Assembly (NCBI GenBank): GCA_964374065.1
Contig: CAYJWW010000002.1
Coordinates: forward strand, 4,153 to 68,152
Direction of reading: 5' to 3'
Length of the DNA stretch: 64,000 bases
Source of the DNA: an uncultured Candidatus Saccharibacteria bacterium
Lineage (GTDB): Bacteria > Patescibacteriota > Minisyncoccia > UBA6257 > 2-01-FULL-56-20
Shown here: positions 1 through 64,000 of the stretch, piece after piece
Layout of the letters: each line of letters opens with the position of its first letter
Numbering within the stretch: position 1 is the first letter of the stretch
Made by a program: the position numbers and the translations under genes
Notes under the pieces: generated by a model
The model's database searches: none
What the model saw: only the letters and a program-made list of their open reading frames with translations
What the model was told of the DNA's origin: nothing

Positions 1-83
1 CCCACAAGAAACGCCTGAAATCCCTTCCGTTCAAGCGTCTGCGCGATCATACCAACCTCGCTGGGAATGTCGGTCGGTTTCAT
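1..83 (-). CDS. tRNA nucleotidyltransferase (CCA-adding) / poly(A) polymerase family, 5' end only; the gene runs off the window start
   Basis: Minus-strand ATG at 83..81. Translation MKPTDIPSEVGMIAQTLERKGFQAFLVG resembles the conserved N-terminus of CCA-adding enzymes (xAYLVGG motif). Confidence 0.45.
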   Translation of the reverse strand, partial: MKPTDIPSEVGMIAQTLERKGFQAFLV

Positions 84-93
84 CAGAAATACA

Positions 94-2064
94 CTACCGA
101 ACCTCCGCTTTGAACTTCCGTCGAAGCAAGATAACGATTTTCTCCATTTCGCGGTTCACCTCCGCATCCGTGAGCGTCCGGTCCGGCGACTGAAAGACGA
201 TACGGAACGTCAGGCTTTGTTTGCCGCCGAGTTTCGGATCGTCATATTCGTCTATGAGATCAACGTCCGCGATGATCCGCGGACTGGCCCCTTCGACCGC
301 TTGGGATACGTCGCCGATCGGAACCTGCGCTCCGATCAAGACCGAAAGATCGCGGATCACGGCGGGGTACTTCGGCAACGGCGCGAAGAGCCGTTCTTCT
401 CCGATCTTTCTCAACACCGTATCCAAGCTCAACTCCGCGCTCACCGCACTCCACCCTTTTTCAAGCACATGGGGACGAAGCGTGCCAAGCACATCATGAT
501 CCGCCTCGAGGCGGAGCGCGTCTCCGCCGACGTACACCGCCCGCGGAACAATGCCGAAACTTTGGAGTAATGAATCGCAAACTCCTTTGAGTTCGCGGAC
601 CTGCGGTTTCCCTCTCCCCGCTAACACTATGCCGACCCGGTTTTCTTCCTTTACGCCCTCTCCCGCATGAGAAAATGCCCTGCCTATTTCGAATATCCTG
701 ACTTGGTCCGCAAATCGAATATTATCCCGTACCGCCTGCAGAAGCCCCTGCTCAAGATCCGAGCGCAGCACTTCGAATTCGGCGCTTAGCGGGTTTTCGA
801 GCTCAACGACCGCGCGCTTGCCTGATGCGCGCGGCACAAAGGAATGGAGCACCACCTCGTCAAACCGGAGGCTCTGAAGGTGTGATCGGGTGCGGCTCTT
901 GAGGACGACTGAGTCCTCCTCCGTTGCCGTTCTCATCGATATAAGCGGGGGTTCCGCCTTGAGTCGCTGATATCCGCGCAGGCGCGCAATTTCTTCGGCA
1001 AGATCTTCGAAGCGTTCGATGTCGTTCCGCCACGCAGGAACGCGCACAAGAAAAGTTCCGTTCGGACCGGTCGGATTCTTGCCGCGTGAGATAGAAAATC
1101 CAAGAGCCCGGAACACGCGTTTTGCTTCCGCATCGCCTACCGGAATTCCGATGAGCGACTCATACCGACGAAGATCAAACGCGATCATTCCATCTTTCTG
1201 CGGCGCAGGATCCGAATCGGCCGAATCCATAAGCGTTGCGCCGGCTTTTTGAAGAAGCGCCGCGGCCCGATCCGCTCCCCAGTCCACGAGCGCGGGACTT
1301 ATGCCGTGGCTGAACCGGAGCGCCGCGTCGGTCGGAAGTTTTAGTCTCCGGCTTGTCCTATATATGGAAGCGGCGTCGAAATTCGCGGCCTCGACGATGA
1401 TGCGCTTCGTATTCCGAGAAACTCCGGCATAGGCGCCGCCCTTCACGCCTGCGATAGCCAATGCCCGCCGGGCATCGGCAATGACGAGCATGTCCGGATC
1501 AAGCTCGAATCGCTGCCCGTCGAGTGTTTCGATGCGCTCCCCTTTCCTGGCCTTACGAACGATGATCTCTTTTGTGGCGCGCCCATTGTCCTTTGCTGCC
1601 ACCTTGTCAACGTCAAACACGTGGAGCGGCTGCCCCGTCTCCAGCATCACATAGTTCATAATGTCGACGAGCCCGTGTATGGGGCGTATCCCGCAGCTTT
1701 TTAGGACATTCTGCATCCAGAGCGGTGCGGCCGCACGCCGGTTCAGCTCGAAATATCTTGCGTTATATCGCGGGCACACCTTCCGGCTTTGGATTGAAAT
1801 GGCCAGTAATCCTTTATTTGAAGGCGGGTTAATGATCGTCCGAACGGGCGACGTAAAAGATAACCGCACGATCGCTGCGGCTTCGCGCGCAATGCCGATA
1901 TGGGAAGCCGCATCCGAATACCGATTCGACGGCAATGACACCTCGATCGTATCGCCCTTCGCGTCTTCCGCCTCGAACGAGTGAAGGTTCAGCGCCTCGA
2001 TGAGTTTTGCTTTTGCCGGAGATTTCGGCAGCAACCGTTTGATGAGTGAGTGAGAAAACTTCAT
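94..2064 (-). CDS. pheT: phenylalanine--tRNA ligase beta subunit (short form)
   Basis: 656-aa ORF with B3/4 and B5 regions and a C-terminal anticodon-binding-like domain. It lies immediately downstream of pheS in the usual pheST order. Confidence 0.85.
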   Translation of the reverse strand: MKFSHSLIKRLLPKSPAKAKLIEALNLHSFEAEDAKGDTIEVSLPSNRYSDAASHIGIAREAAAIVRLSFTSPVRTIINPPSNKGLLAISIQSRKVCPRYNARYFELNRRAAAPLWMQNVLKSCGIRPIHGLVDIMNYVMLETGQPLHVFDVDKVAAKDNGRATKEIIVRKARKGERIETLDGQRFELDPDMLVIADARRALAIAGVKGGAYAGVSRNTKRIIVEAANFDAASIYRTSRRLKLPTDAALRFSHGISPALVDWGADRAAALLQKAGATLMDSADSDPAPQKDGMIAFDLRRYESLIGIPVGDAEAKRVFRALGFSISRGKNPTGPNGTFLVRVPAWRNDIERFEDLAEEIARLRGYQRLKAEPPLISMRTATEEDSVVLKSRTRSHLQSLRFDEVVLHSFVPRASGKRAVVELENPLSAEFEVLRSDLEQGLLQAVRDNIRFADQVRIFEIGRAFSHAGEGVKEENRVGIVLAGRGKPQVRELKGVCDSLLQSFGIVPRAVYVGGDALRLEADHDVLGTLRPHVLEKGWSAVSAELSLDTVLRKIGEERLFAPLPKYPAVIRDLSVLIGAQVPIGDVSQAVEGASPRIIADVDLIDEYDDPKLGGKQSLTFRIVFQSPDRTLTDAEVNREMEKIVILLRRKFKAEVR

Positions 2065-2069
2065 ACGAT

Positions 2070-2666
2070 TTACCTTCTTGGATCATTCCTTTTTCGGAAC
2101 ATTGCATAATAGGCGTCGGGTGAAGCCTCCGCATCCCGACCTCCGTATCGTGCGTGCATATCCGCGAACGCCTTTTCCGGATGGTTTATTACTGCCTCGA
2201 GCACAAGCGGCGATCCTTCACAATCTTTGCGGACATCCTCGAATGGAACGGGGTCGGGGAAGGTTTCCCCGATGACGAGCTGTCCTTCTTCTTTCAATAC
2301 GCGACTCGCTTCGCGCAGCAGTTTGCGCCTTGTTTCGAAATTCATCTTCGGATCGTCGAGCACATTCCCGAAATACATCTCATCCGCCGAGGCGTCATCG
2401 AGCGGCAAAGTTTCTCCGCTTCCCTGGACCATGAACCTCTTCCCGGTTTCTCCGGGCCGTTGCGCCCGTTTTTCCATGATACGCTTCGCCATCCACGCCG
2501 CATCCCGATCCGGCTCGATACCGATATAGATATCGTTTTCCCCAAGCCCCCTCTCTCCGACGGCCGGCACCGGCGATGTATGCGTGCCGACTTCGACAAA
2601 GACCCGTTTCGGCCCGCGTGTTTCGCGCGCTTCACCGCGTCCCAATTGTTCCGATTCTCCTTTCAT
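2070..2666 (-). CDS. hypothetical protein with degenerate class I SAM-methyltransferase-like motifs
   Basis: 198-aa ORF packed between pheS and pheT with 4-nt gaps. Weak MTase-like motif (VEVGTHTS ... IGIEPD). Confidence 0.4.
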   Translation of the reverse strand: MKGESEQLGRGEARETRGPKRVFVEVGTHTSPVPAVGERGLGENDIYIGIEPDRDAAWMAKRIMEKRAQRPGETGKRFMVQGSGETLPLDDASADEMYFGNVLDDPKMNFETRRKLLREASRVLKEEGQLVIGETFPDPVPFEDVRKDCEGSPLVLEAVINHPEKAFADMHARYGGRDAEASPDAYYAMFRKRNDPRR

Positions 2667-2667
2667 T

Positions 2668-3654
2668 TTAAAACTGTTTTGTGACCCGAAGATCTCCCGA
2701 GTAGAACAGCCTGATGTCCGGGATCTGATACTTCACCATCGCGAGGCGGTCGACTCCCATGCCGAACGCAAATCCCCGCCAGTCATTCGGGTTATAATGC
2801 GCGTACTCGAATACCCGCGGATGCACCATGCCCGCCCCCATCATCTCGAGCCATCTGCCGCCGTGTTTTACATCCACCTCGAGCCCCGGTTCGACGAACG
2901 GGAAATAACTCGGGCGGTATCGGAACTCGATCTTCTTCCCGGAAAAGAACTTCCTGAAAAACTCCTCGATTACGAACTTGAAATTCGCGAGCGTAATACT
3001 TTTTCCGACCATCAGCCCTTCAAGATTCACGAAATGCACTTCATGGGTTGCGTCGGTGGCCTCGTAGCGCGATACGCGCCCCGGAACGATGATTTGGAAC
3101 GGGGGCTCGTGCGCTTCCATGTAGCGAACCTGCACCGGACTCGTGTGGGTACGCAGGAGCAGCCGCTTTTTCGAATCAAGACCCGGTTTCTGTTTGACCC
3201 AGAATGTATCCCACATGTCGCGCGCCGGGTGGTTCGGGGGAAGGTTTAACGCGTCAAAATTATAGTATTCTGATTCCACTTCCGGCCCCTCGACGACCGA
3301 AAAATTCATCCCGAGGAAGATCTTCCTTATTTCCTCTTCAACGCGGGTAAGCGGATGCAGGTGCCCGCGTTCCGGGCGTTTACCGGGCGCCGTCACATCG
3401 ACGGACCGGCGGGTTTGTTGCGTGAAGCTCGATAATCTTTTCTCCAGGAGCGCCTCGAGCTCGCGCCTTAATCCTTGCGCTTTCGGGCCAAGTACCCTGC
3501 GCTTCTCAAGCGGAAGATCCTTAAGAGACTGGAGAATATCCGTGATCGGCCCTTTTCTTCCCAAATACGCTATGCGAGCCGCTTCGAGCGCGCGGGCGTC
3601 CCTGGCGTTCCCAATTTCTTCGATTGCTCGTGTGCGGATCGCGTCGAGGTCCAT
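2668..3654 (-). CDS. pheS: phenylalanine--tRNA ligase alpha subunit
   Basis: 328 aa with class II aaRS motifs (FRxE-like ... GxGxGxxR region) and typical PheS size. Confidence 0.9.
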   Translation of the reverse strand: MDLDAIRTRAIEEIGNARDARALEAARIAYLGRKGPITDILQSLKDLPLEKRRVLGPKAQGLRRELEALLEKRLSSFTQQTRRSVDVTAPGKRPERGHLHPLTRVEEEIRKIFLGMNFSVVEGPEVESEYYNFDALNLPPNHPARDMWDTFWVKQKPGLDSKKRLLLRTHTSPVQVRYMEAHEPPFQIIVPGRVSRYEATDATHEVHFVNLEGLMVGKSITLANFKFVIEEFFRKFFSGKKIEFRYRPSYFPFVEPGLEVDVKHGGRWLEMMGAGMVHPRVFEYAHYNPNDWRGFAFGMGVDRLAMVKYQIPDIRLFYSGDLRVTKQF

Positions 3655-3688
3655 AACGACCCAATAGTAGCAATAGAACGCGATTTGG

Positions 3689-5245
3689 TTAAGTACCGCA
3701 GCCGGAGCCGATCTTTACCTGCGGAAGCAGCCCGAGCTCTTGTAACGGTTTGTTCACGTTCGTATACCACCCCGTAACGCTCGAGAGGTCCTTGTGTAAC
3801 ACCGACTTCGCATCAACGTCTTTCCAATCAATGCCTTTTACCGCCTTGAAATAAACGCCTAATTGCGCGTAGTTCGTCGGGAACCAGAACGAATTGAAGG
3901 CGAGCGCCTCGCGATAGAGGTCTTCCTCCGTGAGCCCCTGGGCTGCGCCCAAAGCAAAGAGGCCCAAGAGCGCGGAGCCGTGATTGCAATCCTGGAAGAA
4001 CGTTGAGTTATTGCAGCATGGCCGATAGACGTTTTCGGCGACCCGTATGACCATCGCTTCCTGCTCCGGAGTCAAGGATACGATCGGGAACTTATTGAAA
4101 TACTCGCCGCCGTTTTTCTCCTTGCCAAGATTCCATCCGCCTGTCGACGCGAACCGGAAGAGGAATTCGCCGACGATGGGGCTTTTCTTGTTGCCTTCCA
4201 GATAATTGGCGAGTCCCAGAGGCCACAGGAGATTCACATAATGGCTCGCGTTTTCCCGCGTGAGAAGTATCGGCGCGTCGGAAGCCTTGTCGAGCACGTC
4301 CGCGAGCCCCCCGGGCAGGCCGCCGCGGTTCGCATAGAGCGCGGCGAATTTTTCCCGATCGATCACCCCTAGATCCGCAAGCTTCACAATGCTATCCTTA
4401 AGCGCAACCTTGCTTTGAAAGCCTTCTTCGGGAAGCACCTTCGCAGTAACGTCGTCCACAAGCTGATTTCCGGTTTTCGTCACGTGAACCCCGTACAGCG
4501 CATTATCGTCCGGATTCACAAGCGCGCTGCCCCCGGACGCTGCGCCGATGACCGGTTCATCGCGAAGCTTGTCCCATATAAGCACCGAGAAGAGGATCGC
4601 GAGCGCGCCGAGCACGAGGAGCCACGGCCTCTCTGCCCGCTTCAGAGAATGGTCCATCGGCGCGGGGCACGTGCCGTTCTTGCAGTCTTTTTCAAGCTTA
4701 TGCACTTCTCTTCGCATCATCCAGACCGGCAATGCCATGAGCGCAAATGAAACCGCTTTGAGTTCTAGCCCTTGGAACGGAAATGCCGCAACGCCTCCGG
4801 CTATGCCCACCGCGGAAAGTACCGTAGAACCGCACGCGGGACATGCGGAAGCGAACATGCCCATCAGGGTGCCGGCCCCGGAAGACGCCTGCCCGCGAAG
4901 TCTCAGGCGGGGAAACCCGAATTTTCTTATCCGATACGTAAATAATGCGACGTTCACGCCGAAGAGAACGACCGTCCCAAGCGTGAGCGCGACATACGGC
5001 CAGAAGTAGAGAGACGCCCCGTAAGTTTTCAATATAAGGCTCGTAATGGAGGAATCAATAAGAAGCATCCAGTAGAGGGCAAGGGAGAATGCGAGCGATG
5101 CGGCGATGCCGAGGAGCCAATAGAATGCCTGCGTGGAAACATCTGCCGCCCCGCCGATCTTCCCCGAAACCGCGCGCCGGATACGATGCGCCGAACTCTT
5201 CAATCGGCGAACATGCCGAATTGCGTGCTCACGGATCGCTTTCAT
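3689..5245 (-). CDS. polytopic membrane protein with CxxC motifs and a large extracytoplasmic C-terminal domain (hypothetical)
   Basis: 518 aa with an N-terminal multi-TM region containing CPACG, and a C-terminal soluble domain with a CC...C pair. No confident family assignment. Confidence 0.45.
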   Translation of the reverse strand: MKAIREHAIRHVRRLKSSAHRIRRAVSGKIGGAADVSTQAFYWLLGIAASLAFSLALYWMLLIDSSITSLILKTYGASLYFWPYVALTLGTVVLFGVNVALFTYRIRKFGFPRLRLRGQASSGAGTLMGMFASACPACGSTVLSAVGIAGGVAAFPFQGLELKAVSFALMALPVWMMRREVHKLEKDCKNGTCPAPMDHSLKRAERPWLLVLGALAILFSVLIWDKLRDEPVIGAASGGSALVNPDDNALYGVHVTKTGNQLVDDVTAKVLPEEGFQSKVALKDSIVKLADLGVIDREKFAALYANRGGLPGGLADVLDKASDAPILLTRENASHYVNLLWPLGLANYLEGNKKSPIVGEFLFRFASTGGWNLGKEKNGGEYFNKFPIVSLTPEQEAMVIRVAENVYRPCCNNSTFFQDCNHGSALLGLFALGAAQGLTEEDLYREALAFNSFWFPTNYAQLGVYFKAVKGIDWKDVDAKSVLHKDLSSVTGWYTNVNKPLQELGLLPQVKIGSGCGT

Positions 5246-6195
5246 ACAACCTTAGTGCCGCTCAAAAATCTCATTTTGACCCATCGGAGAAGCCGCCATG
5301 CGACCCATGCAAGGAGGCCGAGCCCGAGGAGCCACAGCGCGAGGACAGGGAGGAAGAAAACGAACGCGATCAACGTGTCGACGAAGTTCACAAGCCCCAG
5401 CACGAGATTATGGAACGCTCTCTTGATCTCTTGGATTGGCCGCCAGCTGATCCCGAGCAATTCGATGTCCGCTTCGGCGGTGAGCGTGGCGGTAATCGAG
5501 GCCATGTCGATCTGGCGGGAAAGGTACTGCAGCTGCCCCTGAGTCCGTTCGATATTCCCCCGGACGATGCCGAGTTGCTGCGCGACCTGAAGCGTTTCCG
5601 AAACGTTCGTCGCGCGCTTCATAATATCAAGATACTGCTCCTCCTCGGCCCGGTAATTCCGGAGCTGCGCATCAAGATCGACATACTGTTCGGTCACATC
5701 TTGGGAGTTCACGCGTTCCGCCTCCACTTTTGTAGCGACCACCTTCACGTCGGCGAACGCGGCATCGAATTTTTCTGCGGGAACCCGGATCGTCACGACG
5801 CCGGTCTTCATTCCGGCGCCGTTCTCGTACACCCGTGCGCCTTCCACGAATCCGCCGTGGCGCTTGGCGATATCCTGCACCGCCTGTGCGGCGTCCTCGG
5901 CTTTGTCTACGATGAGATCGAGCGAGCCGTTCTTGATCACCTTCCGATCGGAAACAGTTTGATCCTGCGCCGGCGGCAACGGAGATTCGTCCGCGGCGCG
6001 ATACTTAAAATCCGCGGGCGCGGAGGGCGCAAACAAGGCGCCCGGGAGCGCCCTATCTACGCCGCGCTCATACGCCGGCGCGCCGTAATATGCCCGCTCA
6101 CTCCAACTGTTAAAAAGATTGGCGCCGACAAAGACGATCGCAAGCACCCCGATAACCGCTAACGCATACAATACGAATTTTCGAATGTGTTCCAT
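5242..6195 (-). CDS. membrane-anchored hypothetical protein (DUF4349-like architecture)
   Basis: 317 aa with an N-terminal TM helix, a central coiled/soluble domain and two C-terminal TM helices. The 4-nt overlap with the previous gene suggests co-transcription. Confidence 0.45.
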   Translation of the reverse strand: MEHIRKFVLYALAVIGVLAIVFVGANLFNSWSERAYYGAPAYERGVDRALPGALFAPSAPADFKYRAADESPLPPAQDQTVSDRKVIKNGSLDLIVDKAEDAAQAVQDIAKRHGGFVEGARVYENGAGMKTGVVTIRVPAEKFDAAFADVKVVATKVEAERVNSQDVTEQYVDLDAQLRNYRAEEEQYLDIMKRATNVSETLQVAQQLGIVRGNIERTQGQLQYLSRQIDMASITATLTAEADIELLGISWRPIQEIKRAFHNLVLGLVNFVDTLIAFVFFLPVLALWLLGLGLLAWVAWRLLRWVKMRFLSGTKVV

Positions 6196-6216
6196 ACAGT
6201 AAGTTTAGCACATGAG

Positions 6217-6289
6217 TGCCAGGGGTGGGATTCGAACCCACAAGCCGTCGCCTTATGAAAGCGCTGCTCCACCATTGAGCTACCCTGGC
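6217..6289 (-). tRNA. tRNA-Met or Ile2 (anticodon CAU); CCA not encoded
   Basis: Hand-folded cloverleaf: acceptor GCCAGGG/CCCTGGC, D-stem GCTC/GAGC, anticodon loop TTCATAA, T-arm GTGGG-TTCGAAT-CCCAC. One G.A mismatch at positions 27:43. Confidence 0.8.
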
Positions 6290-6329
6290 ATGGGCTTGAA
6301 CACAATATTTTTATCAGTAAAAAAGTTTT

Positions 6330-6357
6330 TTGACAATGCGCGTTTGCGCCTTATAAT
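6330..6357 (+). promoter_or_regulatory. sigma70-type promoter (TTGACA, 16-nt spacer, TATAAT)
   Basis: Exact consensus -35 TTGACA at 6330-6335 and exact -10 TATAAT at 6352-6357. An AT-rich UP-like tract (aaaaagttttt) lies upstream. Confidence 0.5.
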
Positions 6358-6666
6358 TACCCTTGCTGCGATACAGCTGATACGCGGGAGGGTGTGGGAA
6401 TGGTTTTCCTGGGAGCCCCATAAGCTCCTGAAGCCGGTTCGATTCCGGCCCCCGCAAAATGTTTCAGCTTTTGTTTTCTGAGAACCGCTGTCGAATCGCT
6501 TCCGGTAAGCGATTCGCAGCTGCATCCCGGAGCGAAAATCCGCCTATGACGGAACCGAGCTTTTTGCTCCTCCGATAGCTTCTCGGAAAATAAAAGCTTC
6601 CGCGAATGGTGATCCCTTAGATTTGTGCTACACTGCGGCCAGTCTCCTTGACTACTCCTACACAAT

Positions 6667-7047
6667 GTGGAGGTACCGCCCGTGGAAACACCGCTTACCC
6701 AAGATGAGTACACAGTGCTCCTTGGAGCCGACGCGACAAACGAAGCCAGATTCGGGTGTGGGGAGAACGGCGTATGGTCCCACCGGGGGTGCGGAATATC
6801 TGCGCAGTTCACCGAAGTTGCCCACCCTATCTGGGACGGACCCTTTGACGAAGGGGGCCGCGGCAGCTGCGACTATCGCCGTATCCCGTGGTGTCCGAAG
6901 TGCGACGAGCGACGGCCGGATTACGAGTCCGGGAAACCCGTTCGCGTGCCGCTGTTTCCCGGCCAACCGGCCGAGATCCTGCCGCGGCTCGCCGAGCGTC
7001 TCCGTGCGAACCTATTCACCGCTCGCGCTACGCTACTGAAGGCGTAA
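6667..7047 (+). CDS. small Cys-rich hypothetical protein (possible zinc-ribbon)
   Basis: 126-aa ORF with coding-like codon usage and motifs C-x10-C ... C-x9-CPKC. It is followed by a hairpin and preceded by a ~300-nt leader from the 6330 promoter. Confidence 0.4.
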   Translation: MEVPPVETPLTQDEYTVLLGADATNEARFGCGENGVWSHRGCGISAQFTEVAHPIWDGPFDEGGRGSCDYRRIPWCPKCDERRPDYESGKPVRVPLFPGQPAEILPRLAERLRANLFTARATLLKA

Positions 7048-7077
7048 CGGTGGCTCCCCTCCCTCGAGAGCACAGCC

Positions 7078-7101
7078 GGGTAGGCGAAATACCGCCTACC
7101 C
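7078..7101 (+). terminator. stem-loop; possible weak intrinsic terminator
   Basis: Perfect 9-bp stem GGGTAGGCG/CGCCTACCC with a 6-nt loop. The T-run occurs only about 16 nt downstream, so the call is weak. Confidence 0.3.
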
Positions 7102-7192
7102 GCTCACTTAAGATCAGTTTTTGCAACCGAGAAGTGATTTTAAGCGAGCTGCCTTTTATTTTCATCCATTCGTTCCTATAGTTAAGGCATTC

Positions 7193-8497
7193 ATGAAAAT
7201 CGCCATTCTTGGTTTCGGCAAAGAAGGACAATCGGTGCTTCGATTTCTAAAAAAGCAGCCGCGATATAAGAGCGCCGAATTCTGGGCGCTCGACAAAAGC
7301 GCGAGGATACAAACCCCTCGCGGCGTAAAGCGGCAAGTCGGAGCGCAATACCTCAAGAACCTTGAGCGGTTCGATCTCGTGTTCCGATCGCCGGGCGTCC
7401 CGTATAATCTTCCGGAGCTCCGGAGGGCGCGGAGGGACGGCGTTCCGATCTCGAGCGCGACAAAACTGTTTTTCGACGCTACGAAAAACCGGACGAAGAA
7501 CGTTATCGGCATCACCGGGAGCAAGGGGAAAACGACGACCGCAACGCTCCTGTATCAAATTCTCAAGGCCGCGAAGAAAGAAGTCTTTCTCGTGGGGAAT
7601 ATCGGCACACCGATGCTTGATGTCCTCCCGCGCCTCACCCGAAATTCATGGGTGGTGCTTGAGCTCTCCAGTTTCCAGCTCCAAGATCTTACATCCTCTC
7701 CTCGCATCGCGGTCATGCTCGAAATTTTTCCGGAGCACCTCGATATGAAAGGCGGCCACGGCGGTCATCAAAATCTCAAAGAATACTATGCGGCGAAGGC
7801 AAATTTAGTGCGCCATCAGAGGAGAGGCAACCTTGTTTTCTATCTTGCCCACAACCCTGAGACAAAACGCCTCGCCGTATTCGGCCATGGAAAGAAAATC
7901 CCTGTGGGCGAAATCGGATTCACGCTTTTCAGGGAAAAAGATCTTCGGATACCAGGGGTCCATTCATTCAGGAATGCGGTTGCGGCGGCAACGGTGGCTC
8001 GACACCTCGGCGTCCCGGCGCGAACCATTAAAGAAACGGCGCTGCGATTTCGGGGCGTCGAACACCGCCTCGAATTTGTGCGCCGGATAAGCGGGGTTGA
8101 GTTCTATAACGACTCCATCGCCACAAACCCCCATGCCGCCGCCGCGGCAGTCCAAGCGTTTCCCGAGCGCCCGCTAATCCTCATCGCCGGCGGTTACGAC
8201 AAAAACTTGAGCTACACGCCACTCGCCAGGGCGATTAAAAAATCAAAAACGCGGCTCGTCGTTCTCTTCGGTGAGAATATGGAAAAGATCCGAAAGGCCG
8301 TTCAAAATTCCGGCGCTTCGGTTCGCATGGCGATAAACCTCGTTCAGGCGACACGAATTGCCTATCGGTCCGCCAAGTCGCTCGGGACTCGCCTCCCCGT
8401 TATAGTAGTGCTCTCCCCCGGCGCCGCGAGCTTTGATATGTTCCGCGGATACGCGGACCGGGGAGACCGATTCAAAAATCTCGTGAAATCGCTATAA
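7193..8497 (+). CDS. murD: UDP-N-acetylmuramoyl-L-alanine--D-glutamate ligase
   Basis: Mur ligase P-loop GITGSKGKTTT and MurD-like N-terminus MKIAILGFGKEG; 434 aa. Confidence 0.8.
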   Translation: MKIAILGFGKEGQSVLRFLKKQPRYKSAEFWALDKSARIQTPRGVKRQVGAQYLKNLERFDLVFRSPGVPYNLPELRRARRDGVPISSATKLFFDATKNRTKNVIGITGSKGKTTTATLLYQILKAAKKEVFLVGNIGTPMLDVLPRLTRNSWVVLELSSFQLQDLTSSPRIAVMLEIFPEHLDMKGGHGGHQNLKEYYAAKANLVRHQRRGNLVFYLAHNPETKRLAVFGHGKKIPVGEIGFTLFREKDLRIPGVHSFRNAVAAATVARHLGVPARTIKETALRFRGVEHRLEFVRRISGVEFYNDSIATNPHAAAAAVQAFPERPLILIAGGYDKNLSYTPLARAIKKSKTRLVVLFGENMEKIRKAVQNSGASVRMAINLVQATRIAYRSAKSLGTRLPVIVVLSPGAASFDMFRGYADRGDRFKNLVKSL

Positions 8498-8508
8498 TAA
8501 TCGAATCC

Positions 8509-8829
8509 ATGGCCTCTCCCATAAATAAGGAAACGCTCGAGCATCTCGCGAAACTCGCGCGGATCGAACTCGACACGAGGGAAGAAGAAAAATTCCTCAA
8601 GGATCTCGGGGAAATCCTTGGGTATTTCGAGGACTTGAAATCGGTTGGGGAGGAAACGGCCTCCGCCGTTCCGGAATCCCAACTTAAGAACGCCTTCCGC
8701 GAGGATGACGAACCTCAGGGCACGCTCCGTGGGGCGGGAACCGATGCATTCCCCGACAAAAAAGACGGGTTCTTGAAGGTCCCTCCCGTGTTCTCCGCCG
8801 AAGGCGGGTCCGCCTCTGGCGGAGAATAA
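8509..8829 (+). CDS. gatC: Asp/Glu-tRNA amidotransferase subunit C
   Basis: 106 aa; LAKLARIELDTREEEKFLKDLGEILGYFEDL is a GatC signature. Immediately upstream of gatA. Confidence 0.8.
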   Translation: MASPINKETLEHLAKLARIELDTREEEKFLKDLGEILGYFEDLKSVGEETASAVPESQLKNAFREDDEPQGTLRGAGTDAFPDKKDGFLKVPPVFSAEGGSASGGE

Positions 8830-8834
8830 TCATC

Positions 8835-10277
8835 ATGCCCTCTCTTTCCGACCTTACCATCCGCTCGCTTCGCGAGGGCCTTATGAAGAAGAAGTTCTCC
8901 GCGCGGGAGATTGCGGAGGCGTATGTCCGCGCGATCCAAGAGAAAGATCCCGAAATCCGGGCATACCTGCACGTGCGGGAAGAACAGGCGTTCGCCGAAG
9001 CGGATGGAGTGGACCGAATGATCGCGGCGGGCGACGCGCTCGGCCCTTTGGCGGGGGTACCGCTCGCCGTAAAGGACAACATGCTCCTCGAAGGGGAGGT
9101 CACCACGGCCGGTTCGCGCATCTTGGAGACGTATCGCGGCAGCTACACCGCGACCGCGGTGGCCCGGGCGCGAAGCGCCGATGCGGTCATCCTCGGCAAA
9201 ACGAATCTCGATGAATTCGCAATGGGAACGAGCACCGAGAATTCCGCGTTCTTTCCGACGAAAAATCCCCGCGACCCCGCGCGGGTGCCGGGGGGGTCAT
9301 CGGGGGGATCTGCCGCGGCGGTCGCCGCAGATATGGCGCTTGCGGCGCTGGGGTCCGATACCGGCGGCTCGATTCGGCAGCCGGCGTCCTTCTGCGGCGT
9401 CGTCGGCATCAAGCCGACCTACGGCCGCGTATCGCGCTTCGGGCTCATCGCCATGGCCTCGAGCCTCGACCAGATCGGCGCGCTTGCGAAGAACGTTTCC
9501 GATGCGCATGAAATCTTGAACGCGATCCAAGGCTATGACCCCCAGGATGCGACAAGCGCGCCGGACCGGGAAACAGCGAGAAATCTCCCTACGAAGGAAG
9601 CGAAGCATATTGCCGTGGGTATTCCAAGGGAATATTTCCCTGAAGGATTGAATATGGAAGTTTCCGACGCGGTCATGGGAACCGTACAAACGCTTCGGGA
9701 AGAGGGCATCAAGATTAAAGAAGTCTCGCTGCCGCACATGCGGTATGCGCTCTCCGCGTATTACATCATCGTGCCTGCGGAAATCAGCGCGAACCTCTCG
9801 CGCTTCGACGGCATCCGCTACGCGCGCGGAGAGAGGGCAGGAAATGCTTCGAACCTTCAAGAAATTTACTTCGCGCAAAGAGCTCTCTTTGGAGCGGAAC
9901 CGAAACGCCGGATTATACTGGGCGCATTCGTCCTCTCCTCCGGTTACTATGATGCCTATTACGCGAAGGCGCAGCGCGTGCGGGAATTAGTGCGACAAGA
10001 TTTTGCCGATGCATTCAAAGAGGTGGATGTGCTCCTTGGGCCGGTGGCGCCGAACCCCCCGTTCAAGATCGGAGAAAAGGCGAATGATCCTCTCGCGCTT
10101 TATTTGGAGGACGTCTTCACTCTGCCGGTGAACCTCGCAGGCCTTCCGGCGCTCGCGATCCCCACCGCGGTCCAAAAGCCGCTCCCCATCGGCTTCCAGC
10201 TGATCGGCAATCACTTCCGCGAGGATCAGCTGTTCTGCCTCGGAAAGTTCTACGAGAAAATCGTTTCGAGAATCTAA
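8835..10277 (+). CDS. gatA: Asp/Glu-tRNA amidotransferase subunit A (amidase family)
   Basis: 480 aa; amidase signature GGSSGGSAAAVAA; the Ser-cisSer-Lys region is conserved. Confidence 0.9.
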   Translation: MPSLSDLTIRSLREGLMKKKFSAREIAEAYVRAIQEKDPEIRAYLHVREEQAFAEADGVDRMIAAGDALGPLAGVPLAVKDNMLLEGEVTTAGSRILETYRGSYTATAVARARSADAVILGKTNLDEFAMGTSTENSAFFPTKNPRDPARVPGGSSGGSAAAVAADMALAALGSDTGGSIRQPASFCGVVGIKPTYGRVSRFGLIAMASSLDQIGALAKNVSDAHEILNAIQGYDPQDATSAPDRETARNLPTKEAKHIAVGIPREYFPEGLNMEVSDAVMGTVQTLREEGIKIKEVSLPHMRYALSAYYIIVPAEISANLSRFDGIRYARGERAGNASNLQEIYFAQRALFGAEPKRRIILGAFVLSSGYYDAYYAKAQRVRELVRQDFADAFKEVDVLLGPVAPNPPFKIGEKANDPLALYLEDVFTLPVNLAGLPALAIPTAVQKPLPIGFQLIGNHFREDQLFCLGKFYEKIVSRI

Positions 10278-10281
10278 AAGC

Positions 10282-11022
10282 TCAATCCGTCACCTTAAAC
10301 CCGTTCACGTGAGTTACGGTGATTATGGGCGATCCGGGCGAATGAACGCCCATGATCTCCGCAGACTTTCCGGCAAGCGGCTTTAACGCCGCAAGTACCG
10401 CGGGTATATTGGCGTTCTGAAGGTGGAACAACGTCGAACGCGAGGTAATAAGAACGTACCTTCCTTCGCGAGCAATAATCGTTCCTCGGAGCATAAGCGG
10501 GAGCTGGGTGGGTGTCGATGTGGCAGTATTTCCGGGGATGAGCACGAAAGGCGCGAGCGCATCCTGGAGCTCCTTGTTTTCCGTTTTCAACTTCGCGACC
10601 TCCGTCTCAAGCGATTGGACCTTCTCTTGCAACCCCGTATTCACGGATACCGCACTTCCGTCAGAGGCTGCGTCCTCTTCTCCCCCGCCGCTTCGATAGA
10701 GAATGACAATGACACCAAGGAGGAGAACGATGACGGCGGCCGAGACGCGCACAACCACTTTGGGCCGCCATAAAACGCCCATGCCTCCTGAACGCTCAGG
10801 CTCGTCGTGGCGAGACGCCTCGTTCTGATGCGCCGCCTCGGGGACAAACACGTTTGCGGCCTTGCCCCCCTGCATCGAGACGGTCGCGCCGACGCTTTTC
10901 ATCCCGTCCACGATCTCATCGGGAGACCAGCCTGCGGCAAGCAGCTCGTCACGGACCGCTTCCTTGCTCATGCCCCGCTTCAGTTCGCTCTTAATATATT
11001 TCCGGAGTTCTTCGTGGGCCAT
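10282..11022 (-). CDS. membrane-anchored hypothetical protein (N-terminal soluble domain, TM helix, coiled-coil, C-terminal domain)
   Basis: 246-aa ORF with a central hydrophobic helix VVVRVSAAVIVLLLGVIVIL and a coiled-coil segment (LQEKVQSLETEVAKLKTENKELQ). Confidence 0.45.
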   Translation of the reverse strand: MAHEELRKYIKSELKRGMSKEAVRDELLAAGWSPDEIVDGMKSVGATVSMQGGKAANVFVPEAAHQNEASRHDEPERSGGMGVLWRPKVVVRVSAAVIVLLLGVIVILYRSGGGEEDAASDGSAVSVNTGLQEKVQSLETEVAKLKTENKELQDALAPFVLIPGNTATSTPTQLPLMLRGTIIAREGRYVLITSRSTLFHLQNANIPAVLAALKPLAGKSAEIMGVHSPGSPIITVTHVNGFKVTD

Positions 11023-11066
11023 CGCTTCTATTATACCAAACCCTCCATTACCATTACTATGGTCCT

Positions 11067-11552
11067 ATGATACTTGTAACGCACGGCTTCGCCGGAGCGC
11101 TCGCCGCCCGGGCATTCTCGTGGAACCCGGTCGCCGCGATGATCGCGGCGTTTTTGAGCCACTTCGCGCTCGACATGATCCCCCACTGGCATTATCCGCT
11201 TCGCTCGAAGATCGGCGCCCCTGATGCGCCGCTGGGCGAGCGATTCGGCCCGGGCAGATTGTTCGCTCGCGACGCATTGATCGTCGCTCTCGACGGGATC
11301 TCCGGAATCGCGCTCTCGATCATTTTTGCTCCTCCGGAATTTGAATGGCTCGCGCTCTGGGGGGCGGGATTTGGAATCTTGCCTGATTTCCTGCAGTTCC
11401 TCGCGCATTACGTTCCCCATCCCGCACTTCGGGAATATCATCGCATCCACCGGAAGATTCATACGCGGATCCGCCTCGATGACCGTCCGTTTTTGGGCAT
11501 CGGATCCCAGGCGGCTCTCGGAGCAGTTATTCTCGCGCTGCTCCGCTTGTAA
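11067..11552 (+). CDS. membrane-bound metal-dependent hydrolase-like protein (DUF457/YdjM-like), hypothetical
   Basis: 161 aa, polytopic. N-terminal MILVTHGFAG resembles the M..THxxxG start of the YdjM family. Confidence 0.4.
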   Translation: MILVTHGFAGALAARAFSWNPVAAMIAAFLSHFALDMIPHWHYPLRSKIGAPDAPLGERFGPGRLFARDALIVALDGISGIALSIIFAPPEFEWLALWGAGFGILPDFLQFLAHYVPHPALREYHRIHRKIHTRIRLDDRPFLGIGSQAALGAVILALLRL

Positions 11553-11616
11553 ACGCGAAGTTTCAATATGGTTCGGCCCCGGCATGCGTGGTGCATATCG
11601 GGGCCGTTCGCGGTTC

Positions 11617-13194
11617 TTATTTTCCGTGTTCCGTCTCGAACAAGGGACCCGCCGATCGCCGGGGCGATTCGTCGCTCCGCCCCCATGCGAGATTCTCGAA
11701 GCGGGTGAGTTCCCGCAAGAATGCGAGGTTCACCGTGGCCGTGGGGCCGTTGCGGTTCTTGGCCACGATGATCTCCGCGATACCCGTGTTCTCCTCCGTC
11801 TGGCTGTAGTGCTCGTCTCGATAGACAAAGAGGATCATATCCGCTACTTCTTCAAACGTGCCCGATTCGCGCAAGTCTGAAGGGCGCGGGCGCTTGTCTC
11901 TTCGTTTCTCAAGCTCACGCGAGAGCTGGGAAATGAGGATCACCGGGACGCGCAGGTCCTTAGCGATCCGCTTCAAGCCCTTGACCGCCTGGCTCAACTC
12001 CAGATGGCGGTTCTTGCCGTCTCCCAAAACGGGCGTGTCGATGAGCTGGGCATGGTCCACGATCAGGAGATCGAGGCCCGCGAGGTTCTGCTGTCTCCTC
12101 GCCCGCGCCCAGATCTCCTCCACGGTGAGCTTCCCTGCGTCGTCGATGAAGAGAAGCGACTCGGAGATTGTCTCAAGGACCCGATTGAGCTTCATCAAGT
12201 CCTTTTCGCCCAAGAAGCCGGTGCGGAGGCGGTGATTGTCGATGCCAGCCTCGCCCGAGAGCAGACGAAGCATCACGCTCTCCCTGCTCATCTCGAGCGA
12301 GAAGAAGAGGACCTGGAATTTGTGCGTCGCGGCATAAAGGGCGATGTTCAAGAGCAACGCCGACTTGCCCATCGAGGGTCGCCCGCCAACGATCACAAGG
12401 TCGCTTTTCTGGAACCCCGCGGTGACCTCGTCGAGGTCGACGAAGCCCGAGGGCACTCCAGTGATGATCTGTTTGCGCTCATGCGCCAGACGCACTAATG
12501 CGACGGACTCCTCCGCCAGTTTACGGGCGGGTACAGGGCCCTCGAGCGAGCCGTCATCGGCGAGCGCCCAAATGCCGAGGAGCGCTTCGTTCAGCATCTC
12601 CCGCGGCGAGACTTCGTTCTCGTAGGCGCGCGAGAGTCCCCGGTTCAGGGTAAAGATCAGATCTCGCACTTTCTTGGTCTCGAGAATGATCTTCGCGTGG
12701 TCGCCCACGGCCGGAGCAACCGGCTCATCGAGCAGCGACTTGAGATACGGCTCTCCGCCGCATTCGTCGACCTCCCCGACTTGCCCGAGCTGGTAGACGA
12801 GCGTCACGAAGTCGATCTCCCGGCCCTTTTCCCGCAGCGTGCGCATCGCTTGGAAGATCAGGCGGTGCGCGTCGCGGAAAAAGTCCTCCGGTTTTAGGCG
12901 CGCGACTTCTTTTAGGTCGAGCGCGGTATTGTCGCGGAGGACCGCGGCGATGAGGCCGCGCTCCGCTTCCAAGCTATGCGGCAAGGTACGCTCGAGGCCG
13001 AAGCGCTCGGCCATCTCCCGCGAGGTTATCGGTGTGCGGTGCGGATCCCGGCGCTCAAGCGTTTCCCTGTCGAGCACCGCAATCGCTGCCGTCGGTTCAT
13101 CCGACACCTCTTCTTCCGTCTCTTGCTGCCGTTCCTCATCGTTGAGGGGCAGCCCGGCTTCCTCGAGTTCGTCGATCCAATTCGGCTCGTCCAT
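11617..13194 (-). CDS. dnaB: replicative DNA helicase DnaB, with an acidic N-terminal extension
   Basis: Walker A GGRPSMGKSALLLNIAL; DnaB N-domain motif PHSLEAERGLIAAVL; RecA-like C-terminal domain. Start placed at MDEPNW (13194). The longer 635-aa ORF is judged to be upstream read-through. Confidence 0.85.
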   Translation of the reverse strand: MDEPNWIDELEEAGLPLNDEERQQETEEEVSDEPTAAIAVLDRETLERRDPHRTPITSREMAERFGLERTLPHSLEAERGLIAAVLRDNTALDLKEVARLKPEDFFRDAHRLIFQAMRTLREKGREIDFVTLVYQLGQVGEVDECGGEPYLKSLLDEPVAPAVGDHAKIILETKKVRDLIFTLNRGLSRAYENEVSPREMLNEALLGIWALADDGSLEGPVPARKLAEESVALVRLAHERKQIITGVPSGFVDLDEVTAGFQKSDLVIVGGRPSMGKSALLLNIALYAATHKFQVLFFSLEMSRESVMLRLLSGEAGIDNHRLRTGFLGEKDLMKLNRVLETISESLLFIDDAGKLTVEEIWARARRQQNLAGLDLLIVDHAQLIDTPVLGDGKNRHLELSQAVKGLKRIAKDLRVPVILISQLSRELEKRRDKRPRPSDLRESGTFEEVADMILFVYRDEHYSQTEENTGIAEIIVAKNRNGPTATVNLAFLRELTRFENLAWGRSDESPRRSAGPLFETEHGK

Positions 13195-13346
13195 GCTGCC
13201 CCTCCAGGCTAGAGAAAAATGTGAATTGCTGCCCCTAAGGTAGCGCCGATTGGGGTGCCTGTAAAGCAGGAGTAAATATCTTGCTTTGCTCGCTGATGCC
13301 GCCGTATACTTTTCGCAGTCCGTCTCATACCCACAAGGAGCGCTCC

Positions 13347-13757
13347 ATGTCCCAAACCGTCTCGCGCGGATTGCATACCGCCGCACGTTGGCGAACGCCC
13401 GCGCTCGCGCTCGCCGAACATCTCTCTCCGAAGAACCGAGGTCCGGTTCCGCAAGGAGCGGTCGCCGCCATCGAGCAGTTCTTCGATTGGGTGACTGCGG
13501 AAATCTCGCGGGGCGGGGGCGCAAAACTTTCTCGAGAGATCCCCCTCATGGGAGCCGTGTGCGCGTTGGGCATCGCGCGCGAAACCGCCGCACGCATGAA
13601 CGTGCGAAGCGCTACCATTCACCAGATTGACAGGCTCGCTCGAAGGTGCCGCTCGGTACTTCGAAAAGTGAATGCCGGTTCGCCGCTCTCGAACGCCGAG
13701 AAGCGCGAACTGCGCCGATTCCTGAACGCCCTTGCCGAGGAAGGCCTCGCTGCCTAG
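13347..13757 (+). CDS. hypothetical protein
   Basis: 137-aa ORF preceded by a strong SD AAGGAG 8 nt upstream of the ATG. No recognisable domain. Confidence 0.4.
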   Translation: MSQTVSRGLHTAARWRTPALALAEHLSPKNRGPVPQGAVAAIEQFFDWVTAEISRGGGAKLSREIPLMGAVCALGIARETAARMNVRSATIHQIDRLARRCRSVLRKVNAGSPLSNAEKRELRRFLNALAEEGLAA

Positions 13758-13803
13758 CGAGCCATTAGCCCGAACGGGCCGCATCATAGCGGCCCGCACG
13801 CAT

Positions 13804-14409
13804 TTATATGCCGATTCCGAGCCGCTTTCGATACACCGTAAAGAAGAGAAGCGTATTCGCGATGATGAGATATATCTGGAATGCGGAATTTTCGATACTC
13901 CACTCCGGTATCGACGGCACGATGAGTAATACGCTCACGAGAGCCAAAAGGTACGTGATGCCAGTCTCGGTTTCGGGGAAGCGCCAGGCCTTCCGAAGCG
14001 TCGGGAGCGATGCGAATCCGTCCCCGATCGCGAGGAGCAGAATCGCTGCGCGAGGCGATCCCGCCAAAATCCATACGGATAAGGCCACCGCGGAACAGGC
14101 GCCGCACGCGATATCGAACGCGCTCAGCTTCCAGTAGCTCCGCAAATTCCAAAATGACGCAAGGAAAACCAGAAGCGGCATGAAGCCGGCGAGGAACACG
14201 CGGACCGTGGCCCATAAGTCTGCCCCCGCGGAAATTGCCGCCGCGGTCCCGAGGATGGGAGCCAATGCCCAAAAGAACCACGATACGCGATTCGGCTTCG
14301 TCGTCCCTTTGAGCGTGTCGCGTATATATGCGGCGGAGCCCGTAATACTTATACATGCGCTTATGACGACCAGCCAATGGATGAAAGAGATTCCTGACAG
14401 CAACGACAT
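13804..14409 (-). CDS. polytopic membrane protein (hypothetical)
   Basis: 201 aa with 5-6 predicted TM helices. Confidence 0.45.
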   Translation of the reverse strand: MSLLSGISFIHWLVVISACISITGSAAYIRDTLKGTTKPNRVSWFFWALAPILGTAAAISAGADLWATVRVFLAGFMPLLVFLASFWNLRSYWKLSAFDIACGACSAVALSVWILAGSPRAAILLLAIGDGFASLPTLRKAWRFPETETGITYLLALVSVLLIVPSIPEWSIENSAFQIYLIIANTLLFFTVYRKRLGIGI

Positions 14410-14472
14410 ATCAGTGAATCATAACCTTCTTCCCGGGGCTTACCAATTTCCGTATTGTAATCAACTCCGATG

Positions 14473-14546
14473 CGCGGGCGACCGGATTTGAACCGGCAAC
14501 CTCTCCCGTGACAGGGGAGCGCTCCGCCAGGTTGAGCTACGCCCGC
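14473..14546 (-). tRNA. tRNA-Asp (anticodon GUC); CCA not encoded (3' flank is GCA)
   Basis: Cloverleaf: acceptor GCGGGCG/CGCCCGC, anticodon stem-loop CTCCC-CTGTCAC-GGGAG, T-loop TTCAAAT. Confidence 0.85.
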
Positions 14547-14583
14547 ATTAACTTAAAAATCTTACGCTATACCGAAGTAGTTT

Positions 14584-17470
<2,887 letters not shown>

Positions 17471-17516
17471 TGCAGTTTGGATTTTATCTCTAATTCTGGA
17501 TTCCATTTTCTAGATT

Positions 17517-18035
17517 CTATGTATCGAGCGTCCTCGGACTCACAGTAGTCTGTAGGTGAATAACGCTCTCGTCAACGCCGCGCTCTCGCGCGCTCACGCC
17601 CAAATTTATGACGATCCGCGGCTGCACGTTATCCCCGACCGCATTGCCGATCGGCCGGAAGGTCAGATAGCGGATATTCACGTTGTCGGCCGTGATCCGC
17701 GCGAAGGCGCCTCCTCCAACCCGCCGCTCGATCCCTCCGTCGGATACCCCGCCTCCTTTCCTGTATGTAACGACTTCACCTGCGGCATTTTTGAACGCAA
17801 GCTCATTTGAGGTGCACGTCTGACCGTTCACGCAGAAGTCAAACCCGGTCCGGACCTCCCGATTCATCTGCTCGAGCGCCAAGCTCATATTGCTGTTCGC
17901 GGAAAGGAGCGCTGAATTCTGGCGTTGCGTTTTAAGCGCGTTCACGAATCCGCCGACCGCGATCGTCACGCCAACCGAAAAAAGCGCGATCGCGACGAGC
18001 AATTCCACGAGCGTAAAGCCGCGGCGGCGTTCCAT
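17517..18035 (-). CDS. type IV pilin-like protein (minor pilin or pseudopilin)
   Basis: Class III signal MERRRG|FTLVELLVAIALFSV with cleavage Gly, Phe+1 and Glu+5; 172 aa. Confidence 0.75.
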   Translation of the reverse strand: MERRRGFTLVELLVAIALFSVGVTIAVGGFVNALKTQRQNSALLSANSNMSLALEQMNREVRTGFDFCVNGQTCTSNELAFKNAAGEVVTYRKGGGVSDGGIERRVGGGAFARITADNVNIRYLTFRPIGNAVGDNVQPRIVINLGVSARERGVDESVIHLQTTVSPRTLDT

Positions 18036-18079
18036 ATCCCTATTTTCTCATTTCTCACTCTTATTCTCTAGTCCTACCG

Positions 18080-19372
18080 CTACGGCCTGATCTCTTTTAA
18101 TTTCCCTCCGCTTGATTCAAACGCTCGAACTGTCGTCGTGGCTGTCGCGTTCGCGCCGCCCCCCTGCCCCGCGCACGTGATCGTATAGGTGGTGGATTGG
18201 GTGGGCTGTACGGTCGTCGTGCCGTTCGCGGGGACGGAGCCGACCGCGGGAGCGATGGCGCAGGAAGAGACGCGTTCGCAGGTCCAGGAAAGGGTGGAGG
18301 ACTTGGGGGGCGGGATCACGAGGCGGTCGGGGAAGGCGGTGAAGCTCGTGCATGTGGGGGCGCAGTCCGAGGCGCGGTCGCACTCGTTGGGGCCGGAGCC
18401 GGGGATCGTGGCGCAGGAGTTGAACTGGCAGACGCGCTTCGTGCAGAGGGGCACCCGGAAGGAGGTGCTTGGGCTGTGGGCGCCGTTGAAGACTCGGGCA
18501 TAGTAGGTCACGCCGGGCTGGAGCGAGAGCGTGTCCGACTGCTGGGGCCAGATGCCCCTGAAGTTCTCTCCGTTCGTCGATTGGGAGAGAGACTGCTTGT
18601 TATAGAAGGAACCGAAGCCCGGGTCGTCGTCGATGTCCACGTAATAGCCGAAGCCGGGGTTGGGGCTGCCGGACCAGGAGATCGCGATCTGGTCGTTGTA
18701 CGGAGAGACGGTGCAGGCGGGGAGGCCGGAGACCGTGGGGCCGGAGGGAGCGTAGGAGCCTTGGGAGTAGTAGGAACCCTGGGAGTAGCCGGGAGCGTAG
18801 GTGCCTTGGGAGTAGTAGGAGCCTTGGTAGGAGCCCTGTGAGTAACCGGGAGCGTAGGTGCCTTGGGCGTAGTAGTACCCCTGGGCGTAGTAGTAACCTT
18901 GGGTGTAGTAGTACCCCTGGGCGTAGTAGTAGCCCTGGGCGTAACCGGGAGCGTAGGTGCTTTGGGCGTAGTAGTACCCCTGGGCGTAGTAATAGCCTTG
19001 GGTGTAGTAGTACCCCTGAGCATAGTAGTACCCTTGGGCGTAATAATATCCTTGGCTATAGTAATAACCCTGGCCGTAGTAATAACCTTCGGCGTAGGCC
19101 GGAGGGGGGGCGCACGCGCAATCCTGGCCAGATTGGCAATATGAGCCGCCGCACGGTTCGATATCCCAAGGCTTGTCTTCGCAATAGGGCTCGCCGTAGT
19201 CGCAGCTGCATTGAAATGATCCGAGTGGATAGCATGCGCCCTGCGGTGGGTTGACGGTCGGATCGCAATAGCCCTGCGATTCGCACGTAACCCATGTAGC
19301 CGCGAGGAGCGCATGGGGCACGCCCGCCAAAGCAAGGAGAGCAAGAACAAAAATAACGCGATCTGGTTTCAT
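18080..19372 (-). CDS. secreted Cys-rich protein with (QGYYY[AST])n Tyr/Gly repeats and two C-terminal FN3/Ig-like domains (paralog A)
   Basis: 430 aa with signal peptide MKPDRVIFVLALLALAGVPHALLA, a Cys-rich N-terminal region, about 20 GYYYAQ-type repeats, and a C-terminal ~285 aa identical to paralog B. Confidence 0.7.
   Translation of the reverse strand: MKPDRVIFVLALLALAGVPHALLAATWVTCESQGYCDPTVNPPQGACYPLGSFQCSCDYGEPYCEDKPWDIEPCGGSYCQSGQDCACAPPPAYAEGYYYGQGYYYSQGYYYAQGYYYAQGYYYTQGYYYAQGYYYAQSTYAPGYAQGYYYAQGYYYTQGYYYAQGYYYAQGTYAPGYSQGSYQGSYYSQGTYAPGYSQGSYYSQGSYAPSGPTVSGLPACTVSPYNDQIAISWSGSPNPGFGYYVDIDDDPGFGSFYNKQSLSQSTNGENFRGIWPQQSDTLSLQPGVTYYARVFNGAHSPSTSFRVPLCTKRVCQFNSCATIPGSGPNECDRASDCAPTCTSFTAFPDRLVIPPPKSSTLSWTCERVSSCAIAPAVGSVPANGTTTVQPTQSTTYTITCAGQGGGANATATTTVRAFESSGGKLKEIRP
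18084..18942. repeat. direct repeat copy 1 (about 859 bp, essentially 100% identical to 20853-21711)
   Basis: The ORF-track artefact ORFs 18117-18383, 18189-18503 and 18197-18841 have translations identical to those at +2769. Flanks were checked by eye. Confidence 0.9.
18760..19095. repeat. in-frame tandem array of about 18-nt units encoding GYYY[AST]Q within paralog A
   Basis: Reiterated gcgtagtagta(c/g)cc(c/t)tggg units on the plus strand. Confidence 0.8.
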
Positions 19373-19929
19373 TGATTGGAAGGATATGCGGTGATTGAAA
19401 AACTCGTGGAGCTTGCTTCTTGAGCGAGAACCATATCGACACGCACAAGGAAACTCTCGTCTTGAATGACGAGGACTGCCGAATCCTTCGTGTTCCTTCC
19501 CTCCCGAAATTTATACCCAGCGCCCGCCGCCAATCCTCTCACTTGATCGCGCGCCCCTACCACGTCCGAAGCGAGTCTCACAAACACGACGTAGCCCCTC
19601 TTACCATCTTCAAATGTCGCCGAGAATGCTTGGGTTGATGTCCCATTCCCCGGAACGAGCGCGAGGAGCGAATTCGGGGCGGCATCCAAACCGACCTCCA
19701 TCCTATTTAAAACTTTTGGCATCTGGGTTTTCCCTACGCTCTGAAGAAGATCTACGGATTTTGTCGGGGAAAGCGGCGCATCGGCTGAACCTTTCGGGTT
19801 CGAATTTTTGACCGGCAATCCTCCTTGAATGCGAAAAATGAGATAGATGACCGCCGCGGCTGCGATCAGTCCGATAACAATCGTGGTCTCTTTTTGCTTT
19901 CCGCCGGACGCTTTTTGAAGCTCGAGCAT
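19369..19929 (-). CDS. membrane-anchored hypothetical protein, translationally coupled to repeat protein A
   Basis: 186 aa with an N-terminal TM helix (IVIGLIAAAAVIYLIF). Its stop overlaps the start of 18080..19372 by 4 nt. Confidence 0.5.
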   Translation of the reverse strand: MLELQKASGGKQKETTIVIGLIAAAAVIYLIFRIQGGLPVKNSNPKGSADAPLSPTKSVDLLQSVGKTQMPKVLNRMEVGLDAAPNSLLALVPGNGTSTQAFSATFEDGKRGYVVFVRLASDVVGARDQVRGLAAGAGYKFREGRNTKDSAVLVIQDESFLVRVDMVLAQEASSTSFSITAYPSNQ

Positions 19930-20006
19930 TGCGACAATTATACTTCGTTCCGCGCGCCCTGCGAAGAAGGTTTAAGGGAGGCCTTGTGGCCTCCCTTCGG
20001 GAGATT

Positions 20007-20750
20007 CTAGTCCGGAACCCAGACGGTTTTGCCGGACACGGCGTACGCGACCTGCGAAGGGTCCGTGTTTTTGATCACGCCCCACCAGATCCCGGCAGGA
20101 CTTCGGGAGAGCCGCACATCCGGCGGGTTTCCCGTCATCGTCCCCCATGTCCACCCGGTGAACTGGGTACAAGCGGGCCCGAAAGCGCTTCCCGATCCGC
20201 GGGAACCCTCCGGGATGAGCGCGCAGGCTCTCGCATCCTCCTCTCGTGCAAAGAGGTAGAGGTCCTTCCGGATCGGAGAGCGGCTCGTAATCAGTTGGAA
20301 CTTGAGCGTCCCCCGTTCCACGGCCGGTGTCGCCGGAAAAACCATGGCTCCGCCAGCCGCAAGCGTCGTTGTGGGAATTACGGTCTCGAACGGATTTTCC
20401 GCAACGACGGGGGCAAGCGCTACATTCTGTTCCGAGGCAGGAATGGTAAGAGTCCAATCCTGAGTCACGAATCCGGGCTTTTCGAACTGGATCCTGCTCT
20501 CGCCTCCCGGAACCCCGCTTATGACGTATCTCCCGTCAGATGCGGTCTTCGCAGCAAGTCCCATGCCGGCGCCGGAGACGAGAGACACGTTTACCTCGCC
20601 CAGCGGTTCGTTCGTCGCGGCGCTCCGCACTATGCCGCGCACCTCATGAAACTGCGTGGGGCTTGTCGGACCATCTTTTCTGCCGCACGCGGTCAAGGCC
20701 GCGAGAAGCAGAACGGCGCGTATCGCGTGCAAGCGCATTCTTGTCCTCAC
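20007..20750 (-). CDS. lipoprotein with a carboxypeptidase-regulatory-like (CarboxypepD_reg) beta-sandwich domain
   Basis: Lipobox LAALTAC, motif DGRYVISGVPGGESRIQFEKPGF; SD AAGGAGG lies upstream. Confidence 0.6.
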   Translation of the reverse strand: MRTRMRLHAIRAVLLLAALTACGRKDGPTSPTQFHEVRGIVRSAATNEPLGEVNVSLVSGAGMGLAAKTASDGRYVISGVPGGESRIQFEKPGFVTQDWTLTIPASEQNVALAPVVAENPFETVIPTTTLAAGGAMVFPATPAVERGTLKFQLITSRSPIRKDLYLFAREEDARACALIPEGSRGSGSAFGPACTQFTGWTWGTMTGNPPDVRLSRSPAGIWWGVIKNTDPSQVAYAVSGKTVWVPD

Positions 20751-20796
20751 GGCACCCTCCTTGTATGGTATTCACGTGTTGCGTTTCGCTGAAAAC

Positions 20797-20825
20797 ATTA
20801 TACGAAATAATCTGCTTTAACGCAA
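20797..20825 (-). promoter_or_regulatory. candidate sigma70 promoter for the lipoprotein gene (minus strand: TTGCGT, 17-nt spacer, TATAAT)
   Basis: Reverse complement of 20797-20825 reads TTGCGTtaaagcagattatttcgTATAAT, about 50 nt upstream of the start codon. Confidence 0.35.
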
Positions 20826-20842
20826 GGCAGACTTTTATGCTC

Positions 20843-22375
20843 CTACTGTCCGGGCCTGATCTCTTTTAATTTCCCTCCGCTTGATTCAAACGCTCGAACT
20901 GTCGTCGTGGCTGTCGCGTTCGCGCCGCCCCCCTGCCCCGCGCACGTGATCGTATAGGTGGTGGATTGGGTGGGCTGTACGGTCGTCGTGCCGTTCGCGG
21001 GGACGGAGCCGACCGCGGGAGCGATGGCGCAGGAAGAGACGCGTTCGCAGGTCCAGGAAAGGGTGGAGGACTTGGGGGGCGGGATCACGAGGCGGTCGGG
21101 GAAGGCGGTGAAGCTCGTGCATGTGGGGGCGCAGTCCGAGGCGCGGTCGCACTCGTTGGGGCCGGAGCCGGGGATCGTGGCGCAGGAGTTGAACTGGCAG
21201 ACGCGCTTCGTGCAGAGGGGCACCCGGAAGGAGGTGCTTGGGCTGTGGGCGCCGTTGAAGACTCGGGCATAGTAGGTCACGCCGGGCTGGAGCGAGAGCG
21301 TGTCCGACTGCTGGGGCCAGATGCCCCTGAAGTTCTCTCCGTTCGTCGATTGGGAGAGAGACTGCTTGTTATAGAAGGAACCGAAGCCCGGGTCGTCGTC
21401 GATGTCCACGTAATAGCCGAAGCCGGGGTTGGGGCTGCCGGACCAGGAGATCGCGATCTGGTCGTTGTACGGAGAGACGGTGCAGGCGGGGAGGCCGGAG
21501 ACCGTGGGGCCGGAGGGAGCGTAGGAGCCTTGGGAGTAGTAGGAACCCTGGGAGTAGCCGGGAGCGTAGGTGCCTTGGGAGTAGTAGGAGCCTTGGTAGG
21601 AGCCCTGTGAGTAACCGGGAGCGTAGGTGCCTTGGGCGTAGTAGTACCCCTGGGCGTAGTAGTAACCTTGGGTGTAGTAGTACCCCTGGGCGTAGTAGTA
21701 GCCCTGGGCGTAGTAGTAGCCTTGGCTGTAGCCGCAACCGTAGCAGCCCTCCGCATAGTAATAGCCTTGTCCGTAGTAATAGCCCTCTGTGTAGTAATAC
21801 CCTTGGGCATAGTAATAGCCCTCAGCATAGTAGTAGCCTTGAGTATAGTAGTAGCCTTGAGCATAATAGTAGCCCTCCCCATAATAGTAGCCTTCGCTGT
21901 AGTCTGGATAGAAGCCGGTGATGCTCACATCCACCCGCACTTCGGCGTCATCCACGGCCGCCCATGTATAAATCCCGTATCTTCCGACTCCTCCTGTCCC
22001 CTCGCTTCCGCTTGTATACCCGTTGTACGGATGGACCCCTCCATACTCGTAGCCGCAACTGCCCCCAGAGCAGTTGAACCAATAGCACTGCCCCGCGCCG
22101 TCGGACTGCCGGGACCAACACGCGACGGACTGAATATACGAACCGCCGTGGCGATGGCCGCTTATATTGTAGGAAAATTCCGCGGAACCGTAGTTGTCCC
22201 GCGGGAGCCACTCCCAATTCCCGCCGCAATTTCTATCGTCTCCGTGCTTGATGCAAAGCCAATAAAAACTCGTGCTGTCGCTCCCCGCGCGCGCCACGTA
22301 GGGCACGGCGATCGACATCGCCACCGCGGACACTGCGACGAATATCAGTGCTACCTTGGTCTGCGCGGTATTCAT
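20843..22375 (-). CDS. secreted protein with (QGYYY[AST])n Tyr/Gly repeats and two C-terminal FN3/Ig-like domains (paralog B)
   Basis: 510 aa with signal peptide MNTAQTKVALIFVAVSAVAMSIAVPYVARA, a distinct N-terminal domain, a long EGYYYAQGYYYT... repeat array, and a C-terminal ~285 aa identical to paralog A. Confidence 0.7.
   Translation of the reverse strand: MNTAQTKVALIFVAVSAVAMSIAVPYVARAGSDSTSFYWLCIKHGDDRNCGGNWEWLPRDNYGSAEFSYNISGHRHGGSYIQSVACWSRQSDGAGQCYWFNCSGGSCGYEYGGVHPYNGYTSGSEGTGGVGRYGIYTWAAVDDAEVRVDVSITGFYPDYSEGYYYGEGYYYAQGYYYTQGYYYAEGYYYAQGYYYTEGYYYGQGYYYAEGCYGCGYSQGYYYAQGYYYAQGYYYTQGYYYAQGYYYAQGTYAPGYSQGSYQGSYYSQGTYAPGYSQGSYYSQGSYAPSGPTVSGLPACTVSPYNDQIAISWSGSPNPGFGYYVDIDDDPGFGSFYNKQSLSQSTNGENFRGIWPQQSDTLSLQPGVTYYARVFNGAHSPSTSFRVPLCTKRVCQFNSCATIPGSGPNECDRASDCAPTCTSFTAFPDRLVIPPPKSSTLSWTCERVSSCAIAPAVGSVPANGTTTVQPTQSTTYTITCAGQGGGANATATTTVRAFESSGGKLKEIRPGQ
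20853..21711. repeat. direct repeat copy 2 (about 859 bp)
   Basis: See copy 1; the constant offset is 2769 nt. Confidence 0.9.
21530..21905. repeat. in-frame tandem array of about 18-nt units encoding GYYY[AST]Q within paralog B
   Basis: Reiterated gtagtagta(g/c)cc(c/t)tg(g/a)g(c/t) units on the plus strand. Confidence 0.8.
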
Positions 22376-22884
22376 TCCCTCGAAGGCGGGGTGATGATGC
22401 GATATGTCACTACCGATGCGACCGGGTTGCTCGACCGGTATATCGTTGCGGGGAATGCCGCCTCAACGGAGACGCCGCCGGCGCCGATCATGGACCGGAG
22501 ATCATCCAAGGACCCTGTGGCATCATTCCGCGGGAGGTCGGCCAGACTCAAGGTGCCGGTCGCGCCGCGCGCGGCAAGCTCTTTCCATGAAGGAAGTTGA
22601 AGCCCGATCTTTTTATACGAGGTCCCTTCCCCGACGCGGAAGGTAAACTCCCGCGATTCCAGGAGATCTTGCGGCGCAACGCCCTGCAGCTCGTAGACGC
22701 CCTTCAGCGTAATCGCGTCGCCCTCTATTCTCAGGGGGCTTCCGATGAATTTTCTGATCTCTATCGGTTTTCGCGTCGAAACAAAATAGCCGCTTCCGAT
22801 CAGGAACAATCCGGCGGTTGCGGCGGCCACCATCACAAGATTCCGCACCGCCAGCTTCTTCTTCGATGCCGCGAAATCATCCAT
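22372..22884 (-). CDS. membrane-anchored hypothetical protein, translationally coupled to repeat protein B
   Basis: 170 aa with an N-terminal TM helix (LVMVAAATAGLFLIGSGYFV). Its stop overlaps the start of 20843..22375 by 4 nt. Confidence 0.5.
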   Translation of the reverse strand: MDDFAASKKKLAVRNLVMVAAATAGLFLIGSGYFVSTRKPIEIRKFIGSPLRIEGDAITLKGVYELQGVAPQDLLESREFTFRVGEGTSYKKIGLQLPSWKELAARGATGTLSLADLPRNDATGSLDDLRSMIGAGGVSVEAAFPATIYRSSNPVASVVTYRIITPPSRE

Positions 22885-22936
22885 ATATTGATTATAGGCG
22901 AAATGGTGCGGGCCGCAATGGATGCGGCCCGGCTGT

Positions 22937-23569
22937 TTATTGCGATACGACTCGTAATCCCAACATCACGCGCCAATCGGTGGGCACGAGGAGATCCTGG
23001 CCGCTCTCATTGAAGCGCGCCGTGGCCTGGGCGGTGTTCGTCACGCCTCCGCTCGGGAGCGCCATGTCGAAGACGACCGCGATGCAGACGGGCGAGCGCC
23101 ACGCGGGGTCGCTCTCATCGAAGGGCGGTCCCTGCGTTCCTGCAGTCCGCCCAACGGCACTGAGCTGCATGGAAATCTTCCGGCCGGGAACGGCGGGATG
23201 GGCCACGCAAAGGCGGACCGTGTGTGTATCGCGATGACTCCGCAACAGATACGTCTTCTCTGTCCCGGGAACTCCGAGAGAAGCGTCGTCTGTGGGCGAA
23301 AGCTCTCGCGTGCAGGCCGCGGGATCATTCGGACAATTCCCTTCATAGACCCCGTACGTTGCCGAAGCGCGCACGCCGGGACCGGGTCCCGGCGGAAGAT
23401 TCCCCGGTCCGACCGGCCCCTGCACGCACGAGGGCCCCGTGGGAGTTCCGATGCAGTTCGGGCTCTTGTCCTCCTTCTTGCCGCAGCCCGAACCGAGGGT
23501 CCCGAAGGCGAGCGCGAGCGCGGAGGCGAGAAGCACGCTCCGCGTCCGCCCGAGTTCCGTATGACGCAT
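22937..23569 (-). CDS. putative secreted protein or lipoprotein (Cys- and Gly/Pro-rich)
   Basis: Start chosen at MRHTELG, preceded by AGGAGG. Signal peptide followed by LGSGC; 211 aa. The longer 331-aa ORF is judged to be upstream read-through. Confidence 0.5.
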   Translation of the reverse strand: MRHTELGRTRSVLLASALALAFGTLGSGCGKKEDKSPNCIGTPTGPSCVQGPVGPGNLPPGPGPGVRASATYGVYEGNCPNDPAACTRELSPTDDASLGVPGTEKTYLLRSHRDTHTVRLCVAHPAVPGRKISMQLSAVGRTAGTQGPPFDESDPAWRSPVCIAVVFDMALPSGGVTNTAQATARFNESGQDLLVPTDWRVMLGLRVVSQ

Positions 23570-23658
23570 GGCGCCTCCTATCTCTCGGATCCCCGAGAAT
23601 GCCGACGTGCCGTTCGCTGCTGCCGCAACTATACTACAGGCCGCTCCCGGCGCCAACC

Positions 23659-24198
23659 CTAGTTCTGCGGCCGCCAATTGAAGAAATGGTCCTCGAGATT
23701 GATGTCGTATTCTCCGCCGCGGCTTGACCAAGAAACAATGGAGTTCACCTTGATCTCGTTCCCGCCCACGAGTGCGACGCGGATGGTCCGCGTAAAGGGC
23801 GTCACGACCGAACCGCCGTAGCTGTAGAGGTTCTGCGACGGATCGAAAAGGAGGAACCTGCTCTGCGTCGCTTCCAAGAGCGCGCTTGCATACTGCACTT
23901 CGAAATCCCCGTTCGAGAAACCGCTGTTCCACGGGCGGTTCTGGATTACGTTCGTATCGATGATATTCTTCACCACCTCGAGTCCCTCGGCCGCGAGATA
24001 CGTCGCAGTGTAATTATCGGATACGACGCGATTCAGGCTGATCGAACGCGAAAGAAGAGTGAGAATGCCCAAAAAGCCGACGGTCAAAATCCCCAGCGCG
24101 ACGAGCGATTCGACGACGACTTGCCCCCGGCGCGCCCGTCGGCGCGCAGAAAATGGAAAATAGAAAGCGGAAAGCGGAAAACGGCGCGTTTGTTCCAT
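23659..24198 (-). CDS. type IV pilin-like protein with a long basic leader (MEQTRRFPLSAFYFPFSARRRARRG|QVVVE...)
   Basis: Gly-Gln junction with Glu at +5 followed by a hydrophobic helix; 179 aa. Its 5' module is shared with 17048..17470. Confidence 0.55.
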   Translation of the reverse strand: MEQTRRFPLSAFYFPFSARRRARRGQVVVESLVALGILTVGFLGILTLLSRSISLNRVVSDNYTATYLAAEGLEVVKNIIDTNVIQNRPWNSGFSNGDFEVQYASALLEATQSRFLLFDPSQNLYSYGGSVVTPFTRTIRVALVGGNEIKVNSIVSWSSRGGEYDINLEDHFFNWRPQN

Positions 24199-24254
24199 TG
24201 CAGTTTGGATTTTGTCTCTAATTCTGGATTCTATTTTCTAGGCTCTAGATTCTA
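24124..24254. repeat. conserved ~125-nt 5' module, copy 2
   Basis: Same sequence as copy 1 with a 7-nt internal duplication (tctaggctctag). Confidence 0.85.
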
Positions 24255-24821
24255 AAATGTGATCTGCCCCGCCGTGCTTACCCGGATCGTTATCGAGGCC
24301 GACCCGTCCGCGGTTTGGAGATAAATATTCCCGCTCCCTCCCGGCAATAGCGACCCCCCGCTCGAGATGTATGTTTTTGGTTCCGGCGGCACAAAGAGCA
24401 CCGCGTCGAGCCGGTTCGCTCCGTTGCCGTACGCCACGGCCTGAGTCAACGGGAACGATTCGAGCCTGGTGTATTTGGAACCGTCGGCGGGGTCGATCGC
24501 GGAAATGCTCGAGCAGTCGCTCACCTTATATTGGAACAGTTCGTATGAGTTCCCGGCGTAGTCGACTCGGAAACCGAACCCACAGGGACGCGAGGCATCC
24601 ACATAGGTGGCAATCGCCATCGATTTGGACTTCAGGATCAGCTGCGCGATCTTTGCTTCTTCGGTATAGAGCGCAACCTGCGCGCGCCCCGTCGACGAGT
24701 AGAGAATGAGCGAACTCGAGAGGATGCCCATGATGCCTACGACGATCAGAAGTTCGAGGAGCGTGTAGCCGCGGCGAGAAGAACGGAAGTTTTGGCGTGG
24801 AATTCGGCGGAATGCGCTCAC
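24252..24821 (-). CDS. type IV pilin-like protein (pseudopilin)
   Basis: SSRRG|YTLLELLIVVGIMGIL class III signal; 189 aa. Confidence 0.75.
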   Translation of the reverse strand: MSAFRRIPRQNFRSSRRGYTLLELLIVVGIMGILSSSLILYSSTGRAQVALYTEEAKIAQLILKSKSMAIATYVDASRPCGFGFRVDYAGNSYELFQYKVSDCSSISAIDPADGSKYTRLESFPLTQAVAYGNGANRLDAVLFVPPEPKTYISSGGSLLPGGSGNIYLQTADGSASITIRVSTAGQITF

Positions 24822-24855
24822 GCGTCCATTCTATCACAAGAGCCCCGCAGAGAAC

Positions 24856-25656
24856 TTACCACAGTCCGCCAAAAAGCATCTGCGCGATCTGATTGCCGAA
24901 AAGAAAGACGATGAGCGCTGCGAGAGAGAGGAATGGCCCGAAGGGAAGCGCCGTTTTCCGCGTTGCCCGACCGCCGGTCATCATGCCGAGCCCAATGACC
25001 GCTCCCAATATGAAGGCGAGCATTAGAATAAAGGGGGTTGCCGGCCAGCCGAAAAGCAATCCCAGCGCCGCGCCGAATTTCACGTCCCCCATGCCCATCC
25101 CCTTCCCCCGCGTCGCCGCGATAAGCGCTCCGAAAAACGCCGCCGCGAAAATCGCGCCGTAGATGCGGGGGATGATACTCCCGAGGATGCCGCTTCCTCC
25201 GCCCGTAAGCGCGAGAAACGCGGCGAGAACCCCGAGAAAAATGACGAGCTCGTCGGGAATGAGCCGCAGCCGCAGATCGATGAGTGAAATGAGGAGCAGT
25301 ATAAGGAACACGAGGAGCCAGAAAAACTGCGGAATGGCCGCGGCCGCTCCGAATGAAACGCGGGCCGCGACCGCGTGGGGTATGACCACAAAAAGCGCGC
25401 CGGCGATGATCTCGACGAGCGGATAGGCAAAAGAGAGCCGTTTTTTACATCTGCGACATTCCCCTTTCTGCGCGAGGAAACTCAAAAGCGGAATGAGCTC
25501 GAACCAGCGAAGCGTGCGGCGACATGAGGCGCACGCCGATCTTCCGAACACGATGTCCCGCCGGATTATGAAACGGTCCGGATCGTACCGATCGGCGATG
25601 ACCTTAAGGAAACTCCCGACGGCCGCACCAAGGAAAAATTGCAGAACGTAAGTCAC
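24856..25656 (-). CDS. pilD: prepilin peptidase (A24 family)
   Basis: N-terminal CxxC...CxxC zinc-binding pairs, 8-TM topology and the GMGDVKF catalytic Asp motif; 266 aa. Confidence 0.85.
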   Translation of the reverse strand: MTYVLQFFLGAAVGSFLKVIADRYDPDRFIIRRDIVFGRSACASCRRTLRWFELIPLLSFLAQKGECRRCKKRLSFAYPLVEIIAGALFVVIPHAVAARVSFGAAAAIPQFFWLLVFLILLLISLIDLRLRLIPDELVIFLGVLAAFLALTGGGSGILGSIIPRIYGAIFAAAFFGALIAATRGKGMGMGDVKFGAALGLLFGWPATPFILMLAFILGAVIGLGMMTGGRATRKTALPFGPFLSLAALIVFLFGNQIAQMLFGGLW

Positions 25657-25716
25657 GAATAAAAAATCAAATCGGGGCTCGCGCCCTGACTATGACATTC
25701 CTGTGCGCGCTCGACC

Positions 25717-26187
25717 CTAGAAAATGATGCAGTAGATCGTATCGGATGCCGCCGTGCCGCAATCGGTGTTCCCGTAGTTCGATTGCGTGCCGTCGATATC
25801 CGTCCGGAGCGCGGGGTTGTTCCCGTCTTCGAGGTCGGCTCTCAGAAGGTACCCGTTGCGGCTCGTGTTCGGCGCATAGGTGTAATTCCTATTCGAGTTA
25901 GGATCGTTAGGAATCTTGTTCACGCCAATCGTGGCGCTCACAAGGTCGGTCTCAAGCGCCGCCCACGTGGCCGAGTTCGGGTATTGGCCGTTCTTCTGGA
26001 AGTAAAGCTCCAGCGCGGTCTGTACCTGTTTCAAGTCCGCAATGCGCCGCGCGTCCCGGCCAGTCCGCTGGGTGGGGCCCAGCCCCACGAGCACGATCGA
26101 CGCCAGAACACCGATGATCGCGACCACGATCAGCATTTCGATGAGCGTAAACCCCTGCTTCTGCTCCGAATTTTTCATCGCTTTCAT
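25717..26187 (-). CDS. type IV pilin (probable major pilin)
   Basis: MKAMKNSEQKQG|FTLIEMLIVVAIIGVLASIV is a canonical class III signal. Start chosen at M15 of the 170-aa ORF. C-terminal Cys pair (TDCG...YCIIF). Confidence 0.8.
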   Translation of the reverse strand: MKAMKNSEQKQGFTLIEMLIVVAIIGVLASIVLVGLGPTQRTGRDARRIADLKQVQTALELYFQKNGQYPNSATWAALETDLVSATIGVNKIPNDPNSNRNYTYAPNTSRNGYLLRADLEDGNNPALRTDIDGTQSNYGNTDCGTAASDTIYCIIF

Positions 26188-26304
26188 TGTACGTTTTATC
26201 ATACCATACCGCCAATCGTTCTTTTCCACAGCCCCTCCAGCCTGGAACCTGAAACCCGGAACAGGATACGAAAGGTGCGGTTTTACGAACTATGTCCTGC
26301 TTCG

Positions 26305-26353
26305 TGATTCACGATTCACGATTCAGGATTCAGGATTCAGGATTCAGGATTCA
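26305..26353. repeat. tandem heptanucleotide repeat (GATTCAS)x7 between the pilC stop and the pilin gene
   Basis: gattcac x2, gattcag x4 and gattcat x1, perfectly contiguous, about 120-165 nt upstream of the pilin start codon on the coding strand. Confidence 0.9.
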
Positions 26354-26358
26354 TGGCC

Positions 26359-27570
26359 CTACTGGATCGTCGCCGTAAGCTGATAGAGCGGCAGAAGAAT
26401 AGAGGCGAAGAGGAGGGCGATGAGCCCGCCGATGCCGATCATGAGGATCGGCTGGATAAGCTCGACCAGATTGTTGATCACGGTATCCGACTCCCTGTTA
26501 TAGAACGTGGCGATCCGGAGGAAAATCTGGTCCAGCTGTCCGGTCGCTTCTCCCACCGCGACCATTTGGGAGACAAGCTGGGGGAAATAATCGGGGTGCG
26601 CGGCGATCGCTTCCGAGAGGAGTTTCCCCTGCCGCACGCCCTGGGAAACATCGTGAAGCATATCCCTATAGAGGACGTTATCCACTGTCTCCGCCACGAT
26701 CTCCATCGCTTGCGCGACGGGCACTCCGCCCTTCACGAGCATCGCCGAAGCGTTCGCGAACCGCGCGATGGTCACGGGAAGGTATATTCGGCTGATCACC
26801 GGCAGGCGCACCTTCATATCGTCCTTGAACCCCATCCCTTCCGGCGTCTGGAAGTAGTCAAGGATCATCACGACGGAAATAATGATGACGAGGACGATCG
26901 CGGGCCACCAGCGGGCGAAGAAATCGCCGCTCCCTATCAAGACCTTGCTGATCAGCGGGAGTTGCACGCCCGATTGATCGAAAACCGGCTGTATCTGCGG
27001 GAACACCATCGTCACCATAATCACCGCGACGACGAGAAAGAGCGAGACGACGATCGCGGGGTAGATGAGCGCCGAGCGCGCCTTGGTGACAAGCACCGCT
27101 TCGCGTTCGGTGTAATCCGCGAGGAAGCCGGCGACTTGGTCCAAATTCCCCGTAACCTCCGCGGACCGGACCATGCTCACGAAGAATTCGGAAAATATCC
27201 CCCCTTGCCGCTCGAGCGCCTGCGAAAAAGCGAGCCCTGCATCAATGTCCGTCGCGATCTGGTAGACCGCCTCTTTGAGTATTGGATTCGTCGTCTGATC
27301 GTGGAGCGTCGTGAGCGCCTTGTTGAGCGATAGCCGCGCCTCGAGCAGCGTGGCGAGCTGCCGAGTGAGGATGACCATATCCTGCCTCCGAACGGCGCGG
27401 TAATAGCGCGCGATCCGGTCGTACCAGTGAGTCGTCTCGGTAGATTCGAGCTTGAGGATATAGAGGTCGTGGCTGGATAAGATGTTGACCGCGGCATCCT
27501 TCCCCCCGGCTTCCACAAAACCCACCTGAAGTTCTCCCTCCTTGGTTTTCGCTTGATATTTGAATTTCAT
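26359..27570 (-). CDS. pilC: type IV pilus assembly platform protein (GspF/PilC family)
   Basis: 403 aa; duplicated T2SF domains and three TM segments. Confidence 0.85.
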   Translation of the reverse strand: MKFKYQAKTKEGELQVGFVEAGGKDAAVNILSSHDLYILKLESTETTHWYDRIARYYRAVRRQDMVILTRQLATLLEARLSLNKALTTLHDQTTNPILKEAVYQIATDIDAGLAFSQALERQGGIFSEFFVSMVRSAEVTGNLDQVAGFLADYTEREAVLVTKARSALIYPAIVVSLFLVVAVIMVTMVFPQIQPVFDQSGVQLPLISKVLIGSGDFFARWWPAIVLVIIISVVMILDYFQTPEGMGFKDDMKVRLPVISRIYLPVTIARFANASAMLVKGGVPVAQAMEIVAETVDNVLYRDMLHDVSQGVRQGKLLSEAIAAHPDYFPQLVSQMVAVGEATGQLDQIFLRIATFYNRESDTVINNLVELIQPILMIGIGGLIALLFASILLPLYQLTATIQ

Positions 27571-27577
27571 GCGCCCG

Positions 27578-28651
27578 CTACACTCTTTCGAGCAGGATCC
27601 GCAGCTCTCCTGGATTCAGCGAATAGAGCTCCGCGCTCTCCATCGAGATCTCTTTGCTCTTGATAAGGTTCACGAGCGAGCGGTTCAGGGTCATCATCCC
27701 CTCCTGAAGAGACGTTTCGATCACGAGGTCGATCTGGTAGACCTTCCGCTCGCGGACCAGGTTCCGGATCGCGGCGTTCACGATCATGATCTCCATCGCG
27801 GGGATCCGGCCGCCCGAGAGGCGCGGCATGAGCCGGATCGAGACGATCGCGACCAAGGTCGCCGCGAGCTGGGAGACCACCTGCCCCTGCTGTTCGGCGG
27901 GGAAGGAATCGATGATGCGGTCGATCGTCTGCGAGGCGGAATTCGTGTGGAGCGTGGAGAACACCAAGTGTCCGGTCTCCGCCGCGGTCATCGCGGTCGA
28001 GATGGAGATCGCGTCGCGCATCTCGCCCAACATGATGACGTCCGGGTCCTGCCGCAAGATCGTGCGGAGTCCCGCTTGGAACGTCGGCACATCCACTCCC
28101 ACTTCCCGCTGGGAGACGATCGCCCTGTCCTGCGTGAAGAGATATTCTATCGGGTCTTCGATCGTGATGATGTGGTCCGCGCGAGCGTGGTTGATCTCAT
28201 CCAGAAGCGCCGCGAGCGTCGTGGACTTCCCGTGGCCGGCGGGTCCCACGACGAGAATGAACCCTTGCGAAAGCTTTGCGAAGTCGTGGAGGATCGGCGG
28301 AAGCATGAGTTCCTCGAGGCTGCGGATCCTCCCCGGGATCAGCCGGAGCGCCGCGGCCGGATAGCCGCGCTGGTAATAGACGTTCACGCGGAACCTTGCC
28401 TTATCTTCGAAGCTGTATGCAAAATCGATCTGCTTGTTCTTTGAAAGCTTTTCTTTTTGGTCGTCATTCAGCAAAACCGTGATGAGTCCTTCGGCGCCCT
28501 CCGGAGTGAGCAGTTCTTCCTTCTGTATCGGAACAAGCACGCCGTCGATGCGGAGCATTGGGCGCCTCCCCACCGAAAGGTGGAGGTCCGAAGCGTTCTG
28601 TTTCGCCGTGGTTACCAACAGCTCTTTTAATCTTTCTGCGTAGTTCGTCAT
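27578..28651 (-). CDS. pilT: twitching-motility (retraction) ATPase PilT
   Basis: Walker A GPAGHGKSTT, PilT Asp box, His box; 357 aa. Confidence 0.85.
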   Translation of the reverse strand: MTNYAERLKELLVTTAKQNASDLHLSVGRRPMLRIDGVLVPIQKEELLTPEGAEGLITVLLNDDQKEKLSKNKQIDFAYSFEDKARFRVNVYYQRGYPAAALRLIPGRIRSLEELMLPPILHDFAKLSQGFILVVGPAGHGKSTTLAALLDEINHARADHIITIEDPIEYLFTQDRAIVSQREVGVDVPTFQAGLRTILRQDPDVIMLGEMRDAISISTAMTAAETGHLVFSTLHTNSASQTIDRIIDSFPAEQQGQVVSQLAATLVAIVSIRLMPRLSGGRIPAMEIMIVNAAIRNLVRERKVYQIDLVIETSLQEGMMTLNRSLVNLIKSKEISMESAELYSLNPGELRILLERV

Positions 28652-28680
28652 ATCAGTTCAATTGTTCCATCATAACACAA

Positions 28681-30414
28681 CTACCCGAGAATATTTTCTT
28701 CGGTGCTTCGGAACACCTCCTCCATCGCCACTTGTCCTTCGAGCGCCTTCAGCACGCCGTCGCCGCGAAGATCGATCATCCCCTGCGCTTTCGCTTCCTT
28801 CAAGATTTTCTGCAGCGAGGGCGCGGATTGGATGACTGCTTCGAGTCCGGGTGTCATCTGGAGCACCTCATAGATCGCGATGCGTCCTACGACTCCCCGA
28901 TTATTGCATTTCGCGCAACCCTCGGCGTGAAATATCATGTACGGTTCCTTGTATTTTCCCGCCAGCTCCGGAGGGAGCCCTTCCAACGCCTTGCGGATCG
29001 CCTGCGCGAGCGGAGGAGGCGCTTCGTCTGAGCGTTTACAGCCCGGGCATAGAAGTCCCACCAGCCGCTGAGACAGCAAAAGATTCAAAGTCACGGGCAG
29101 CAAGAACGGCTCTATTTTCATGTCCAAGAGGCGCGGGATCACGCCGGCGGCATTATTCGTGTGGAGCGTGGAAAGCACGATGTGGCCCGTGAGCGCCGCC
29201 TGCACGGCGAGCGCCGCCGTCTCGTTGTCGCGGATCTCGCCCACCATTATCACGTCCGGGTCCTGCCGCAAAATCTGCCGCAGGCCGGAAGCGAAATCGT
29301 ACCCGATCTCGGGACGCACTTGCGACTGATTCACGCCCGACACGAAATATTCCACCGGATCTTCGAGGCTCACGATATTCACGTTCTCCTTGTTTAGCGT
29401 CTGCAGGAGCGCGTAGAGCGTCGTGGTCTTCCCGGAACCGGTGGGGCCGGTGATCAAGATCATACCGAAGGGTTTTTCGAGGCCGGCCTGGACGATCTCT
29501 AAGTTTTTGCCTACGAGCCCCAAGTCATTGAAGCTTTTAAGGCCCGTTGTGGGGTCGAGCACTCGAATCGCGACTTTTTCGCCCAAGGGCGTAGGGAAAG
29601 TTGCGACGCGGAAATCCACTTCGCGGTCGAGTATCCGCGCGCGGAATCGTCCGTCCTGCGGGACCCGCGTCTCATCGATCTTCAGGCTCGAGAGCACTTT
29701 GATGCGCGAGACGACCGGTTGCGCCAACTGGAGCGGCAGCGCCGCGCCTTCCTGCAAATCTCCGTCAATCCGGAACCTGATCCGGAGGTGCGTTTGCTGC
29801 GGCTCTATATGAATGTCGGATGCGCCATTCTGCGTCGCTTCCTTAAGCGTATCTGAGACGATCTTGATAATCGGCGCTTCTTCCCCGCCTTTCATTGACT
29901 CGTCCTCGAGTTGAACGATCCGCCTTCCCGCCTCGCCTTTCACTTGCACGGAACGGACCGCGGCTTCGATGGAACTTTTATACGGAGAGTATCGCCGGAG
30001 AATCTCCTGCCAATCGCCCCACCCGATGAGATATATGCCCAAGGTAACGCGCGAACGGTTCGCGATGAACTTAAGGGCTTCCTGGGCCTTTACATCGTCG
30101 GGGTTCACCATCCCCGCGATAAGCATTTCCCCCTGCTGCGCCAAGGGCGCCACCCCGTATGTTCTCACCGTTTCCTCGGGGATCAATTCGATAACCTTGG
30201 GATCGTATCCCTCGAAGTTTACTTTTTGGTAGGGCACACCGAGTATCTGGCTTTTGACCTCGGCGATTTTCGCATCATCCAGAAGCCCTCGGTCATGGAT
30301 CAGGTCTTCCGCGCTCCTGCCGGAGAGGAGCGCTTCTCGCTTCAGCTTGACAATAGCGTTCGGTTCGAGAAGTCGCCGCGATTGGAGTTCATTGAAGAGC
30401 TGGTCGGAGGTCAT
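28681..30414 (-). CDS. pilB: type IV pilus assembly (extension) ATPase PilB/GspE
   Basis: 577 aa; GSPII-E N-domain, Walker A GPTGSGKTTT and a tetra-Cys motif CPGC...CAKC. Confidence 0.85.
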   Translation of the reverse strand: MTSDQLFNELQSRRLLEPNAIVKLKREALLSGRSAEDLIHDRGLLDDAKIAEVKSQILGVPYQKVNFEGYDPKVIELIPEETVRTYGVAPLAQQGEMLIAGMVNPDDVKAQEALKFIANRSRVTLGIYLIGWGDWQEILRRYSPYKSSIEAAVRSVQVKGEAGRRIVQLEDESMKGGEEAPIIKIVSDTLKEATQNGASDIHIEPQQTHLRIRFRIDGDLQEGAALPLQLAQPVVSRIKVLSSLKIDETRVPQDGRFRARILDREVDFRVATFPTPLGEKVAIRVLDPTTGLKSFNDLGLVGKNLEIVQAGLEKPFGMILITGPTGSGKTTTLYALLQTLNKENVNIVSLEDPVEYFVSGVNQSQVRPEIGYDFASGLRQILRQDPDVIMVGEIRDNETAALAVQAALTGHIVLSTLHTNNAAGVIPRLLDMKIEPFLLPVTLNLLLSQRLVGLLCPGCKRSDEAPPPLAQAIRKALEGLPPELAGKYKEPYMIFHAEGCAKCNNRGVVGRIAIYEVLQMTPGLEAVIQSAPSLQKILKEAKAQGMIDLRGDGVLKALEGQVAMEEVFRSTEENILG

Positions 30415-30487
30415 AATTAAATAAGCCTTGAGCGCGTGCGTTCAGCCTATAGTCTACGACACTTTCCCGGCTGCGAACAGCTTGGAG

Positions 30488-30781
30488 CTACTGCCCAAGG
30501 AACGGGTTCAGTTTCCCCATATCGCGCGGGATGGACGGGGTGATATACGGCTTCAAGGCTTGAAAACGAGGGTCGTTCACTACATCCTCCGGACTCAAAT
30601 CGATATTCAGGAGCTTTTCCGTGCTCCGGAAGTTCGCCGGCGCCGCAATCTCGATGAGCGTGGGTTTCTTGAAGAAAATATAGTACGCGGCCGCGGCAAT
30701 AATGGCTACGATAACAAGCCAGATCAGAAAGTTCATGAGCATCCCTTTGTCTTTCCCTTCTTCGCTGATGACGATTGCCAT
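30488..30781 (-). CDS. small membrane protein (hypothetical; possibly a pilus assembly accessory protein)
   Basis: 97 aa with one TM helix (LIWLVIVAIIAAAAYYIFF), lying between pilO and pilB. Confidence 0.4.
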   Translation of the reverse strand: MAIVISEEGKDKGMLMNFLIWLVIVAIIAAAAYYIFFKKPTLIEIAAPANFRSTEKLLNIDLSPEDVVNDPRFQALKPYITPSIPRDMGKLNPFLGQ

Positions 30782-30789
30782 GGTGGTAT

Positions 30790-31374
30790 CTACGGGTTCT
30801 GGTAGTATGTCACGACCGCCATGTCGTAGGCGAAGAGATCCTGGTTGGGCTTTCCGGCCGGCTGCACAGTGATCGTCCGCAGATCGAAGATGCGGATGTT
30901 CGTTTCGACGTTCTTCAGAAACTTTTTCATATCGTCATATGCGCCCACGAGGCGCATCTGGATCGTCAGCATGCCGATCGGTTTTATGAGAGTATTCGCG
31001 TCTTTGGGGTCGCTCCCCTTGAGATTCTGGAACGCTTCGGTGGAGACCGCGAATGATTGGGGCACAAGCCCGTTCGCCGTCGCCATGCCGCTCAACTGTG
31101 CGATCGCCTGCGCGGCTTCCGGCTTAAGCGGCAGCACCAGAGAAACGACTTCCTGGATCTTTTCGTTGCCTTGGTACGCGCTCACCAGCTGCTTCACTCG
31201 CTCGATCACTTCCCGCTGTTTCCCGACGAACGCGCGGCGGCTCGCCTCCTCTCCCCGAATCCGCAGCGATTCCTGATATGCGGGCTGGATGAAATCGAAG
31301 AACAGCACGAATGCCGATACGATGAACACAAGGGCGAGCACCGAACTGAAAAGCCGCTTGGTGGATTGTTTCAT
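30790..31374 (-). CDS. pilO: PilO-like pilus assembly protein
   Basis: 194 aa with an N-terminal TM helix and coiled-coil. Assigned by its position after pilM and pilN. Confidence 0.5.
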   Translation of the reverse strand: MKQSTKRLFSSVLALVFIVSAFVLFFDFIQPAYQESLRIRGEEASRRAFVGKQREVIERVKQLVSAYQGNEKIQEVVSLVLPLKPEAAQAIAQLSGMATANGLVPQSFAVSTEAFQNLKGSDPKDANTLIKPIGMLTIQMRLVGAYDDMKKFLKNVETNIRIFDLRTITVQPAGKPNQDLFAYDMAVVTYYQNP

Positions 31375-31967
31375 TGGTTCGTTGAGGTTGCCGCCGTTAC
31401 GCCATCCGTTTCCGGCGACGCACCCTTAAAAATACCGGGCTTCAAAAATACCGAGAGGTCGAATTGCCACAGGCCCGCGTTTCCCAGGGTCATGCTGTTT
31501 AAATTCACTCGATCCACTTCTGCTTGCTGTTCCAAAAACCCGGTTTGTTCCGCAATGTCGTTCGCCGATTTCGCGGTCCCTCCAAGTGAAAGCTCTCGAC
31601 CGCCGACATTCAGCACGAACTTCGTGTACGTGACGTTCTTATGCGTTGAACGCTCGAGCCAATCGAAAAGCGGGGAGGCGAGCGCGTGCCGGTCGAGAAG
31701 CGTCTTCAGGTTCGCGAGCTGGGAATAGAACGCGATGATCTTCGCCTGATCGTCAAATGGAATTTCCTGGCTGAACGTCTGAATTTGCAGGTCAAGCTTG
31801 TCGACCATGGACTGAAGGAAAGGTCCGTATCCGAACACGAGCCCGATGTGCACGAAAAGCGCGATAAGGAATATCGTCCCCGAAAACATAAGAAGCCGGC
31901 TCGACCACCCGGGGGTACGAACCGGCTCCCGCGCAAGTTGCTCGATGGCTTTTGGAGGAAGTGGCAT
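31371..31967 (-). CDS. pilN: PilN-like pilus assembly protein
   Basis: 198 aa with a short cytoplasmic N-terminus, TM helix and periplasmic coiled-coil. Overlaps pilM and pilO by 4 nt each. Confidence 0.5.
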   Translation of the reverse strand: MPLPPKAIEQLAREPVRTPGWSSRLLMFSGTIFLIALFVHIGLVFGYGPFLQSMVDKLDLQIQTFSQEIPFDDQAKIIAFYSQLANLKTLLDRHALASPLFDWLERSTHKNVTYTKFVLNVGGRELSLGGTAKSANDIAEQTGFLEQQAEVDRVNLNSMTLGNAGLWQFDLSVFLKPGIFKGASPETDGVTAATSTNQ

Positions 31968-31968
31968 G

Positions 31969-33087
31969 CTAAGAAAATTCTTTAAGTGCGAGTCCCAACG
32001 CGACGCTCATCGACGGGTTGAGCTCCCCGACAAGCGGCTCGATGACGGGAGCGTACTCGAACCGGAGGAACGGGGTCGCTTTCACGGTGGGCATCCCGAA
32101 CTGCTGCGCCGCATATTTCTCGATGCCCAGTAGATTTGCTCCGCCGCCCGAGAGTATCACGCGTTCGATTCGAGGCACGGAAACCAGCTGGTTCGCATAG
32201 TTGACCAGCGCCCGCTTCACCTCCCCAATGATAACATCCAGAAAAGGCAGCATTATTGTGGATAACTCGTAATCTGCGCCCGATCCTGATATGCCTCGCT
32301 CGCGCTTGAGTTCCTCCGCACGGAGCGGATTGATATTCAGGCTCGAGGCAAGCGCTTGCGTAAGCGATGCGCCCGCATAATCGGTCTGCGCAGTGTATTT
32401 GAGCTGTCCCTTATCCACGACCGCGATTGCGGTGGATCGGCTTCCTATATCTACGATGCACGTAGGCGTCGGGTCCGCTCCCACAAGGCTCCTTGCAAGC
32501 CCAAGCGCCTCGATCTCAAGCGACATGAGCGTAAGGCCCGCCGCGGAAAAAATCTTCTGATATTTACGGATCGTCTCCTGTGGAACCGAAATAAGAAGCA
32601 GCTGCTGCATGCGCGCGCCGGACGCGTCTTCATACTCGCCCACCTTAAGCCAATCTATCGCCACTTCGGATATGGGCAGAGGGATATACTGCTTCGCCTG
32701 ATAGGACATCGCCTCTCCGATCTCGCCCTTGGACATCTCGGGAAAGTTCAAAACCGTAATGAATGAAGCGAATCCGGGGAGCGACGCCACCACCGCGTTC
32801 GCCTTCGGCTTCATCCGGCGCAAGGCCTCCTTCAGATACTCGGCGATTTCCTGATCGAACAGCTTTAGGCTGCTCGTCTGGAACGCGGTGTTCGATCGAG
32901 TGAGCGATCCCTGACTCTCGAGAAATGCGTAATTCACGAGCCGCGGGAGCTCTTTCGCTTTGTCCACCTCGACGATTTTCAGCGAGGTCGTCCCTATATC
33001 GACGCCGAGGTAAGATGGCCTGATCTCCTGCTTGAGTATATTGAAGAAATTAATCGCCGAGAGCGGATTGCGCATTTCTTTACGCAT
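31969..33087 (-). CDS. pilM: type IV pilus assembly ATPase-fold protein PilM (actin-like)
   Basis: YLGVDIGTTSLKIVEV phosphate-1 motif and actin/FtsA-like fold length (372 aa). Confidence 0.8.
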   Translation of the reverse strand: MRKEMRNPLSAINFFNILKQEIRPSYLGVDIGTTSLKIVEVDKAKELPRLVNYAFLESQGSLTRSNTAFQTSSLKLFDQEIAEYLKEALRRMKPKANAVVASLPGFASFITVLNFPEMSKGEIGEAMSYQAKQYIPLPISEVAIDWLKVGEYEDASGARMQQLLLISVPQETIRKYQKIFSAAGLTLMSLEIEALGLARSLVGADPTPTCIVDIGSRSTAIAVVDKGQLKYTAQTDYAGASLTQALASSLNINPLRAEELKRERGISGSGADYELSTIMLPFLDVIIGEVKRALVNYANQLVSVPRIERVILSGGGANLLGIEKYAAQQFGMPTVKATPFLRFEYAPVIEPLVGELNPSMSVALGLALKEFS

Positions 33088-33116
33088 CAGTATACCATTA
33101 ATGGAAACGCGGTCTT

Positions 33117-33809
33117 ATGGCTTTCCGGGACGCAATTCTCGACTCGATATTCCCATCCCGATGCGCGGGCTGTTCAATAACGCTCACTTCCCCGAAGACG
33201 GTATGTGACGCCTGCTTTGCCGCGATCCCGCTTCATGCGGCCACTTTCTGCGCCGAATGCGGCGCGCGTGTGCCGTCGCAAAATCCGATCTGCCACCGCT
33301 CCGCTCCCTATCGCCTCGGCGCCGCCACGGATTATGAGAACAAACTCGTGCGCGCCTTGATCCACGACCTCAAGTTTAAATGGGTGCGGAACGCCGCGCT
33401 CCCGCTGGGCGAATTACTCGCGGCATACGCGGCGCGGGCGGGGCTGCGGCTCGAGGGAATGGTGGTAGTCCCGGTTCCTCTGGGAACAGTGCGGGAACGG
33501 CAACGCGGGTTCAACCAGGCCGCATTGATCGCCGCGCCTTTTGCCGTTCGTTTCGGAATTGCGGCCGCGGAAGGTGTGATCGCGAGGGTGCGCGAAACAA
33601 AACCCCAGAGCGACACGCAATCCCGGAACGAGAGAAAAGAGAATATCGCAGGGTGCTTCCGCGTCGCGCGGGCGGAGCCGATAGCGGGAAAACGGGTCAT
33701 ACTTGTCGACGACGTCACCACTTCCGGCGCCACATTCCGCGAAGCCGCGACCGCGCTTAAGCGATCCGGGGCGCGAAGCGTACTCGCGCTCGCCGTGGCG
33801 AAAACATAA
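33117..33809 (+). CDS. comFC: ComF family competence protein (phosphoribosyltransferase domain)
   Basis: N-terminal Cys4 zinc finger (CAGC...CDAC...CAEC) and C-terminal PRTase motif VILVDDVTTSGAT. Confidence 0.75.
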   Translation: MAFRDAILDSIFPSRCAGCSITLTSPKTVCDACFAAIPLHAATFCAECGARVPSQNPICHRSAPYRLGAATDYENKLVRALIHDLKFKWVRNAALPLGELLAAYAARAGLRLEGMVVVPVPLGTVRERQRGFNQAALIAAPFAVRFGIAAAEGVIARVRETKPQSDTQSRNERKENIAGCFRVARAEPIAGKRVILVDDVTTSGATFREAATALKRSGARSVLALAVAKT

Positions 33810-34155
33810 CAAGTTTTTTTCCGAACGGGCCGCTCCAGACGGGCCTCGCGCAACCTCAGAGACTGTTCTGGGGCATATTTACGACTGCGCTCGAACCTAC
33901 TTTATCAAATTTATCTTTTAATTCCTGAAGCTCTTTTATCTTGTCTTGGGCCTCCGATTTATTGTTCCAATTCTTGAATTTTTTTCTTTACTTTATCCAT
34001 AAGATTAAGTCTTCGGCACGGCCAAAAATTCCTTTCAATGGAGTAGGTGGCCCGAATAAAACCTAATCCTTATGAGCGGAGAGGAAGTCGAGCTTCGTGG
34101 TGTTATCGAGAAATTAGTCGCGCACACCGCTCTCTGAATCCTGCGCGTTAAGAAT

Positions 34156-34187
34156 TAAAAAAGCCCGGTCACGCGATGTGACCGGGC
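34156..34187 (-). terminator. intrinsic terminator for the 34212-35039 gene
   Basis: 10-bp GC-rich stem GCCCGGTCAC/GTGACCGGGC with a 5-nt loop, followed on the minus strand by TTTTTTAA. Confidence 0.55.
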
Positions 34188-34211
34188 CTGATGCGCACTT
34201 CTCGGCGCTAC

Positions 34212-35039
34212 CTACTCAGTTGGGGTTTCCCCCACCGCCTGAGCTTTCTTGGCCTCACGCTCAGCCTTCTCGGCCTTGCGCTTAGCAATCCTTTTCGTTT
34301 CCTGCTCGTCAAACCTCTGACGAGCCGCCGAGGAGACGCTTTCCTCCTGGCGCAGAGTCCCATCCTGCTGAAGGACGAGACGGGTCATTTCCCCGTACGC
34401 GCCGAACACGTAGATTTCCGCTCCGGGAGAGGCATAGAGGTAGTCCTCTCTCCAGATTGGAATGTCCGTAGTCGGCACGCGGTCCCTTGAGACCGCCCAC
34501 TTGATGTGCTTGACTAGCCCGCGAAGGCCGGTCGGCACAGTCTCACCTTCGATGGTCACGGATTCGTCGGCTTCCACCGACGCAATCTCGAGCGTGCCAT
34601 CGTCGATAAGGTACCCATGGGCTGTGGGGAGCTTCCCCTCCCTCTGAAGACGGTCGTACACTTCCAGCGCTATCCGAGGGTTAGTCGGAAGGCCGGTCTG
34701 TACAAGGATCTGGTGCTTGCCGTCACCAGCCGGGGCAGTGATGAAGTGCTGCCTACCGATCGTTTCCACGCTTCCCTTGACGAACCGTCCGTGCCTGAAT
34801 TCGGGCGGAGAGTCCTGACTCCCCAACAACGTCTGCGACCCCTTGAGGGGTTTGAACGTCGGATGCTCGCGACCGTCCCGGTCGACAACGATGTTCCGTT
34901 GCCGCGCTCCGAGAATGACGCCACGCCGCGGATGGTTGCCTGGTTTATATATGTAAGGGGCGTTAACCCCCTCTACAAGCTTCCCACCGTTGACACCGAA
35001 TGACAGAAACGACATGCTCGCCGGGTTTTTTGGGGCCAT
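34212..35039 (-). CDS. hypothetical protein with a charged Lys/Glu/Ala-rich C-terminal tail
   Basis: 275-aa ORF flanked on both sides by AT-rich non-coding DNA. No recognisable family. Confidence 0.45.
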   Translation of the reverse strand: MAPKNPASMSFLSFGVNGGKLVEGVNAPYIYKPGNHPRRGVILGARQRNIVVDRDGREHPTFKPLKGSQTLLGSQDSPPEFRHGRFVKGSVETIGRQHFITAPAGDGKHQILVQTGLPTNPRIALEVYDRLQREGKLPTAHGYLIDDGTLEIASVEADESVTIEGETVPTGLRGLVKHIKWAVSRDRVPTTDIPIWREDYLYASPGAEIYVFGAYGEMTRLVLQQDGTLRQEESVSSAARQRFDEQETKRIAKRKAEKAEREAKKAQAVGETPTE

Positions 35040-35400
35040 CTGGCCCTCCTTTTTGCTGCTGTTGGTTCGACGGGTTGCCCCGGATCCAGCAGCTCAAAAC
35101 CCAGAACAACTTAGTAAACTCAGGTTAATGTAAGTACACTAAGCTGTTCTGGATTATTTACGATTCTTTTGAAACTGTAGCATATCGTGTTTATCTTGTC
35201 AAGGGTCCGGGGTAGCGTGCGCACAGATATGATGATTTTTCACACAATAGAAGAAATAAGTATATAGCCGAATTGCCCTCGTAAAAGGCATTTAATTCAT
35301 CCTTGTGGCCGAAGATGGGAATCGATTTTCTTTAGAAAATCCCGAGGAACCAGACTTCCTTACGAAATCGCCGGCACAAGGCCGGCGATTTCATTATGTG

Positions 35401-35471
35401 AGCGGGATACGAGAATCGAACTCGCGTCTCCTCCTTGGCAAGGAGGTGTACTGCCACTGTACTAATCCCGC
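35401..35471 (-). tRNA. tRNA-Gly (anticodon GCC)
   Basis: Acceptor GCGGGAT/ATCCCGC, anticodon stem-loop CCTCC-TTGCCAA-GGAGG, T-loop TTCGATT; 71 nt; CCA not encoded. Confidence 0.85.
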
Positions 35472-35483
35472 TTCATTCCCCTG

Positions 35484-35555
35484 CGTCCCCGAGAGGATTC
35501 GAACCCCTATTACAAGCTCCGCAAGCTTGCGTCCTATCCGTTGAACGACGGGGAC
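35484..35555 (-). tRNA. tRNA-Arg with apparent anticodon GCG (unusual); CCA not encoded
   Basis: Acceptor GTCCCCG/CGGGGAC, D-stem GTTC/GGAC, anticodon stem-loop CAAGC-TTGCGGA-GCTTG, T-arm AGGGG-TTCGAAT-CCTCT. The fold was done by hand. Confidence 0.65.
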
Positions 35556-35564
35556 AGTCGCACC

Positions 35565-36059
35565 CTAAAATCTCAAAAATCTTTCGAGGACATCGGCAAG
35601 CGATTCCTCGCGTTCCGCTTCGGGCACCGATTCTCGAAAAGCATTTCGCACCTCTTCGAGCTGCGCGCGGGGCACATTGATGCGCAGAAGCGTCCGGAAT
35701 TTCGCTTTGAACCGTATCACGATATCCGGCCATTCTCCCTCCTCGCGGTCATCGAAACTCACATGATCGATATCGTGAAGAGGATAGAACTTTTCCCCGC
35801 CAATCGTCAAACCTTTGGGCGTGAGAATGAATTCGACGTGTTCCGGTTTCCGGTCGCCCCATACGAGAACGAGGATCTCGGCGACGATCACGAAGATCAT
35901 GAAAAGGAAGTTTCGTTCCCAGACGGCAAACCCCAAAATGAGGACCGCGACAACAATGGTTTGCCAATACCACGACGCGCTCTTCTCGCGATAATCGAAC
36001 TCCGGCGCCACCCATTTCACTTCGGCTTGGGTCATCGTTCCATTATACCCGATATTCAC
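35565..36059 (-). CDS. membrane protein (hypothetical, PH-like/DUF304-type topology)
   Basis: 164 aa with two adjacent TM helices followed by a soluble domain. Confidence 0.45.
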   Translation of the reverse strand: MNIGYNGTMTQAEVKWVAPEFDYREKSASWYWQTIVVAVLILGFAVWERNFLFMIFVIVAEILVLVWGDRKPEHVEFILTPKGLTIGGEKFYPLHDIDHVSFDDREEGEWPDIVIRFKAKFRTLLRINVPRAQLEEVRNAFRESVPEAEREESLADVLERFLRF

Positions 36060-37165
36060 CGAGATGCCCTAAGCGTTTGTTCTTTCCGGAACCGCTCGAA
36101 CGCAAGTCCGATCAGTTTATCAAGAAGCGTGGAGTACGAAACCCCGCTTGATTCCCAGAGCTTCGGATACATGCTGATCGCGGTAAATCCCGGTATGGTA
36201 TTGATCTCGCTCACGAGCACGCGGCCGTTCTTTGTGAGAAAAAAGTCCACGCGCCCCATTCCTTCGCAATTCAAAACGCGGTATGCCCTGATCGCGGTGC
36301 TTTGGATATGCTTCGCGACTGTCACCGGGAGCCTTGCCGGGATCTCAAGCGCGGCCCCGTTCTCATCGATATATTTCGCTTCGTACGAATAGAACTCATG
36401 CCTCGGGATTACCTCGCCCGGCACGGACGCGGTCGGCTTTTCGTTCCCGAGAACCGAGCATTCGATCTCTCTTCCCGCAACCGCCTCCTCGATGATAATT
36501 TTTGAATCGTACCGGAACGCTTCTCGCAGCGCGCTCGTAAACTCTTTTTCGTTTCTCACCTTATTGATCCCCACCGAAGAACCGAGGTTCGCCGGCTTTA
36601 CGAAAAGCGGTAACCCCAAGGAAGCGGCGGTCCGGCGGAACGAGAAGGGTTCGCCTTTGCGCAGCACTGCGAATTTTTGCGTTGGAATCCCGGCTTCCCT
36701 GAGCAGCCGTTTCATCACGTCTTTATCCATGCCGACCGCGGAACCCAACACTCCCGCCCCGACGAAGGGAACCCCCGCGAGCTTCAGGAGCCCTTGAATG
36801 CTCCCGTCTTCCCCGTACGGTCCGTGGAGCACCGGGAATACCACATCCACCCTCCCGCGAACGGCTCCGCTTCGAACCTCCGCAAGCGCCCCGGAACTTT
36901 GCGCGACGAGCGATACTTCCCTGTCTGACTTATTCAGCTTTATGAGCTTCGGATCCTTGTCGTGCAAAAGATAATTCGCCGTAGCGGCGAGCATCCACTT
37001 TCCCGCTTTATTGATGCCGATCGGCACCACGTCATATTTCTTCTTGTCGAGCGCTTCGATGACGTTTTTAGCGGATTGGAGCGACACCTCGTGCTCCGCC
37101 GATTTCCCGCCGAAAAGAACCGCGACTTTCAGCTTCTTTTTCATCTCGGTTTGAGCGTACCACAA
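36056..37165 (-). CDS. ddl: D-alanine--D-alanine ligase
   Basis: ATP-grasp enzyme with FPVLHGPYGEDGSIQGLLKLAGVPFVG and a C-terminal EINTIPGFT motif; 369 aa. Confidence 0.85.
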   Translation of the reverse strand: MWYAQTEMKKKLKVAVLFGGKSAEHEVSLQSAKNVIEALDKKKYDVVPIGINKAGKWMLAATANYLLHDKDPKLIKLNKSDREVSLVAQSSGALAEVRSGAVRGRVDVVFPVLHGPYGEDGSIQGLLKLAGVPFVGAGVLGSAVGMDKDVMKRLLREAGIPTQKFAVLRKGEPFSFRRTAASLGLPLFVKPANLGSSVGINKVRNEKEFTSALREAFRYDSKIIIEEAVAGREIECSVLGNEKPTASVPGEVIPRHEFYSYEAKYIDENGAALEIPARLPVTVAKHIQSTAIRAYRVLNCEGMGRVDFFLTKNGRVLVSEINTIPGFTAISMYPKLWESSGVSYSTLLDKLIGLAFERFRKEQTLRASR

Positions 37166-37226
37166 GAGAAGGACTTTGAACTAAAACGCGGATGGGGCCT
37201 AAATTGACGGAATCTCCCGCTTCGGT

Positions 37227-37835
37227 ATGATATGCTCAAAGGGCAACGGGCCCTTTTTTAGCTCACGTAACCAAAACCCGCCCTATTCGTTTTCCATGTT
37301 AGACGGTGAGAAAAACTTGATCGAATATGCCGTCAGGGGTGAGGCCTCTGCCTTCGGCTCGCTCTACGACCACTACCATCCGAAAATATACCGGTTCGTA
37401 TTGATCAAGGTGGGCCGTCGTGAGGAGGCAGAGGATCTCACGCACCAGGTTTTCTTGAGCGCCTGGCTCAACATCGGCACCTATCGCGACTTTGGATATC
37501 CTTTCTCGAGCTGGCTCTACCAGATCGCGCGGAATCAAGTCATCGACTTTTATCGAACGAGAAAACAGGACCTCTCGATCGAAGAAGTTGACCCGGAATA
37601 TTTCGCGCAAGCGGCCGATCACCAGTCGACCGTGGACCAGAACCTGAAGCTCGAAAAGGTGAAGCGCGCGATCCGTGCGTTGAAGCCGGAATATCAGGAC
37701 GTGGTGCTTATGAGGTTCGTCGAGGATCTTTCTTTAAGAGAAGTTGCGGCCGCACTGCAGAAAACCGAAGGCGCCGTGAAGCTCATGCAACACCGGGCAA
37801 TGCGCCAATTAAAAAACGCCTTAGGCGCCGAATGA
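37227..37835 (+). CDS. ECF-type RNA polymerase sigma factor (sigma-70 regions 2 and 4)
   Basis: Region 2 (FxxIxxY...SWLYQIARN) and region 4 HTH (LSLREVAAALQKTEGAVKLMQHRA). Confidence 0.75.
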   Translation: MICSKGNGPFFSSRNQNPPYSFSMLDGEKNLIEYAVRGEASAFGSLYDHYHPKIYRFVLIKVGRREEAEDLTHQVFLSAWLNIGTYRDFGYPFSSWLYQIARNQVIDFYRTRKQDLSIEEVDPEYFAQAADHQSTVDQNLKLEKVKRAIRALKPEYQDVVLMRFVEDLSLREVAAALQKTEGAVKLMQHRAMRQLKNALGAE

Positions 37836-37836
37836 C

Positions 37837-38349
37837 ATGGAACTGGAAAAACTATTACGACAACTACAAAGCATAAAGCCCGACGCGGACTGCGCGCGGC
37901 GGTCGCGCCATGCCATTTTAGGCACGTCTACGCGGAATACTCCCGTGTTCCCCTATCTCGTGCGGTGGGTCGTTCAGGGGTTCCAAGCGGGGTCTTCCGT
38001 GGTCCTTGCGATCCTTCTTTTTATCGTAGTGGTTGGCGGCTTCTCGGTTTGGAGCGCCATTACCCCTTTCAATCTTGCAAGCCTTGACCCCAAGAGCCTC
38101 CGCGCCGAGGCCGAAGCGGTTGATATTCAGATCCAGCTTGCTCAGATCGCATATAGCGAACCCGCCCGCCTCGCCGAAACGACTACGCCGACGATGGCGA
38201 TGCCCCTTGCCCCCTCTAGTCCCATAAAGAAAGGCGTCAAAGAGGAAGCGCTAAAACAAGCCAAAGACCTTGGCCTGACGCCGGCAACCTCATCGGAAGA
38301 GATTGCTCCGATCGGCATCGACGAAGCGCTCGAAGGGCTCGCAGAATAA
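37837..38349 (+). CDS. putative anti-sigma factor (single-pass membrane protein)
   Basis: Starts 2 nt after the sigma factor stop; 170 aa with a central TM helix. Assignment rests on context. Confidence 0.4.
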   Translation: MELEKLLRQLQSIKPDADCARRSRHAILGTSTRNTPVFPYLVRWVVQGFQAGSSVVLAILLFIVVVGGFSVWSAITPFNLASLDPKSLRAEAEAVDIQIQLAQIAYSEPARLAETTTPTMAMPLAPSSPIKKGVKEEALKQAKDLGLTPATSSEEIAPIGIDEALEGLAE

Positions 38350-38350
38350 T

Positions 38351-39109
38351 ATGGAAATCGGTTCCGCCGCCACATTAGCCATTTTGCTCGCGATGGGCGT
38401 TCCCCAGTCGGCGCTTGCGGCCGCAAAAGATGCCGGCTGTCCCGCAGTGAACGAAGAGTTCGAGAAGTTCAACGCCGTAAAGAACGATGCGGTGATCGAC
38501 CCTTCCCAAGCGGCGCGCGAAGAATTGCGCCTTCGGAAAAGTCTATTGCGCGCGGTAATCGATTGTGCGCTGCGGGACGTAAAGACTCTCGAAAACGCCG
38601 TGGGTGTCGCCGCTCCCGATGCGGTTGATTCCCAGCTATTACGGAAGCGGTTCCTCGAGCAGTTGCGGGGGGCGGGGCAGTACTACGCTAGCCAGAAAAA
38701 TCTCATCGAGAATCTTACGATCCGCGGCAGCAAGGATCTTTCACGAAGCATCCGGGATTGGCGCGAAGCGAGCTATGCGCCCCTTCAGGAAAACGCCTTG
38801 AATTTCATCATGTGGGCGAAAAACCAAGAACTTGTACAGACGGCGCAGAATCGATTCCAGCAGATCAAACAAACCGTCCGAAGTTTGAATCTTATGCAAC
38901 ACGAAAACATCCGCTCCCTGTTCCTTGGGGCAGAAAGCGATCTCGTGGGCGCGATGGAGTTGAACCAGCGGGTCAAGCGCACGCTTGAACAGCACGATCC
39001 GTCGCGGGACGCGCTGCCGCTCATTAAACAAGCTCTCGAGGCGCTGGGCCTGACCTATCAGGATTTCCTTGACCTCAGCAACGCGGTCCAAAAAGTGCTG
39101 CCCCGCTAA
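38351..39109 (+). CDS. secreted hypothetical protein
   Basis: Start MEIGSAATLAILLAMGVPQSALAAA, a signal peptide with AxA cleavage; 252 aa. Confidence 0.45.
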   Translation: MEIGSAATLAILLAMGVPQSALAAAKDAGCPAVNEEFEKFNAVKNDAVIDPSQAAREELRLRKSLLRAVIDCALRDVKTLENAVGVAAPDAVDSQLLRKRFLEQLRGAGQYYASQKNLIENLTIRGSKDLSRSIRDWREASYAPLQENALNFIMWAKNQELVQTAQNRFQQIKQTVRSLNLMQHENIRSLFLGAESDLVGAMELNQRVKRTLEQHDPSRDALPLIKQALEALGLTYQDFLDLSNAVQKVLPR

Positions 39110-39180
39110 CCGGCTGCGAGATGCGGATCCTTGCGAATGTACGGATTGTGTATTCGTACTCATTTGTATTCCGCGGCGTA

Positions 39181-39215
39181 ACAAAAATAGAAGCGGGCGC
39201 CTTTCAGTCGCTTCT
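39181..39215 (-). terminator. intrinsic terminator downstream of hup
   Basis: 7-bp stem AGAAGCG/CGCTTCT with a 13-nt loop, followed on the minus strand by ATTTTTGTT. Confidence 0.45.
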
Positions 39216-39284
39216 CCCCGCCTGCCGGCAGGTCTCACGCGACCGAATCATGCCCACTTCTATTTAGAGCTCTTAGAAACTGAT

Positions 39285-39560
39285 CTACAGGACCGCTTCC
39301 TTCAAAGCCTTTCCAGCTCGGAACTTCGGCTTTACGGACGCGGGAATATGTATCTTTTCTCCGGTCTTCGGATTCCGACCCTCGCGAGCCGCACGCTTCG
39401 CTATGCGGAACGTGCCGAAACCCGTGATCGCAACGTCCTCGCCGCGGCCCAAAGTCTTTGAAATGGCGTCGAACACGGCTTCAACGGCCCTCTGTGCGGC
39501 AGCTTTTGTCTCCATTCCCGCAGCTTTCATCACTGCTTCAACCAATCCGTCTTTCGTCAT
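39285..39560 (-). CDS. hup: DNA-binding protein HU
   Basis: 91 aa; GFGTFRIAKRAAREGRNPKTGEKIHIPASVKPKFRAGKALKEAV is an HU/IHF signature arm. Confidence 0.85.
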   Translation of the reverse strand: MTKDGLVEAVMKAAGMETKAAAQRAVEAVFDAISKTLGRGEDVAITGFGTFRIAKRAAREGRNPKTGEKIHIPASVKPKFRAGKALKEAVL

Positions 39561-39772
39561 GTGTCTCGTGGGGCTTCCGCCCCTCTGTTACTCGACCTTT
39601 ATATCGATTGGAAAAGTATAGCAAAATCCGCATTTGTCAACAAACCGAGCATGTAGATAGGCCCGACGGCGGGGCGGCCTGGCGCGTTATACGGGGTTTC
39701 TCGCATCAGTAAATCAGACTGCGGCGATGCCCGGCTCGCCTTTCATCCCGCGATTCCCCATAATATCTGCGT

Positions 39773-41227
39773 ATGCTCAGGAAACTCCAAAATCTGTTGT
39801 TTGTAAATCAAAGCGTCCGCCAAACGATAGTGAAAAACGCGTTTTGGCTTTCGTTCGGAGAAGTTCTTGGAAGGGTTCTTCGGACGGGGGTCGTCATCTA
39901 CGCGGCCCGCGTGCTGGGCCCCGCAACCTGGGGCGTTTTCTCATACGCCGTGAGCCTCGCCGCGCTGCTTACTATTTTTTCGGAAGTCGGCCTGGGAGGC
40001 GTCTTGATCCGCGAGGGAGCAAAGAGCGAGGCGCTGCGGATGAAATATTTTTCGACGATCTTCTTCGTGAAGCTTCCGCTTGCGCTATTGAGCTTTTTTT
40101 CCATCCTGCTTCTCGCACCCCATATCGCGACAGTGCCGCTTTCACGGGCACTAATTCTTGCAATCGCATTCCTGTCTCTCTTCGACTCGATGCGGGGATT
40201 CGGGACCGCGCTCTTCCGAGCTGAGGAAAAAATGGAGCGCGAGGCGGCGGTGAATATCGTCACGCAAGGCGTGATCCTGATCGCCGGACTGTTTGTGCTC
40301 CTGCGCAGCCCGTCGCCAGAAGCGCTCGCGTCCGCATATATGATCGGCGCCGCTGCAGGGCTGCTCGTCGCGACGATCTGGCTCGGACGACACCTCGGTG
40401 CGCTTTTTTCCCATTTCGACAAATCAATCCTCATCTCGATCCTTCGAACCGCATGGCCATTCAGCATCGTGGGCGTACTGGCGGCGATCACGGTGAACAC
40501 CGACACCATTATGCTGGGCTGGCTTCGAGATGCAGCGGAGGTCGGCTACTATTCCGCCGCCCAGAAACCGATACTTTTCCTCTATATCCTCCCTTCGCTT
40601 CTGGGAGGGAGCTTCTTCCCTGCGCTTGCCCGATTCGCTGCAAACGATGCGCTTCGCTTCCGCATGGTCCTTGAAAAAGGGCTTAAGGTCGTTTTTTTTG
40701 TCGCGCTTCCGGCAGCAGCGGGCCTTTTCTTCACCTCTTCCGCAACGACGGAACTTCTGTATGGACCCGAATATGCTCCCGCTGCCGCACCGCTCCAGAT
40801 CCTCGCGCTCACGCTCCTCACTGCGTTCCCGATGAACCTCGTAGTGAACGGCATTTTTGCCTATAACCGACAGCGGGACCTCATCCTCTTCGGCGCCGTG
40901 GGCGTTCTTGGGAATATAATCCTGAACTACCTCTTCATCCCGCACTGGGGAGCCTCGGGCGCCGCTTGGTCGACGCTCATTACCCAGTTCATCAGCAACG
41001 GGTTTATCTGGATGCGGCTCCGAGCCCTCAATCGATTCTCCGTCTTCCGCTCGCTCCGCAAAGTGCTTATCGCGACGATTGCGGTCGGGCTTGTCGCTGC
41101 CCTCGCCCAATCCGCCGGGATGCCCGTCGCGCTCGTCGTAGCCCTCGCTGCGCTCACCTATGGCGCAACGCTCCTGCTTCTCCGAGAAGAGCTCTTCATC
41201 GAGCTCAAGAGGATACTCAAAGAGTAG
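39773..41227 (+). CDS. wzx: oligosaccharide flippase (Wzx, MOP superfamily)
   Basis: 484 aa, about 12-14 TM helices, polysaccharide-biosynthesis-protein family features. Confidence 0.7.
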   Translation: MLRKLQNLLFVNQSVRQTIVKNAFWLSFGEVLGRVLRTGVVIYAARVLGPATWGVFSYAVSLAALLTIFSEVGLGGVLIREGAKSEALRMKYFSTIFFVKLPLALLSFFSILLLAPHIATVPLSRALILAIAFLSLFDSMRGFGTALFRAEEKMEREAAVNIVTQGVILIAGLFVLLRSPSPEALASAYMIGAAAGLLVATIWLGRHLGALFSHFDKSILISILRTAWPFSIVGVLAAITVNTDTIMLGWLRDAAEVGYYSAAQKPILFLYILPSLLGGSFFPALARFAANDALRFRMVLEKGLKVVFFVALPAAAGLFFTSSATTELLYGPEYAPAAAPLQILALTLLTAFPMNLVVNGIFAYNRQRDLILFGAVGVLGNIILNYLFIPHWGASGAAWSTLITQFISNGFIWMRLRALNRFSVFRSLRKVLIATIAVGLVAALAQSAGMPVALVVALAALTYGATLLLLREELFIELKRILKE

Positions 41228-41267
41228 TCTTCACTTTTTGGGACGTTCGCGGTAATAATGAAGAGCC

Positions 41268-44069
41268 ATGCAGTATGGACCTCTTAAGCGTGCCTTCAAA
41301 AAACGGCGGGCGCATGTCGCCGTCGTAGGCCTTGGGTATGTCGGGATTCCGACCGTTTTGGCGATGGTTCGCGCCGGCATACGCGTCACGGGCATCGACA
41401 TCGATAAAAAACGCGTCGCCGATCTGAACCGAGGCAAAAGCTTCATCGCGGAAATCCCCGATGCGGCGATACGGGAAGCGCAAAAAAAATTCCGCGCGAC
41501 CACGGACTGGAAGGAGCTCAGGAAGGCAAATGCCGTCCTGATCGCGGTCCCTACGCCGCTTACGAGGAATAAAACCCCCGACACCTCCGCGATCGAAACG
41601 GCGGCGAAAAACATTTCAAAATCTCTGCGAAAAGGGACTCTGGTCGTTCTGGAAAGCACGACGTATCCGGGGACGACGGAGGAACTTCTGCGACCGATTC
41701 TCGAGAAATCCGGCCTCAGGGCGGGGAAGGATTTCTATCTCGCGTTCGCGCCGGAGCGCGTGGATCCCGGAAGCAAACATCGTTTCACCGATATTCCGAA
41801 AGTGGTGGGCGGTATTGACGCACGCTCGACCGAGCTTGCGGCGGCGCTCTATGGAAGCTTTTTGAGAGGGGTTCATCGCGTATCTTCGCCGCGCGCCGCC
41901 GAGATGACCAAACTCCTCGAAAACATCTTCCGGCTCGTGAATATCTCGCTCGTGAACGAATTGAAGATGATCGCGGACAAAATGGGAATCGACTTTTGGG
42001 AAGTGATAGAGGCGGCGAAAACCAAACCGTATGGCTTCATGCCGTTCTACCCCGGCCCCGGCGTCGGCGGCCACTGTCTCGAGAAACACCAACGCGTCGT
42101 AATTGAAGAAAAGAGGGAAGTGAATGCATACACGATGGAGGAACTCTATCGAAAGTATGCCGATGCGTGCGTGAAACGTCAGCCGGCATTGGTTGCGGCG
42201 GCACAAGAAAATGTCTCTGACGGGCACACTCTTGCTTTTTCAAAAAATACACATCATTCAGTAAATTCCCCTCTCGCTCCTTTTCGCGTTGCCTCGTTTG
42301 ATTCTAATAAAGGCACAATTTCCTTTGAGCGGGTTGACTTTATCTCGAAACGAGAGAGTAATCACGTCCTTAACATTAAATGCCATTACAACCGAGAGCT
42401 TCGCGTCACGGACGAGCATCCTCTTTATGTGTGGGACGAAGGGACTAAGACACTACGAGTCAAGTGGGCAAAAGACCTCCGGCCGGGTGAGTTTCTGGTA
42501 TATCCTCGGTTACTTCCTCAATCAACTCGAGTTCCCGCGTATGACCTTATCGCAGCACTCCAAAAACAATTCCCATCGCTTATACCACGATATCGAGTCA
42601 AACTTAAGGAAAGGCTCTGGCGCGACTACAAAGAAAATCTCGACCCTTGCTTCGTAGGAGACGATAAAAAACAGGATTACCTGAAAAACAACTCTATTCC
42701 TTTAGAGGAGTACCTTCGCATCGAGAAAAATCTTCCTGTCCCGAGAACAAAAATCCTTCTCGTAAGCGGCCGTGGGTCTTCGTTCGGCACGCTACCTGCT
42801 ATTCTTTCGTTTGATTCCGAATGGGCGAGGCTTTTGGGGTATTACTTAAGCGAGGGGTGTATCACTGAAGACGCGAAAACAATGGGCATAAGATGGACAT
42901 TCCACTCTAAAGAGAAGGAGTACATAGAAGATGTGGAGGCTATACTGCGCAATAAAGGGATCGCTTTTTCTACCTACCAAGATGAACAGTGGCGGAGTTT
43001 TCATATCAAAGTATCTTCAACGCTTCTTGCGCTTTTCTTCCAAGACATTCTTCATACCGGCGTTGACTGCTACACCATGCGCATACCCCAAGAGCTTTTT
43101 ATGAGCGCGCCAGAATTTCGAAAAGAAGTGCTAGCTGGAATTTTACGCGGCGATGGTGGGGTGTGGCGCACTAATCGTCCAAACTCTTATCGCAAAAACG
43201 GCCGTTCTTACACGCATCACAATAACTCTATCGAACTGTGTTATTTCACGTCTTCTCCGATACTCTTCGAACAAGTACAACTCATATTGAATGAGCTGGG
43301 CGTAATCTATAAACTCGAACGGCGACCGGGCCTCATAAAGATGAAAGGGCCCGAAAATGCACGGACCCTCGCTGTGCTTTTTTCGGGAGCAAAACGACAT
43401 CTCGTCGAAGATTATCTTCGACAGATCTCTAAAAGACCTCATTATGATTATGCCCGCACCACTGACGGCTATGTCCTGATTCGGGTAAAAACAATAACAA
43501 GAATCGAGGAAGTTCAAGATGTATATTCGTTAGAAGTGAACCGCCATAGCACATTCCTTACTAATGGAGGTCTTGCGATTCACAACTGCATCCCCTTAGA
43601 CCCTTTTTATCTCTCATGGAAAGCCCGCGAATATAATTTCTTCACCCGCTTCATCGACCTCGCCGGAGAGATCAATGAACTCATGCCGCATCACGTGGTA
43701 ACAAAGGTCATCTGGGCCCTGAATGCCCGCGGCAAAGCCGTGCGAGGCGCAAAAATACTCGTGCTCGGCGTCGCCTACAAGAAAGACATCGATGACCCGC
43801 GCGAATCACCCGCGATCCCCGTGATCTGGGACCTCTTGCGCAAGGGCGCGCGGGTCGTCTACAATGACCCCTTCGTTCGCACTCTGCGCGTGAATGAAAA
43901 AGAGCTTCGCTCTTCTCCCCTCACGAAAGACGCCGTGAAGGACGCCGACTGCGTCATAATCCTCACCGATCACGGCGCCTACGATTACCCGATGCTCGCG
44001 CGCCACGCAAAATGCCTCGTCGATACGCGCGGAGCGATCAAGACGCGCGGACCAAACATCATTTCGTAA
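41268..44069 (+). CDS. UDP-sugar 6-dehydrogenase (WbpA/TviB-like nucleotide-sugar dehydrogenase) carrying a 504-aa intein; the spliced enzyme would be 429 aa
   Basis: N-terminal Rossmann motif VVGLGYVGIP. The catalytic motif is split as GPGVGGH | intein | CIPLDPFYL, which rejoins to GGHCIPLDP. C-terminal UDP-binding domain is present. Confidence 0.85.
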   Translation: MQYGPLKRAFKKRRAHVAVVGLGYVGIPTVLAMVRAGIRVTGIDIDKKRVADLNRGKSFIAEIPDAAIREAQKKFRATTDWKELRKANAVLIAVPTPLTRNKTPDTSAIETAAKNISKSLRKGTLVVLESTTYPGTTEELLRPILEKSGLRAGKDFYLAFAPERVDPGSKHRFTDIPKVVGGIDARSTELAAALYGSFLRGVHRVSSPRAAEMTKLLENIFRLVNISLVNELKMIADKMGIDFWEVIEAAKTKPYGFMPFYPGPGVGGHCLEKHQRVVIEEKREVNAYTMEELYRKYADACVKRQPALVAAAQENVSDGHTLAFSKNTHHSVNSPLAPFRVASFDSNKGTISFERVDFISKRESNHVLNIKCHYNRELRVTDEHPLYVWDEGTKTLRVKWAKDLRPGEFLVYPRLLPQSTRVPAYDLIAALQKQFPSLIPRYRVKLKERLWRDYKENLDPCFVGDDKKQDYLKNNSIPLEEYLRIEKNLPVPRTKILLVSGRGSSFGTLPAILSFDSEWARLLGYYLSEGCITEDAKTMGIRWTFHSKEKEYIEDVEAILRNKGIAFSTYQDEQWRSFHIKVSSTLLALFFQDILHTGVDCYTMRIPQELFMSAPEFRKEVLAGILRGDGGVWRTNRPNSYRKNGRSYTHHNNSIELCYFTSSPILFEQVQLILNELGVIYKLERRPGLIKMKGPENARTLAVLFSGAKRHLVEDYLRQISKRPHYDYARTTDGYVLIRVKTITRIEEVQDVYSLEVNRHSTFLTNGGLAIHNCIPLDPFYLSWKAREYNFFTRFIDLAGEINELMPHHVVTKVIWALNARGKAVRGAKILVLGVAYKKDIDDPRESPAIPVIWDLLRKGARVVYNDPFVRTLRVNEKELRSSPLTKDAVKDADCVIILTDHGAYDYPMLARHAKCLVDTRGAIKTRGPNIIS
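42075..43586 (+). mobile_element. intein with a LAGLIDADG homing-endonuclease domain, inserted at the catalytic Cys codon of the dehydrogenase
   Basis: Starts with Cys (CLEKH...) and ends with His-Asn followed by a +1 Cys. Block B TDEHPL; two LAGLIDADG motifs (LLGYYLSEGCI, LAGILRGDGGV). GC is markedly lower than in the exteins. Confidence 0.8.
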
Positions 44070-44071
44070 CA

Positions 44072-44872
44072 ATGAAATTTTCCATTATCGGGACCGGTTT
44101 TATTTTCCCGCGCCATGTGGACTCCATTACGCGCGTCGGCGGGAAGATCCGGCACATCGGCAATACCGCCCGCGGCGAAGGAGAGTGGCGCGACATCGTC
44201 CGCAAAACCGACGCGGATTGCGTCGTCGTCCTCGGCCCCAACGATCTCCACTACTCCATGACACAGGAGGCCGCCGAGGCGGGGAAGATCGTGCTCTGCG
44301 AGAAACCGCTCACCATAGATTCCCGCGACGCGGAATCGCTCGCGAAATACCGGAACGTGTTTACCGTGCTCCAGCTCCGCCATCACCCGATCGCAAAAAA
44401 GCTTGAAGCCGAAATTAATCCGAATGAAACGTACGAAATCGAAATGGATATTTCCGTATATCGTGACGGTGCAGGATACTACCACACGTGGAAAGGAGTC
44501 CGGGAACGGAGCGGCGGCGTGCTCTTCATCATCGGCATCCACTACTTCGATATGCTGCTCCACCTTTTCGGAGCCTCCACCCGCACAGAGACGCATTCGC
44601 TCGACCAAAAAACCGGCACCGGGGTCATCGAAGGGAAGAACTACGCGTGCAATTGGAAAGTGAGCACCGATGCGCCGAGGGACAACCAGCGCCGTACATT
44701 CAAGATCAACGGCGTGGATTATAACTTCTCTTCGCAAGACAACCTTTCCTACGAGAATCTCCATACATGCGTATACGAAGACTTGCTCCAGGGGAAAGGG
44801 ATCGCGCCGGCGCAGGCGCTTCCTTCCATCCGACTCGTGGAAGAACTTTACAAGAACATCGAAAAGGCGTAG
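44072..44872 (+). CDS. Gfo/Idh/MocA-family NAD-dependent oxidoreductase (WbpB-like UDP-sugar 3-dehydrogenase)
   Basis: MKFSIIGTGFIFPRHV Rossmann start and the EKPL motif; directly follows the dehydrogenase. Confidence 0.7.
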   Translation: MKFSIIGTGFIFPRHVDSITRVGGKIRHIGNTARGEGEWRDIVRKTDADCVVVLGPNDLHYSMTQEAAEAGKIVLCEKPLTIDSRDAESLAKYRNVFTVLQLRHHPIAKKLEAEINPNETYEIEMDISVYRDGAGYYHTWKGVRERSGGVLFIIGIHYFDMLLHLFGASTRTETHSLDQKTGTGVIEGKNYACNWKVSTDAPRDNQRRTFKINGVDYNFSSQDNLSYENLHTCVYEDLLQGKGIAPAQALPSIRLVEELYKNIEKA

Positions 44873-44903
44873 AGTCTTGCCGGTTCCAGGAAAGGAGCAT
44901 GCC

Positions 44904-45320
44904 ATGATCCACCCGAACGTAGTCCTCTATCGGCGCGAGCTCTCGAACATCGCCGACGGGGCAACCATCGGCGAAGGGTCGAAGGTCCACTCCCACGTCT
45001 GGATCGGCCCCCGAGTCGTGATCGGCGCGCGGTGCAAAATCCAGGCGTTCGCATTCATCCCGGACGGAGTCACGATCGAGGATGATGTTTTCCTCGGCCC
45101 GCGCGTTACGTTCACCAACGACGCTCACCCTCCTTCGGGCGGGAAGGGCTGGGAATCGACGCTCGTGAAGCGCGGCGCCGTGATCGGCGCGAACGCGACG
45201 ATCCTCCCCGGAGTCACGATCGGCGAAGGCGCCGTGGTCGGCGCCGGAGCGGTCGTCACGAGAGACGTGCCGGATCACGCGACCGTGGTCGGCAATCCCG
45301 CGCGCCCTATCAGACGGTAG
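44904..45320 (+). CDS. hexapeptide-repeat (LbH) N-acetyltransferase, WbpD-like
   Basis: Left-handed beta-helix repeats (IGEGSKVHSHVWIGPRVVIGARCKIQ...). SD AAGGAG lies upstream; 138 aa. Confidence 0.7.
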   Translation: MIHPNVVLYRRELSNIADGATIGEGSKVHSHVWIGPRVVIGARCKIQAFAFIPDGVTIEDDVFLGPRVTFTNDAHPPSGGKGWESTLVKRGAVIGANATILPGVTIGEGAVVGAGAVVTRDVPDHATVVGNPARPIRR

Positions 45321-45372
45321 GGCGCGTACCATTTCTCTTTTCCTTAACTCGCCCTCGGGGTATTCTTTTTTC

Positions 45373-46500
45373 ATGCAGTTTATCGACCTCCCGGCTCAAT
45401 ACCGCAGGCTAAAACGGGACATCGACCGCGCAGTGTTGAAAACGATCGGGGCGGGCCAATTCATACTCGGCGCGAACGTTGCCGAACTCGAGTCGAGAAT
45501 TGCGAAACTGGCGGGCACCGCGCATTCGGTCGGGCTCAACTCCGGCACCGACGCGCTCTTTCTTACGCTCAAGGCGCTGGACATCGGCCGCGGCGACGAG
45601 GTAATCACCACGCCGTTTTCGTTCGTCGCAACCGGAGAGATGGTCGCACAGACGGGAGCAACGCCCGTGTTCGCGGATATTAATCCGAAGACGTATACCA
45701 TAGAACCCTCGCAAATCAGGCGCGCGATCACGAAGCGCACGAAAGCCGTCATCCCCGTCCACCTTTACGGGCAGATGGCGGACATGCGGTCGATCATGCA
45801 AATCGCGAAACGGCATCGTCTTGCGGTCATCGAAGATGCCGCGCAAGCGCTCGGGGCAAGACAGGCCGGCGCGGGCGGGGCGAACGGCAGGTGGCGGGCG
45901 GCGGGCTCGATCGGGCATGCGGGATGTTTCAGTTTTTTTCCCACGAAAAACCTCGGGGCGTGCGGAGACGGCGGCATGATTACGACGAACGACGGGGTTC
46001 TTGCCGAACGGATACGGCTTCTCCGGAACCACGGATCCCGAAAAAAGTATCATCACGAATTTCTTGGATATTCCTCCCGCCTCGACGAACTTCAGGCGGC
46101 GATCCTTCTCGTGAAACTCCCCCATCTCAAGAACTGGAATTCCGCGCGGGCGAATATCGCCGCGAATTATACTGCGCAACTCCGAAACATCCCGACGCTC
46201 GCGACTCCCGTGCGTGCCCCCGGGAACACTCACATTTTTCACCAATACACCGTCCGCACTCCAAGACGAGACGCGCTTCGCGCGTATCTCGAAAGACGCG
46301 GGGTCCCGACGAGCGTTCATTATCCGCTTCCGATCCATCTTCAACCGTCATTCCGCTATCTGAAACTTACATCGGGAGCGTTCCCGGAATCCGAACGCGC
46401 AAGCCGCGAAGCGCTGTCGCTGCCGATATATCCGGAAATCCCCTCGCGCGATATTGTTCGAGTCGTCAAAACAATCAGAGAGTTCTTCTCGCGATCATGA
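45373..46500 (+). CDS. DegT/DnrJ/EryC1/StrS-family PLP-dependent sugar aminotransferase (WbpE-like)
   Basis: 375 aa; conserved aminotransferase fold with a PTKNLGACGDGG lysine region. Confidence 0.85.
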   Translation: MQFIDLPAQYRRLKRDIDRAVLKTIGAGQFILGANVAELESRIAKLAGTAHSVGLNSGTDALFLTLKALDIGRGDEVITTPFSFVATGEMVAQTGATPVFADINPKTYTIEPSQIRRAITKRTKAVIPVHLYGQMADMRSIMQIAKRHRLAVIEDAAQALGARQAGAGGANGRWRAAGSIGHAGCFSFFPTKNLGACGDGGMITTNDGVLAERIRLLRNHGSRKKYHHEFLGYSSRLDELQAAILLVKLPHLKNWNSARANIAANYTAQLRNIPTLATPVRAPGNTHIFHQYTVRTPRRDALRAYLERRGVPTSVHYPLPIHLQPSFRYLKLTSGAFPESERASREALSLPIYPEIPSRDIVRVVKTIREFFSRS

Positions 46501-47600
46501 GACTCGCATTTCTTGCCGCGGCAAACTCCATCCACGGCATACGCTGGGTAGATTATTTCGCGCGGCGCGGGCATGCCGTCACGTGGATCTCGCTTGCTCC
46601 TCCGGGAGCCGAAGCGGAAGAAGTCGCGCCACGGACGCATTTTCATGAGATTACCCCCTCGCCGCTCACGGACGTAAGCGGCCGGTTTGCGATCCGCCAC
46701 CTGGGCAAGGCGGCGCGGCGCGTGAAAGAAATTCTCCGCGAATCTGCGCCCGAAATTCTCCATGTGCACTCCGCCGGAACGTACGGCATGGTTGGAACGA
46801 AAAGCGGCTTCCATCCGCTCGTCCTCACCCCGTGGGGCTCGGATGTGCTCTTGGGTTCGACGTTTCGAGAATTCGCTTTGCGCAAAATCGTCCGCTCTGC
46901 GGATGCGTTGACCTGCGACGGGGAGAACACGAAGGCGCGCCTTATCGAACTCGGCGCGAAACCCGAAACGATCTCGCTTATACGCTTCGGAGTGGAAATC
47001 GAGAAATTCGCGGTTCCGCGGATCCCGCATCGGGGAATCGCCGTTATTTCGCTCCGAACGCTCATTCCCGTTTATGACGTGAAAACGCTCGTCCGGGCGG
47101 CAGCACTGGCGAAGCGATCGATGCCTGATTTGCGCGTTATAATCGCCGGCGAGGGCTCGGAGCGTTCCTCTCTTGAAGCGTGTGCGCGGGAGCTCGGCAT
47201 CCAAGACTCCGTGGCGTTCACGGGTCGATATCGCCCGGAGAATCTCCCCGAGATGTTCGCCGGAGCGGATATATACGCATCCACGTCGCTCTCCGACAGC
47301 GGCCTTTCCGCTTCCACCGCGGAGGCAATGGCGGCGGGGCTCCCCGTGGTCGTTTCGGACTCGGGAGATAATCGGGATTGGGTCGAAGAGGGAGCGGGGG
47401 GGCATGTCGTTCCCTGTGGAGACGCCGAGATGTTCGCTCACAAAATCGCCGCGCTCGCAAAAGACCCGCACATGCGGGCCGCCTTCGGCTTGCGGAATCG
47501 GGCTATAATCAAGGAACGGAACGATTACGCGCGCGAGATGGAGAAAATGGAAAAACTGTATGCGGAAGTTATTGCGAATCATAAAAAGGATCGCGGATAA
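46497..47600 (+). CDS. glycosyltransferase family 4 (GT-B fold)
   Basis: Start overlaps the upstream stop (ATGA). EX7E-like C-terminal motif (EGAGGHVVPCGD...); 367 aa. Confidence 0.7.
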   Translation: MRLAFLAAANSIHGIRWVDYFARRGHAVTWISLAPPGAEAEEVAPRTHFHEITPSPLTDVSGRFAIRHLGKAARRVKEILRESAPEILHVHSAGTYGMVGTKSGFHPLVLTPWGSDVLLGSTFREFALRKIVRSADALTCDGENTKARLIELGAKPETISLIRFGVEIEKFAVPRIPHRGIAVISLRTLIPVYDVKTLVRAAALAKRSMPDLRVIIAGEGSERSSLEACARELGIQDSVAFTGRYRPENLPEMFAGADIYASTSLSDSGLSASTAEAMAAGLPVVVSDSGDNRDWVEEGAGGHVVPCGDAEMFAHKIAALAKDPHMRAAFGLRNRAIIKERNDYAREMEKMEKLYAEVIANHKKDRG

Positions 47601-48234
47601 AACGATCGGCTCGAACGCCGACGCGCTTTTCTGGCGTTTCCGGCACGTATTCGACCGCCGATGGGGAGAGAGCTATATCAGCGGGGATTCTTTGGGCCAT
47701 CCGCATCGCACACTTCTCATTGACCGAATATCCGCCTATGCCCCTTTCCGGTCGCTTCTGGAGGTCGGCTGCGCTTCCGGCCCGAATCTTTACCTGCTCG
47801 CCAAACGCTTCCCCGCAGCCCGTTTTTACGGCACCGACATCAGCGCGTACGCGATTCGGAGAGGGGAAGAGTGGCTCAAGGAACAAGGAGTGCCGCAGAT
47901 AACGCTCTCGCAGGCGGACATCGGGGATCTCGCTCGTTTCCCGGAAAAAAGCATCGATATCGTAATAAGCGACGCGGTGTTAATCTACGCCGGTCCGGGC
48001 CGGATCGAGGCGGTCGTAAAGGAGTTCGTGCGCGTGGCGCGGAAGGCGATCGTGCTGGTTGAGTGGCATACGCCGGGGCCGCAATCGGAATACCGCGATC
48101 ACTGGGTGCATAATTACCGGCTTCTCTTCGAAAAGTTCGCGCCGCCGGCTTCGATCAGCGTCACAAAAATCCCGCCGGAAATCTGGGCGGGCAATTGGGC
48201 GCGATACGGCTATGTCATCGAGGTTCGACTGTAG
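47560..48234 (+). CDS. class I SAM-dependent methyltransferase
   Basis: Motif I LEVGCASGPN and post-I acidic residue YGTDIS; 224 aa. Confidence 0.6.
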   Translation: MRKLLRIIKRIADKTIGSNADALFWRFRHVFDRRWGESYISGDSLGHPHRTLLIDRISAYAPFRSLLEVGCASGPNLYLLAKRFPAARFYGTDISAYAIRRGEEWLKEQGVPQITLSQADIGDLARFPEKSIDIVISDAVLIYAGPGRIEAVVKEFVRVARKAIVLVEWHTPGPQSEYRDHWVHNYRLLFEKFAPPASISVTKIPPEIWAGNWARYGYVIEVRL

Positions 48235-48262
48235 CGCTTCTTTCGCTTATAATCCCGCTCGC

Positions 48263-49576
48263 ATGAAAAAAGTCCTTATTATCACCAATCTTTTCCATTC
48301 TTCGCCGCGCATTCCGGGCCTCTCGAAATACCTGCCGGAATTCGGCTGGGAACCCGTCGTGCTTGCAACTCCCTTAGGGGAAAATCCCGAAGCGCGTTTG
48401 GGGCCGCCCAACGATTTTACGAAACGCGTCCGGACGATAGAGGTTCCATATAAAGATCCCATTCCGTTCTTGAAACGCTTGGGAGGATTCGGATCGGAGG
48501 AAGGCTCCCGCGTCCAGCTTGAGAAGCGCTTCGGGAAAGAGCGGGGGGGCATTGTGAAACCGATCCTCCGGAAGCTCATCATTTGGGCCGGCGCGATTAT
48601 CGCCTATCCCGACGAAATGCGCTGGTGGCGCACGCCAGCCGTTCGAACCGCATCTGCCATGCTTCGGAAAGAACACTTCGACGCAATCCTGACGAGCTCC
48701 TCTCCGGTTACGAGCCACCGGATCGCGAAAGAGCTCGTGCGGCGATTCCGCCTCCCGTGGGCGGCCGATATGCGCGATCTCTGGACCCAGAATCATAACT
48801 ATCTGCACCCCGCGATCCGGAAGTTTTTTGAGACTCGGCTTGAAATGCGCACGCTCTCCGCGGCGGACGCATTCACCACCGTTTCGGAACCGCTTGTGGC
48901 GCATTTGAAGTCGCGGTATCCCGGAACTCCCGCAACTTCCATCCCGAACGGCTTCGATCCGGAAAAAGTGAATGAGCCGCCGATCGCCACATCCAAAGAA
49001 TTTTCCATAAGCTACACCGGAACCATTTACCCGGAGAAGCAGGATCACGCAAAAATACTGGACGCGCTCCGCGAACTTATTATGGAAGATGCGATCGACC
49101 CTTCCCGTACGAAATTGCGGTTCTACGGCGTACCCCAGCCATGGCTTCGGACCGCCGCCGAAGCGCGCGGCCTAGGAAGCGTTGTCGAACAACCGGGCAT
49201 GAGATCCCGCACGGAGATCGGCAATATCCAAAAATGGTCTCAGGTCCTTCTTGTGTTCGCTTGGGAAGATCCGAAAGAGACCGGCGTTCTCCCCACAAAA
49301 CTATACGAGTACTTCGCCGCCCGAAGGCCCATACTCGTTACCGGAGGCACCACGGGGGAGCGATTCCGAGAAATGCTTGATGAGGCGAAAGCCGGCTCGC
49401 ATCCGATGACCGTTCAGGAAATAAAAAAAGTCCTCCTTGCGTATTATGAGGAGTATGTCCGAACCGGTTCCGTGTCATACCGCGGCGATGCCCGGGCGAT
49501 GGATCGATATAGCTACCGTTCAATGGCAAATGAATTCGCCAAGGTGCTCGACGGGGTCGTAGCGGGTAGAATATAG
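48263..49576 (+). CDS. glycosyltransferase (GT-B, GT4-like)
   Basis: Start chosen at MKKVLIITNLF. The C-terminal domain shows a GT4-like fold; 437 aa. Confidence 0.55.
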   Translation: MKKVLIITNLFHSSPRIPGLSKYLPEFGWEPVVLATPLGENPEARLGPPNDFTKRVRTIEVPYKDPIPFLKRLGGFGSEEGSRVQLEKRFGKERGGIVKPILRKLIIWAGAIIAYPDEMRWWRTPAVRTASAMLRKEHFDAILTSSSPVTSHRIAKELVRRFRLPWAADMRDLWTQNHNYLHPAIRKFFETRLEMRTLSAADAFTTVSEPLVAHLKSRYPGTPATSIPNGFDPEKVNEPPIATSKEFSISYTGTIYPEKQDHAKILDALRELIMEDAIDPSRTKLRFYGVPQPWLRTAAEARGLGSVVEQPGMRSRTEIGNIQKWSQVLLVFAWEDPKETGVLPTKLYEYFAARRPILVTGGTTGERFREMLDEAKAGSHPMTVQEIKKVLLAYYEEYVRTGSVSYRGDARAMDRYSYRSMANEFAKVLDGVVAGRI

Positions 49577-49603
49577 GAAAGCGGGCGTCCGGATCCAACA
49601 TCC

Positions 49604-50266
49604 TTGACTCGAACCATGCCATACGATACAGAGCGCCAATTCCGGCTCACGCCAGAAGAGTATCTCGCAAAATTGGATTTTCTGAATTGGTATCGCTACT
49701 TTTTTATAGTCCGCGAACTCTGCCGTATGCGGGCGAAGACGGTTCTTGAGATTGGTCCTGGAGAAGGCACGGTGAAGCGCGTAATGCTCCCGTTCGTCGA
49801 GACATATACGACGATGGATATCAACGAGCGCCTGGGGCCGGACGTAGTGAGCGACGTGCGCATCTCCGCACCGGAGCTCTCCGGAAAATTCGATGCGGTT
49901 ATCGCGGCGGATATTCTGGAACATATTCCATTTCCGGAACTCCTGGCTGCATTAAGGAATATGCACGAATATCTTGCTCCGGGAGGCCACGCGCTTATCA
50001 CGATCCCCCATCGCGCATGGTTCACGTTCCGTATGTCGTGGCGCGACTACCGGCACCATGTACTCCGAGCGCCGGGATGGTTCCGCACCCTCTACCACCG
50101 GTTAAAAGGGCGGCGCGAAAACCCAATCGATCCGGATCATGCATGGGAAATCGGCGACGGGACGCACCGCGTGCGAGATGTGGAGGAGCGAATGCGCGAT
50201 GCGGGATTCGCCATCCTAAAACGAGAGCCTCTTCTCTATGTCGATTTTTGGGTACTTAGAAAATAG
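49604..50266 (+). CDS. class I SAM-dependent methyltransferase (type 11-like)
   Basis: Motif I VLEIGPGEGT and motif II AADILEHIP; 220 aa. Confidence 0.6.
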   Translation: MTRTMPYDTERQFRLTPEEYLAKLDFLNWYRYFFIVRELCRMRAKTVLEIGPGEGTVKRVMLPFVETYTTMDINERLGPDVVSDVRISAPELSGKFDAVIAADILEHIPFPELLAALRNMHEYLAPGGHALITIPHRAWFTFRMSWRDYRHHVLRAPGWFRTLYHRLKGRRENPIDPDHAWEIGDGTHRVRDVEERMRDAGFAILKREPLLYVDFWVLRK

Positions 50267-50271
50267 ATCTG

Positions 50272-50868
50272 ATGAGGAAACGCGCCATTGATGTTATTGT
50301 GTCCGGATGCGCCTTGATCCTTCTTTCCCCATTCTTCCTTGTGATAGCCGCGCTTATTAAGGCAAAAGATCGCGGCCCCGTCTTCTATCGCGGCGAGCGG
50401 GTGGGTCTCCATGGGAGACCGTTCCGAATTTTCAAATTCCGCAGCATGGTCGTGAATGCCGAGAAAACGGGGGTTGCTTCGACCGCATCCGGGGATCCCC
50501 GCATTACCCCAATCGGTAAGTTTCTCCGCAGGACGAAACTCGACGAAGTTCCCCAGCTTATTAACGTGTTTAGAGGAGACATGAGCTTGGTAGGCCCGCG
50601 GCCCGAGGTCAAAAAATTCACCGACCTCTACACGACCGAAGAAAAAGCGCTCCTCACGATCAGGCCCGGCATGACGGATTATGCCTCTCTCTGGAACTTC
50701 AATGAAGCAGAAGCGCTCGAAGGAAGCGCCGATCCCGACAAGGACTATTTGGAAAAGATCCGACCGGAGAAGATCCGGCTCCAATTGAAGTATTTCCGCG
50801 AGCAATCGTTCTTGACCGATTTGAAGATCATCTTCCTTACGATCAAAAAAACGCTCGTGGGGAAATAA
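50272..50868 (+). CDS. undecaprenyl-phosphate sugar phosphotransferase (small bacterial sugar transferase, PglC/WbaP C-terminal-like)
   Basis: KRxxD start with one TM helix, then FRSM ... DEVPQLINVFRGDMSLVGPRPE catalytic motif; 198 aa. Confidence 0.75.
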   Translation: MRKRAIDVIVSGCALILLSPFFLVIAALIKAKDRGPVFYRGERVGLHGRPFRIFKFRSMVVNAEKTGVASTASGDPRITPIGKFLRRTKLDEVPQLINVFRGDMSLVGPRPEVKKFTDLYTTEEKALLTIRPGMTDYASLWNFNEAEALEGSADPDKDYLEKIRPEKIRLQLKYFREQSFLTDLKIIFLTIKKTLVGK

Positions 50869-50872
50869 CCGT

Positions 50873-51274
50873 ATGAAAGCGGTTCCTCCGGCAAACCCGT
50901 CCGACCCTCGCGGTCTGCGCACATGGGAATGGCATGTGGAGACAGGTAAGCAAATCACCGTTTTTCGCCGCTTTCGCGGGGAAACTTTCGGAAACCATTT
51001 TCACAAGGGAGGAGACCCGTCCAAAAATCCAGAGCGGATCCTTTTGGTCTCCGGCACCATGGAAGTTGAATTACTTGACCGAAACGGCGCGTATAAAAAA
51101 GAGGATCTCCGCACCGAGAAAGGACCGGTGGAGTTTTCTATAGAACCCTGGGTGTTGCACCGCTACCGGGCCGCTGCCGATTGCCTATATATCGAATACC
51201 GCATTACCCGGTTCGATCCGCAGGCGCCGGACACGTACCCGCCTGAGGAATTCGGGAGGAACTTCCACGACTGA
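50873..51274 (+). CDS. small cupin-fold protein (WxcM/FdtA-like sugar isomerase domain?), hypothetical
   Basis: 133 aa, beta-rich with conserved His. Assignment rests on context within the glycan locus. Confidence 0.35.
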   Translation: MKAVPPANPSDPRGLRTWEWHVETGKQITVFRRFRGETFGNHFHKGGDPSKNPERILLVSGTMEVELLDRNGAYKKEDLRTEKGPVEFSIEPWVLHRYRAAADCLYIEYRITRFDPQAPDTYPPEEFGRNFHD

Positions 51275-51361
51275 AACCCGCGCCGGTTGACGTCCTGTAT
51301 TGATATCTTATAGTAAAAACTGAGAATAGGGCGGGGTATCGCCTTTTCCGTTACCTAAGAC

Positions 51362-51667
51362 ATGACCGATTACAGAAAAATCGCGACCGACGCGCGCCGG
51401 AAGGTGATCGAGATGATCTACCGGGCGCAATCAAGCCATGTAGGATCAAATCTATCGGCAATAGACATCCTTACCGTTTTATTCGAAAAAATGGACGTGA
51501 AGAAGGATAAGTTCATCGCAAGCAAGGGGTGGGTGGCCGCTTCTCTTTATTATTTTTTATGGAGAAGGGGAAGTATTACAGAAGAGGAATTGAATAGCTA
51601 TTGTCAACAAATTGAGTGTCCTGAATGCAATGGGACAGGGATTGCCAATGGAGTAAATAAAAAGTAA
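51362..51667 (+). CDS. transketolase N-terminal subunit, 5' fragment (gene interrupted by an HNH endonuclease insertion)
   Basis: AQSSHVGSNLSAIDILTVLF matches the TPP-binding N-terminal region of transketolase. The ORF ends in a Cys-rich tail ECPECNGTGIANGVNKK and TAA, in frame with the following HNH ORF. Low-GC region. Confidence 0.55.
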   Translation: MTDYRKIATDARRKVIEMIYRAQSSHVGSNLSAIDILTVLFEKMDVKKDKFIASKGWVAASLYYFLWRRGSITEEELNSYCQQIECPECNGTGIANGVNKK

Positions 51668-51676
51668 CATGAATAT

Positions 51677-52252
51677 GTGTATAAGATTTGCAAAACTTGT
51701 AAAAGAAAGTTCATTCCAAAAGACGATAGACCAACAAGGCCAGCTAAATTTTGTTCCCGAAAATGTATTCGTAACAAAACGCAATTTAAAAAGGGGCATA
51801 CAATTCGTCTTGGATTAAGACCACCGAAATATGCTTGGGACAACGACAATTCTAAAAAGACGAGATTTAAAAAGGGGCATACTTTCGGTTTTAGAAAAGG
51901 TCATGTCTCTTGGAATAAAAATAAAGATTTTGGAAGCATCGAACATCTTGCGAAACGAATTTCATGGTTAACCCTTTACCGAAAATGGAGGTTGGCAGTT
52001 AAACGAAGAGATGGCTTTAAATGCATTCAATGTAACAGCAGAAAAAAATTAAACGTTGACCATTATCCGACTTCATTGGCTCAGCTCGTAAAAGAGTACA
52101 AAATAGAATCACCGCAAGAAAGTAAGAAAATTAAGAAATTCTGGGACACTAAAAATGGGCGAACGCTTTGTATATCATGTCATAAACAAACACTAAATTA
52201 TGGAAGAAACTTCGTGCAAAAAATGCAACGGGACCGGCAGGATTTGGAGTAA
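51677..52252 (+). CDS. HNH homing endonuclease
   Basis: HNH motif (LNVDHYP ... NGRTLCISCH) with CxxC zinc knuckles. GC is about 30%. GTG start in the same frame as the upstream transketolase fragment. Confidence 0.7.
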   Translation: MYKICKTCKRKFIPKDDRPTRPAKFCSRKCIRNKTQFKKGHTIRLGLRPPKYAWDNDNSKKTRFKKGHTFGFRKGHVSWNKNKDFGSIEHLAKRISWLTLYRKWRLAVKRRDGFKCIQCNSRKKLNVDHYPTSLAQLVKEYKIESPQESKKIKKFWDTKNGRTLCISCHKQTLNYGRNFVQKMQRDRQDLE

Positions 52253-52763
52253 GTTTATTGGACTTACGGAACCCGTGCATCCTGATATAATTTTTGCCGG
52301 TGGGTCGATGGGACTTTCGTTTCCCGCCGGAGTCGGCTTCGCTTTAGCGAAGAAACTTAAAGGCGAGGAGGGGAAAATTCACATTTTGATGAGCGACGGA
52401 GAAATGCAAATCGGCACTACCTGGGAGTCGGTTTTAATCGCGAGACAACATTCTCTTTCCAATTTAGCGGTTTGGGTAGACAATAACCGTTTGCAAGCCA
52501 TGGGGCTGACCAAGGAAATACTTAACATTGAGCCGATAGACGAGCGGGTCAAATCGTTCGGCTGGTCAGTCCAGAGGATAGACGGTCATAATTTTGAAGA
52601 AATTGAATCGGCTTTGGGAAAACTCTCCGATTCATCGCCGAACATGATTATCTGCGACACCATAAAAGGCAAGGGAATTTCTTTCATGGAAAACGATAAC
52701 CTCTACCACTATAAAATGTTGTCGGAAGAAGAATATAATAACGCACTGGCAGAGTTAAAATAA
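52200..52763 (+). CDS. transketolase N-terminal subunit, 3' fragment
   Basis: GGSMGLSFPAGVGFALA ... MSDGEMQIGTTWE ... QRIDGHN are TPP-binding motifs. The ORF begins with MEETSCKKCNGTGR, which duplicates the CxxCNGTG motif at the end of the 5' fragment. Confidence 0.55.
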   Translation: MEETSCKKCNGTGRIWSKFIGLTEPVHPDIIFAGGSMGLSFPAGVGFALAKKLKGEEGKIHILMSDGEMQIGTTWESVLIARQHSLSNLAVWVDNNRLQAMGLTKEILNIEPIDERVKSFGWSVQRIDGHNFEEIESALGKLSDSSPNMIICDTIKGKGISFMENDNLYHYKMLSEEEYNNALAELK

Positions 52764-52767
52764 CAAA

Positions 52768-53265
52768 ATGGGAGAAATCATTAAAAATGAGGACGGCAGA
52801 CGCGTATTCGTCAATACTCTAAACGAGCTAGCGGAAACTGACCCAAATATTATTGTCATTATTCCTGATGTTGGATTTAATTACTTAGACGACCCAAAAA
52901 ACAAATTTAGAGTGATAAATTTAGGCGTTACCGAAGCCAGCGCTACGGTAATTGCTGCCGCTTTGGCATTAAGTAACTTTTCCGTTTGGATTTATACCAT
53001 GATTCCGTTTGTTCTCTTTCGCCCTTATGAAATGGTTAGGAATGCCATTGTCAAGCACAATGCCAATGTGAAATTGATTGGGGTCAAGGGCAGTGAGAAA
53101 TACAGATTCCTCGGTTTTTCTCACAACTTACTTCACGAAGAAGAAGACATAAATGTTTGTAAAAATATTGGCCTAAAGTACTGCAACCCGCAGTCGCTAG
53201 ATGAAGTAAGAAGCATCATAATTGCAGCGTACAACGAAAAAAGGGCTGTTTATATCCGACTCTAA
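52768..53265 (+). CDS. transketolase C-terminal (pyrimidine-binding) subunit, short form
   Basis: 165 aa with Transket_pyr-like motifs (INLGVTEASATVIAAALA). The usual C-terminal domain is absent. Confidence 0.5.
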   Translation: MGEIIKNEDGRRVFVNTLNELAETDPNIIVIIPDVGFNYLDDPKNKFRVINLGVTEASATVIAAALALSNFSVWIYTMIPFVLFRPYEMVRNAIVKHNANVKLIGVKGSEKYRFLGFSHNLLHEEEDINVCKNIGLKYCNPQSLDEVRSIIIAAYNEKRAVYIRL

Positions 53266-53291
53266 ATCCAGCGGAATAAAAGCCCGCCTTA

Positions 53292-54578
53292 TTGAACGCT
53301 GGGGTCTATATTGTTCGCGACTACTCCATGGAATCCCGCTCCGCCATCGCCGCCGCCGGAAAAAAGTTCCGGACGAAGAACGTCTCGCGGCAGGTCCGGA
53401 AGATCGTCATCTCCCCGATCAAGGAGATGTCGATCTTGGCCGATTTATGGGAGGAGGAGAGCGGCAATCGGGTCGTTTCATTCGGGCAAGGAATCCCCTA
53501 CTGGGACACGCCTCAGAACATCAAGTCCGCGATACGGCGCGCGCTTCGAGAGCTCGATACCGCGAAGTACACACTTGAACCGGGCATCACGGAGCTTCGC
53601 AGGCTTCTCGCCCGCCACATTGAGAGTTCCCGTGGCGTTCGAAGCGTAGAGGCGAAAAAGGAAATAATGGTCACGGTCGGCTGCCAGGAAGCGGTCGATT
53701 GCGCGCTCCGGAGCGTCGTCGACCACGGCGACGAAGTGCTCCTGCCGGAACCCGCATTCGCTTCGCATATCGAGCAGATCCTCCAGTTCGGCGGAGTACC
53801 GCGCTTCGTGCCGCTCAAAGAAAAAGACGGGTGGCGCCTTGATGCCGCCGCGTGCGAGAAGGCCGTAACGAAGAAAACGAAAGCGGTGCTCTTTAGCACC
53901 CCATCGAACCCCACGGGAGCAGTTTTCGAAAAACGCGACCTGGTTGCGCTCGCGAAGCTCGCCAGACGAAAGAATCTCATAATCATCACCGACGAAACGT
54001 ACGACTTCCTTACGTACGACGGCGCGAAACACTTCTCTCCCGCACGCATTCCGGAGATCCGCGACCGCGTGATCCTTTGCGGGAGCTTTTCCAAAAAATA
54101 TGCCCTGACGGGCTATCGAGTTGGTTTCGCGTTCGCCGACGAAGGGCTCATCGACCACATGCTCAAAGTCCATGACGCCCTGGCGATCTGCGCGCCGGCG
54201 ATCTCGCAGAAAGCCGCGATCGAGGCGCTTAGGGGTCCGCAGGGTTCGGTAACGCAAGCCGTTTCGCGTCTTCGCCGCAACCGGGCGCTTATGTGCCGGG
54301 AGCTCGACAAACTCGCAGAATTCTTCGAGTACCAAAAACCGCGCGGCGCGTATTATATTCTCGCGAAAGTGAAACGGCGCGGCGTTAATTCTTTCACGCT
54401 CGCGGTGCGAATTCTTCGTGAAGCGAACGTGGTGGTGATCCCCGGCGCCGCGTTCGGTCCTTCCGGCGAAGGACACATCAGATTTTCGTTCGCGGGAGAT
54501 CCGAAACGCATCCCGATTGGATTTAAGCGGCTCACCCAGTGGCTCCGGAATTGGAAAGCAGAAGGATATAAATTGTAA
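53292..54578 (+). CDS. class I/II PLP-dependent aminotransferase
   Basis: SFSKKYALTGYRVGF lysine motif, 428 aa. The real start may be the internal MESRSA. Confidence 0.75.
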   Translation: MNAGVYIVRDYSMESRSAIAAAGKKFRTKNVSRQVRKIVISPIKEMSILADLWEEESGNRVVSFGQGIPYWDTPQNIKSAIRRALRELDTAKYTLEPGITELRRLLARHIESSRGVRSVEAKKEIMVTVGCQEAVDCALRSVVDHGDEVLLPEPAFASHIEQILQFGGVPRFVPLKEKDGWRLDAAACEKAVTKKTKAVLFSTPSNPTGAVFEKRDLVALAKLARRKNLIIITDETYDFLTYDGAKHFSPARIPEIRDRVILCGSFSKKYALTGYRVGFAFADEGLIDHMLKVHDALAICAPAISQKAAIEALRGPQGSVTQAVSRLRRNRALMCRELDKLAEFFEYQKPRGAYYILAKVKRRGVNSFTLAVRILREANVVVIPGAAFGPSGEGHIRFSFAGDPKRIPIGFKRLTQWLRNWKAEGYKL

Positions 54579-54669
54579 TCTCTGCTGATTCTCCCTATTA
54601 TAAGCTCTATGCCGGGTAGTGAAAATCCGGCCCGGCAACAACTAACAAGTCGAATTTCTACTGCCCGGT

Positions 54670-55791
54670 ATGCCGTACAAAGTCCGTTTTGCAAATCCGC
54701 AAAAACAATATCAGGATCACCGCGACGAGTTCATCGCCGCATTCGACGACGTGTTGACGCGCGGCGACATCGTGATGCGCAAGGACCTTGCGCAGTTCGA
54801 GGAGGATTTCGCGAAATTCGTGGGGGTGCGATACGCCTTCGGCGTGAATTCCGGCACTTCGGCTATTTATTTGGGCCTTCGCGCCGCAGGAGTGAAGGAA
54901 GGCGACGAGGTCGTCACCGTGGCGCATACGTTCATTGCGAGCATCTCCTGCATCGGACTTTTGGGCGCAAAACCGATTCTGATCGACGTGGGCCGAGATT
55001 TTAATATGGACCCGAAGCTCATCCTAAAAGCGCTCACGCCTCGCACGACGGCGATCGAACCCGTCCATTTGAACGGCCGGGTGTGCGATATGGAACCGAT
55101 CATGGACATCGCGAAACGGAAGGGGCTTCTCATCGTGGAAGACGCGGCGCAGGCCTTGGGCGCAACCTATCGCATGGCCGACGGCGCCGTAAAAAAAGCG
55201 GGTTCTTTTGGGGCAGCGGGCGCATTCAGCCTCTACTGGGCAAAAGCGCTGGGCGGCTGGGGAAATAACGGGATGGTGACGACGAATGATCCGGAAGTCG
55301 CGGAGAAAGTGCGCCTCATGCGCTATAACGGCGAAGACCGCGAAACGCGCCGTTTTTTCCATCACAGCCACAACCTCCTTATGGACAACCTCCATGCCGC
55401 GCTCCTAAACGTGAAGTTTAAATACTTTCCGGCGTGGCTCCTGCGCCGGGGAGAGATCGCCGAGCGATACCGCGCCGGGCTCGAAGGCGCGCCGCAGGTG
55501 AAAACCCCCCACTACGGCGACGATCGGTTCTCCGATATATACACCAACTATGCGATCCGCGCCGAGCGACGGGATGAACTGAAGGCGCACCTCGATGCAA
55601 CCGGAATTGAAACGATGATCTCGTGGGCGGAACCGGCGTACCGCCAGCCGCTTATGCTCCCCAACGACATCCGCCTCGAAGAAACCGAGAAGATATGCAA
55701 GGAGGTCATTTCTCTGCCGATGTATCCGGAACTCACGAATGACGAGGTAGACCGCGTAATCGCGGGCATCAGGGATTTCTATGCGCGGTAA
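54670..55791 (+). CDS. DegT/DnrJ/EryC1/StrS-family sugar aminotransferase
   Basis: 373 aa; paralog of the 45373 gene with the same fold motifs. Confidence 0.85.
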   Translation: MPYKVRFANPQKQYQDHRDEFIAAFDDVLTRGDIVMRKDLAQFEEDFAKFVGVRYAFGVNSGTSAIYLGLRAAGVKEGDEVVTVAHTFIASISCIGLLGAKPILIDVGRDFNMDPKLILKALTPRTTAIEPVHLNGRVCDMEPIMDIAKRKGLLIVEDAAQALGATYRMADGAVKKAGSFGAAGAFSLYWAKALGGWGNNGMVTTNDPEVAEKVRLMRYNGEDRETRRFFHHSHNLLMDNLHAALLNVKFKYFPAWLLRRGEIAERYRAGLEGAPQVKTPHYGDDRFSDIYTNYAIRAERRDELKAHLDATGIETMISWAEPAYRQPLMLPNDIRLEETEKICKEVISLPMYPELTNDEVDRVIAGIRDFYAR

Positions 55792-55860
55792 TGGCTTGCT
55801 TTTTTTGAATTATTTGGAGTAATATTCCGAATCAGCCGCGGAGGTCGCGGCCATGAATAT

Positions 55861-57714
55861 ATGGGACCACTTATGCGTTTCGCCGAATCGCTTCGCGCGC
55901 ACAAATTTTTCGCCTTCGCCCCTCTTGACGCGGCCCTCACCGCGCTGTCCCTTCTTGCGGCATTTTACTTGCGCTTCGATCTCTCATTCCCGCCGCAATA
56001 TGCCGATGTGTTTTGGACGGCCGTCCCCGTTCTCGCGATCCTGAATATCGCCTTTCTCCTTCGCTATAATCTTTACTCGTTCACGTGGTCCTTCGTGGGG
56101 CTTACGGAATTGGGCCGGCTCATTAAGGCGCTCACCTTTGCAAGCGCATTTTTCGCGCTCGCCATTCTCGCCGACAGGGAAACGACTAATGTTTTTGCGG
56201 GGTTCCCGAGATCGGTCGTTCTTATCGGCTATATTTTGAACGTTGTGCTCATTGGCGGCGTTCGGATCGGCAAGCGCCTGTGCTCGGAAATCGTGCTCCG
56301 CAAGCCTCCGCTCGGAAGCGCCCGGACGATAGTGGTTGGCGCGGGAAGCCAAGGTGAGCAGATCATCAGGAGCCTTCGCCTCGCAGGCACTGCAATAGAC
56401 ATCGTGGGGATCATCGACCCCAACCCCGCGAAACAAAATACGCTTATCCATAACATCCGCGTGATCGGACGCATAGATGACATCCCTTCGCTGGTCGTTG
56501 CGCACCGCGTGGAAAGCGTGGTAATCGCGCTTGGCGAAGCGCACGGCGACTACATTCGAAAAGCCGTACGCCGAGCGCGGGAAGCACGGGTTCAGAAAAT
56601 CAAGATCATTCCCCAGTTCTCCGACCTTCTGGGACAAAAAATCAGCTTCGAAGCGCTCCGCGATGTTTCGGTTGAAGACCTCTTGGGCCGCGATCCGGTG
56701 CAAATCGACACCCAAGAGATCAGGTCGTTCGTGAACGGCAAGAGGGTTCTCGTGACGGGCGCGGCGGGTTCGATCGGGAGCGAGATCTGCAGGCAGCTCG
56801 TGTCTTTCGGGCCGCACGAGATCTTCATGCTCGATTTCAACGAGAGCGGCCTCTTTGATATGGAAGCGGAGTTCAAAATGAAATTCCCCGAACAGGCGAT
56901 CCGGCCCCTTATCGCAAGCATTACGAACACCTCGAAGATCAAGGGGCTTTTCCAAAAGTTTCGGCCCGAGGTCGTATTCCACGCGGCCGCGTACAAGCAC
57001 GTTCCTTTAATGGAGGAGTGGCCGGATGAAGCTGTCGCTACGAATATTTTCGGAACCGCGGTTCTTGCCGAGGCCGCCAGGGAAGCGAATGTGAAAAAAT
57101 TTGTTCTTATCTCCACGGACAAAGCCGTGAATCCCACCTCGATCATGGGACAGACGAAACGGGCCGCCGAGCTTGTGGTGCAGGCGGAGAACGAGGCGGG
57201 GCCGACCAGGTTCGTCTCGGTGCGGTTCGGAAATGTCTTGGGCTCCCGAGGCAGCGTGGTGCCCCTCTTCGAGGAACAGATCCGGCGCAGGGCGCCGATC
57301 ACGGTCACACACCCCGAGATGCAGCGCTATTTCATGACGATCCCGGAAGCGGCGCTCCTTGTGCTCGAAGCAGGAGCCGTAGGGAGCGGAGGCGAGGTGT
57401 TTATTTTAGATATGGGGAAGCCCGTGAAGATCGTGGACCTCGCGCGCGAGCTCATCCATCTCTCCGGACTCGAACCAGACAAGGATATCCCGATCGTATT
57501 CACCGAAGTGCGCCCGGGAGAGAAGCTTTTTGAGGAACTTCTCACCGCCGAAGAACGGGCGCAAGGCGCCACTAAATGGCAAAAAATATTCGTTGCGCAG
57601 GGGGCGAAGCCGAAGGATGCGCAAACGATTCGCGTGCGCCTCCGCGCGCTTCAGAGTGCGCTTCATGATTCCTCGACGGACCTTCGCGAAAAAATCAGGG
57701 CGTTTATCGAATAA
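55861..57714 (+). CDS. membrane-anchored UDP-GlcNAc 4,6-dehydratase (CapD/WbpM/PglF family)
   Basis: Four N-terminal TM helices, then two Rossmann folds (VVGAGSQGEQ; VLVTGAAGSIGSEI) and a YKHVPL catalytic region. Confidence 0.8.
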   Translation: MGPLMRFAESLRAHKFFAFAPLDAALTALSLLAAFYLRFDLSFPPQYADVFWTAVPVLAILNIAFLLRYNLYSFTWSFVGLTELGRLIKALTFASAFFALAILADRETTNVFAGFPRSVVLIGYILNVVLIGGVRIGKRLCSEIVLRKPPLGSARTIVVGAGSQGEQIIRSLRLAGTAIDIVGIIDPNPAKQNTLIHNIRVIGRIDDIPSLVVAHRVESVVIALGEAHGDYIRKAVRRAREARVQKIKIIPQFSDLLGQKISFEALRDVSVEDLLGRDPVQIDTQEIRSFVNGKRVLVTGAAGSIGSEICRQLVSFGPHEIFMLDFNESGLFDMEAEFKMKFPEQAIRPLIASITNTSKIKGLFQKFRPEVVFHAAAYKHVPLMEEWPDEAVATNIFGTAVLAEAAREANVKKFVLISTDKAVNPTSIMGQTKRAAELVVQAENEAGPTRFVSVRFGNVLGSRGSVVPLFEEQIRRRAPITVTHPEMQRYFMTIPEAALLVLEAGAVGSGGEVFILDMGKPVKIVDLARELIHLSGLEPDKDIPIVFTEVRPGEKLFEELLTAEERAQGATKWQKIFVAQGAKPKDAQTIRVRLRALQSALHDSSTDLREKIRAFIE

Positions 57715-57801
57715 CATCCATCTTGCCGCTGCCGGCCGGCAGGCAGGGCAGAGGCATCGCCGGCCCGAGACGACCCGAAACCCGGGCGGCGAGCGGCGAT
57801 T

Positions 57802-60243
57802 TTACAGTTCATCCAGCACGCTCCACTTGCCCTGCCTTGCGAGGTCGATCACGATGTCCATGTCGTTTACGGCCGACGGGTCGATTTTTTTGATCGCCTC
57901 CGCGTGCCGGATCACGCCGTCCGCATTCCGGAGCAGGCGGTAGATGATCACCGCGTCATAATGGTAATCCTTTTTCTGCGGATGGAATGAGGTTAACACC
58001 TCGAGTACATCCGCCATTTCCTCGTATTCCCCCCATGTGCGGTAAAGGACAACCATATTCTTCAGGTCGCTCTCGAGGAATAAGTAGTATTGGGTCGCCG
58101 ACGGATCGTTCCCTGGATACGGCTCGCCGCTTCCCAGTTTCGTCCGCGCGAACTCGCGCGCGTTGTTCATCTCCGCCGCCGCTTCTTCGCGGTAACTGTC
58201 TCCTTGCGGTGTGCCGCGGAACTTTGCCGAATCCGCCGCGAGCGCGAGATTGACTGCGAGCTCGTAGTGCGATTTCGCCAGTCGCGCTTCGAGCGCCAAC
58301 GTCTCTCGCGAGAGCGCGATCGCCTCCTCGTACCTATCCTGCCCCGCAAGGGTGAATGCAAGGTGGTACCGCAACCCTTGCCGCGTCGGAGAAAGTGCGA
58401 CCGCCTTCCGGGCGTATTCTTCGGTCCGGACATAGAGCGCGGGGTCGTCTTTCGCGCGTTCGTTATACGCTTCGATCAGACGAGCCCAATTTCGGGGGTC
58501 CCACGGTTCCCGCTTTGTCGCTTCTTCGAGCGCATCAAGCCCTTTGTTCACCAGCGGATCGAATTGTTTGTTCCGCAACAGATTGCTGTTATAGAGAATC
58601 TCCGCGAACTTTCCGCGAAGTTCCATCTGGAGGAAATTGTACGGTTTCAGAAAGGAATCGGATGCCTGCAATATTTTTTCTCCGACGCGGAGCTTCATCG
58701 CGTCCCGGAACGCTACGGCCTGATAGATGAGCCGACCGTTCCATGCGTAAATCATGTAGGCGAGGCCGAGACTCGCTGCGGCCGCGCACGCGAGAATGAC
58801 CGGGGCAGGCAGCCGCGCGAACCGCCCGACGCGGCCCATCGGGCCGGATTGCGCACGCTGAACCGCCGAGGTCCGCCTCTCCTCTTCATAGATAAGGAAT
58901 CCAGCGAGCGCGAAGAACGGTATGTACGAAGTTACCTGATCAAACAGAAACAGGTTCTGCACGATGTAGGCGACGACCACTCCGCCGATCGCAGCGGATT
59001 CGAGCACGGCGCCCCGCGAAAGCCGTCTCCAGAGAACCAGGAATATCGAACCGAGGATCGCAAAATATGAAAGAATGCCGACCGCTCCCTGCGTTACCAA
59101 AACGTCGGCGAACCGGTTATGCGCGCGATCGAACCAGTCTTCGGCAAAGAACGAATAAGACGGATCGTAGTGTTTGTTGTAGGCAACGCTGTAATTCTCC
59201 ATTCCCCAACCCAATATCGGGCGCTCTTTCCATGCGTCAACGCTTACCCGAAGGCCGATGAGGCGGGTGACCACGGAGGGATTCTCGAGCGTGGCCGTGG
59301 CGAGCCGCCCCATACCAGGAATCCGAAGCCAAAGCGGCGATTCCCTTGTAAGCCAGAAGGCGCCGGCGAAAAGAATGACGAATGCGAATATGGCCGCGGC
59401 CGCGGCGCGAATGCGCCTGCGTTCCGCGCTTCCGATGAGAATCAAGGCCGCGGCGAGAAGGCCCGCAGCGAACCCGACGATCGCACCTCGCACTGCGGTC
59501 AAAAATATGCCCGAAACGAATATGAGAGCCAATAATCCCGCGCCGTATTTTACAAACGCTTTTTGAGCCCTCGCACACACCAAAGCCGCCGGAGCGAGTG
59601 CGAGGATAAGATAGCTCGCGAGGAATGAGGGGTTGCCCGAGAACGACCCGGGCTGGCGGGCAAAATCAAGTCCGAAAAATACCGGCACATCGTAATACTG
59701 GAACCACGCGTAGAGCACGGAAACGAACCCGACCCCGAGCGTTATCCAAAAGAACCGCATCCAATCTCTCCGCGCAAAGAAAGCGAGGGCGAGAAGGAGG
59801 AACGCTAGGTAGTGGAGGAACCCCAGGAGCCCCTCGCCCCTCTGGAGGTCTCCGAAAAACCCTCGATATACATTCGGCGCCAAAAGCGTGCTAAAGACCG
59901 CGGAGAGCGTGAATATGGCGATCGCGAGGAACAGCGGGCTCTTTAGAGCGCCGGAAACGGAAACTCCTTCGACTGACCAGCCGTTCGCGACGATTCGGTC
60001 ATCCTTTTTCCCGATCGCGCGGATCGCGAGATATACGAACGCGCCGATCAGTGAAAGTTCCACGAGCACCCGATAGAAAATGGCCTTCGGGAATACGAAC
60101 GGGAAGAAATACCAGGAGTCGACGACCACGAGCGGCGTAAGCGCCGTGGCGAGAAGCGTCCACACGATCGTGGACCGCACAATGCGTTCGATGGACATGC
60201 GTTGCGATAAAAATTCGTTGTATGCGCGTGCCGGGCAAAGCAT
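57802..60243 (-). CDS. O-antigen ligase/polymerase-like membrane protein with C-terminal TPR repeats
   Basis: 813 aa with about 12 TM helices containing a Wzy_C-like region, followed by a TPR-rich soluble domain. The alternative start MSIERIV at 60198 is also plausible. Confidence 0.7.
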   Translation of the reverse strand: MLCPARAYNEFLSQRMSIERIVRSTIVWTLLATALTPLVVVDSWYFFPFVFPKAIFYRVLVELSLIGAFVYLAIRAIGKKDDRIVANGWSVEGVSVSGALKSPLFLAIAIFTLSAVFSTLLAPNVYRGFFGDLQRGEGLLGFLHYLAFLLLALAFFARRDWMRFFWITLGVGFVSVLYAWFQYYDVPVFFGLDFARQPGSFSGNPSFLASYLILALAPAALVCARAQKAFVKYGAGLLALIFVSGIFLTAVRGAIVGFAAGLLAAALILIGSAERRRIRAAAAAIFAFVILFAGAFWLTRESPLWLRIPGMGRLATATLENPSVVTRLIGLRVSVDAWKERPILGWGMENYSVAYNKHYDPSYSFFAEDWFDRAHNRFADVLVTQGAVGILSYFAILGSIFLVLWRRLSRGAVLESAAIGGVVVAYIVQNLFLFDQVTSYIPFFALAGFLIYEEERRTSAVQRAQSGPMGRVGRFARLPAPVILACAAAASLGLAYMIYAWNGRLIYQAVAFRDAMKLRVGEKILQASDSFLKPYNFLQMELRGKFAEILYNSNLLRNKQFDPLVNKGLDALEEATKREPWDPRNWARLIEAYNERAKDDPALYVRTEEYARKAVALSPTRQGLRYHLAFTLAGQDRYEEAIALSRETLALEARLAKSHYELAVNLALAADSAKFRGTPQGDSYREEAAAEMNNAREFARTKLGSGEPYPGNDPSATQYYLFLESDLKNMVVLYRTWGEYEEMADVLEVLTSFHPQKKDYHYDAVIIYRLLRNADGVIRHAEAIKKIDPSAVNDMDIVIDLARQGKWSVLDEL

Positions 60244-60422
60244 TCGCCGCCCTGCATGCGGATTCCATTCTACTAAGAACGGCGGATAAGTCCAGTTCTG
60301 CGGCCTATTGGCCGTATGGGACTTATTGGACTTATATATCTGATTGGCTTAGGGGCTGATCAGACCGGCAAACACAAAGCGGCCCCTTGCGGGGCCGCTT
60401 GTGCGCGTTCTAACCCAAGGGG

Positions 60423-63400
60423 TTAGTTCGCTCGCGAAAGCGTGTCTGACGGGAAGGTCTCCACGTAGACGCCGTTCGCCCAGTCGGTCGTCAGCAAGGT
60501 GTGACCCGTTGCCGAGTTATCCGACCAGACAAAACCAGCATCCTCCGCGTTAACCGCTCCATCGACGCCGGTATTCGCGTTGCCCGCTGCAGACCGCCAC
60601 GCCACACCCTTTTTGATGCTCGCGGTGGTTGCATCCACGCGAAGCACAAGCTGGGTCGAGACGCTCGAGTTCTGCCCGGGCGCGGTGACCGTACCGGTCA
60701 GGCGGTACTCTCTCGCTTGGCCAGCGGGGATGCTCTCCTCGTTGGTCAGAACGATGATGTACGTGCCTGCGGTCGAGGTGCCGCCGGTGGCCGTCGTACC
60801 GATCGTCAGGTTCGCGCCGTTCGTCAAGTCACGCAGCGTGAACGCAGCGACATTCGCTCCGAAGAGCGGAGCCGTTGCGGCCGCGGTGTTGATGTTGAAG
60901 CTCACGGTGTTCCACGACAAGATCTCGTTCGAGGTCTTATTCGTCACGGTGAACTTCAAGAGATCGTTCGAACCGCTCGTAAGAAGCGTGCCAGCAGAAG
61001 CAACAGTGATGGCAGGATAGGTCTTGTAGAGGACCTTCTCGTTGCCCTTCGCGCCGCCTGCCGCGCCGTTGTTCGTCACGGTGGTTGCAGCGCCGCTTGC
61101 TTCAAAGCCGGTTGGCCGCACGTGGGCAAAGAGACTCCGACCGGTTGTGGCGCCAGCCGCAATGGTCGTCGTATCCGCCTTCACGGTCAAGGTCTTGGTC
61201 TGATCCTTGCCGATGAGCCACGAGAGATCTTCGACGGTCACCTCGCCGGCCGCGGCGCCGGAGCCGACCGGCGAGTAGCCGTTCGTGGATCCGAGCTGCG
61301 TCGAGCCGTCAAAGAGGTATACCTTCGAAACCTCAACCGTGGACGTCGCAGCCGCTGCGGTCGAGCTTTCGTTGTTCACGAGGAGCTTCAGCTTCTTCAC
61401 GGTCAGCGCTTCCGTCGCCGCGGTAAACTTGAATTTACCGAGGACAACCTTAGAGGTTCCGGCGGACACGATGCCTGCCTTGCTCTCCGTGTCGTCCGGA
61501 GCCGTCGCAACCGTGATAGTGCCCGCGCCCGAGACCGTGATCTGAACGTTCGAGGCCATGTTGACTCCGGAGCCCGCGAACGATCCGGTGTAGGTCGGCT
61601 CATTGCCTTCCGAATCAACCGCAACGACGTCGTTGCCGGTTGTGTTATTCGTTACGGTCGCTTGAGCCAAACCGATCTCATACCGGTTGTTCGTGACTGC
61701 GGTCGCCGAGAGGTTGCCCTTTACGGTCAGGACTTTGCTCGTGCCCTTCGTGATCTTGAACTGTAAGTTCGTGAAGGTCGCCGTCGCGGACGAAGCGTTC
61801 GCGGTGGTGAGCGACTTAATGTCGGACACCCTCGTGTCGCCGTCGTAGAGCGCGAGGTTCAGCATGTCGGCGATCTGGTTGGCGTCGGTCACGCTCGAGG
61901 ACGTTGAGGTGATCTTAATGGTGTTCACCTTGATGTCATCGGCGATCGCGCGAAGGCCGAATCCGACGAACGGAACCATCTGCGTTCCCTTGACGAATGT
62001 CTGCGAAGTGGGCGTACCGGACAAGCTCAGTTCGAGCGTCGGCGCCTTGACGGTTTGCGCATTCCCGGTCAATGCCGTGCTCGGAACGATCTCCGCCGCC
62101 GCCAAGAACGTGTTGTTGTCCAGGTTCTTGACGTCCGCGCCCGCGGTAAACGCGGTCAAGGTTACGCGGATCGCGTCGCCGTCATCCCAGTTGTTCGGGA
62201 TATCTGCGGTGATCTTCAACCGGCGGGACTGTCCTGCCGTGACGTTGAAGATATCGGTGAAACTGACGCCGGCTTGGCCGTTGATGTTCGCGAACGTAAG
62301 GTCGGTTGGCCCCGCCACCACCACTCCCGTCGCAACGTCAACCACCTTGAAATCGGTCAAGGAATCATCGCCCGTGAGAGACCCGGCGGTCGTCGCAACG
62401 CTCGCGTTCAGTTTCCTGACTTCGAGGTTGTTTGCCGACGCCATCGTGAACTCAAAGAGCGTCACATCCTTGCCGTTCTTCCGAATATCGGATGCGTTCG
62501 GACCGAGGAACGACGTGGTCAAGGTGCCGCCCTGGAGCGTCAAGACATGGTGATCAGCCGCATCGGAATCAAAAGCGCCTTTCGTGACCGTCGCTCCGAA
62601 TCCGAATTGCTGCCCCACGCCATAGACGTCGGAGGCCTCCTCGACATACAGCTTCACCGTCTCATCCTTCTTCGCCGAACCGCCGATATTCGCGTAGACG
62701 TAGAAGTCCTTGCTGTCGCCCTTCAAGATCATTACCGGGCTTCCCAGCTCAAAGACGACCAAATCTTTCGCGTTGATCGATCCTGCGGTCGCCAGGGTGT
62801 CGCCCGCCGCGTTCTTCAAGACGAAACTCCCAAGGTTCGTCTTCGAAACCGTGCCGGCGTAGAAGAGCGAAACTCTCATGACTTTCACGTCTTCGTTCGC
62901 CGCAGAAAGGCGGAATTGCGATACCTGCGCGTTTTGCTGTCCAATGTTCGGATTGGACAGACTCCCTGTCTTCGTCGCAGTCAGAGTTCCGGCCGTGGCG
63001 CCCGAGATAACCACCTCGGCTCCCATAACCGGCAACCCGGAAACCGCAACATCTGCGCTTACCGCGGTCACATTGAATCCGTTGCGGTTTGCGGCGGTCG
63101 CTCCTGCGGCGATATCAGCGGAAATCGTGAGCGTCTTTACGCCGTCAACCGAGAGGTTGAGGCCGGTAAAGTTCGCTTCGTGCGAAGACGAGTTCACCGA
63201 ACGACCGGAGGTCAATCGGGATCCGCCTTCGTAGAGGTACACGTTGCTGAAATCCGCAGTCGCGCCGGCGCCAACTCGCTTCACCGTCACGGCGTTCACC
63301 ATCCCTTTTCCTGCAACATTGAATTTGAGGAGGGGGACCGCTGCGGCTCCCCTGGGGAGCGTCGCCGAAGCCGGTGAATCAGCTGCATTGCTTACGGCAA

Positions 63401-63902
63401 GTCCCGTAGCAGGAACGCTGACCGGAGGTGTCCCGGGCGGGGCGCCCGGCGGGGTAGCTACTGGCGGAGTCGCCGTAGCGAGCGCTGCGCGGCTCTTGGG
63501 CCCGAAGTACCCGACTGCCGGAGAAATGCCTTTCGCGGCTTGCCATTTGGCAAGCGCTGCTTTTGTCGCAGGTCCGAAGTACGTCGTCTCATTCCCTGCT
63601 GATCCAGCGCCGCTTTCCGAAACCTTAAACCCGTTCGCGTTCAGCGTTTGCTGCAAACACTTCACGTCGTCTCCCTTGCTTCCCGCGGTGAGGTCGCGGG
63701 TAAAGCTGCAGGCAGCCGGCGCTCCGCTTTGCGAGGAGAGTTGCGATTGCAATGCTTGAATTTGAGCGAGCAAGGCCGCGATCTGGGCCTGAAGATCAGC
63801 CGTCGATTGAGCAGACGCAACCGGGACCAAGAGCATCGCTCCTGACATCCACACCGATGTGGTTGCGGTGAGCACTACTGAAGTAAACTTTTTAGTACTC
63901 AT
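60423..63902 (-). CDS. very large secreted cell-surface protein with an N-terminal peptidoglycan-binding-like domain and about 1000 aa of Thr/Ser/Ala/Gly/Val-rich beta-rich repeats
   Basis: Signal peptide followed by a coiled segment. PG_binding_1-like motif (DDVKCLQQTLNANGF...FGPATKAALAKWQ). Low-complexity repetitive body; 1159 aa. Confidence 0.7.
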   Translation of the reverse strand: MSTKKFTSVVLTATTSVWMSGAMLLVPVASAQSTADLQAQIAALLAQIQALQSQLSSQSGAPAACSFTRDLTAGSKGDDVKCLQQTLNANGFKVSESGAGSAGNETTYFGPATKAALAKWQAAKGISPAVGYFGPKSRAALATATPPVATPPGAPPGTPPVSVPATGLAVSNAADSPASATLPRGAAAVPLLKFNVAGKGMVNAVTVKRVGAGATADFSNVYLYEGGSRLTSGRSVNSSSHEANFTGLNLSVDGVKTLTISADIAAGATAANRNGFNVTAVSADVAVSGLPVMGAEVVISGATAGTLTATKTGSLSNPNIGQQNAQVSQFRLSAANEDVKVMRVSLFYAGTVSKTNLGSFVLKNAAGDTLATAGSINAKDLVVFELGSPVMILKGDSKDFYVYANIGGSAKKDETVKLYVEEASDVYGVGQQFGFGATVTKGAFDSDAADHHVLTLQGGTLTTSFLGPNASDIRKNGKDVTLFEFTMASANNLEVRKLNASVATTAGSLTGDDSLTDFKVVDVATGVVVAGPTDLTFANINGQAGVSFTDIFNVTAGQSRRLKITADIPNNWDDGDAIRVTLTAFTAGADVKNLDNNTFLAAAEIVPSTALTGNAQTVKAPTLELSLSGTPTSQTFVKGTQMVPFVGFGLRAIADDIKVNTIKITSTSSSVTDANQIADMLNLALYDGDTRVSDIKSLTTANASSATATFTNLQFKITKGTSKVLTVKGNLSATAVTNNRYEIGLAQATVTNNTTGNDVVAVDSEGNEPTYTGSFAGSGVNMASNVQITVSGAGTITVATAPDDTESKAGIVSAGTSKVVLGKFKFTAATEALTVKKLKLLVNNESSTAAAATSTVEVSKVYLFDGSTQLGSTNGYSPVGSGAAAGEVTVEDLSWLIGKDQTKTLTVKADTTTIAAGATTGRSLFAHVRPTGFEASGAATTVTNNGAAGGAKGNEKVLYKTYPAITVASAGTLLTSGSNDLLKFTVTNKTSNEILSWNTVSFNINTAAATAPLFGANVAAFTLRDLTNGANLTIGTTATGGTSTAGTYIIVLTNEESIPAGQAREYRLTGTVTAPGQNSSVSTQLVLRVDATTASIKKGVAWRSAAGNANTGVDGAVNAEDAGFVWSDNSATGHTLLTTDWANGVYVETFPSDTLSRAN

Positions 63903-64000
63903 TCTTTAACTTAATTTTGTTCGACTTAATCTTTTTCTTGCTTTTGGTCAGAAGATAGCCCGCCTACTATCGACCACTCCCGAAGTGCGCATCACTCGTG

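What the first reader, a model, noticed from the sequence alone, without database searches (positions are those of the whole stretch)
18080..22884. Tandem pair of two-gene cassettes encoding secreted (QGYYYA)n Tyr/Gly-repeat proteins, each coupled to a small membrane-anchored partner
Two paralogous secreted proteins (430 and 510 aa) combine a Cys-rich N-terminal domain, a long hexapeptide repeat array (QGYYYA, QGYYYT, QGSYYS, QGTYAPGYS) and two C-terminal FN3/Ig-like domains. Each gene overlaps by ATGA with an upstream gene for an N-terminally membrane-anchored ~180-aa protein. The two cassettes flank a CarboxypepD_reg-domain lipoprotein gene and sit between minor-pilin genes and the type IV pilus cluster. 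I do not recognise GYYYAQ arrays from any named family. The architecture suggests a pilus- or envelope-associated adhesin or matrix module, possibly tyrosine-cross-linkable or amyloid-like.
Basis: partly seen in the sequence, partly recalled or inferred. Interest (0 to 1): 0.85.

Follow-up and report, generated by a model that had tools for sequence, protein, structure and literature searches.

The report
Tyrosine-rich surface proteins with membrane partners
Two secreted proteins of an uncultured ultra-small (Parcubacteria-type) bacterium carry a roughly 120-residue stretch that is 40% tyrosine, and each is paired with its own small membrane-anchored partner inside the type IV pilus gene cluster; none of the parts belongs to a described family, and function can only be inferred.

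Summary
The genes are real and lie where reported, all on the minus strand. The picture of "two paralogous cassettes" is only half right.

- **Shared part.** The two long proteins (430 and 510 aa) share a (Q/E)GYYYx array, predicted disordered. They also share a beta-rich domain, a small Cys module, an Ig-like domain and a conserved end, GGKLKEIRP. This part is 100% identical at DNA level over 860 nt, which points to recent gene conversion.
- **N-terminal domains.** These are unrelated to each other.
- **Partners.** The two upstream partners are also unrelated. Each partner family tracks its own N-terminal domain in other Parcubacteria-like contigs: 6 of 6 loci for family 2, and 4 of 5 informative loci for family 1, usually with a 4-nt overlap.
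- **Tyr array.** It is a movable low-complexity module. Homologues carry poly-Gly or Cys-rich linkers in the same place.
- **Pilus linkage.** It recurs but is not universal.

Best reading (about 0.4): a sortase-independent display system. A membrane partner holds the cognate N-terminal domain, the Tyr-rich spacer crosses the envelope, and the Ig-plus-tail module is exposed.

Docking on the pilus tip, a chaperone role for the partner, and an amyloid or cross-linked matrix all remain open. These are new uncharacterised families and are moderately interesting.

The parts
22372..22884 (-). partner2: bitopic membrane protein (K-rich N-terminus, TM helix, extracytoplasmic OB-like beta-barrel). It is the founding member of a 6-member family that always lies directly upstream of an N-domain-B protein.
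20843..22375 (-). YYY-B, a 510-aa secreted protein: signal peptide, N-domain B, Tyr array, beta-rich domain, Cys mini-module, Ig-like domain, tail ...GGKLKEIRPGQ.
   Evidence: ATGA overlap with partner2.
21896..22285 (-). N-domain B (aa 31-160), all-beta, with conserved C..RGHND..C and G.R.GGS motifs. It is the part that co-occurs with the partner2 family.
   Evidence: Alignment with P0001 and P0003. Homologous N-domains in L006, L009 and L010. AF2 pLDDT is about 55, with weak jelly-roll/TNF-like Foldseek hits.
21515..21895 (-). Tyr array of YYY-B (aa 161-287; 40% Y, 20% G, 12% Q).
   Evidence: AF2 pLDDT is about 20.
20007..20750 (-). Lipoprotein with a CarboxypepD_reg domain, between the two cassettes.
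   Evidence: PF13620 E=3.6e-11, with a lipobox-like N-terminus.
19369..19929 (-). partner1: bitopic membrane protein of a second, unrelated small family (14 distant relatives, 18-31% identity).
   Evidence: No Pfam or PDB hit. Promoter-like site at 19965-19937.
18080..19372 (-). YYY-A, a 430-aa secreted protein: signal peptide, Cys-rich N-domain A, Tyr array, then the same C-terminal module as YYY-B, ending GGKLKEIRP.
   Evidence: ATGA overlap with partner1.
19091..19300 (-). N-domain A (aa 25-94) with 8 conserved Cys. It is the part that co-occurs with the partner1 family.
   Evidence: Alignment with the N-termini of L011:5545-8367 and L013:671-1465. Also present in L028:2463-3974.
18746..19090 (-). 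Tyr array of YYY-A (aa 95-209; 39% Y).
18084..18943 (.). Copy 1 of the 860-nt segment that is 100% identical to 20853-21712. It runs from inside the array to the last codons, which fits a gene-conversion tract.
   Evidence: Independent short-read contigs L003 and L004 break about 40 nt into the shared segment.
20853..21712 (.). Copy 2 of the identical 860-nt segment.
18083..18364 (-). Ig-like domain plus conserved C-terminal tail FExxGGKLKE[IV]xP in YYY-A. The same module is at 20846-21133 in YYY-B.
   Evidence: AF2 pLDDT 75-91, with the tail forming a terminal strand. The tail is conserved in P0003, L006, L016 and L024. phrog_2155 Ig-like repeat, E=3e-10.
22937..23569 (-). 210-aa lipoprotein immediately upstream of partner2. 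No detectable relatives among the lipoproteins of other loci.
   Evidence: Called as a 210-aa gene in L003/L004. BLASTP comparisons were negative.
17048..18035 (-). Downstream flank: pilin (17517-18035, GFTLVELL motif) and PilX-like pseudopilin (17048-17506), followed by LigA.
   Evidence: TIGR02532 and N_methyl hits. The PilX-like gene is 60-66% identical to those that follow the tail-bearing genes in L016 and L024.
23659..24821 (-). Upstream flank: PilV/PilX-like pseudopilin (23659-24198) and pilin (24252-24821), followed by PilD, pilin and PilC/T/B.

Best explanation
The region encodes two cell-surface display units of a Parcubacteria-type (Liptonbacteria-related) bacterium.

Each unit is a translationally coupled pair. 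The first gene encodes a bitopic membrane protein with its N-terminus inside and a small globular domain outside. The second encodes a Sec-secreted modular protein whose N-terminal domain is the cognate of that partner.

Proposed mechanism (inferred, not shown):
- The partner's ectodomain binds the N-terminal domain and so holds the secreted protein on the cytoplasmic membrane without sortase or a lipid anchor.
- The Tyr/Gly/Gln-rich, intrinsically disordered array of about 120 residues acts as a flexible, self-sticky or glycan-sticky spacer through the wall or S-layer.
- The shared distal module (beta-rich domain, Cys mini-module, Ig-like domain, GGKLKE[IV]xP tail) is what the cell presents outward. 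It presumably serves attachment, and perhaps contact with the type IV pilus encoded on both sides.

The distal module is kept identical in the two genes by gene conversion, while the heads and partners stay distinct.
For: **Shown**
- Signal peptides and ATGA coupling.
- The partner2 family lies directly upstream of an N-domain-B protein in 6 of 6 loci from at least 5 samples, although the downstream parts of those proteins differ.
- The partner1 family lies next to, or one gene from, an N-domain-A protein with 8 conserved Cys in the window, L011, L012/13 and L028.
- The two partner families are unrelated. The pairing therefore follows the N-terminal domain, not the repeat or the C-terminus.
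- Partner2 folds confidently as a TM helix plus an OB-like barrel, a common protein or ligand-binding fold, with no catalytic motif.
- The array is predicted disordered. Homologues have poly-Gly or Cys-rich linkers in its place. It occurs N-terminally, internally or C-terminally in other proteins.
- Synonymous variation between identical peptide units shows selection on the peptide.
- The C-terminal tail is conserved across about 40%-identical homologues.

**Inferred**
- Binding between partner and N-domain.
- Topology, from the positive-inside rule.
- The spacer role.
- Outward display.
Against: - No interaction evidence of any kind. Co-occurrence would equally fit a chaperone or maturation role.
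- The N-domain B model is weak (pLDDT about 55). Its faint resemblance to jelly-roll lectin/TNF-like folds would suit a distal binding head rather than a membrane-proximal dock.
- A strongly conserved extreme C-terminus suggests that the C-terminus, not the N-terminus, might be the attachment point.
- L027 has a partner1-like gene with no N-domain-A gene nearby.
- The families are tiny (6 and 15 members), so statistics are thin.
- There are no expression data.
Confidence: 0.4

Rival explanations
1. Pilus-associated adhesins. The long proteins are exported and dock on the type IV pilus (tip minor-pilin complex, e.g. the PilX-like pseudopilin) through the Ig domain and the conserved C-terminal GGKLKE[IV]xP peptide. 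This would be functionally like PilY1/PilC, or like the T4b-pilus-bound secreted factors TcpF and CofJ. The membrane partner would hold or prime them before loading.
For: - Both cassettes lie between pseudopilin genes inside a complete T4P cluster.
- Tail-bearing genes sit immediately upstream of the PilX-like gene in L016 and L024, as YYY-A does in the window.
- Partner1-like genes are within 3 kb of PilB/PilC/pilins in L011 and L027, at only 21-31% identity to partner1.
- The GYYY-repeat protein P0002 starts 2 nt after a 296-aa pilin gene.
Against: - Family-2 cassettes in L001, L002 and L005/L006 are not near pilus genes, yet L006 keeps the same tail.
- The L016/L024 synteny also includes LigA and comes from close relatives (LigA 62% identity), so it may be inherited gene order only.
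- No prepilin motif and no PilY1/PilC domain.
- The PilY2 hit is one of many generic OB-fold hits.
Confidence: 0.2
2. The partners are dedicated membrane-tethered folding or export chaperones for their cognate N-terminal domains, for family 1 working with DsbA on the 8-10-Cys domain. They are not permanent anchors. The mature long protein is released or attached by other means.
For: - A DsbA-like gene lies directly upstream of the partner1-like gene in L011, L027 and L028.
- N-domain A has 8 invariant Cys.
- Translational coupling gives matched synthesis.
Against: - No DsbA gene is next to the cassettes in the window, based on Pfam scans of the neighbours.
- Partner2's cognate domain is not especially Cys-rich.
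- No homology to any known chaperone family.
Confidence: 0.2
3. The Tyr array itself is the functional element. It would form an amyloid-like, phase-separating or dityrosine-cross-linked matrix or glue on the envelope, or bind glycans by CH-pi stacking. The folded domains would be accessories.
For: - 39-40% Tyr with regular Gly/Gln, and the peptide is conserved despite synonymous drift.
- The same repeat type recurs in otherwise unrelated secreted Parcubacteria-like proteins: P0001, P0002, P0005 and P0008, the last named 'putative cell adhesion protein'.
- From general knowledge, the composition resembles Tyr-rich low-complexity domains that self-associate.
Against: - AF2 gives no ordered solenoid (pLDDT about 20).
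- Close homologues with the same head, Ig domain and tail lack the array altogether (L006, L024).
- No oxidase or peroxidase in the window.
- No curli, Fap or TasA-type accessory genes.
Confidence: 0.12
4. Part of the picture is an assembly artefact. The 860-nt perfect duplicate arose when a metagenome assembler collapsed or mis-joined a repeat, so one of the two long genes is chimeric.
For: - 100% identity over 860 nt that ends inside a repeat array.
- Exact YYY-A and YYY-B sequences are absent from the protein collection although both partners are present on a 112-kb NCBI contig.
- Short-read contigs break at the repeat.
Against: - The break of L003/L004 about 40 nt into the shared segment is what a true multi-copy repeat gives.
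- Both 3' junctions differ (CCG TAG against CCC GGA CAG TAG) and lead into different genes.
- The related Liptonbacteria MAG also has two separate tail-bearing genes, one next to the PilX-like gene and LigA and one with a partner2 homologue.
Confidence: 0.08

Closest known systems
PilY1 / PilC tip-associated adhesins of type IV pili (with the small PilY2)
   Same: A large non-pilin secreted protein, plus a small companion, is encoded among the minor-pilin genes of a T4P cluster. An adhesion role is presumed.
   Different: No PilY1/Neisseria_PilC beta-propeller domain and no sequence similarity. The companions here are TM-anchored and fall into two unrelated families. The pairing also occurs outside pilus clusters.
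TcpF (Vibrio cholerae) and CofJ (ETEC): secreted factors encoded in T4b pilus operons that bind the tip minor pilin through a terminal peptide (from general knowledge)
   Same: A Sec-secreted protein is encoded in a pilus operon and has a short conserved terminal peptide that could be a docking signal.
   Different: The docking peptide of those proteins is N-terminal, and they belong to diderm T4b systems. There is no homology, and docking here is untested.
Gram-positive wall-spanning surface adhesins (LPXTG proteins with Ser-Asp, Pro-rich or G5-E stalks)
   Same: Modular architecture: head domain, low-complexity or repetitive stalk, Ig-like domains. Display on a monoderm-type envelope.
   Different: No LPXTG, no hydrophobic C-terminal segment, and no sortase seen. 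The anchor is proposed to be a separate cognate membrane protein acting at the N-terminal end. The stalk chemistry (40% Tyr) is different.
Tyr/Gly-rich low-complexity domains (FUS-type [G/S]Y[G/S] domains, resilin, mussel foot proteins, plant Gly/Tyr-rich wall proteins; from general knowledge)
   Same: Extreme Tyr plus Gly/Gln composition, predicted disorder, and potential for pi-stacking, self-association or oxidative cross-linking.
   Different: The array is bacterial and extracytoplasmic, with a strict hexapeptide period (Q/E-G-Y-Y-Y-x). There is no evidence for DOPA or dityrosine chemistry or for phase separation, and no homology.
Modular type IV pilins (pilins with grafted adhesive modules, e.g. 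Streptococcus sanguinis PilB/PilC; L029 pilin with an Ig-like C-terminal module)
   Same: Ig-like or lectin-like modules are associated with T4P genes in monoderm-like bacteria.
   Different: YYY-A and YYY-B have Sec signal peptides, not prepilin leaders. They are separate proteins, not pilin fusions.

Membership tests
Sortase-anchored LPXTG surface proteins | C-terminal LPXTG-like motif followed by a hydrophobic segment and a basic tail | tested here: not met
   The proteins end ...FESSGGKLKEIRP(GQ), with no hydrophobic segment.
Sortase-anchored LPXTG surface proteins | Sortase gene in the genome or neighbourhood | tested here: inconclusive
   No sortase domain among about 55 window ORFs scanned with Pfam. 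The rest of the genome was not available.
Type IV pilins / pseudopilins | Prepilin leader ending in G, followed by F/M-T-L-x-E and a hydrophobic helix (N_methyl, TIGR02532) | tested here: not met
   No N_methyl or TIGR02532 hit for YYY-A, YYY-B, partner1 or partner2, whereas the neighbours 17517-18035, 24252-24821 and 25717-26229 do hit.
PilY1/PilC pilus tip adhesins | C-terminal PilY1/Neisseria_PilC beta-propeller domain | tested here: not met
   No Pfam or NCBIfam hit at E<=1. AF2 shows an Ig-like sandwich, not a propeller.
PilY1/PilC pilus tip adhesins | Gene located within the minor-pilin operon | tested here: met
   Flanked by pseudopilin genes on both sides.
Functional amyloids (curli CsgA/B, Fap, TasA) | Family-specific repeat or domain and dedicated accessory/secretion genes (CsgG/E/F, FapF, TapA/SipW) | tested here: not met
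   No Pfam or NCBIfam hits. No such genes among the neighbours.
Functional amyloids (curli CsgA/B, Fap, TasA) | Ordered cross-beta or beta-solenoid repeat structure | tested here: inconclusive
   AF2 gives pLDDT about 20 and no secondary structure for the array with a 5-sequence alignment. Absence of a prediction does not exclude fibril formation.
Collagen-like proteins | Gly at every third residue (G-X-Y)n | tested here: not met
   One Gly per six residues, in (Q/E)GYYYx units.
Ig-like / PKD-like (K319L-like, PF22352) domain proteins | Beta-sandwich domain with sequence similarity to the family | tested here: inconclusive
   The last domain (A 337-430, B 415-510) has AF2 pLDDT 75-91 and is all-beta. 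Its database relatives P0004 and P0007 carry PF22352. It hits phrog_2155 at E=3e-10. The window proteins themselves do not reach any Pfam model at E<=1.
Fibronectin type III | FN3 profile match or confident FN3 fold for the penultimate domain (B aa about 290-385) | tested here: not met
   No Pfam hit and no PDB sequence hit. AF2 pLDDT is 25-38.
PilN/PilO-type bitopic pilus alignment proteins (considered for the partners) | PilN or PilO profile match | tested here: not met
   No hit for partner1 or partner2. Bona fide PilO, PilN and PilM are at 30790-33087.

The most novel reading that the evidence does not exclude
Parcubacteria-type ultra-small bacteria may possess a previously undescribed, sortase-independent surface-display system.

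In it, dedicated bitopic 'receptor' proteins of at least two unrelated families each capture the N-terminal domain of a cognate secreted protein. Interchangeable Tyr-rich disordered stalks and a shared Ig module follow. The conserved C-terminal peptide (GGKLKE[IV]xP, or [QK]EF in other members) would load the distal end onto the type IV pilus tip.

This would physically couple the envelope, the adhesin and the pilus for attachment to host cells.
Probability: 0.15. Interest if true: 0.75.

Novelty: new variant of a known kind. Interest (0 to 1): 0.5.

Why it matters
Ultra-small CPR/Patescibacteria live attached to other cells. Their type IV pili are known to be needed for that attachment in the few cultured Saccharibacteria (PMC9894109, PMC11623550), but the adhesins and the way surface proteins are anchored in these sortase-poor, reduced genomes are largely unknown.

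A conserved 'membrane partner plus cognate secreted protein' pair gives concrete, testable candidates for both. So do a recurrent 40%-Tyr stalk and a conserved C-terminal peptide placed among pseudopilin genes.

The value is limited for now. The families are very small, they are confined to a narrow groundwater lineage, and there are no expression or interaction data.

Tried and rejected
- **Profile and sequence libraries.** Pfam, NCBIfam and PHROGs scans of all five proteins gave nothing for the long proteins' heads and arrays or for the partners. The only hit was the Ig-like repeat of phrog_2155. PDB sequence searches of the partner1 family profile and of the shared C-terminal half found nothing meaningful.
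- **Partner relatedness.** The idea that the two partners are distant homologues was rejected.
- **PilN/PilO identity.** The idea that the partners are PilN or PilO was rejected, because true PilM/N/O lie elsewhere in the cluster.
- **Third conserved component.** Window lipoproteins show no similarity to the lipoproteins of other loci. A metzincin-like lipoprotein recurs only in family-1 loci L011, L012 and L028.
- **Locus scans with the partner2 family.** Scans of genome contigs, metagenome contigs and viral contigs found no further loci. The partner1 alignment was too divergent to scan with.
- **Tail-pattern scans.** Most hits were an unrelated internal motif of Aminicenantes TsaB. True relatives were only L016, L018 and L024. 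There were none in viral contigs.
- **Blocked steps.** afdb50 was unavailable.
- **Weak structural results.** The full-length AF2 model is too weak (mean pLDDT 44.9) to trust the jelly-roll-like hits for N-domain B.
- **Literature.** Searches for Tyr-rich Patescibacteria proteins or QGYYY repeats found nothing relevant.


Full report
**1. What is in the sequence**

All genes of the finding are on the minus strand. In transcription order the region reads:
- pseudopilins at 24252-24821 and 23659-24198
- a 210-aa lipoprotein (22937-23569)
- partner2 (22372-22884, 170 aa)
- YYY-B (20843-22375, 510 aa)
- a CarboxypepD_reg lipoprotein (20007-20750; PF13620, E=3.6e-11)
- partner1 (19369-19929, 186 aa)
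- YYY-A (18080-19372, 430 aa)
- a pilin (17517-18035) and a PilX-like pseudopilin (17048-17506)
- LigA

Both partner/long-gene junctions are ATGA overlaps. The wider cluster holds PilD, a major-type pilin, PilC, PilT, PilB, PilO, PilN, PilM and a ComF-like gene.

**2. The repeat**
- The arrays cover aa 95-209 of A and aa 161-287 of B. They are 39-40% Tyr, 18-20% Gly and 12-15% Gln.
- A has 11 and B has 13 (Q/E)GYYY[AGST] hexapeptides, followed by QGTYAPGYS, QGSYYS and QGSY units.
- Units with the same peptide differ by 2.6-2.9 nt per 18 nt, all synonymous. The array is therefore not a fresh slippage product, and the peptide is under selection.
- The alternative frames (PT-rich, or GVVV on the other strand) are by-products. 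Only this frame gives a signal peptide, folded domains and homologues.

**3. The two long genes are half-paralogues**
- DNA 18084-18943 is 100% identical to 20853-21712. The identical tract starts inside the array and ends at the last codons. The stop regions differ: CCG TAG against CCC GGA CAG TAG.
- The N-terminal domains are unrelated. A has a roughly 70-aa domain with 10 Cys. B has a roughly 130-aa all-beta domain.
- Independent short-read contigs (L003, L004) carry partner2 and the head of YYY-B and break about 40 nt into the shared tract, as expected for a true multi-copy repeat.
- I read this as recent gene conversion of the 3' module. An assembly artefact is a minor rival.
- The exact YYY-A and YYY-B proteins are not in the protein collection although both partners are. 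This may reflect different gene calls and is unexplained.

**4. The partners are two different families, each tied to its own head domain**

The two partners share nothing but a TM helix (hhalign probability 21%).

*Family 2*
- A profile search found five more partner2 relatives at 33-44% identity.
- In every locus the next gene encodes a secreted protein with N-domain B. The two genes overlap by 4 nt or are 4 nt apart. The loci are L001, L002, L005/L006 (a Candidatus Liptonbacteria MAG), L009 and L010.
- The remainder of those proteins varies:
  - P0001 has a GYYY array plus DNDGDG repeats and ends GFQEF.
  - P0003 and the L006 protein have Cys-rich linkers, the Ig domain and the same tail.

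*Family 1*
- An exhaustive phmmer search found 14 distant partner1 relatives at 18-31% identity.
- An N-domain-A protein with 8 aligned Cys follows directly in L011 and in L012/L013. In L028 it lies one gene away.
- L027 has none nearby.
- A DsbA-like gene precedes the partner1-like gene in L011, L027 and L028.

The conserved unit is therefore 'bitopic partner plus cognate N-terminal domain', not the repeat.

**5. Structure**
- Partner2, predicted with a 6-sequence alignment, has pLDDT 77.5. It shows a TM helix (aa 7-36) and an OB-like beta-barrel at pLDDT 85-96.
- YYY-B has mean pLDDT 44.9. By part: array about 20 (disordered), N-domain B about 55 (all-beta), penultimate domain 25-38, last domain 75-91.
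- The last domain is an Ig-like sandwich in which the GGKLKE tail forms a terminal strand.
- Weak Foldseek hits of the head to jelly-roll/TNF-like lectin folds are not reliable at that confidence.

**6. The C-terminal module and tail**
- The module is a Cys mini-module (C-x3-4-C-x5-6-GxG-x2-[EQ]C...C), an Ig-like domain and FExxGGKLKE[IV]xP at the extreme C-terminus.
- It is conserved in P0003, the L006 protein, L016 and L024.
- Pattern scans of 596 Gb of genomes and of the metagenome collection found only these true relatives. The other hits were an internal coincidence in Aminicenantes TsaB. The module is therefore confined to a narrow lineage.
- Other head-bearing proteins end in [QK]EF: L011 NQEEF, L028 DYKEF, P0001 GFQEF. 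This hints at a second tail type.

**7. Pilus linkage**

For:
- The position in the window.
- Tail-bearing genes directly upstream of the PilX-like pseudopilin and LigA in L016 and L024.
- Partner1-like genes beside PilB/PilC/pilins in L011 and L027.
- The GYYY protein P0002 lying 2 nt downstream of a 296-aa modular pilin.

Against:
- Family-2 cassettes in L001 (a mobile-element-rich region), L002 and L005/L006 (between a NUDIX gene and dnaG) are not near pilus genes.
- The L016/L024 synteny comes from close relatives (LigA 62% identity, PilX-like 60-66%), so it may simply be inherited gene order.

The link is suggestive, not established.

**8. Explanation**

The best-supported reading is a sortase-independent display unit, with confidence about 0.4. 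Its parts would work as follows:
- The partner's ectodomain holds the cognate N-terminal domain at the membrane.
- The disordered Tyr-rich array is a spacer.
- The Ig-plus-tail module is exposed.

The array's spacer role rests on three points. It is interchangeable with poly-Gly or Cys linkers in homologues. Its position in other proteins is variable. It is predicted disordered.

What is shown: secretion signals, coupling, co-occurrence, folds and conservation.

What is inferred: binding, topology, spacer function and display.

Rivals:
- Pilus-tip docking through the tail (0.2).
- Partner as a dedicated foldase or chaperone, acting with DsbA in family 1 (0.2).
- The array as the functional glue, amyloid or cross-linked matrix (0.12).
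- Assembly artefact (0.08).

These rivals are not all mutually exclusive.

**9. Comparison with known systems**

These proteins are not members of any of the following, because the defining features were tested and not met (see the membership table):
- LPXTG proteins
- pilins
- PilY1/PilC
- curli, Fap or TasA amyloids
- collagen-like proteins
- PilN or PilO

They work most like Gram-positive stalked adhesins, or possibly like pilus-operon-encoded secreted factors. The differences are a new stalk chemistry and a separate cognate membrane partner. No paper in the searchable library describes such repeats in bacteria.

**10. Verdict**

This is a real feature that was partly misdescribed. It consists of new uncharacterised families in a Liptonbacteria-related Parcubacterium, and I classify it as a new variant of a known kind (modular surface adhesins). 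Interest is moderate at 0.5. There are concrete candidates for CPR adhesion and anchoring, but the families are tiny and there are no functional data.

Noticed in passing
window 41268-44069 (+): The UDP-glucose/GDP-mannose dehydrogenase gene is interrupted by an intein with a LAGLIDADG homing-endonuclease domain (Intein_splicing and LAGLIDADG_3 between the central and C-terminal domains). GC dips locally to 0.49.
   Followed up: no
window 14584-14994 (-): A free-standing 136-aa LAGLIDADG-like ORF overlaps the end of ligA by 4 nt.
   Followed up: no
window 51362-53265 (+): The transketolase appears split into N-terminal and pyrimidine-binding pieces. An unrelated 191-aa Cys-rich ORF (51677-52252) lies between an upstream fragment and the Transketolase_N piece. 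The region at 50-54 kb has low GC (0.47-0.49), which suggests an acquired glycan-synthesis segment.
   Followed up: no
window 57802-63902 (-) and L005 1-3851: A pair made of a large PG_binding_1 surface protein (1159 aa) and a Wzy_C-domain membrane protein (813 aa) is also present in the Liptonbacteria MAG, about 6 kb upstream of its partner2 cassette. Wzy_C proteins include the pilin and protein O-oligosaccharyltransferases (general knowledge), so Tyr/Ser/Thr-rich surface proteins might be glycosylated.
   Followed up: no
window 17048-17506 and 23659-24198 (-): Two PilX/PilV-like pseudopilin paralogues bracket the cassettes. They are 44% identical over 75 aa and share an unusual leader...[12 protein letters not shown](C/R)GQV....
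   Followed up: partly
L011 4263-4994, L027 5268-5981, L028 96-815: A DsbA-like thioredoxin gene lies directly upstream of every partner1-like gene seen on a long contig. A metzincin-like (HExxHxxGxxH) lipoprotein also recurs in L011, L012 and L028.
   Followed up: partly
L011 5545-8367, L028 2463-3974, P0001: Other proteins with the cognate head domains end in a different short conserved C-terminus, [QK]EF-COOH (NQEEF, DYKEF, GFQEF). This may be a second terminal signal in these bacteria.
   Followed up: no
L029 1216-2106: A modular type IV pilin of 296 aa has a pilin domain, a poly-Gly/poly-Thr linker and an Ig-like C-terminal module. It is immediately followed by the GYYY-repeat protein P0002.
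   Followed up: partly
L014, L015, L017, L019-L023, L025, L026: Aminicenantes TsaB-like proteins contain an internal FES[RK]GGKLKEIVP that matches the tail pattern exactly. This is an unrelated coincidence and a warning for motif-only searches.
   Followed up: yes
window 18080-19372 and 20843-22375: The exact 430-aa and 510-aa sequences are not in the 15-billion-protein collection. Both partners are, on a 112,204-bp NCBI contig. The cause may be different start calls or a different assembly of the repeat.
   Followed up: no
window 22909-22931 and 20811-20831: GC-rich inverted repeats lie in the short intergenic gaps: 9 pairs (8 G-C) before partner2, and a terminator-like hairpin just after the YYY-B stop. 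A promoter-like site (TTCGCA-17-TATAAT) lies at 19965-19937 before partner1. The cassettes may therefore be separate transcription units.
   Followed up: no
L001 1-20891: The partner2/head-B cassette of the 322-kb ENA contig lies among serine recombinases, an rve integrase, IS200- and ISL3-type transposases and a TrwB-like coupling protein. This suggests the cassette can travel on mobile elements.
   Followed up: no

Follow-up and report, generated by a model that had tools for sequence, protein, structure and literature searches.

In the pilE/pilS system of Neisseria, promoterless silent cassettes change the variable part of the pilin; the genus also has two PilC paralogs, PilC1 and PilC2. 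Few surface machines are conserved in the Patescibacteria, and type IV pili are one of them. In cultivated members they attach the cells to host bacteria, CPR pili mediate host binding, and the Saccharibacteria protein PilX2 is a beta-propeller minor pilin (PMC11623550). In Helicobacter pylori, the 3′ segments of the outer-membrane adhesin paralogs babA/babB and homA/homB evolve in concert (Pride & Blaser 2002), and recombination within the genome yields chimeras and copy-number changes (reviewed in PMC3960876).

Here we analyse a 64-kb window, that is, the whole stretch of DNA under study, in which two secreted-protein genes on the minus strand, gene A (18080..19372; 430 aa) and gene B (20843..22375; 510 aa), end in an identical tract. 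As in the bab and hom genes (PMC3960876), the 3′ segments of surface-protein paralogs, which encode the C-terminal, anchoring part, appear to be homogenised within the genome while the 5′, ligand-binding parts differ. The differences lie in arrangement and architecture. The bab and hom genes occupy distant loci and encode outer-membrane beta-barrels with allelic heads, whereas A and B lie next to each other in a pilus cluster, as direct repeats at a distance of 2.8 kb, and share a beta-sandwich module and tail beneath unrelated heads; the identity of their tract is perfect in the assembly and is known from one genome. Homogenisation at the 3′ ends of paralogous surface-protein genes is already well known, and here it would concern an uncharacterised protein family.

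Like the non-pilin tip adhesins PilY1 of Pseudomonas and PilC1/PilC2 of Neisseria, and like PilX2, A and B are large proteins encoded among minor-pilin genes, with a conserved C-terminal and a variable N-terminal part. Unlike PilY1 and PilC, they have no beta-propeller domain: Pfam and NCBIfam searches for the PilY1/PilC domain found none, and the AF2 model consists of beta-sandwich domains. They also differ from pilins in lacking a pilin-type signal peptide, as a scan for the class III signal peptide/N_methyl motif matched only the four neighbouring pilin genes. The association of A and B with the pilus is suggested by gene position.

Extent and boundaries of the exact repeat

Comparison of the window sequence with itself reveals a letter-exact direct repeat of 860 nt, positions 18084-18943 being equal to 20853-21712 at an offset of 2769. 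A match of this length is beyond chance. The 64-kb window contains no other long repeat, no inverted repeats and no N bases. An earlier, sequence-only reading had found the repeat and its offset correctly, but its extent was off by one (about 859 bp, ending at 21711). The tract corresponds to the last 286 codons common to the two minus-strand ORFs. Copy 1 (18084..18943, minus strand) covers part of the Tyr-rich array and the C-terminal module of gene A, and copy 2 (20853..21712, minus strand) covers codons 222-508 of gene B.

Both edges are sharp. At the 3′ edge, identity breaks off at the second base of the Pro codon that is the last one in common; A then stops at once, and B adds Gly and Gln before its stop codon. 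Downstream flanks of 100 nt from the two copies align only as well as shuffles do, and the roughly 10 nt of identical 3′ flank reported earlier are absent. The 5′ edge falls within a tandem array with a period of 18 nt that encodes GYYYxQ. In gene A this Tyr-rich array spans 18746..19097 (minus strand), with the tract edge at 18943 inside it, and has a higher-order repeat of 99 nt (2.2 copies, 91%); upstream of the tract, the 99-nt unit is 91% identical to the one within the tract. In gene B the array spans 21515..21892 (minus strand), and its portion upstream of 21712 is 76% identical (110/144 nt) to the corresponding portion in A. Upstream of the arrays, the similarity of A and B drops to the level of shuffles. 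The identity profile is thus step-like on both sides, falling from 100% over 860 nt to 76% in the adjoining array and to chance beyond. Similarity is confined to 860 nt of the 2769-nt unit, with everything else at chance level; this excludes the very recent duplication of the genes proposed in the sequence-only reading. Tandem duplication of the whole unit was likewise ruled out, with 1909 of 2769 nt unrelated between the units.

Independent assemblies bear on whether the repeat exists outside this assembly. Logan contigs L013 and L014 (runs ERR3478686 and ERR4904390) stop at 20882 and so reach 30 nt (k-1) into copy 2; a graph simulation with k=31 of a repeat in two contexts predicts exactly this break. 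The unique segment of 1909 nt between the copies (18944..20852, minus strand), which holds the head of A, its partner gene, a lipoprotein gene and the intergenic region 3′ of B, forms a separate contig in two independent runs, and one Logan contig links the array of A to tract-type sequence. Because independent contigs end k-1 inside copy 2 and join array to tract, the junctions exist in raw reads. We conclude that all four tract junctions are real. In L013, the allele of A is short of one 99-nt unit of the array where the tract has its 5′ edge, and the array therefore recombines in nature.

Direct repeats recombine to give deletions or duplications and not inversions. An exchange between the two copies would remove the 1909-nt unique segment together with one copy, and as direct repeats the tracts can give rise to loss or amplification of the 2769-nt unit. 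Of the deletion or inversion of the intervening lipoprotein gene envisaged earlier, deletion is a legitimate prediction, but inversion is impossible in this orientation.

Two cassettes in a variable slot of the pilus cluster

Genes A and B each belong to a cassette made up of a lipoprotein, a partner anchored by a transmembrane (TM) helix and a translationally coupled secreted protein. All genes lie on the minus strand. Partner A (19369..19929; 186 aa) has an N-terminal TM helix and a 4-nt overlap between its stop codon and the ATG of gene A. In front of the partner gene are a hairpin and a TATAAT with 7 nt to its ATG, and the exact protein is present in NCBI and Logan sources. Partner B (22372..22884; 170 aa) has the same layout, with an N-terminal TM helix, a 4-nt overlap with gene B, and an upstream hairpin and TATAAT with 6 nt to the ATG. 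Lipoprotein 1 (20007..20750; 247 aa) lies between the repeat copies, starts with GTG behind an AAGGAGG, and combines a lipobox with a CarboxypepD_reg domain. Lipoprotein 2 (22937..23575; about 212 aa, upstream of partner B) has the lipobox ..LGSGCGKK; its start was placed at an internal Met ahead of the lipobox. Despite the parallel layout, partners A and B have no detectable similarity (BLASTP E = 7), homology was rejected at the BLASTP level both for the partners and for the two lipoproteins, and the N-terminal heads of A and B have no detectable relationship. The 5′ halves and upstream partner genes had been called diverged; they are instead not detectably related.

Within a type IV pilus cluster, the cassettes are flanked by the PilV-like/pilin genes on one side and the pilin-172/p152 genes on the other, and relatives have cassettes at the same or a neighbouring position. 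Directly downstream of gene A is a pilin-like gene (pilin-172; 17517..18035; 172 aa) with an N_methyl motif, which served as the conserved anchor for the comparison of synteny. The remainder of the cluster lies upstream (23659..30414) and encodes a PilV-like protein (23659-24198), a pilin (24252-24821), PilD (24856-25656), a second pilin (25717-26229), PilC (26359-27570), PilT (27578-28651) and PilB (28681-30414).

This position is a variable slot that holds zero, one or two cassettes depending on the relative; its proteins have no assigned family and combine unrelated heads with a rear module that is conserved. Ahead of the pilin-172 ortholog, the slot is empty in contigs L006 and L009/L010 and contains one cassette in the P0111 contig and in L007; L011/L012 encode two large proteins at a neighbouring position. 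Across these relatives the C-terminal module is 35-45% conserved and the heads differ. Proteins bearing the module are also encoded away from pilus genes (L003-L005), and an exclusive tie of the module to the pilus was therefore rejected.

The shared C-terminal module

Protein A consists of a Sec-type signal peptide, a Cys-rich head, the GYYYxQ array, an FN3-like domain, a Cys-rich linker, an Ig-like domain and a tail that ends in ..GGKLKEIRP. Protein B likewise starts with a Sec-type signal peptide but has a different head (residues 1-160) and its own array units (GYYYxE/Q), followed by the shared tract and an extra GQ. Profile searches gave no Pfam or NCBIfam family match for either protein, and exact-protein look-ups returned no record for A or B. 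The common module thus comprises the FN3-like domain, the Cys-rich linker, the Ig-like domain and the conserved tail G-x-L-K-E-I-x-P. Single-sequence AF2 gives a poor model of the whole of protein A (pLDDT 46); for the module, pLDDT is 80-90 over residues 1-100. When the first domain of the module was searched against the PDB with Foldseek, the top matches were FN3 domains with a probability of up to 1.0 and a target TM of 0.5-0.59, none of them reaching E <= 1e-3. In Pfam, the FN3-like Pur_ac_phosph_N matches below threshold (E = 0.083). The first domain looks FN3-like by predicted structure, in agreement with the FN3-like C-terminus suggested from the sequence.

The Ig-like unit of about 75 aa (..S.L.W.C....C.I...G.V...G...V.P..TT.YT..C.G.GG) is present in 4131 representative proteins and reaches 47 copies in a single protein. 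A and B thereby resemble the multi-repeat Ig-like/FN3 surface proteins of uncultivated bacteria; unlike those proteins, they have the unit once, at the C-terminus, between the Cys-rich linker that follows the FN3-like domain and the conserved tail. The whole module is found in few proteins only (P0111, P0102 and, in part, P0119), and its closest homologs are 35-45% identical at the protein level. A pattern scan for the C-terminal module yielded distant Ig-like matches only in the genome contig collection and none in the metagenome contig collection. These scans returned no close relative carrying the tract and no second strain of the same organism was found.

The module also stands out in GC3, which is 0.869 compared to 0.615 and 0.683 for the heads of the A and B genes (0.857 for tract copy 1). 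A value at least as high occurs in just 0.8% of 221-codon windows from other genes. GC3 is also high in pilT (0.81). Single-copy relatives have no comparable rise. The high GC3 of the module is compatible with GC-biased conversion, and it may instead mirror expression level.

Probable gene conversion and its alternatives

How did two genes with unrelated heads come to share a perfect tract? The best explanation, and one that we consider probable, is recent gene conversion of the common C-terminal module under different heads, one of the options that the sequence-only reading had proposed. One mark of concerted evolution, a segment far more alike than its neighbours, is seen in the drop from complete identity over 860 nt to 76% and then chance. 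On this explanation, the variable slot of a type IV pilus cluster in a probable Patescibacteria/CPR genome holds two neighbouring cassettes that are transcribed independently and encode modular secreted proteins, in which unrelated Cys-rich heads and a GYYYxQ array are set on one C-terminal module. A very recent non-reciprocal homologous recombination would have written the 3′ part of one gene over that of the other, with one end of the event within the repetitive array and the other at the limit of homology at the stop codon. Since the array of A upstream of the tract pre-existed, diverged by 9-24%, homologous sequence would have been replaced rather than newly fused. If real, the conversion marks the part of the protein that must stay constant as opposed to the part that is free to vary, and predicts deletion and duplication variants that can be searched for in existing read sets.

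The perfect interior identity could be a consensus imposed by assembler or polisher on copies that are only near-identical (e.g. 97-99.9%) and were collapsed to one sequence at both places, in which case the homogenisation is older or weaker than it appears. An exact repeat of 860 nt exceeds short-read length, so that assemblers place one unitig twice, and the Logan assemblies do break at the repeat. Against this, the boundaries are sharp and biologically sensible (an array and a stop codon), and the Logan contigs, with their k-1 ends, agree to the base with the repeat boundary in the window. Near-identical copies would still need recent conversion because the adjoining array is only 76% identical. 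The assembly artefact considered earlier is thus narrowed, though not removed, by the junctions in two runs, and we regard near-identical copies as a minor possibility.

A chimera is an improbable source of the tract. In such a recent partial duplication or shuffling of domains, illegitimate or array-mediated recombination would have pasted an 860-nt 3′ fragment onto a hitherto unrelated gene; nothing is indeed shared between the heads, the partner genes or the 3′ flanks, and the tract ends exactly where the coding sequence ends. However, upstream of the tract A carries a diverged GYYYxQ array of its own, which is 76% identical to that of B and whose 99-nt unit is 91% identical to that of the tract. 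The receiving gene therefore had homologous sequence, as a paralog, before the event, and old paralogy is also indicated by the parallel layout of the cassettes.

The observed set of junctions fits the tandem arrangement and, equally, a single chromosomal copy plus a circle of 2769 nt. The chromosome would then hold one gene (head of B, tract and pilin-172), and the 2769-nt unit, present as a circle or in another strain, would have been threaded in by the assembler. That relatives hold zero to two cassettes in the slot agrees with such a topology. The unit, however, has no replication or mobility gene, the submitter's 112-kb contig runs through both copies, and two independent runs join the distinct GQ-stop context of B directly to lipoprotein 1. 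We consider a wrong topology very unlikely.

Programmed antigenic variation, in which the tract is a constant recombination handle between an expression locus and silent cassettes, would account for a constant segment common to surface-exposed proteins of a pilus locus with different variable parts, but is hardly credible, as each copy is a complete gene with a start codon, a signal peptide, a coupled partner and a promoter-like site of its own, and the 64 kb contain neither a promoterless partial cassette nor a third copy. Gene conversion at this locus would still resemble pilE/pilS in that repeated segments of genes at a pilus locus recombine non-reciprocally and thereby change a surface protein; unlike there, both genes are complete and the constant part is copied.

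The module could be a shared part for anchoring or docking that carries exchangeable heads, and the high GC3 suggests that conversion recurs. In its full form this idea is speculative and rather doubtful: the module and its tail G-x-L-K-E-I-x-P would be a lineage-specific docking device that mounts swappable heads on or near the type IV pilus of ultrasmall episymbionts, with recurrent GC-biased conversion keeping the tract homogeneous and the tract serving as a handle for gain, loss and swap of heads. If so, recombination would drive changes of host or surface specificity. A role in docking to the pilus is weakened by the module proteins that occur away from pilus genes.

The identical tract and independent support for its junctions

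Base-by-base comparison at an offset of 2769 nt revealed that 18084-18943 (copy 1) and 20853-21712 (copy 2) are identical over a single unbroken run of 860 nt. The sequence-only reading had the offset right but placed the length (about 859 nt) and the end (21711) one nucleotide short. The repeat finder returned the same two copies as pair D3 and no inverted repeats, either in the region or in the whole window, which contains no N bases. Both copies lie on the minus strand within the open reading frames of gene A (18080-19372, 430 aa) and gene B (20843-22375, 510 aa), of which the tract encodes the last 286 codons.

In the coding sense, the identity stops at its 3' edge at the second base of the last common Pro codon: gene A ends in ..GAG ATC AGG CCG TAG, gene B in ..GAG ATC AGG CCC GGA CAG TAG. 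The 10 nt of identical 3' flank claimed earlier are absent, and the 100 nt downstream of each copy show no similarity (alignment score 14 versus a shuffle mean of 14.7). The 5' edge falls within an 18-nt tandem array coding for GYYYxQ. Just upstream of it, the arrays of A and B align gap-free at 110 of 144 positions (76%; 19103-18959 versus 21908-21764). Further upstream, the N-terminal heads have no protein-level similarity and a DNA score of 20 against a shuffle mean of 18. Going upstream, identity is therefore stepped: 100% in the tract, 76% in the adjoining array and chance level beyond. The heads and the small transmembrane (TM) partner genes before A and B had been described as diverged; the heads are at shuffle level, and partner A has no detectable similarity to partner B.

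The possibility had been raised that the assembly copied a collapsed repeat into two positions. The exact sequence of lipoprotein 1, which lies between the copies, is present on Logan contigs from two other runs: L013 (ERR3478686, 1894 nt; window 20882..18989) and L014 (ERR4904390, 1005 nt; window 20882..19878). Each of them starts precisely 30 nt into copy 2. Simulating the window's de Bruijn graph at k=31 gave unitigs 18084-18943, 18914-20882 and 20853-21712; a contig of the unique segment is accordingly forced to break off at 20882 when, and only when, the reads give the first tract k-mer two different neighbours. On these contigs, the B-specific end Gly-Gln-stop leads directly into lipoprotein 1, partner A and the head of A. 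The last 7 nt of L013 no longer follow the window: here A's upstream array (..18996) is fused to a tract-internal unit (18896..) within the 23-nt repeat CAGGGGTACTACTACACCCAAGG. This part of L013 (1860-1894) represents a gene A allele minus one 99-nt (33-aa) higher-order array unit (window 18896-18996), and here, too, the contig stops 30 nt into shared sequence. The contig ends and the L013 allele establish that all four junctions exist in the raw data of independent runs, and that the array at the 5' edge of the tract is length-polymorphic in nature. The repeat is real at the sequence level, with its junctions backed by independent assemblies.

Origin of the identity

Upstream of the tract, gene A carries an array of its own that is 76% identical to B's; the 99-nt unit of this array matches the tract's unit at 91%. 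A was thus a paralog of B before the two tracts came to be identical. Gene conversion would account for this most simply, running from within the array to the point where homology ends. Given the homologous array in A and the stepwise edges, homogenisation of the C-terminal parts by gene conversion, as proposed by the sequence-only reading, is the best explanation. We consider it reasonably likely that the shared C-terminal module underwent recent, possibly recurrent, conversion between these two pilus-cluster surface-protein paralogs.

The main rival, considered improbable, is an over-homogenised assembly consensus: the two copies may differ at some of the 860 nt, since the junctions seen in independent runs bear on the edges of the tract rather than on its interior. 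It is less likely that a single shuffling event placed an 860-nt fragment on an unrelated gene, as A's own array indicates paralogy before the tract became identical. A single copy plus a 2769-nt circle would produce the same set of junctions as the tandem arrangement but is unlikely, because the 2769-nt unit carries no replication or mobility gene. The very recent duplication suggested earlier is ruled out for the whole unit, because only 860 of its 2769 nt are related and identity drops in steps.

The third-position GC (GC3) of the module is 0.869 (18086-18748 and 20855-21517), versus 0.615 and 0.683 in the heads of the two genes. The median of the window's genes is 0.68, and 0.8% of the 221-codon windows of other genes reach 0.869. 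In five relatives with the module found once per locus, the C-terminal GC3 shift ranges from -0.08 to +0.12, so the increase seen here has no counterpart of similar size in them. The high value fits GC-biased gene conversion and hints at recurrence, but is suggestive only, because pilT is also GC3-rich (0.81). Because the tracts are direct repeats, variants with the 2769-nt unit deleted or amplified are predicted. Deletion had been anticipated by the sequence-only reading; the inversion proposed alongside it is excluded, since direct repeats cannot invert the DNA between them.

The nearest known parallel is concerted evolution of the babA/babB and homA/homB 3' segments in H. pylori, where 3' ends are alike within a strain, 5' and middle parts have their own histories, and RecA-dependent conversion gives chimeras (PMC3960876). 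The probable 3'-end conversion here would be a further instance of this phenomenon. A silent-cassette system of the pilE/pilS type was rejected because A and B are both complete. Of greater interest are the by-products of the analysis: a protein family, a Tyr-rich array, a conserved tail and a variable slot in a CPR pilus cluster.

Two cassettes in a type IV pilus cluster

Both genes belong to cassettes that form part of a type IV pilus cluster. Its genes all lie on the minus strand, in the order PilB, PilT, PilC, pilin, PilD, pilin, PilV-like; lipoprotein 2, partner B, gene B; lipoprotein 1 (with a CarboxypepD_reg domain), partner A, gene A; and pilin-172 (a pilin-like gene), a 152-aa pilin-like protein and LigA. 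The partners (170 and 186 aa) each have a single N-terminal TM helix. Both are preceded by a GC-rich hairpin and TATAAT (19930-20006 and 22885-22936), then 6-7 nt and the ATG, which resembles a leaderless mRNA arrangement, and at both cassettes the partner stop overlaps the ATG of the large gene by 4 nt. This layout matches although the partners show no detectable similarity; lipoproteins 1 and 2 are likewise unrelated. These are therefore two parallel three-gene cassettes that share only the rear of the last gene.

Two weaker repeats lie in the same cluster. One, a direct repeat of 129 nt (17391-17519 and 24119-24247, 88% identity), spans the upstream region and unusually long leader of the 152-aa and PilV-like 179-aa minor-pilin-like genes, and could represent either an older, second shared segment or a regulatory or leader element common to both. 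The other, of 60 nt (28013-28072 and 29227-29286, 83% identity), between the PilT and PilB genes, is ordinary conservation of paralogous ATPase cores. Directly 3' of ligA, a free-standing LAGLIDADG ORF (14584-14994) sits in a low-GC patch (0.40) and overlaps the ligA stop by 4 nt; a UDP-glucose dehydrogenase gene (41268-44069) is split by an intein with a LAGLIDADG domain.

A and B, which match no Pfam or NCBIfam family, both open with a Sec-type signal peptide and a Cys-rich head, the two heads being unrelated. The Tyr-rich array follows, with 12-14 GYYYxQ/E units and additional GSYYSQ variants, and tyrosine accounts for 13.5-14% of each protein's residues. The hexapeptide arrays GYYY[ATGS][QE] (18746-19097 in A, 21515-21892 in B) have no family match; a stalk, cross-linking or an amyloid-like function are candidate roles. 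In AF2 models they form beta-hairpins, with a low pLDDT of 55-64. By position and architecture, A and B resemble tip adhesins of the PilY1/PilC type and PilX2, a candidate adhesin of Saccharibacteria (PMC11623550), but membership of either family was rejected because both beta-propeller and pilin signal are absent.

The shared module and the variable slot

After the array, A and B have 222 aa in common. An exhaustive profile search with this region gave 4131 matches, nearly all restricted to residues ~130-210, an Ig-like unit of ~75 aa found in up to 47 copies in giant proteins. Among homologous proteins, P0111 (823 aa) alone spans the whole module; P0102 (704 aa) aligns in two stretches and P0119 in part, at 44-46% identity. 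The alignment resolves four parts: a first domain (ISW-G-PNP-FG-Y-D-DDP-F..K...L.L....Y..RV.N), a Cys-rich linker of variable length, the Ig-like unit (RLVIPPP..S.L.W.C) and an extreme C-terminal tail.

The first domain is predicted by AF2 at pLDDT 80-90 from the four-sequence alignment. Its top PDB matches are FN3 domains (among them tencon, FN3con and fibronectin; probability up to 1.0, target TM 0.5-0.59), none at E <= 1e-3, and the FN3-like Pfam family Pur_ac_phosph_N matches below threshold. The FN3-like nature that the sequence-only reading gave to the C-terminal domains is thus plausible for this one, but not established.

The tail, G-x-[LI]-[KI]-E-[IV]-x-P, lies at 18083-18106 and 20846-20875, and ends P0111, P0102, P0164, P0165, P0166, the 829-aa protein of relative contig L007 (7444-9933) and the 757-aa protein of L011 (14710-16983). 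No Pfam or NCBIfam model includes it, and it could serve as a sorting or docking signal. It sits behind the last Ig-like domain, with 0-3 residues past the Pro and no TM segment after it. We infer that the rear module is a common anchoring or docking part and the heads are variable, ligand-facing parts.

Outside the source contig, pilin-172 homologs are at most 61% identical, and synteny around them is kept on the contigs compared: PilM, two PilN/PilO-sized genes, a short ORF, PilB, PilT, PilC, pilin, PilD, pil189-like, PilV-like, slot, pilin-172, p152, LigA. The content of the slot and its surroundings differs. L006 and L009/L010 have no large protein there; the P0111 contig has one 167-aa partner and one 823-aa protein; L007 has a TM partner, a lipoprotein and, directly before the pilin, the 829-aa protein, whose head is like that of P0111 and whose C-terminal ~125 aa are 35% identical to the module. 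In L011/L012 the slot has no large protein, and the orthologs of pilin-172 and p152 flank two proteins of 962 and 757 aa, of which the second ends with the Ig-like unit and tail. Within 10 kb of the module-bearing proteins in L003-L005 no pilin motif occurs. Surface proteins of these organisms thus use the module as a general C-terminal device, one that this sub-lineage has recruited to the variable slot of the pilus cluster. The tandem L011/L012 proteins (11817-16983) have an internal region of 218 aa in common (43% identity); this two-gene arrangement, with the tail in the second protein only and without identical tracts, occupies a neighbouring pilus-cluster position rather than the slot.

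Follow-up and report, generated by a model that had tools for sequence, protein, structure and literature searches.

Tyrosine-rich hexapeptide arrays in two paralogous proteins of a type IV pilus locus probably change on an evolutionary scale

Two neighboring genes in the 64,000-nucleotide stretch of DNA analyzed here (the window) each carry a long run of 18-nt tandem repeats, which raises the question of whether these runs serve rapid size variation of a surface protein or encode a peptide segment that is itself under selection. A preliminary description of the locus had placed in-frame arrays at 18760-19095 and 21530-21905. We found the arrays to be in frame at both sites, inside the minus-strand open reading frames of genes A and B (Table 1), and the limits defined by translation agreed with the earlier ones to ~15 nt. 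The unit peptide in both arrays is G-Y-Y-Y-[ATGS]-[QE], encoded on the minus strand by GGN TAY TAY TAY GCN CAR (GYYYAQ); the plus-strand text is the reverse complement. The degenerate unit GTAGTAGTANCCYTGNGC, searched with up to 2 mismatches, occurred 19 times, every time in one of the two arrays, and did not occur at all in 100 dinucleotide-preserving shuffles. Tandem Repeats Finder reported a period of 18 at 18864-19097 (13.5 copies, 72% matches, score 188), a period of 99 at 18827-19043 (2.2 copies, 91% matches, score 364), and again a period of 18 at 21521-21725, 21629-21876 and 21740-21892 with 68-77% matches. The composition of array A was Y 0.39, G 0.18, Q 0.15, A 0.11 and S 0.09. Both arrays were degenerate in their promoter-proximal third, with the elements GTYAPGYSQ, GSYQ and GSYYSQ and periods of 27 and 45; the canonical units of array B were additionally interrupted by GCYGCGYSQ. 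Plus-strand open reading frames over the arrays (for example, 18838-19254 and 21632-22600) were rejected as genes, since it is the minus-strand products that carry signal peptides and conserved domains and that have homologues; the plus-strand frames are by-products of the stop-free repeats.

Table 1. Features of the array locus and the adjoining type IV pilus genes (positions in the window)
Feature	Position	Strand	Description
Two minor-pilin-like genes downstream of A	17048-18035	-	17517-18035 (N_methyl motif); 17048-17506
Gene A	18080-19372	-	430 aa; tandem paralogue of gene B
860-nt identical tract, A copy	18084-18943	-	upstream end inside the array; downstream end at a 6-nt indel before the stop codon
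Array A	18746-19087	-	aa 96-209 of protein A; 11 canonical GYYY[ATGS]Q units plus degenerate units; Tyr 39%
Tandem 99-nt (33-aa) blocks, array A	18836-19033	-	18935-19033 and 18836-18934; 91/99 nt identical
186-aa N-terminally anchored membrane protein, partner of A	19369-19929	-	stop overlaps gene A ATG (ATGA)
Lipoprotein (lipobox LTAC) with CarboxypepD_reg domain	20007-20750	-	between the two modules
Gene B	20843-22375	-	510 aa; signal peptide, N-domain (aa 31-161), Tyr array, FN3-like and Ig-like domains
860-nt identical tract, B copy	20853-21712	-	direct repeat of the A copy, 2769 nt away
Array B	21515-21892	-	aa 162-287 of protein B; 13 canonical GYYYx[QE] units; Tyr 40%
170-aa N-terminally anchored membrane protein, partner of B	22372-22884	-	stop overlaps gene B ATG
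Putative lipoprotein (LGSGC), 210 aa	22937-23569	-	upstream of the B module
Two minor-pilin-like genes upstream of the B module	23659-24821	-	24252-24821 (N_methyl motif); 23659-24198 (weak PilV-like match)
Core type IV pilus genes	24856-33087	-	PilD 24856-25656; major pilin 25717-26229; PilC 26359-27570; PilT 27578-28651; PilB 28681-30414; PilO 30790-31374; PilM 31969-33087

The units had been called near-perfect, which was an overstatement. Mean pairwise identity between units was only 75-82% in nucleotides as compared to 79-90% in amino acids, and the longest exact internal repeats in the arrays were 27-30 nt. Among the distal units of array A, pairwise codon differences were synonymous in 60 cases and non-synonymous in 15, and the same-codon fraction was 0.459, relative to 0.465 expected with random codon choice. 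Synonymous sites in these units have thus been scrambled to the random level, which argues against frequent recent slippage. These values bear directly on the alternative that the arrays form a contingency-type locus, at which frequent slippage or recombination would make the cells of one population differ in unit number and thereby produce rapid size or antigenic variation. The in-frame units are consistent with such a locus. The arrays of some relatives are also very homogeneous (same-codon fraction of 0.88-0.91 in L013 and L019) or contain long exact repeats (up to 116 nt in L018), and the number of 18-bp units in staphylococcal R-domains ranges from 9 to 52 among isolates (PMC6533592). In the window, however, the divergence of the units, the shortness of their exact repeats and the random state of the synonymous sites in array A all speak against it.

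The proposal that the arrays are substrates for slippage or recombination was nevertheless borne out in part, since block duplication has occurred and a tract identical between A and B ends in the arrays. Gene B carries a single 99-nt block while gene A has two, indicating that the block was duplicated in A. Genes A and B also share 860 nt with 100% identity, and this tract ends within the arrays. Relatives differ in whole units: in two pairs of close homologues the arrays had 4 and 7 units (N-domains 84% identical) and 4 and 6 units (N-domains 92% identical), and an orthologue of B had 23 GYYY units as compared to 13 in B. Frame-preserving changes in copy number, as had been proposed, are therefore seen as whole-unit or whole-block changes over evolutionary time. 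In the pair L019 and L021, the N-domains were 92% identical up to the array and were followed by unrelated C-domains. At the DNA level, blocks of the arrays are thus probably duplicated or lost in frame now and then, and units exchange sequence with one another in a template-driven manner. The end of the 860-nt identical tract in the array indicates that the arrays also serve as a crossover point, at which different heads are fused to one C-terminal body.

We compared the arrays between samples using short contigs, all of which end inside the arrays or close to them, in regions prone to assembly error. For unit number, the comparison covered the distal half of array B. Contigs from two independent runs had as many units in distal array B as the window, so that no length variation was detected there among the 3 assemblies, and unitig-style contigs passed through it without branching. 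The arrays had been described as prone to repeat-number variation, a route to size variation of a surface protein. Unit numbers do differ between more distant relatives, but not for distal array B in the 3 assemblies. Relative to the window, ERR3478686 had 4 SNPs in 321 nt of array and 1 SNP and 1 indel in ~9150 nt outside, a clustering that favors a contingency-type locus; all 4 array SNPs were within ~40 nt of the end of a contig, again in an error-prone zone, and 3 of the 4 recreate the sequence of another repeat unit. In the same comparison, a 99-nt deletion recombinant matches the terminal sequence of contig L001 with 0 mismatches, and the contig stops there, which also favors such a locus; the same end is explained equally well by a two-site conversion that leaves the length unchanged. 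Given this equivalence, the equal unit numbers and unbranched contigs, and the state of the units described above, we consider it unlikely that the arrays are a contingency-type locus.

A further alternative is that the arrays or the two-copy 860-nt structure are mis-assembled repetitive reads, or that the repeat is non-coding. Short-read assemblies do break in or beside the arrays (L001, L007, L008, L010 and L016), and 860 nt at 100% identity between neighboring genes is unusual. However, Logan contigs from two runs matched the unique flanks and distal array B base for base. The contigs also terminate at the points where a genuine two-copy repeat forces a de Bruijn graph to branch: the starts of L001 and L009 lie 30 nt within the B copy, and the end of L007 lies 30 nt beyond its last distinguishing SNP. 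In addition, the frame is intact across both arrays, and homologous arrays are present in many other assemblies. An artefact or a non-coding repeat is hardly credible in view of these observations.

We then considered the proteins in which the arrays lie. Protein A consists, in order, of a Sec-type signal peptide, an N-domain with 10 Cys (~aa 26-95), the Tyr array, an FN3-like domain (~aa 205-320), a Cys-rich linker and an Ig-like domain (~aa 341-425). The C-terminal half with the FN3-like and Ig-like domains is common to A and B. The N-domain of B is unrelated to that of A and is 42-43% identical to a protein of L012, a distant second genome. The signal peptides, judged by eye from the N-termini, and the FN3/Ig-like domains suggest that A and B are surface proteins. 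In the AF2 model, the FN3-like domain (aa 205-320) had a pLDDT of 90-98 and the array a pLDDT of 35-45, a low confidence that is not in itself proof of disorder. The best Foldseek matches in the PDB were FN3 tandems with weak E-values (~1e-3), and a profile of the FN3-like domain gave weak Ig/FN3 matches in the PDB and nothing else. An exhaustive HMMER search identified ~70 relatives of the FN3-like domain. The Ig-like domain has relatives as well, and the C-terminal domain matches a widespread 'SxLxW...TTTYTLT' Ig-like repeat. With the shared C-terminal half as the query, a scan of GTDB representatives yielded Ig-domain matches in one Desulfobulbaceae MAG and nothing else, and a JGI metagenome scan yielded 0 matches; a word-indexed homology search with the FN3-domain alignment also gave 0 matches. 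PDB sequence searches with B and with a neighboring-cluster protein found no match, and exact look-ups of A, B, the pilin and PilB in a contig index likewise gave no entry. Pfam and NCBIfam assigned no families to A, B and their partners; for A and B this included the Pfam Hexapep model (left-handed beta-helix, [LIV]-G-x4), which had no match at E <= 0.01. The C-terminus of A and B (...KLKEIRP(GQ)) has no LPXTG motif and no TM segment. In this architecture, the Tyr segment lies between a variable N-terminal head and a constant FN3-like and Ig-like C-terminal half. It is probably a stretch of low complexity and non-globular structure that serves as a spacer or sticky stalk, keeping a binding head at a distance from the cell or the pilus.

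The type IV pilus cluster is complete except that no secretin gene was seen within the window, and both pairs of partner and array gene lie among its minor-pilin genes. The overlapping start and stop codons (ATGA) indicate that each array gene is translationally coupled to its small, predicted membrane-anchored partner, and each product would accordingly be made from a coupled pair, with the N-anchored membrane protein first and the Tyr-array protein second. A promoter-like site was located at 19965-19937 for the 186-aa partner gene. In L012, the gene before the B-type gene encodes a 175-aa homologue of the 170-aa partner (42% identity, E 2e-32). The 170-aa partner and the N-domain of B are thus kept together in that genome, where they adjoin pilB-pilC-pilin. 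The 186-aa and 170-aa partners as paralogues of each other were ruled out by BLASTP, and the AF2 model of the 170-aa partner (single sequence) was uninformative with a pLDDT of 41. In L005 the partner of the array gene is a pilin, and in P0117 a pilin and a YY-Q repeat are joined in one protein. A link to pili that is general to the GYYYxQ module was rejected, as it was seen only in the window, the L012 lineage and L005. At this locus, the position among minor pilins makes A and B candidate pilus-associated non-pilin adhesins.

GYYYxQ arrays were found at 21 metagenome loci with diverse architectures, and Tyr-repeat matches also came from the exhaustive HMMER search; the named relatives belong to Ca. 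Spechtbacterales and Parcubacteria. Elsewhere too, array genes are preceded by genes for small N-anchored proteins, at a spacing of -3 to +10 nt. Viral origin of the arrays was rejected because a motif scan of viral contigs found no GYYYxQ arrays and the phage database gave no match. Literature searches with motif strings, or with tyrosine-rich proteins together with Patescibacteria and pili, returned nothing relevant. The repeat is apparently a recurring peptide module of Patescibacteria-type secreted proteins that has not been described previously.

Most of the other GYYYxQ loci (at least 10) adjoin a different conserved cluster that encodes a cupredoxin-like protein. This arrangement is relevant to the possibility that the Tyr segment is a cross-linkable (dityrosine/DOPA-type) or cross-beta/phase-separating sticky matrix or attachment glue. 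The segment itself, with 39-40% Tyr and with Gly and Gln as its other main residues, is consistent with cross-linking or self-association, as are the 4-residue strands that AF2 draws every 6 residues at low confidence. However, the 64-kb window does not contain the cupredoxin cluster, no obvious Cys-His-Met type-1 copper site was found in the cupredoxin-like sequences inspected, and no oxidase gene is linked at the window locus. We therefore regard a matrix or glue as possible, if rather doubtful. Equally speculative is a broader, joint reading, in which GYYYxQ would be a new Tyr-rich extracellular module that is widespread in Patescibacteria and is always accompanied by a small membrane-anchored partner and often by the cupredoxin cluster. 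The module would form a Tyr-cross-linked or self-associating glue for episymbiotic attachment, and the type IV pilus of this genome would have co-opted it, the arrays doubling as head-swapping recombination joints.

Our preferred reading, to which we assign a probability of about 0.6, is that the arrays are a selected Tyr-rich hexapeptide segment of two paralogous, secreted proteins of a pilus locus and that they change on an evolutionary scale. The arrays would then be coding sequence for (G-Y-Y-Y-[A/T/G/S]-[Q/E])n, with selection acting on the peptide and the DNA repeat as a by-product. Their dynamics would be of the kind seen in staphylococcal 18-bp R-domains, and not high-frequency switching that resembles phase variation. 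Slow is merely a relative term here, since staphylococcal R-domains vary among strains despite synonymous scrambling (PMC6533592). Ultrasmall Patescibacteria spend their lives attached to other microbes. Their type IV pili have been implicated in how hosts are found and bound, and few of the adhesive components are known. With interchangeable heads, a common body and a 40%-tyrosine repeat between them, the A/B pair offers a specific candidate. The GYYYxQ module recurs in many unannotated secreted proteins, and because it has no Pfam or NCBIfam model and the literature searches returned nothing on it, it offers a handle for annotating microbial dark matter. For genome analysis, short-read assemblies are interrupted at the arrays and the 860-nt identical tract, which is also where the differences between samples are concentrated.

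The R-domains of staphylococcal ClfA and Fbl consist of imperfect 18-bp units with mostly synonymous differences, and their number varies widely among strains; R-domain copy number (ClfA, ClfB and Sdr, and Fbl of S. lugdunensis) differs among strains and is stable over laboratory passages (PMC6533592). The arrays described here resemble these domains in their 18-bp in-frame unit, which encodes a hexapeptide (a hexapeptide or three dipeptides in the R-domain), and in their mostly synonymous variants. They may also resemble them in their place, as a segment with a putative stalk role that separates the binding head of a secreted adhesin from the portion nearest the cell. Unlike the Ser/Asp-rich R-domains, the arrays are rich in Tyr, Gly and Gln, the host organism is probably a member of the CPR, and A and B lack an LPXTG sortase anchor, so that anchoring, if any, would be via the coupled membrane protein or the pilus. 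PilX1 and PilX2 of Saccharibacteria TM7x and PilY1 of Pseudomonas are non-pilin or atypical adhesins of pilus loci and have been proposed as the host-binding component (PMC11623550). Like these, A and B are large proteins with accessory domains that are encoded among minor-pilin genes and lack a canonical PilD-type prepilin signal. They have no sequence or fold similarity to the beta-propeller of PilY1 and PilX2 or to the jelly roll of PilX1, and consist instead of FN3/Ig-like domains and a Tyr array.

Surface proteins with repeats of variable size include the alpha C protein of group B Streptococcus and the Vlp lipoproteins of Mycoplasma, whose arrays are nearly identical in nucleotides and vary within populations. 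As in these proteins, the arrays are in-frame tandem repeats in a secreted protein, where the gain or loss of units alters the length and keeps the frame. In contrast to them, the units in the window are diverged in sequence and constant in number in the contigs compared (distal array B). Tyrosine cross-links occur in Tyr-rich structural proteins such as resilin, plant extensins and the Bacillus coat proteins CotC and CotU, and segments of the FUS type, [G/S]Y[G/S]Q, associate with one another. The arrays share with these the low complexity and the composition of Tyr, Gly, Ser and Gln, a compositional resemblance without homology to the FUS type, and tyrosine would likewise be the functional residue for self-association or cross-linking. 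They differ from both in that they have a strict periodicity, three consecutive Tyr and a Tyr content of ~40%, and in that A and B are bacterial and predicted to be extracellular, with the array flanked by adhesin-type beta-sandwich domains.

We found genuine tandem repeats with Tandem Repeats Finder at both stretches where the preliminary description had placed 18-nt arrays; these lie in two tandem paralogous secreted-protein genes, A and B. Period-18 repeats were reported at 18864-19097 (13.5 copies, 72% matches, score 188) and, with 68-77% matches, at 21521-21725, 21629-21876 and 21740-21892, together with a period of 99 at 18827-19043 (2.2 copies, 91% matches, score 364). The degenerate unit GTAGTAGTANCCYTGNGC, allowing up to 2 mismatches, matched 19 times, always inside the two arrays, and had no match in 100 shuffles of the sequence. 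On the plus strand the repeat reads as the reverse complement of its coding sequence; the minus-strand unit, GGN-TAY-TAY-TAY-GCN-CAR, encodes G-Y-Y-Y-A-Q in frame in both ORFs. The arrays, delimited by translation, contained 39-40% tyrosine, with 11 canonical GYYYx[QE] units in A and 13 in B, and in both the C-terminal third consisted of the degenerate units GTYAPGYSQ, GSYQ and GSYYSQ. The units had been called near-perfect, which was inaccurate: mean pairwise identity between units was 75-82% for DNA as against 79-90% for protein.

Coordinates of the arrays, their genes and other features of the window
Feature	Position	Strand	Remarks
Gene A	18080-19372	-	ORF, 430 aa
Array A	18746-19087	-	aa 96-209 of A
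99-nt blocks of array A	18935-19033, 18836-18934		91/99 nt identical
Partner of A	19369-19929	-	186 aa, small N-terminally anchored membrane protein
Gene B	20843-22375	-	ORF, 510 aa
Array B	21515-21892	-	aa 162-287 of B
Partner of B	22372-22884	-	170 aa, small N-terminally anchored membrane protein
A/B identical tract	18084-18943, 20853-21712		860 nt, 100% identity
Minor-pilin-like genes (4)	17048-17506, 17517-18035, 23659-24198, 24252-24821	-	bracket A and B
Direct repeat	17391-17519, 24119-24247		129 nt, 88-92% identical
tRNA-Met (CAT)	6216-6289	-	
tRNA-Met (CAT)	6385-6457	+	
DnaB helicase gene	11617-13524	-	
UDP-glucose/GDP-mannose dehydrogenase gene	41268-44069	+	split by intein
Low-GC stretch	50000-54000		GC 0.47-0.49, ~0.57 elsewhere

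By inspection, both proteins began with a Sec-type signal-peptide-like segment. The N-terminal domains (heads) that precede the arrays were unrelated (~70 aa with 10 Cys in A, ~130 aa in B), while the C-terminal half downstream of the array (the body) was common to A and B. Within it, residues ~205-320 of A formed a conserved domain for which an exhaustive HMMER search returned ~70 relatives, all in diverse secreted multidomain proteins and none with Tyr repeats. This domain was modeled by AF2 at a pLDDT of 90-98 and had FN3 tandems as its best PDB fold matches, with weak E-values of ~1e-3; the final ~85 aa matched the common bacterial Ig-like 'SxLxW...TTTYTLT' domain. The array itself had no confident fold (pLDDT 35-45, a short strand every six residues). 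Searches of Pfam and NCBIfam with A and B gave no family match.

To what extent the arrays change was assessed from their own sequence and from related contigs. At identical amino acids, the seven distal units of A shared codons at a fraction of 0.459, against 0.465 for random choice under the genome's own codon usage (P = 0.50), indicating that their synonymous sites are saturated; higher homogeneity (0.727) was confined to the proximal part shared with B. In A the exact internal repeats reached 30 nt at most, in B 27 nt. Two short-read contigs of the same locus from independent runs (L007 and L008) carried the distal eight units of B plus GCYGCGYSQ in the same number as the window, and broke only at the start of the A/B-identical tract. 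On the other hand, array A contains two tandem 99-nt blocks and array B one. Contigs from ERR3478686 differed from the window by four SNPs in 321 nt of array, all no more than ~40 nt from a contig end, a region prone to assembly errors, and by one SNP and one indel in ~9150 nt outside the arrays; three of the four array changes gave a sequence already present in another unit. One of these contigs, L001, agreed at its end without mismatch over 384 nt with a recombinant of array A lacking 99 nt, as against two mismatches to the window, though it necessarily stops 30 nt past the last base distinguishing it from the shared A/B path; a two-site conversion that left the length unchanged suits these data equally well. 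Unit number differed between relatives: N-domains 92% identical up to the array were followed by 4 and 6 units and by unrelated C-domains (L019 and L021), others 84% identical by 4 and 7 units (L013 and L022), and the orthologue of B in L012 had 23 GYYY units to the 13 of B. Arrays of relatives ranged from as scrambled as those in the window to very homogeneous (same-codon fraction up to 0.9, exact repeats up to 116 nt). The family overall does expand, but the arrays in the window are at the old, scrambled end of its range.

A further trace of recombination was the 860-nt tract identical in A and B. Its upstream boundary falls within the arrays, beyond which the genes diverge abruptly, indicating that the array was the crossover point joining different heads to one body. 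L019 and L021, alike up to the array and unrelated after it, show a comparable pattern. As direct repeats 2769 nt apart, the two copies are far better suited to recombination than the 18-nt units, and an exchange between them would yield copy-number variation at the level of the cassette, deleting or duplicating the A head, the 186-aa gene and a CarboxypepD_reg lipoprotein gene. The tract boundaries were also the exact break points of short-read contigs from two runs.

Each array gene is preceded by a partner whose stop codon overlaps its start (ATGA); we rejected the two partners as homologues of each other. Both modules sit within a complete minus-strand type IV pilus cluster (PilM, PilO, PilB, PilT, PilC, a major pilin, PilD and two lipoproteins) from which a secretin gene is absent. 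The 129-nt direct repeat represents the 5' coding end and upstream region common to the first and third of the minor-pilin-like genes, which are paralogous and whose products share a near-identical start ending in (C/R)GQV. The remaining window is ordinary chromosome, with PheT, MurD, GatA, DnaB, LigA, Ddl and polysaccharide genes. DnaB has a ~180-aa extension ahead of its N-domain (Pfam match from residue 181), and the intein in the dehydrogenase gene carries a LAGLIDADG endonuclease domain, with GC falling to 0.49. The low-GC stretch lies in the polysaccharide-synthesis region and may have been acquired horizontally. The two divergent tRNA-Met genes, ~100 nt apart, were both called by ARAGORN; the first alone was in the Rfam gathering-threshold list.

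Arrays of the GYYYxQ type or the related [S/G]xYY[S/A]Q type were recovered in ~30 distinct secreted proteins, by exhaustive search and by scanning metagenome contigs with a degenerate DNA pattern; none was on viral contigs. Named relatives belonged to Ca. Spechtbacterales and Parcubacteria, which makes it probable that the window, too, stems from Patescibacteria. The arrays were joined to a beta-helix-like head with a Cys-rich tail, Ig-like domains, a Hint-like domain and others, and in one protein (P0117) to a type IV pilin C-terminus. In L023 (4043-5439) and L024 (5361-6335) the array directly followed the signal peptide and preceded a domain with the motif GSGTFVIDHPLDPxNKLLYHSFVESP, of which L023 has an array-less paralogue just upstream. 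Several of the proteins ended in P-x-F-x-E-[FI]-COOH right behind the Ig-like domain (PFFLEI in L010/L012, PRFEEF in L015, PAFEEI in L026, PRFFIF in P0093, PEFQEF in P0097), a motif that may serve in sorting or docking; A and B, unlike these, end in ...RAFESSGGKLKEIRP. A gene for a small N-anchored protein lay almost always upstream (-3 to +10 nt), and in L005 this partner was a pilin. A Ca. Spechtbacterales contig (L004, 5511-10923) had the tandem layout of the window, with two Tyr-array paralogues, a small N-anchored protein before each and homologous genes after. The closest relative of module B was in the L012 lineage (GC 41%), where the partner (175 aa) was 42% identical to the 170-aa protein (E 2e-32), the array protein had the N-domain of B (42-43% identity), and the pair directly adjoined pilB, pilC and a pilin. 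Most other array loci adjoined a conserved cluster, absent from the window, of three N-anchored families (330-420 aa) and a cupredoxin-like protein, indicating that the pilus link is lineage-specific and not a property of the module. This unannotated cluster was seen on many CPR-type contigs (L004 11018-17084, L006 119-4988, also L005, L011, L015, L018, L022-L025 and L028); its N-anchored proteins carry the motif Y[RA]P[AP]CY[DE]xEIPKL and paired Cys close to the C-terminus, and its only Pfam match was Cupredoxin_1, with no PDB relative.

The best-supported account is that selection would keep the peptide, whose low-complexity, Tyr-rich sequence lies between the FN3/Ig body and a variable head, and that the DNA repeat would be its by-product. 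Such DNA would now and then gain or lose whole units or blocks and would act as a recombination joint. From the preliminary description we retain the arrays as recombination substrates whose unit number changed in evolution; rapid size variation within populations was not seen. For the tyrosines, three roles are conceivable: a passive stalk, a segment that is sticky or self-associates, and material cross-linked by oxidation; the cupredoxin linkage in other genomes offers a lead towards the third.

Change of arrays over evolutionary time is a DNA phenomenon of a known kind. The 18-bp R-domains of staphylococcal ClfA/Fbl show the behavior proposed here: they function as a stalk, consist of many mostly synonymous unit variants, vary from 9 to 52 units among isolates and stayed unchanged through 30 subcultures (PMC6533592). 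What appears to be undescribed is the GYYYxQ module, together with the partner gene coupled to it and, within a pilus locus, its use as a joint for swapping heads. Since the modules lie among minor-pilin genes and the placement of the B-type module is conserved in a second genome, their position suggests a pilus-associated adhesin role for A and B, analogous, though without homology, to that of PilY1 or of the atypical PilX1/PilX2 of Saccharibacteria (PMC11623550).
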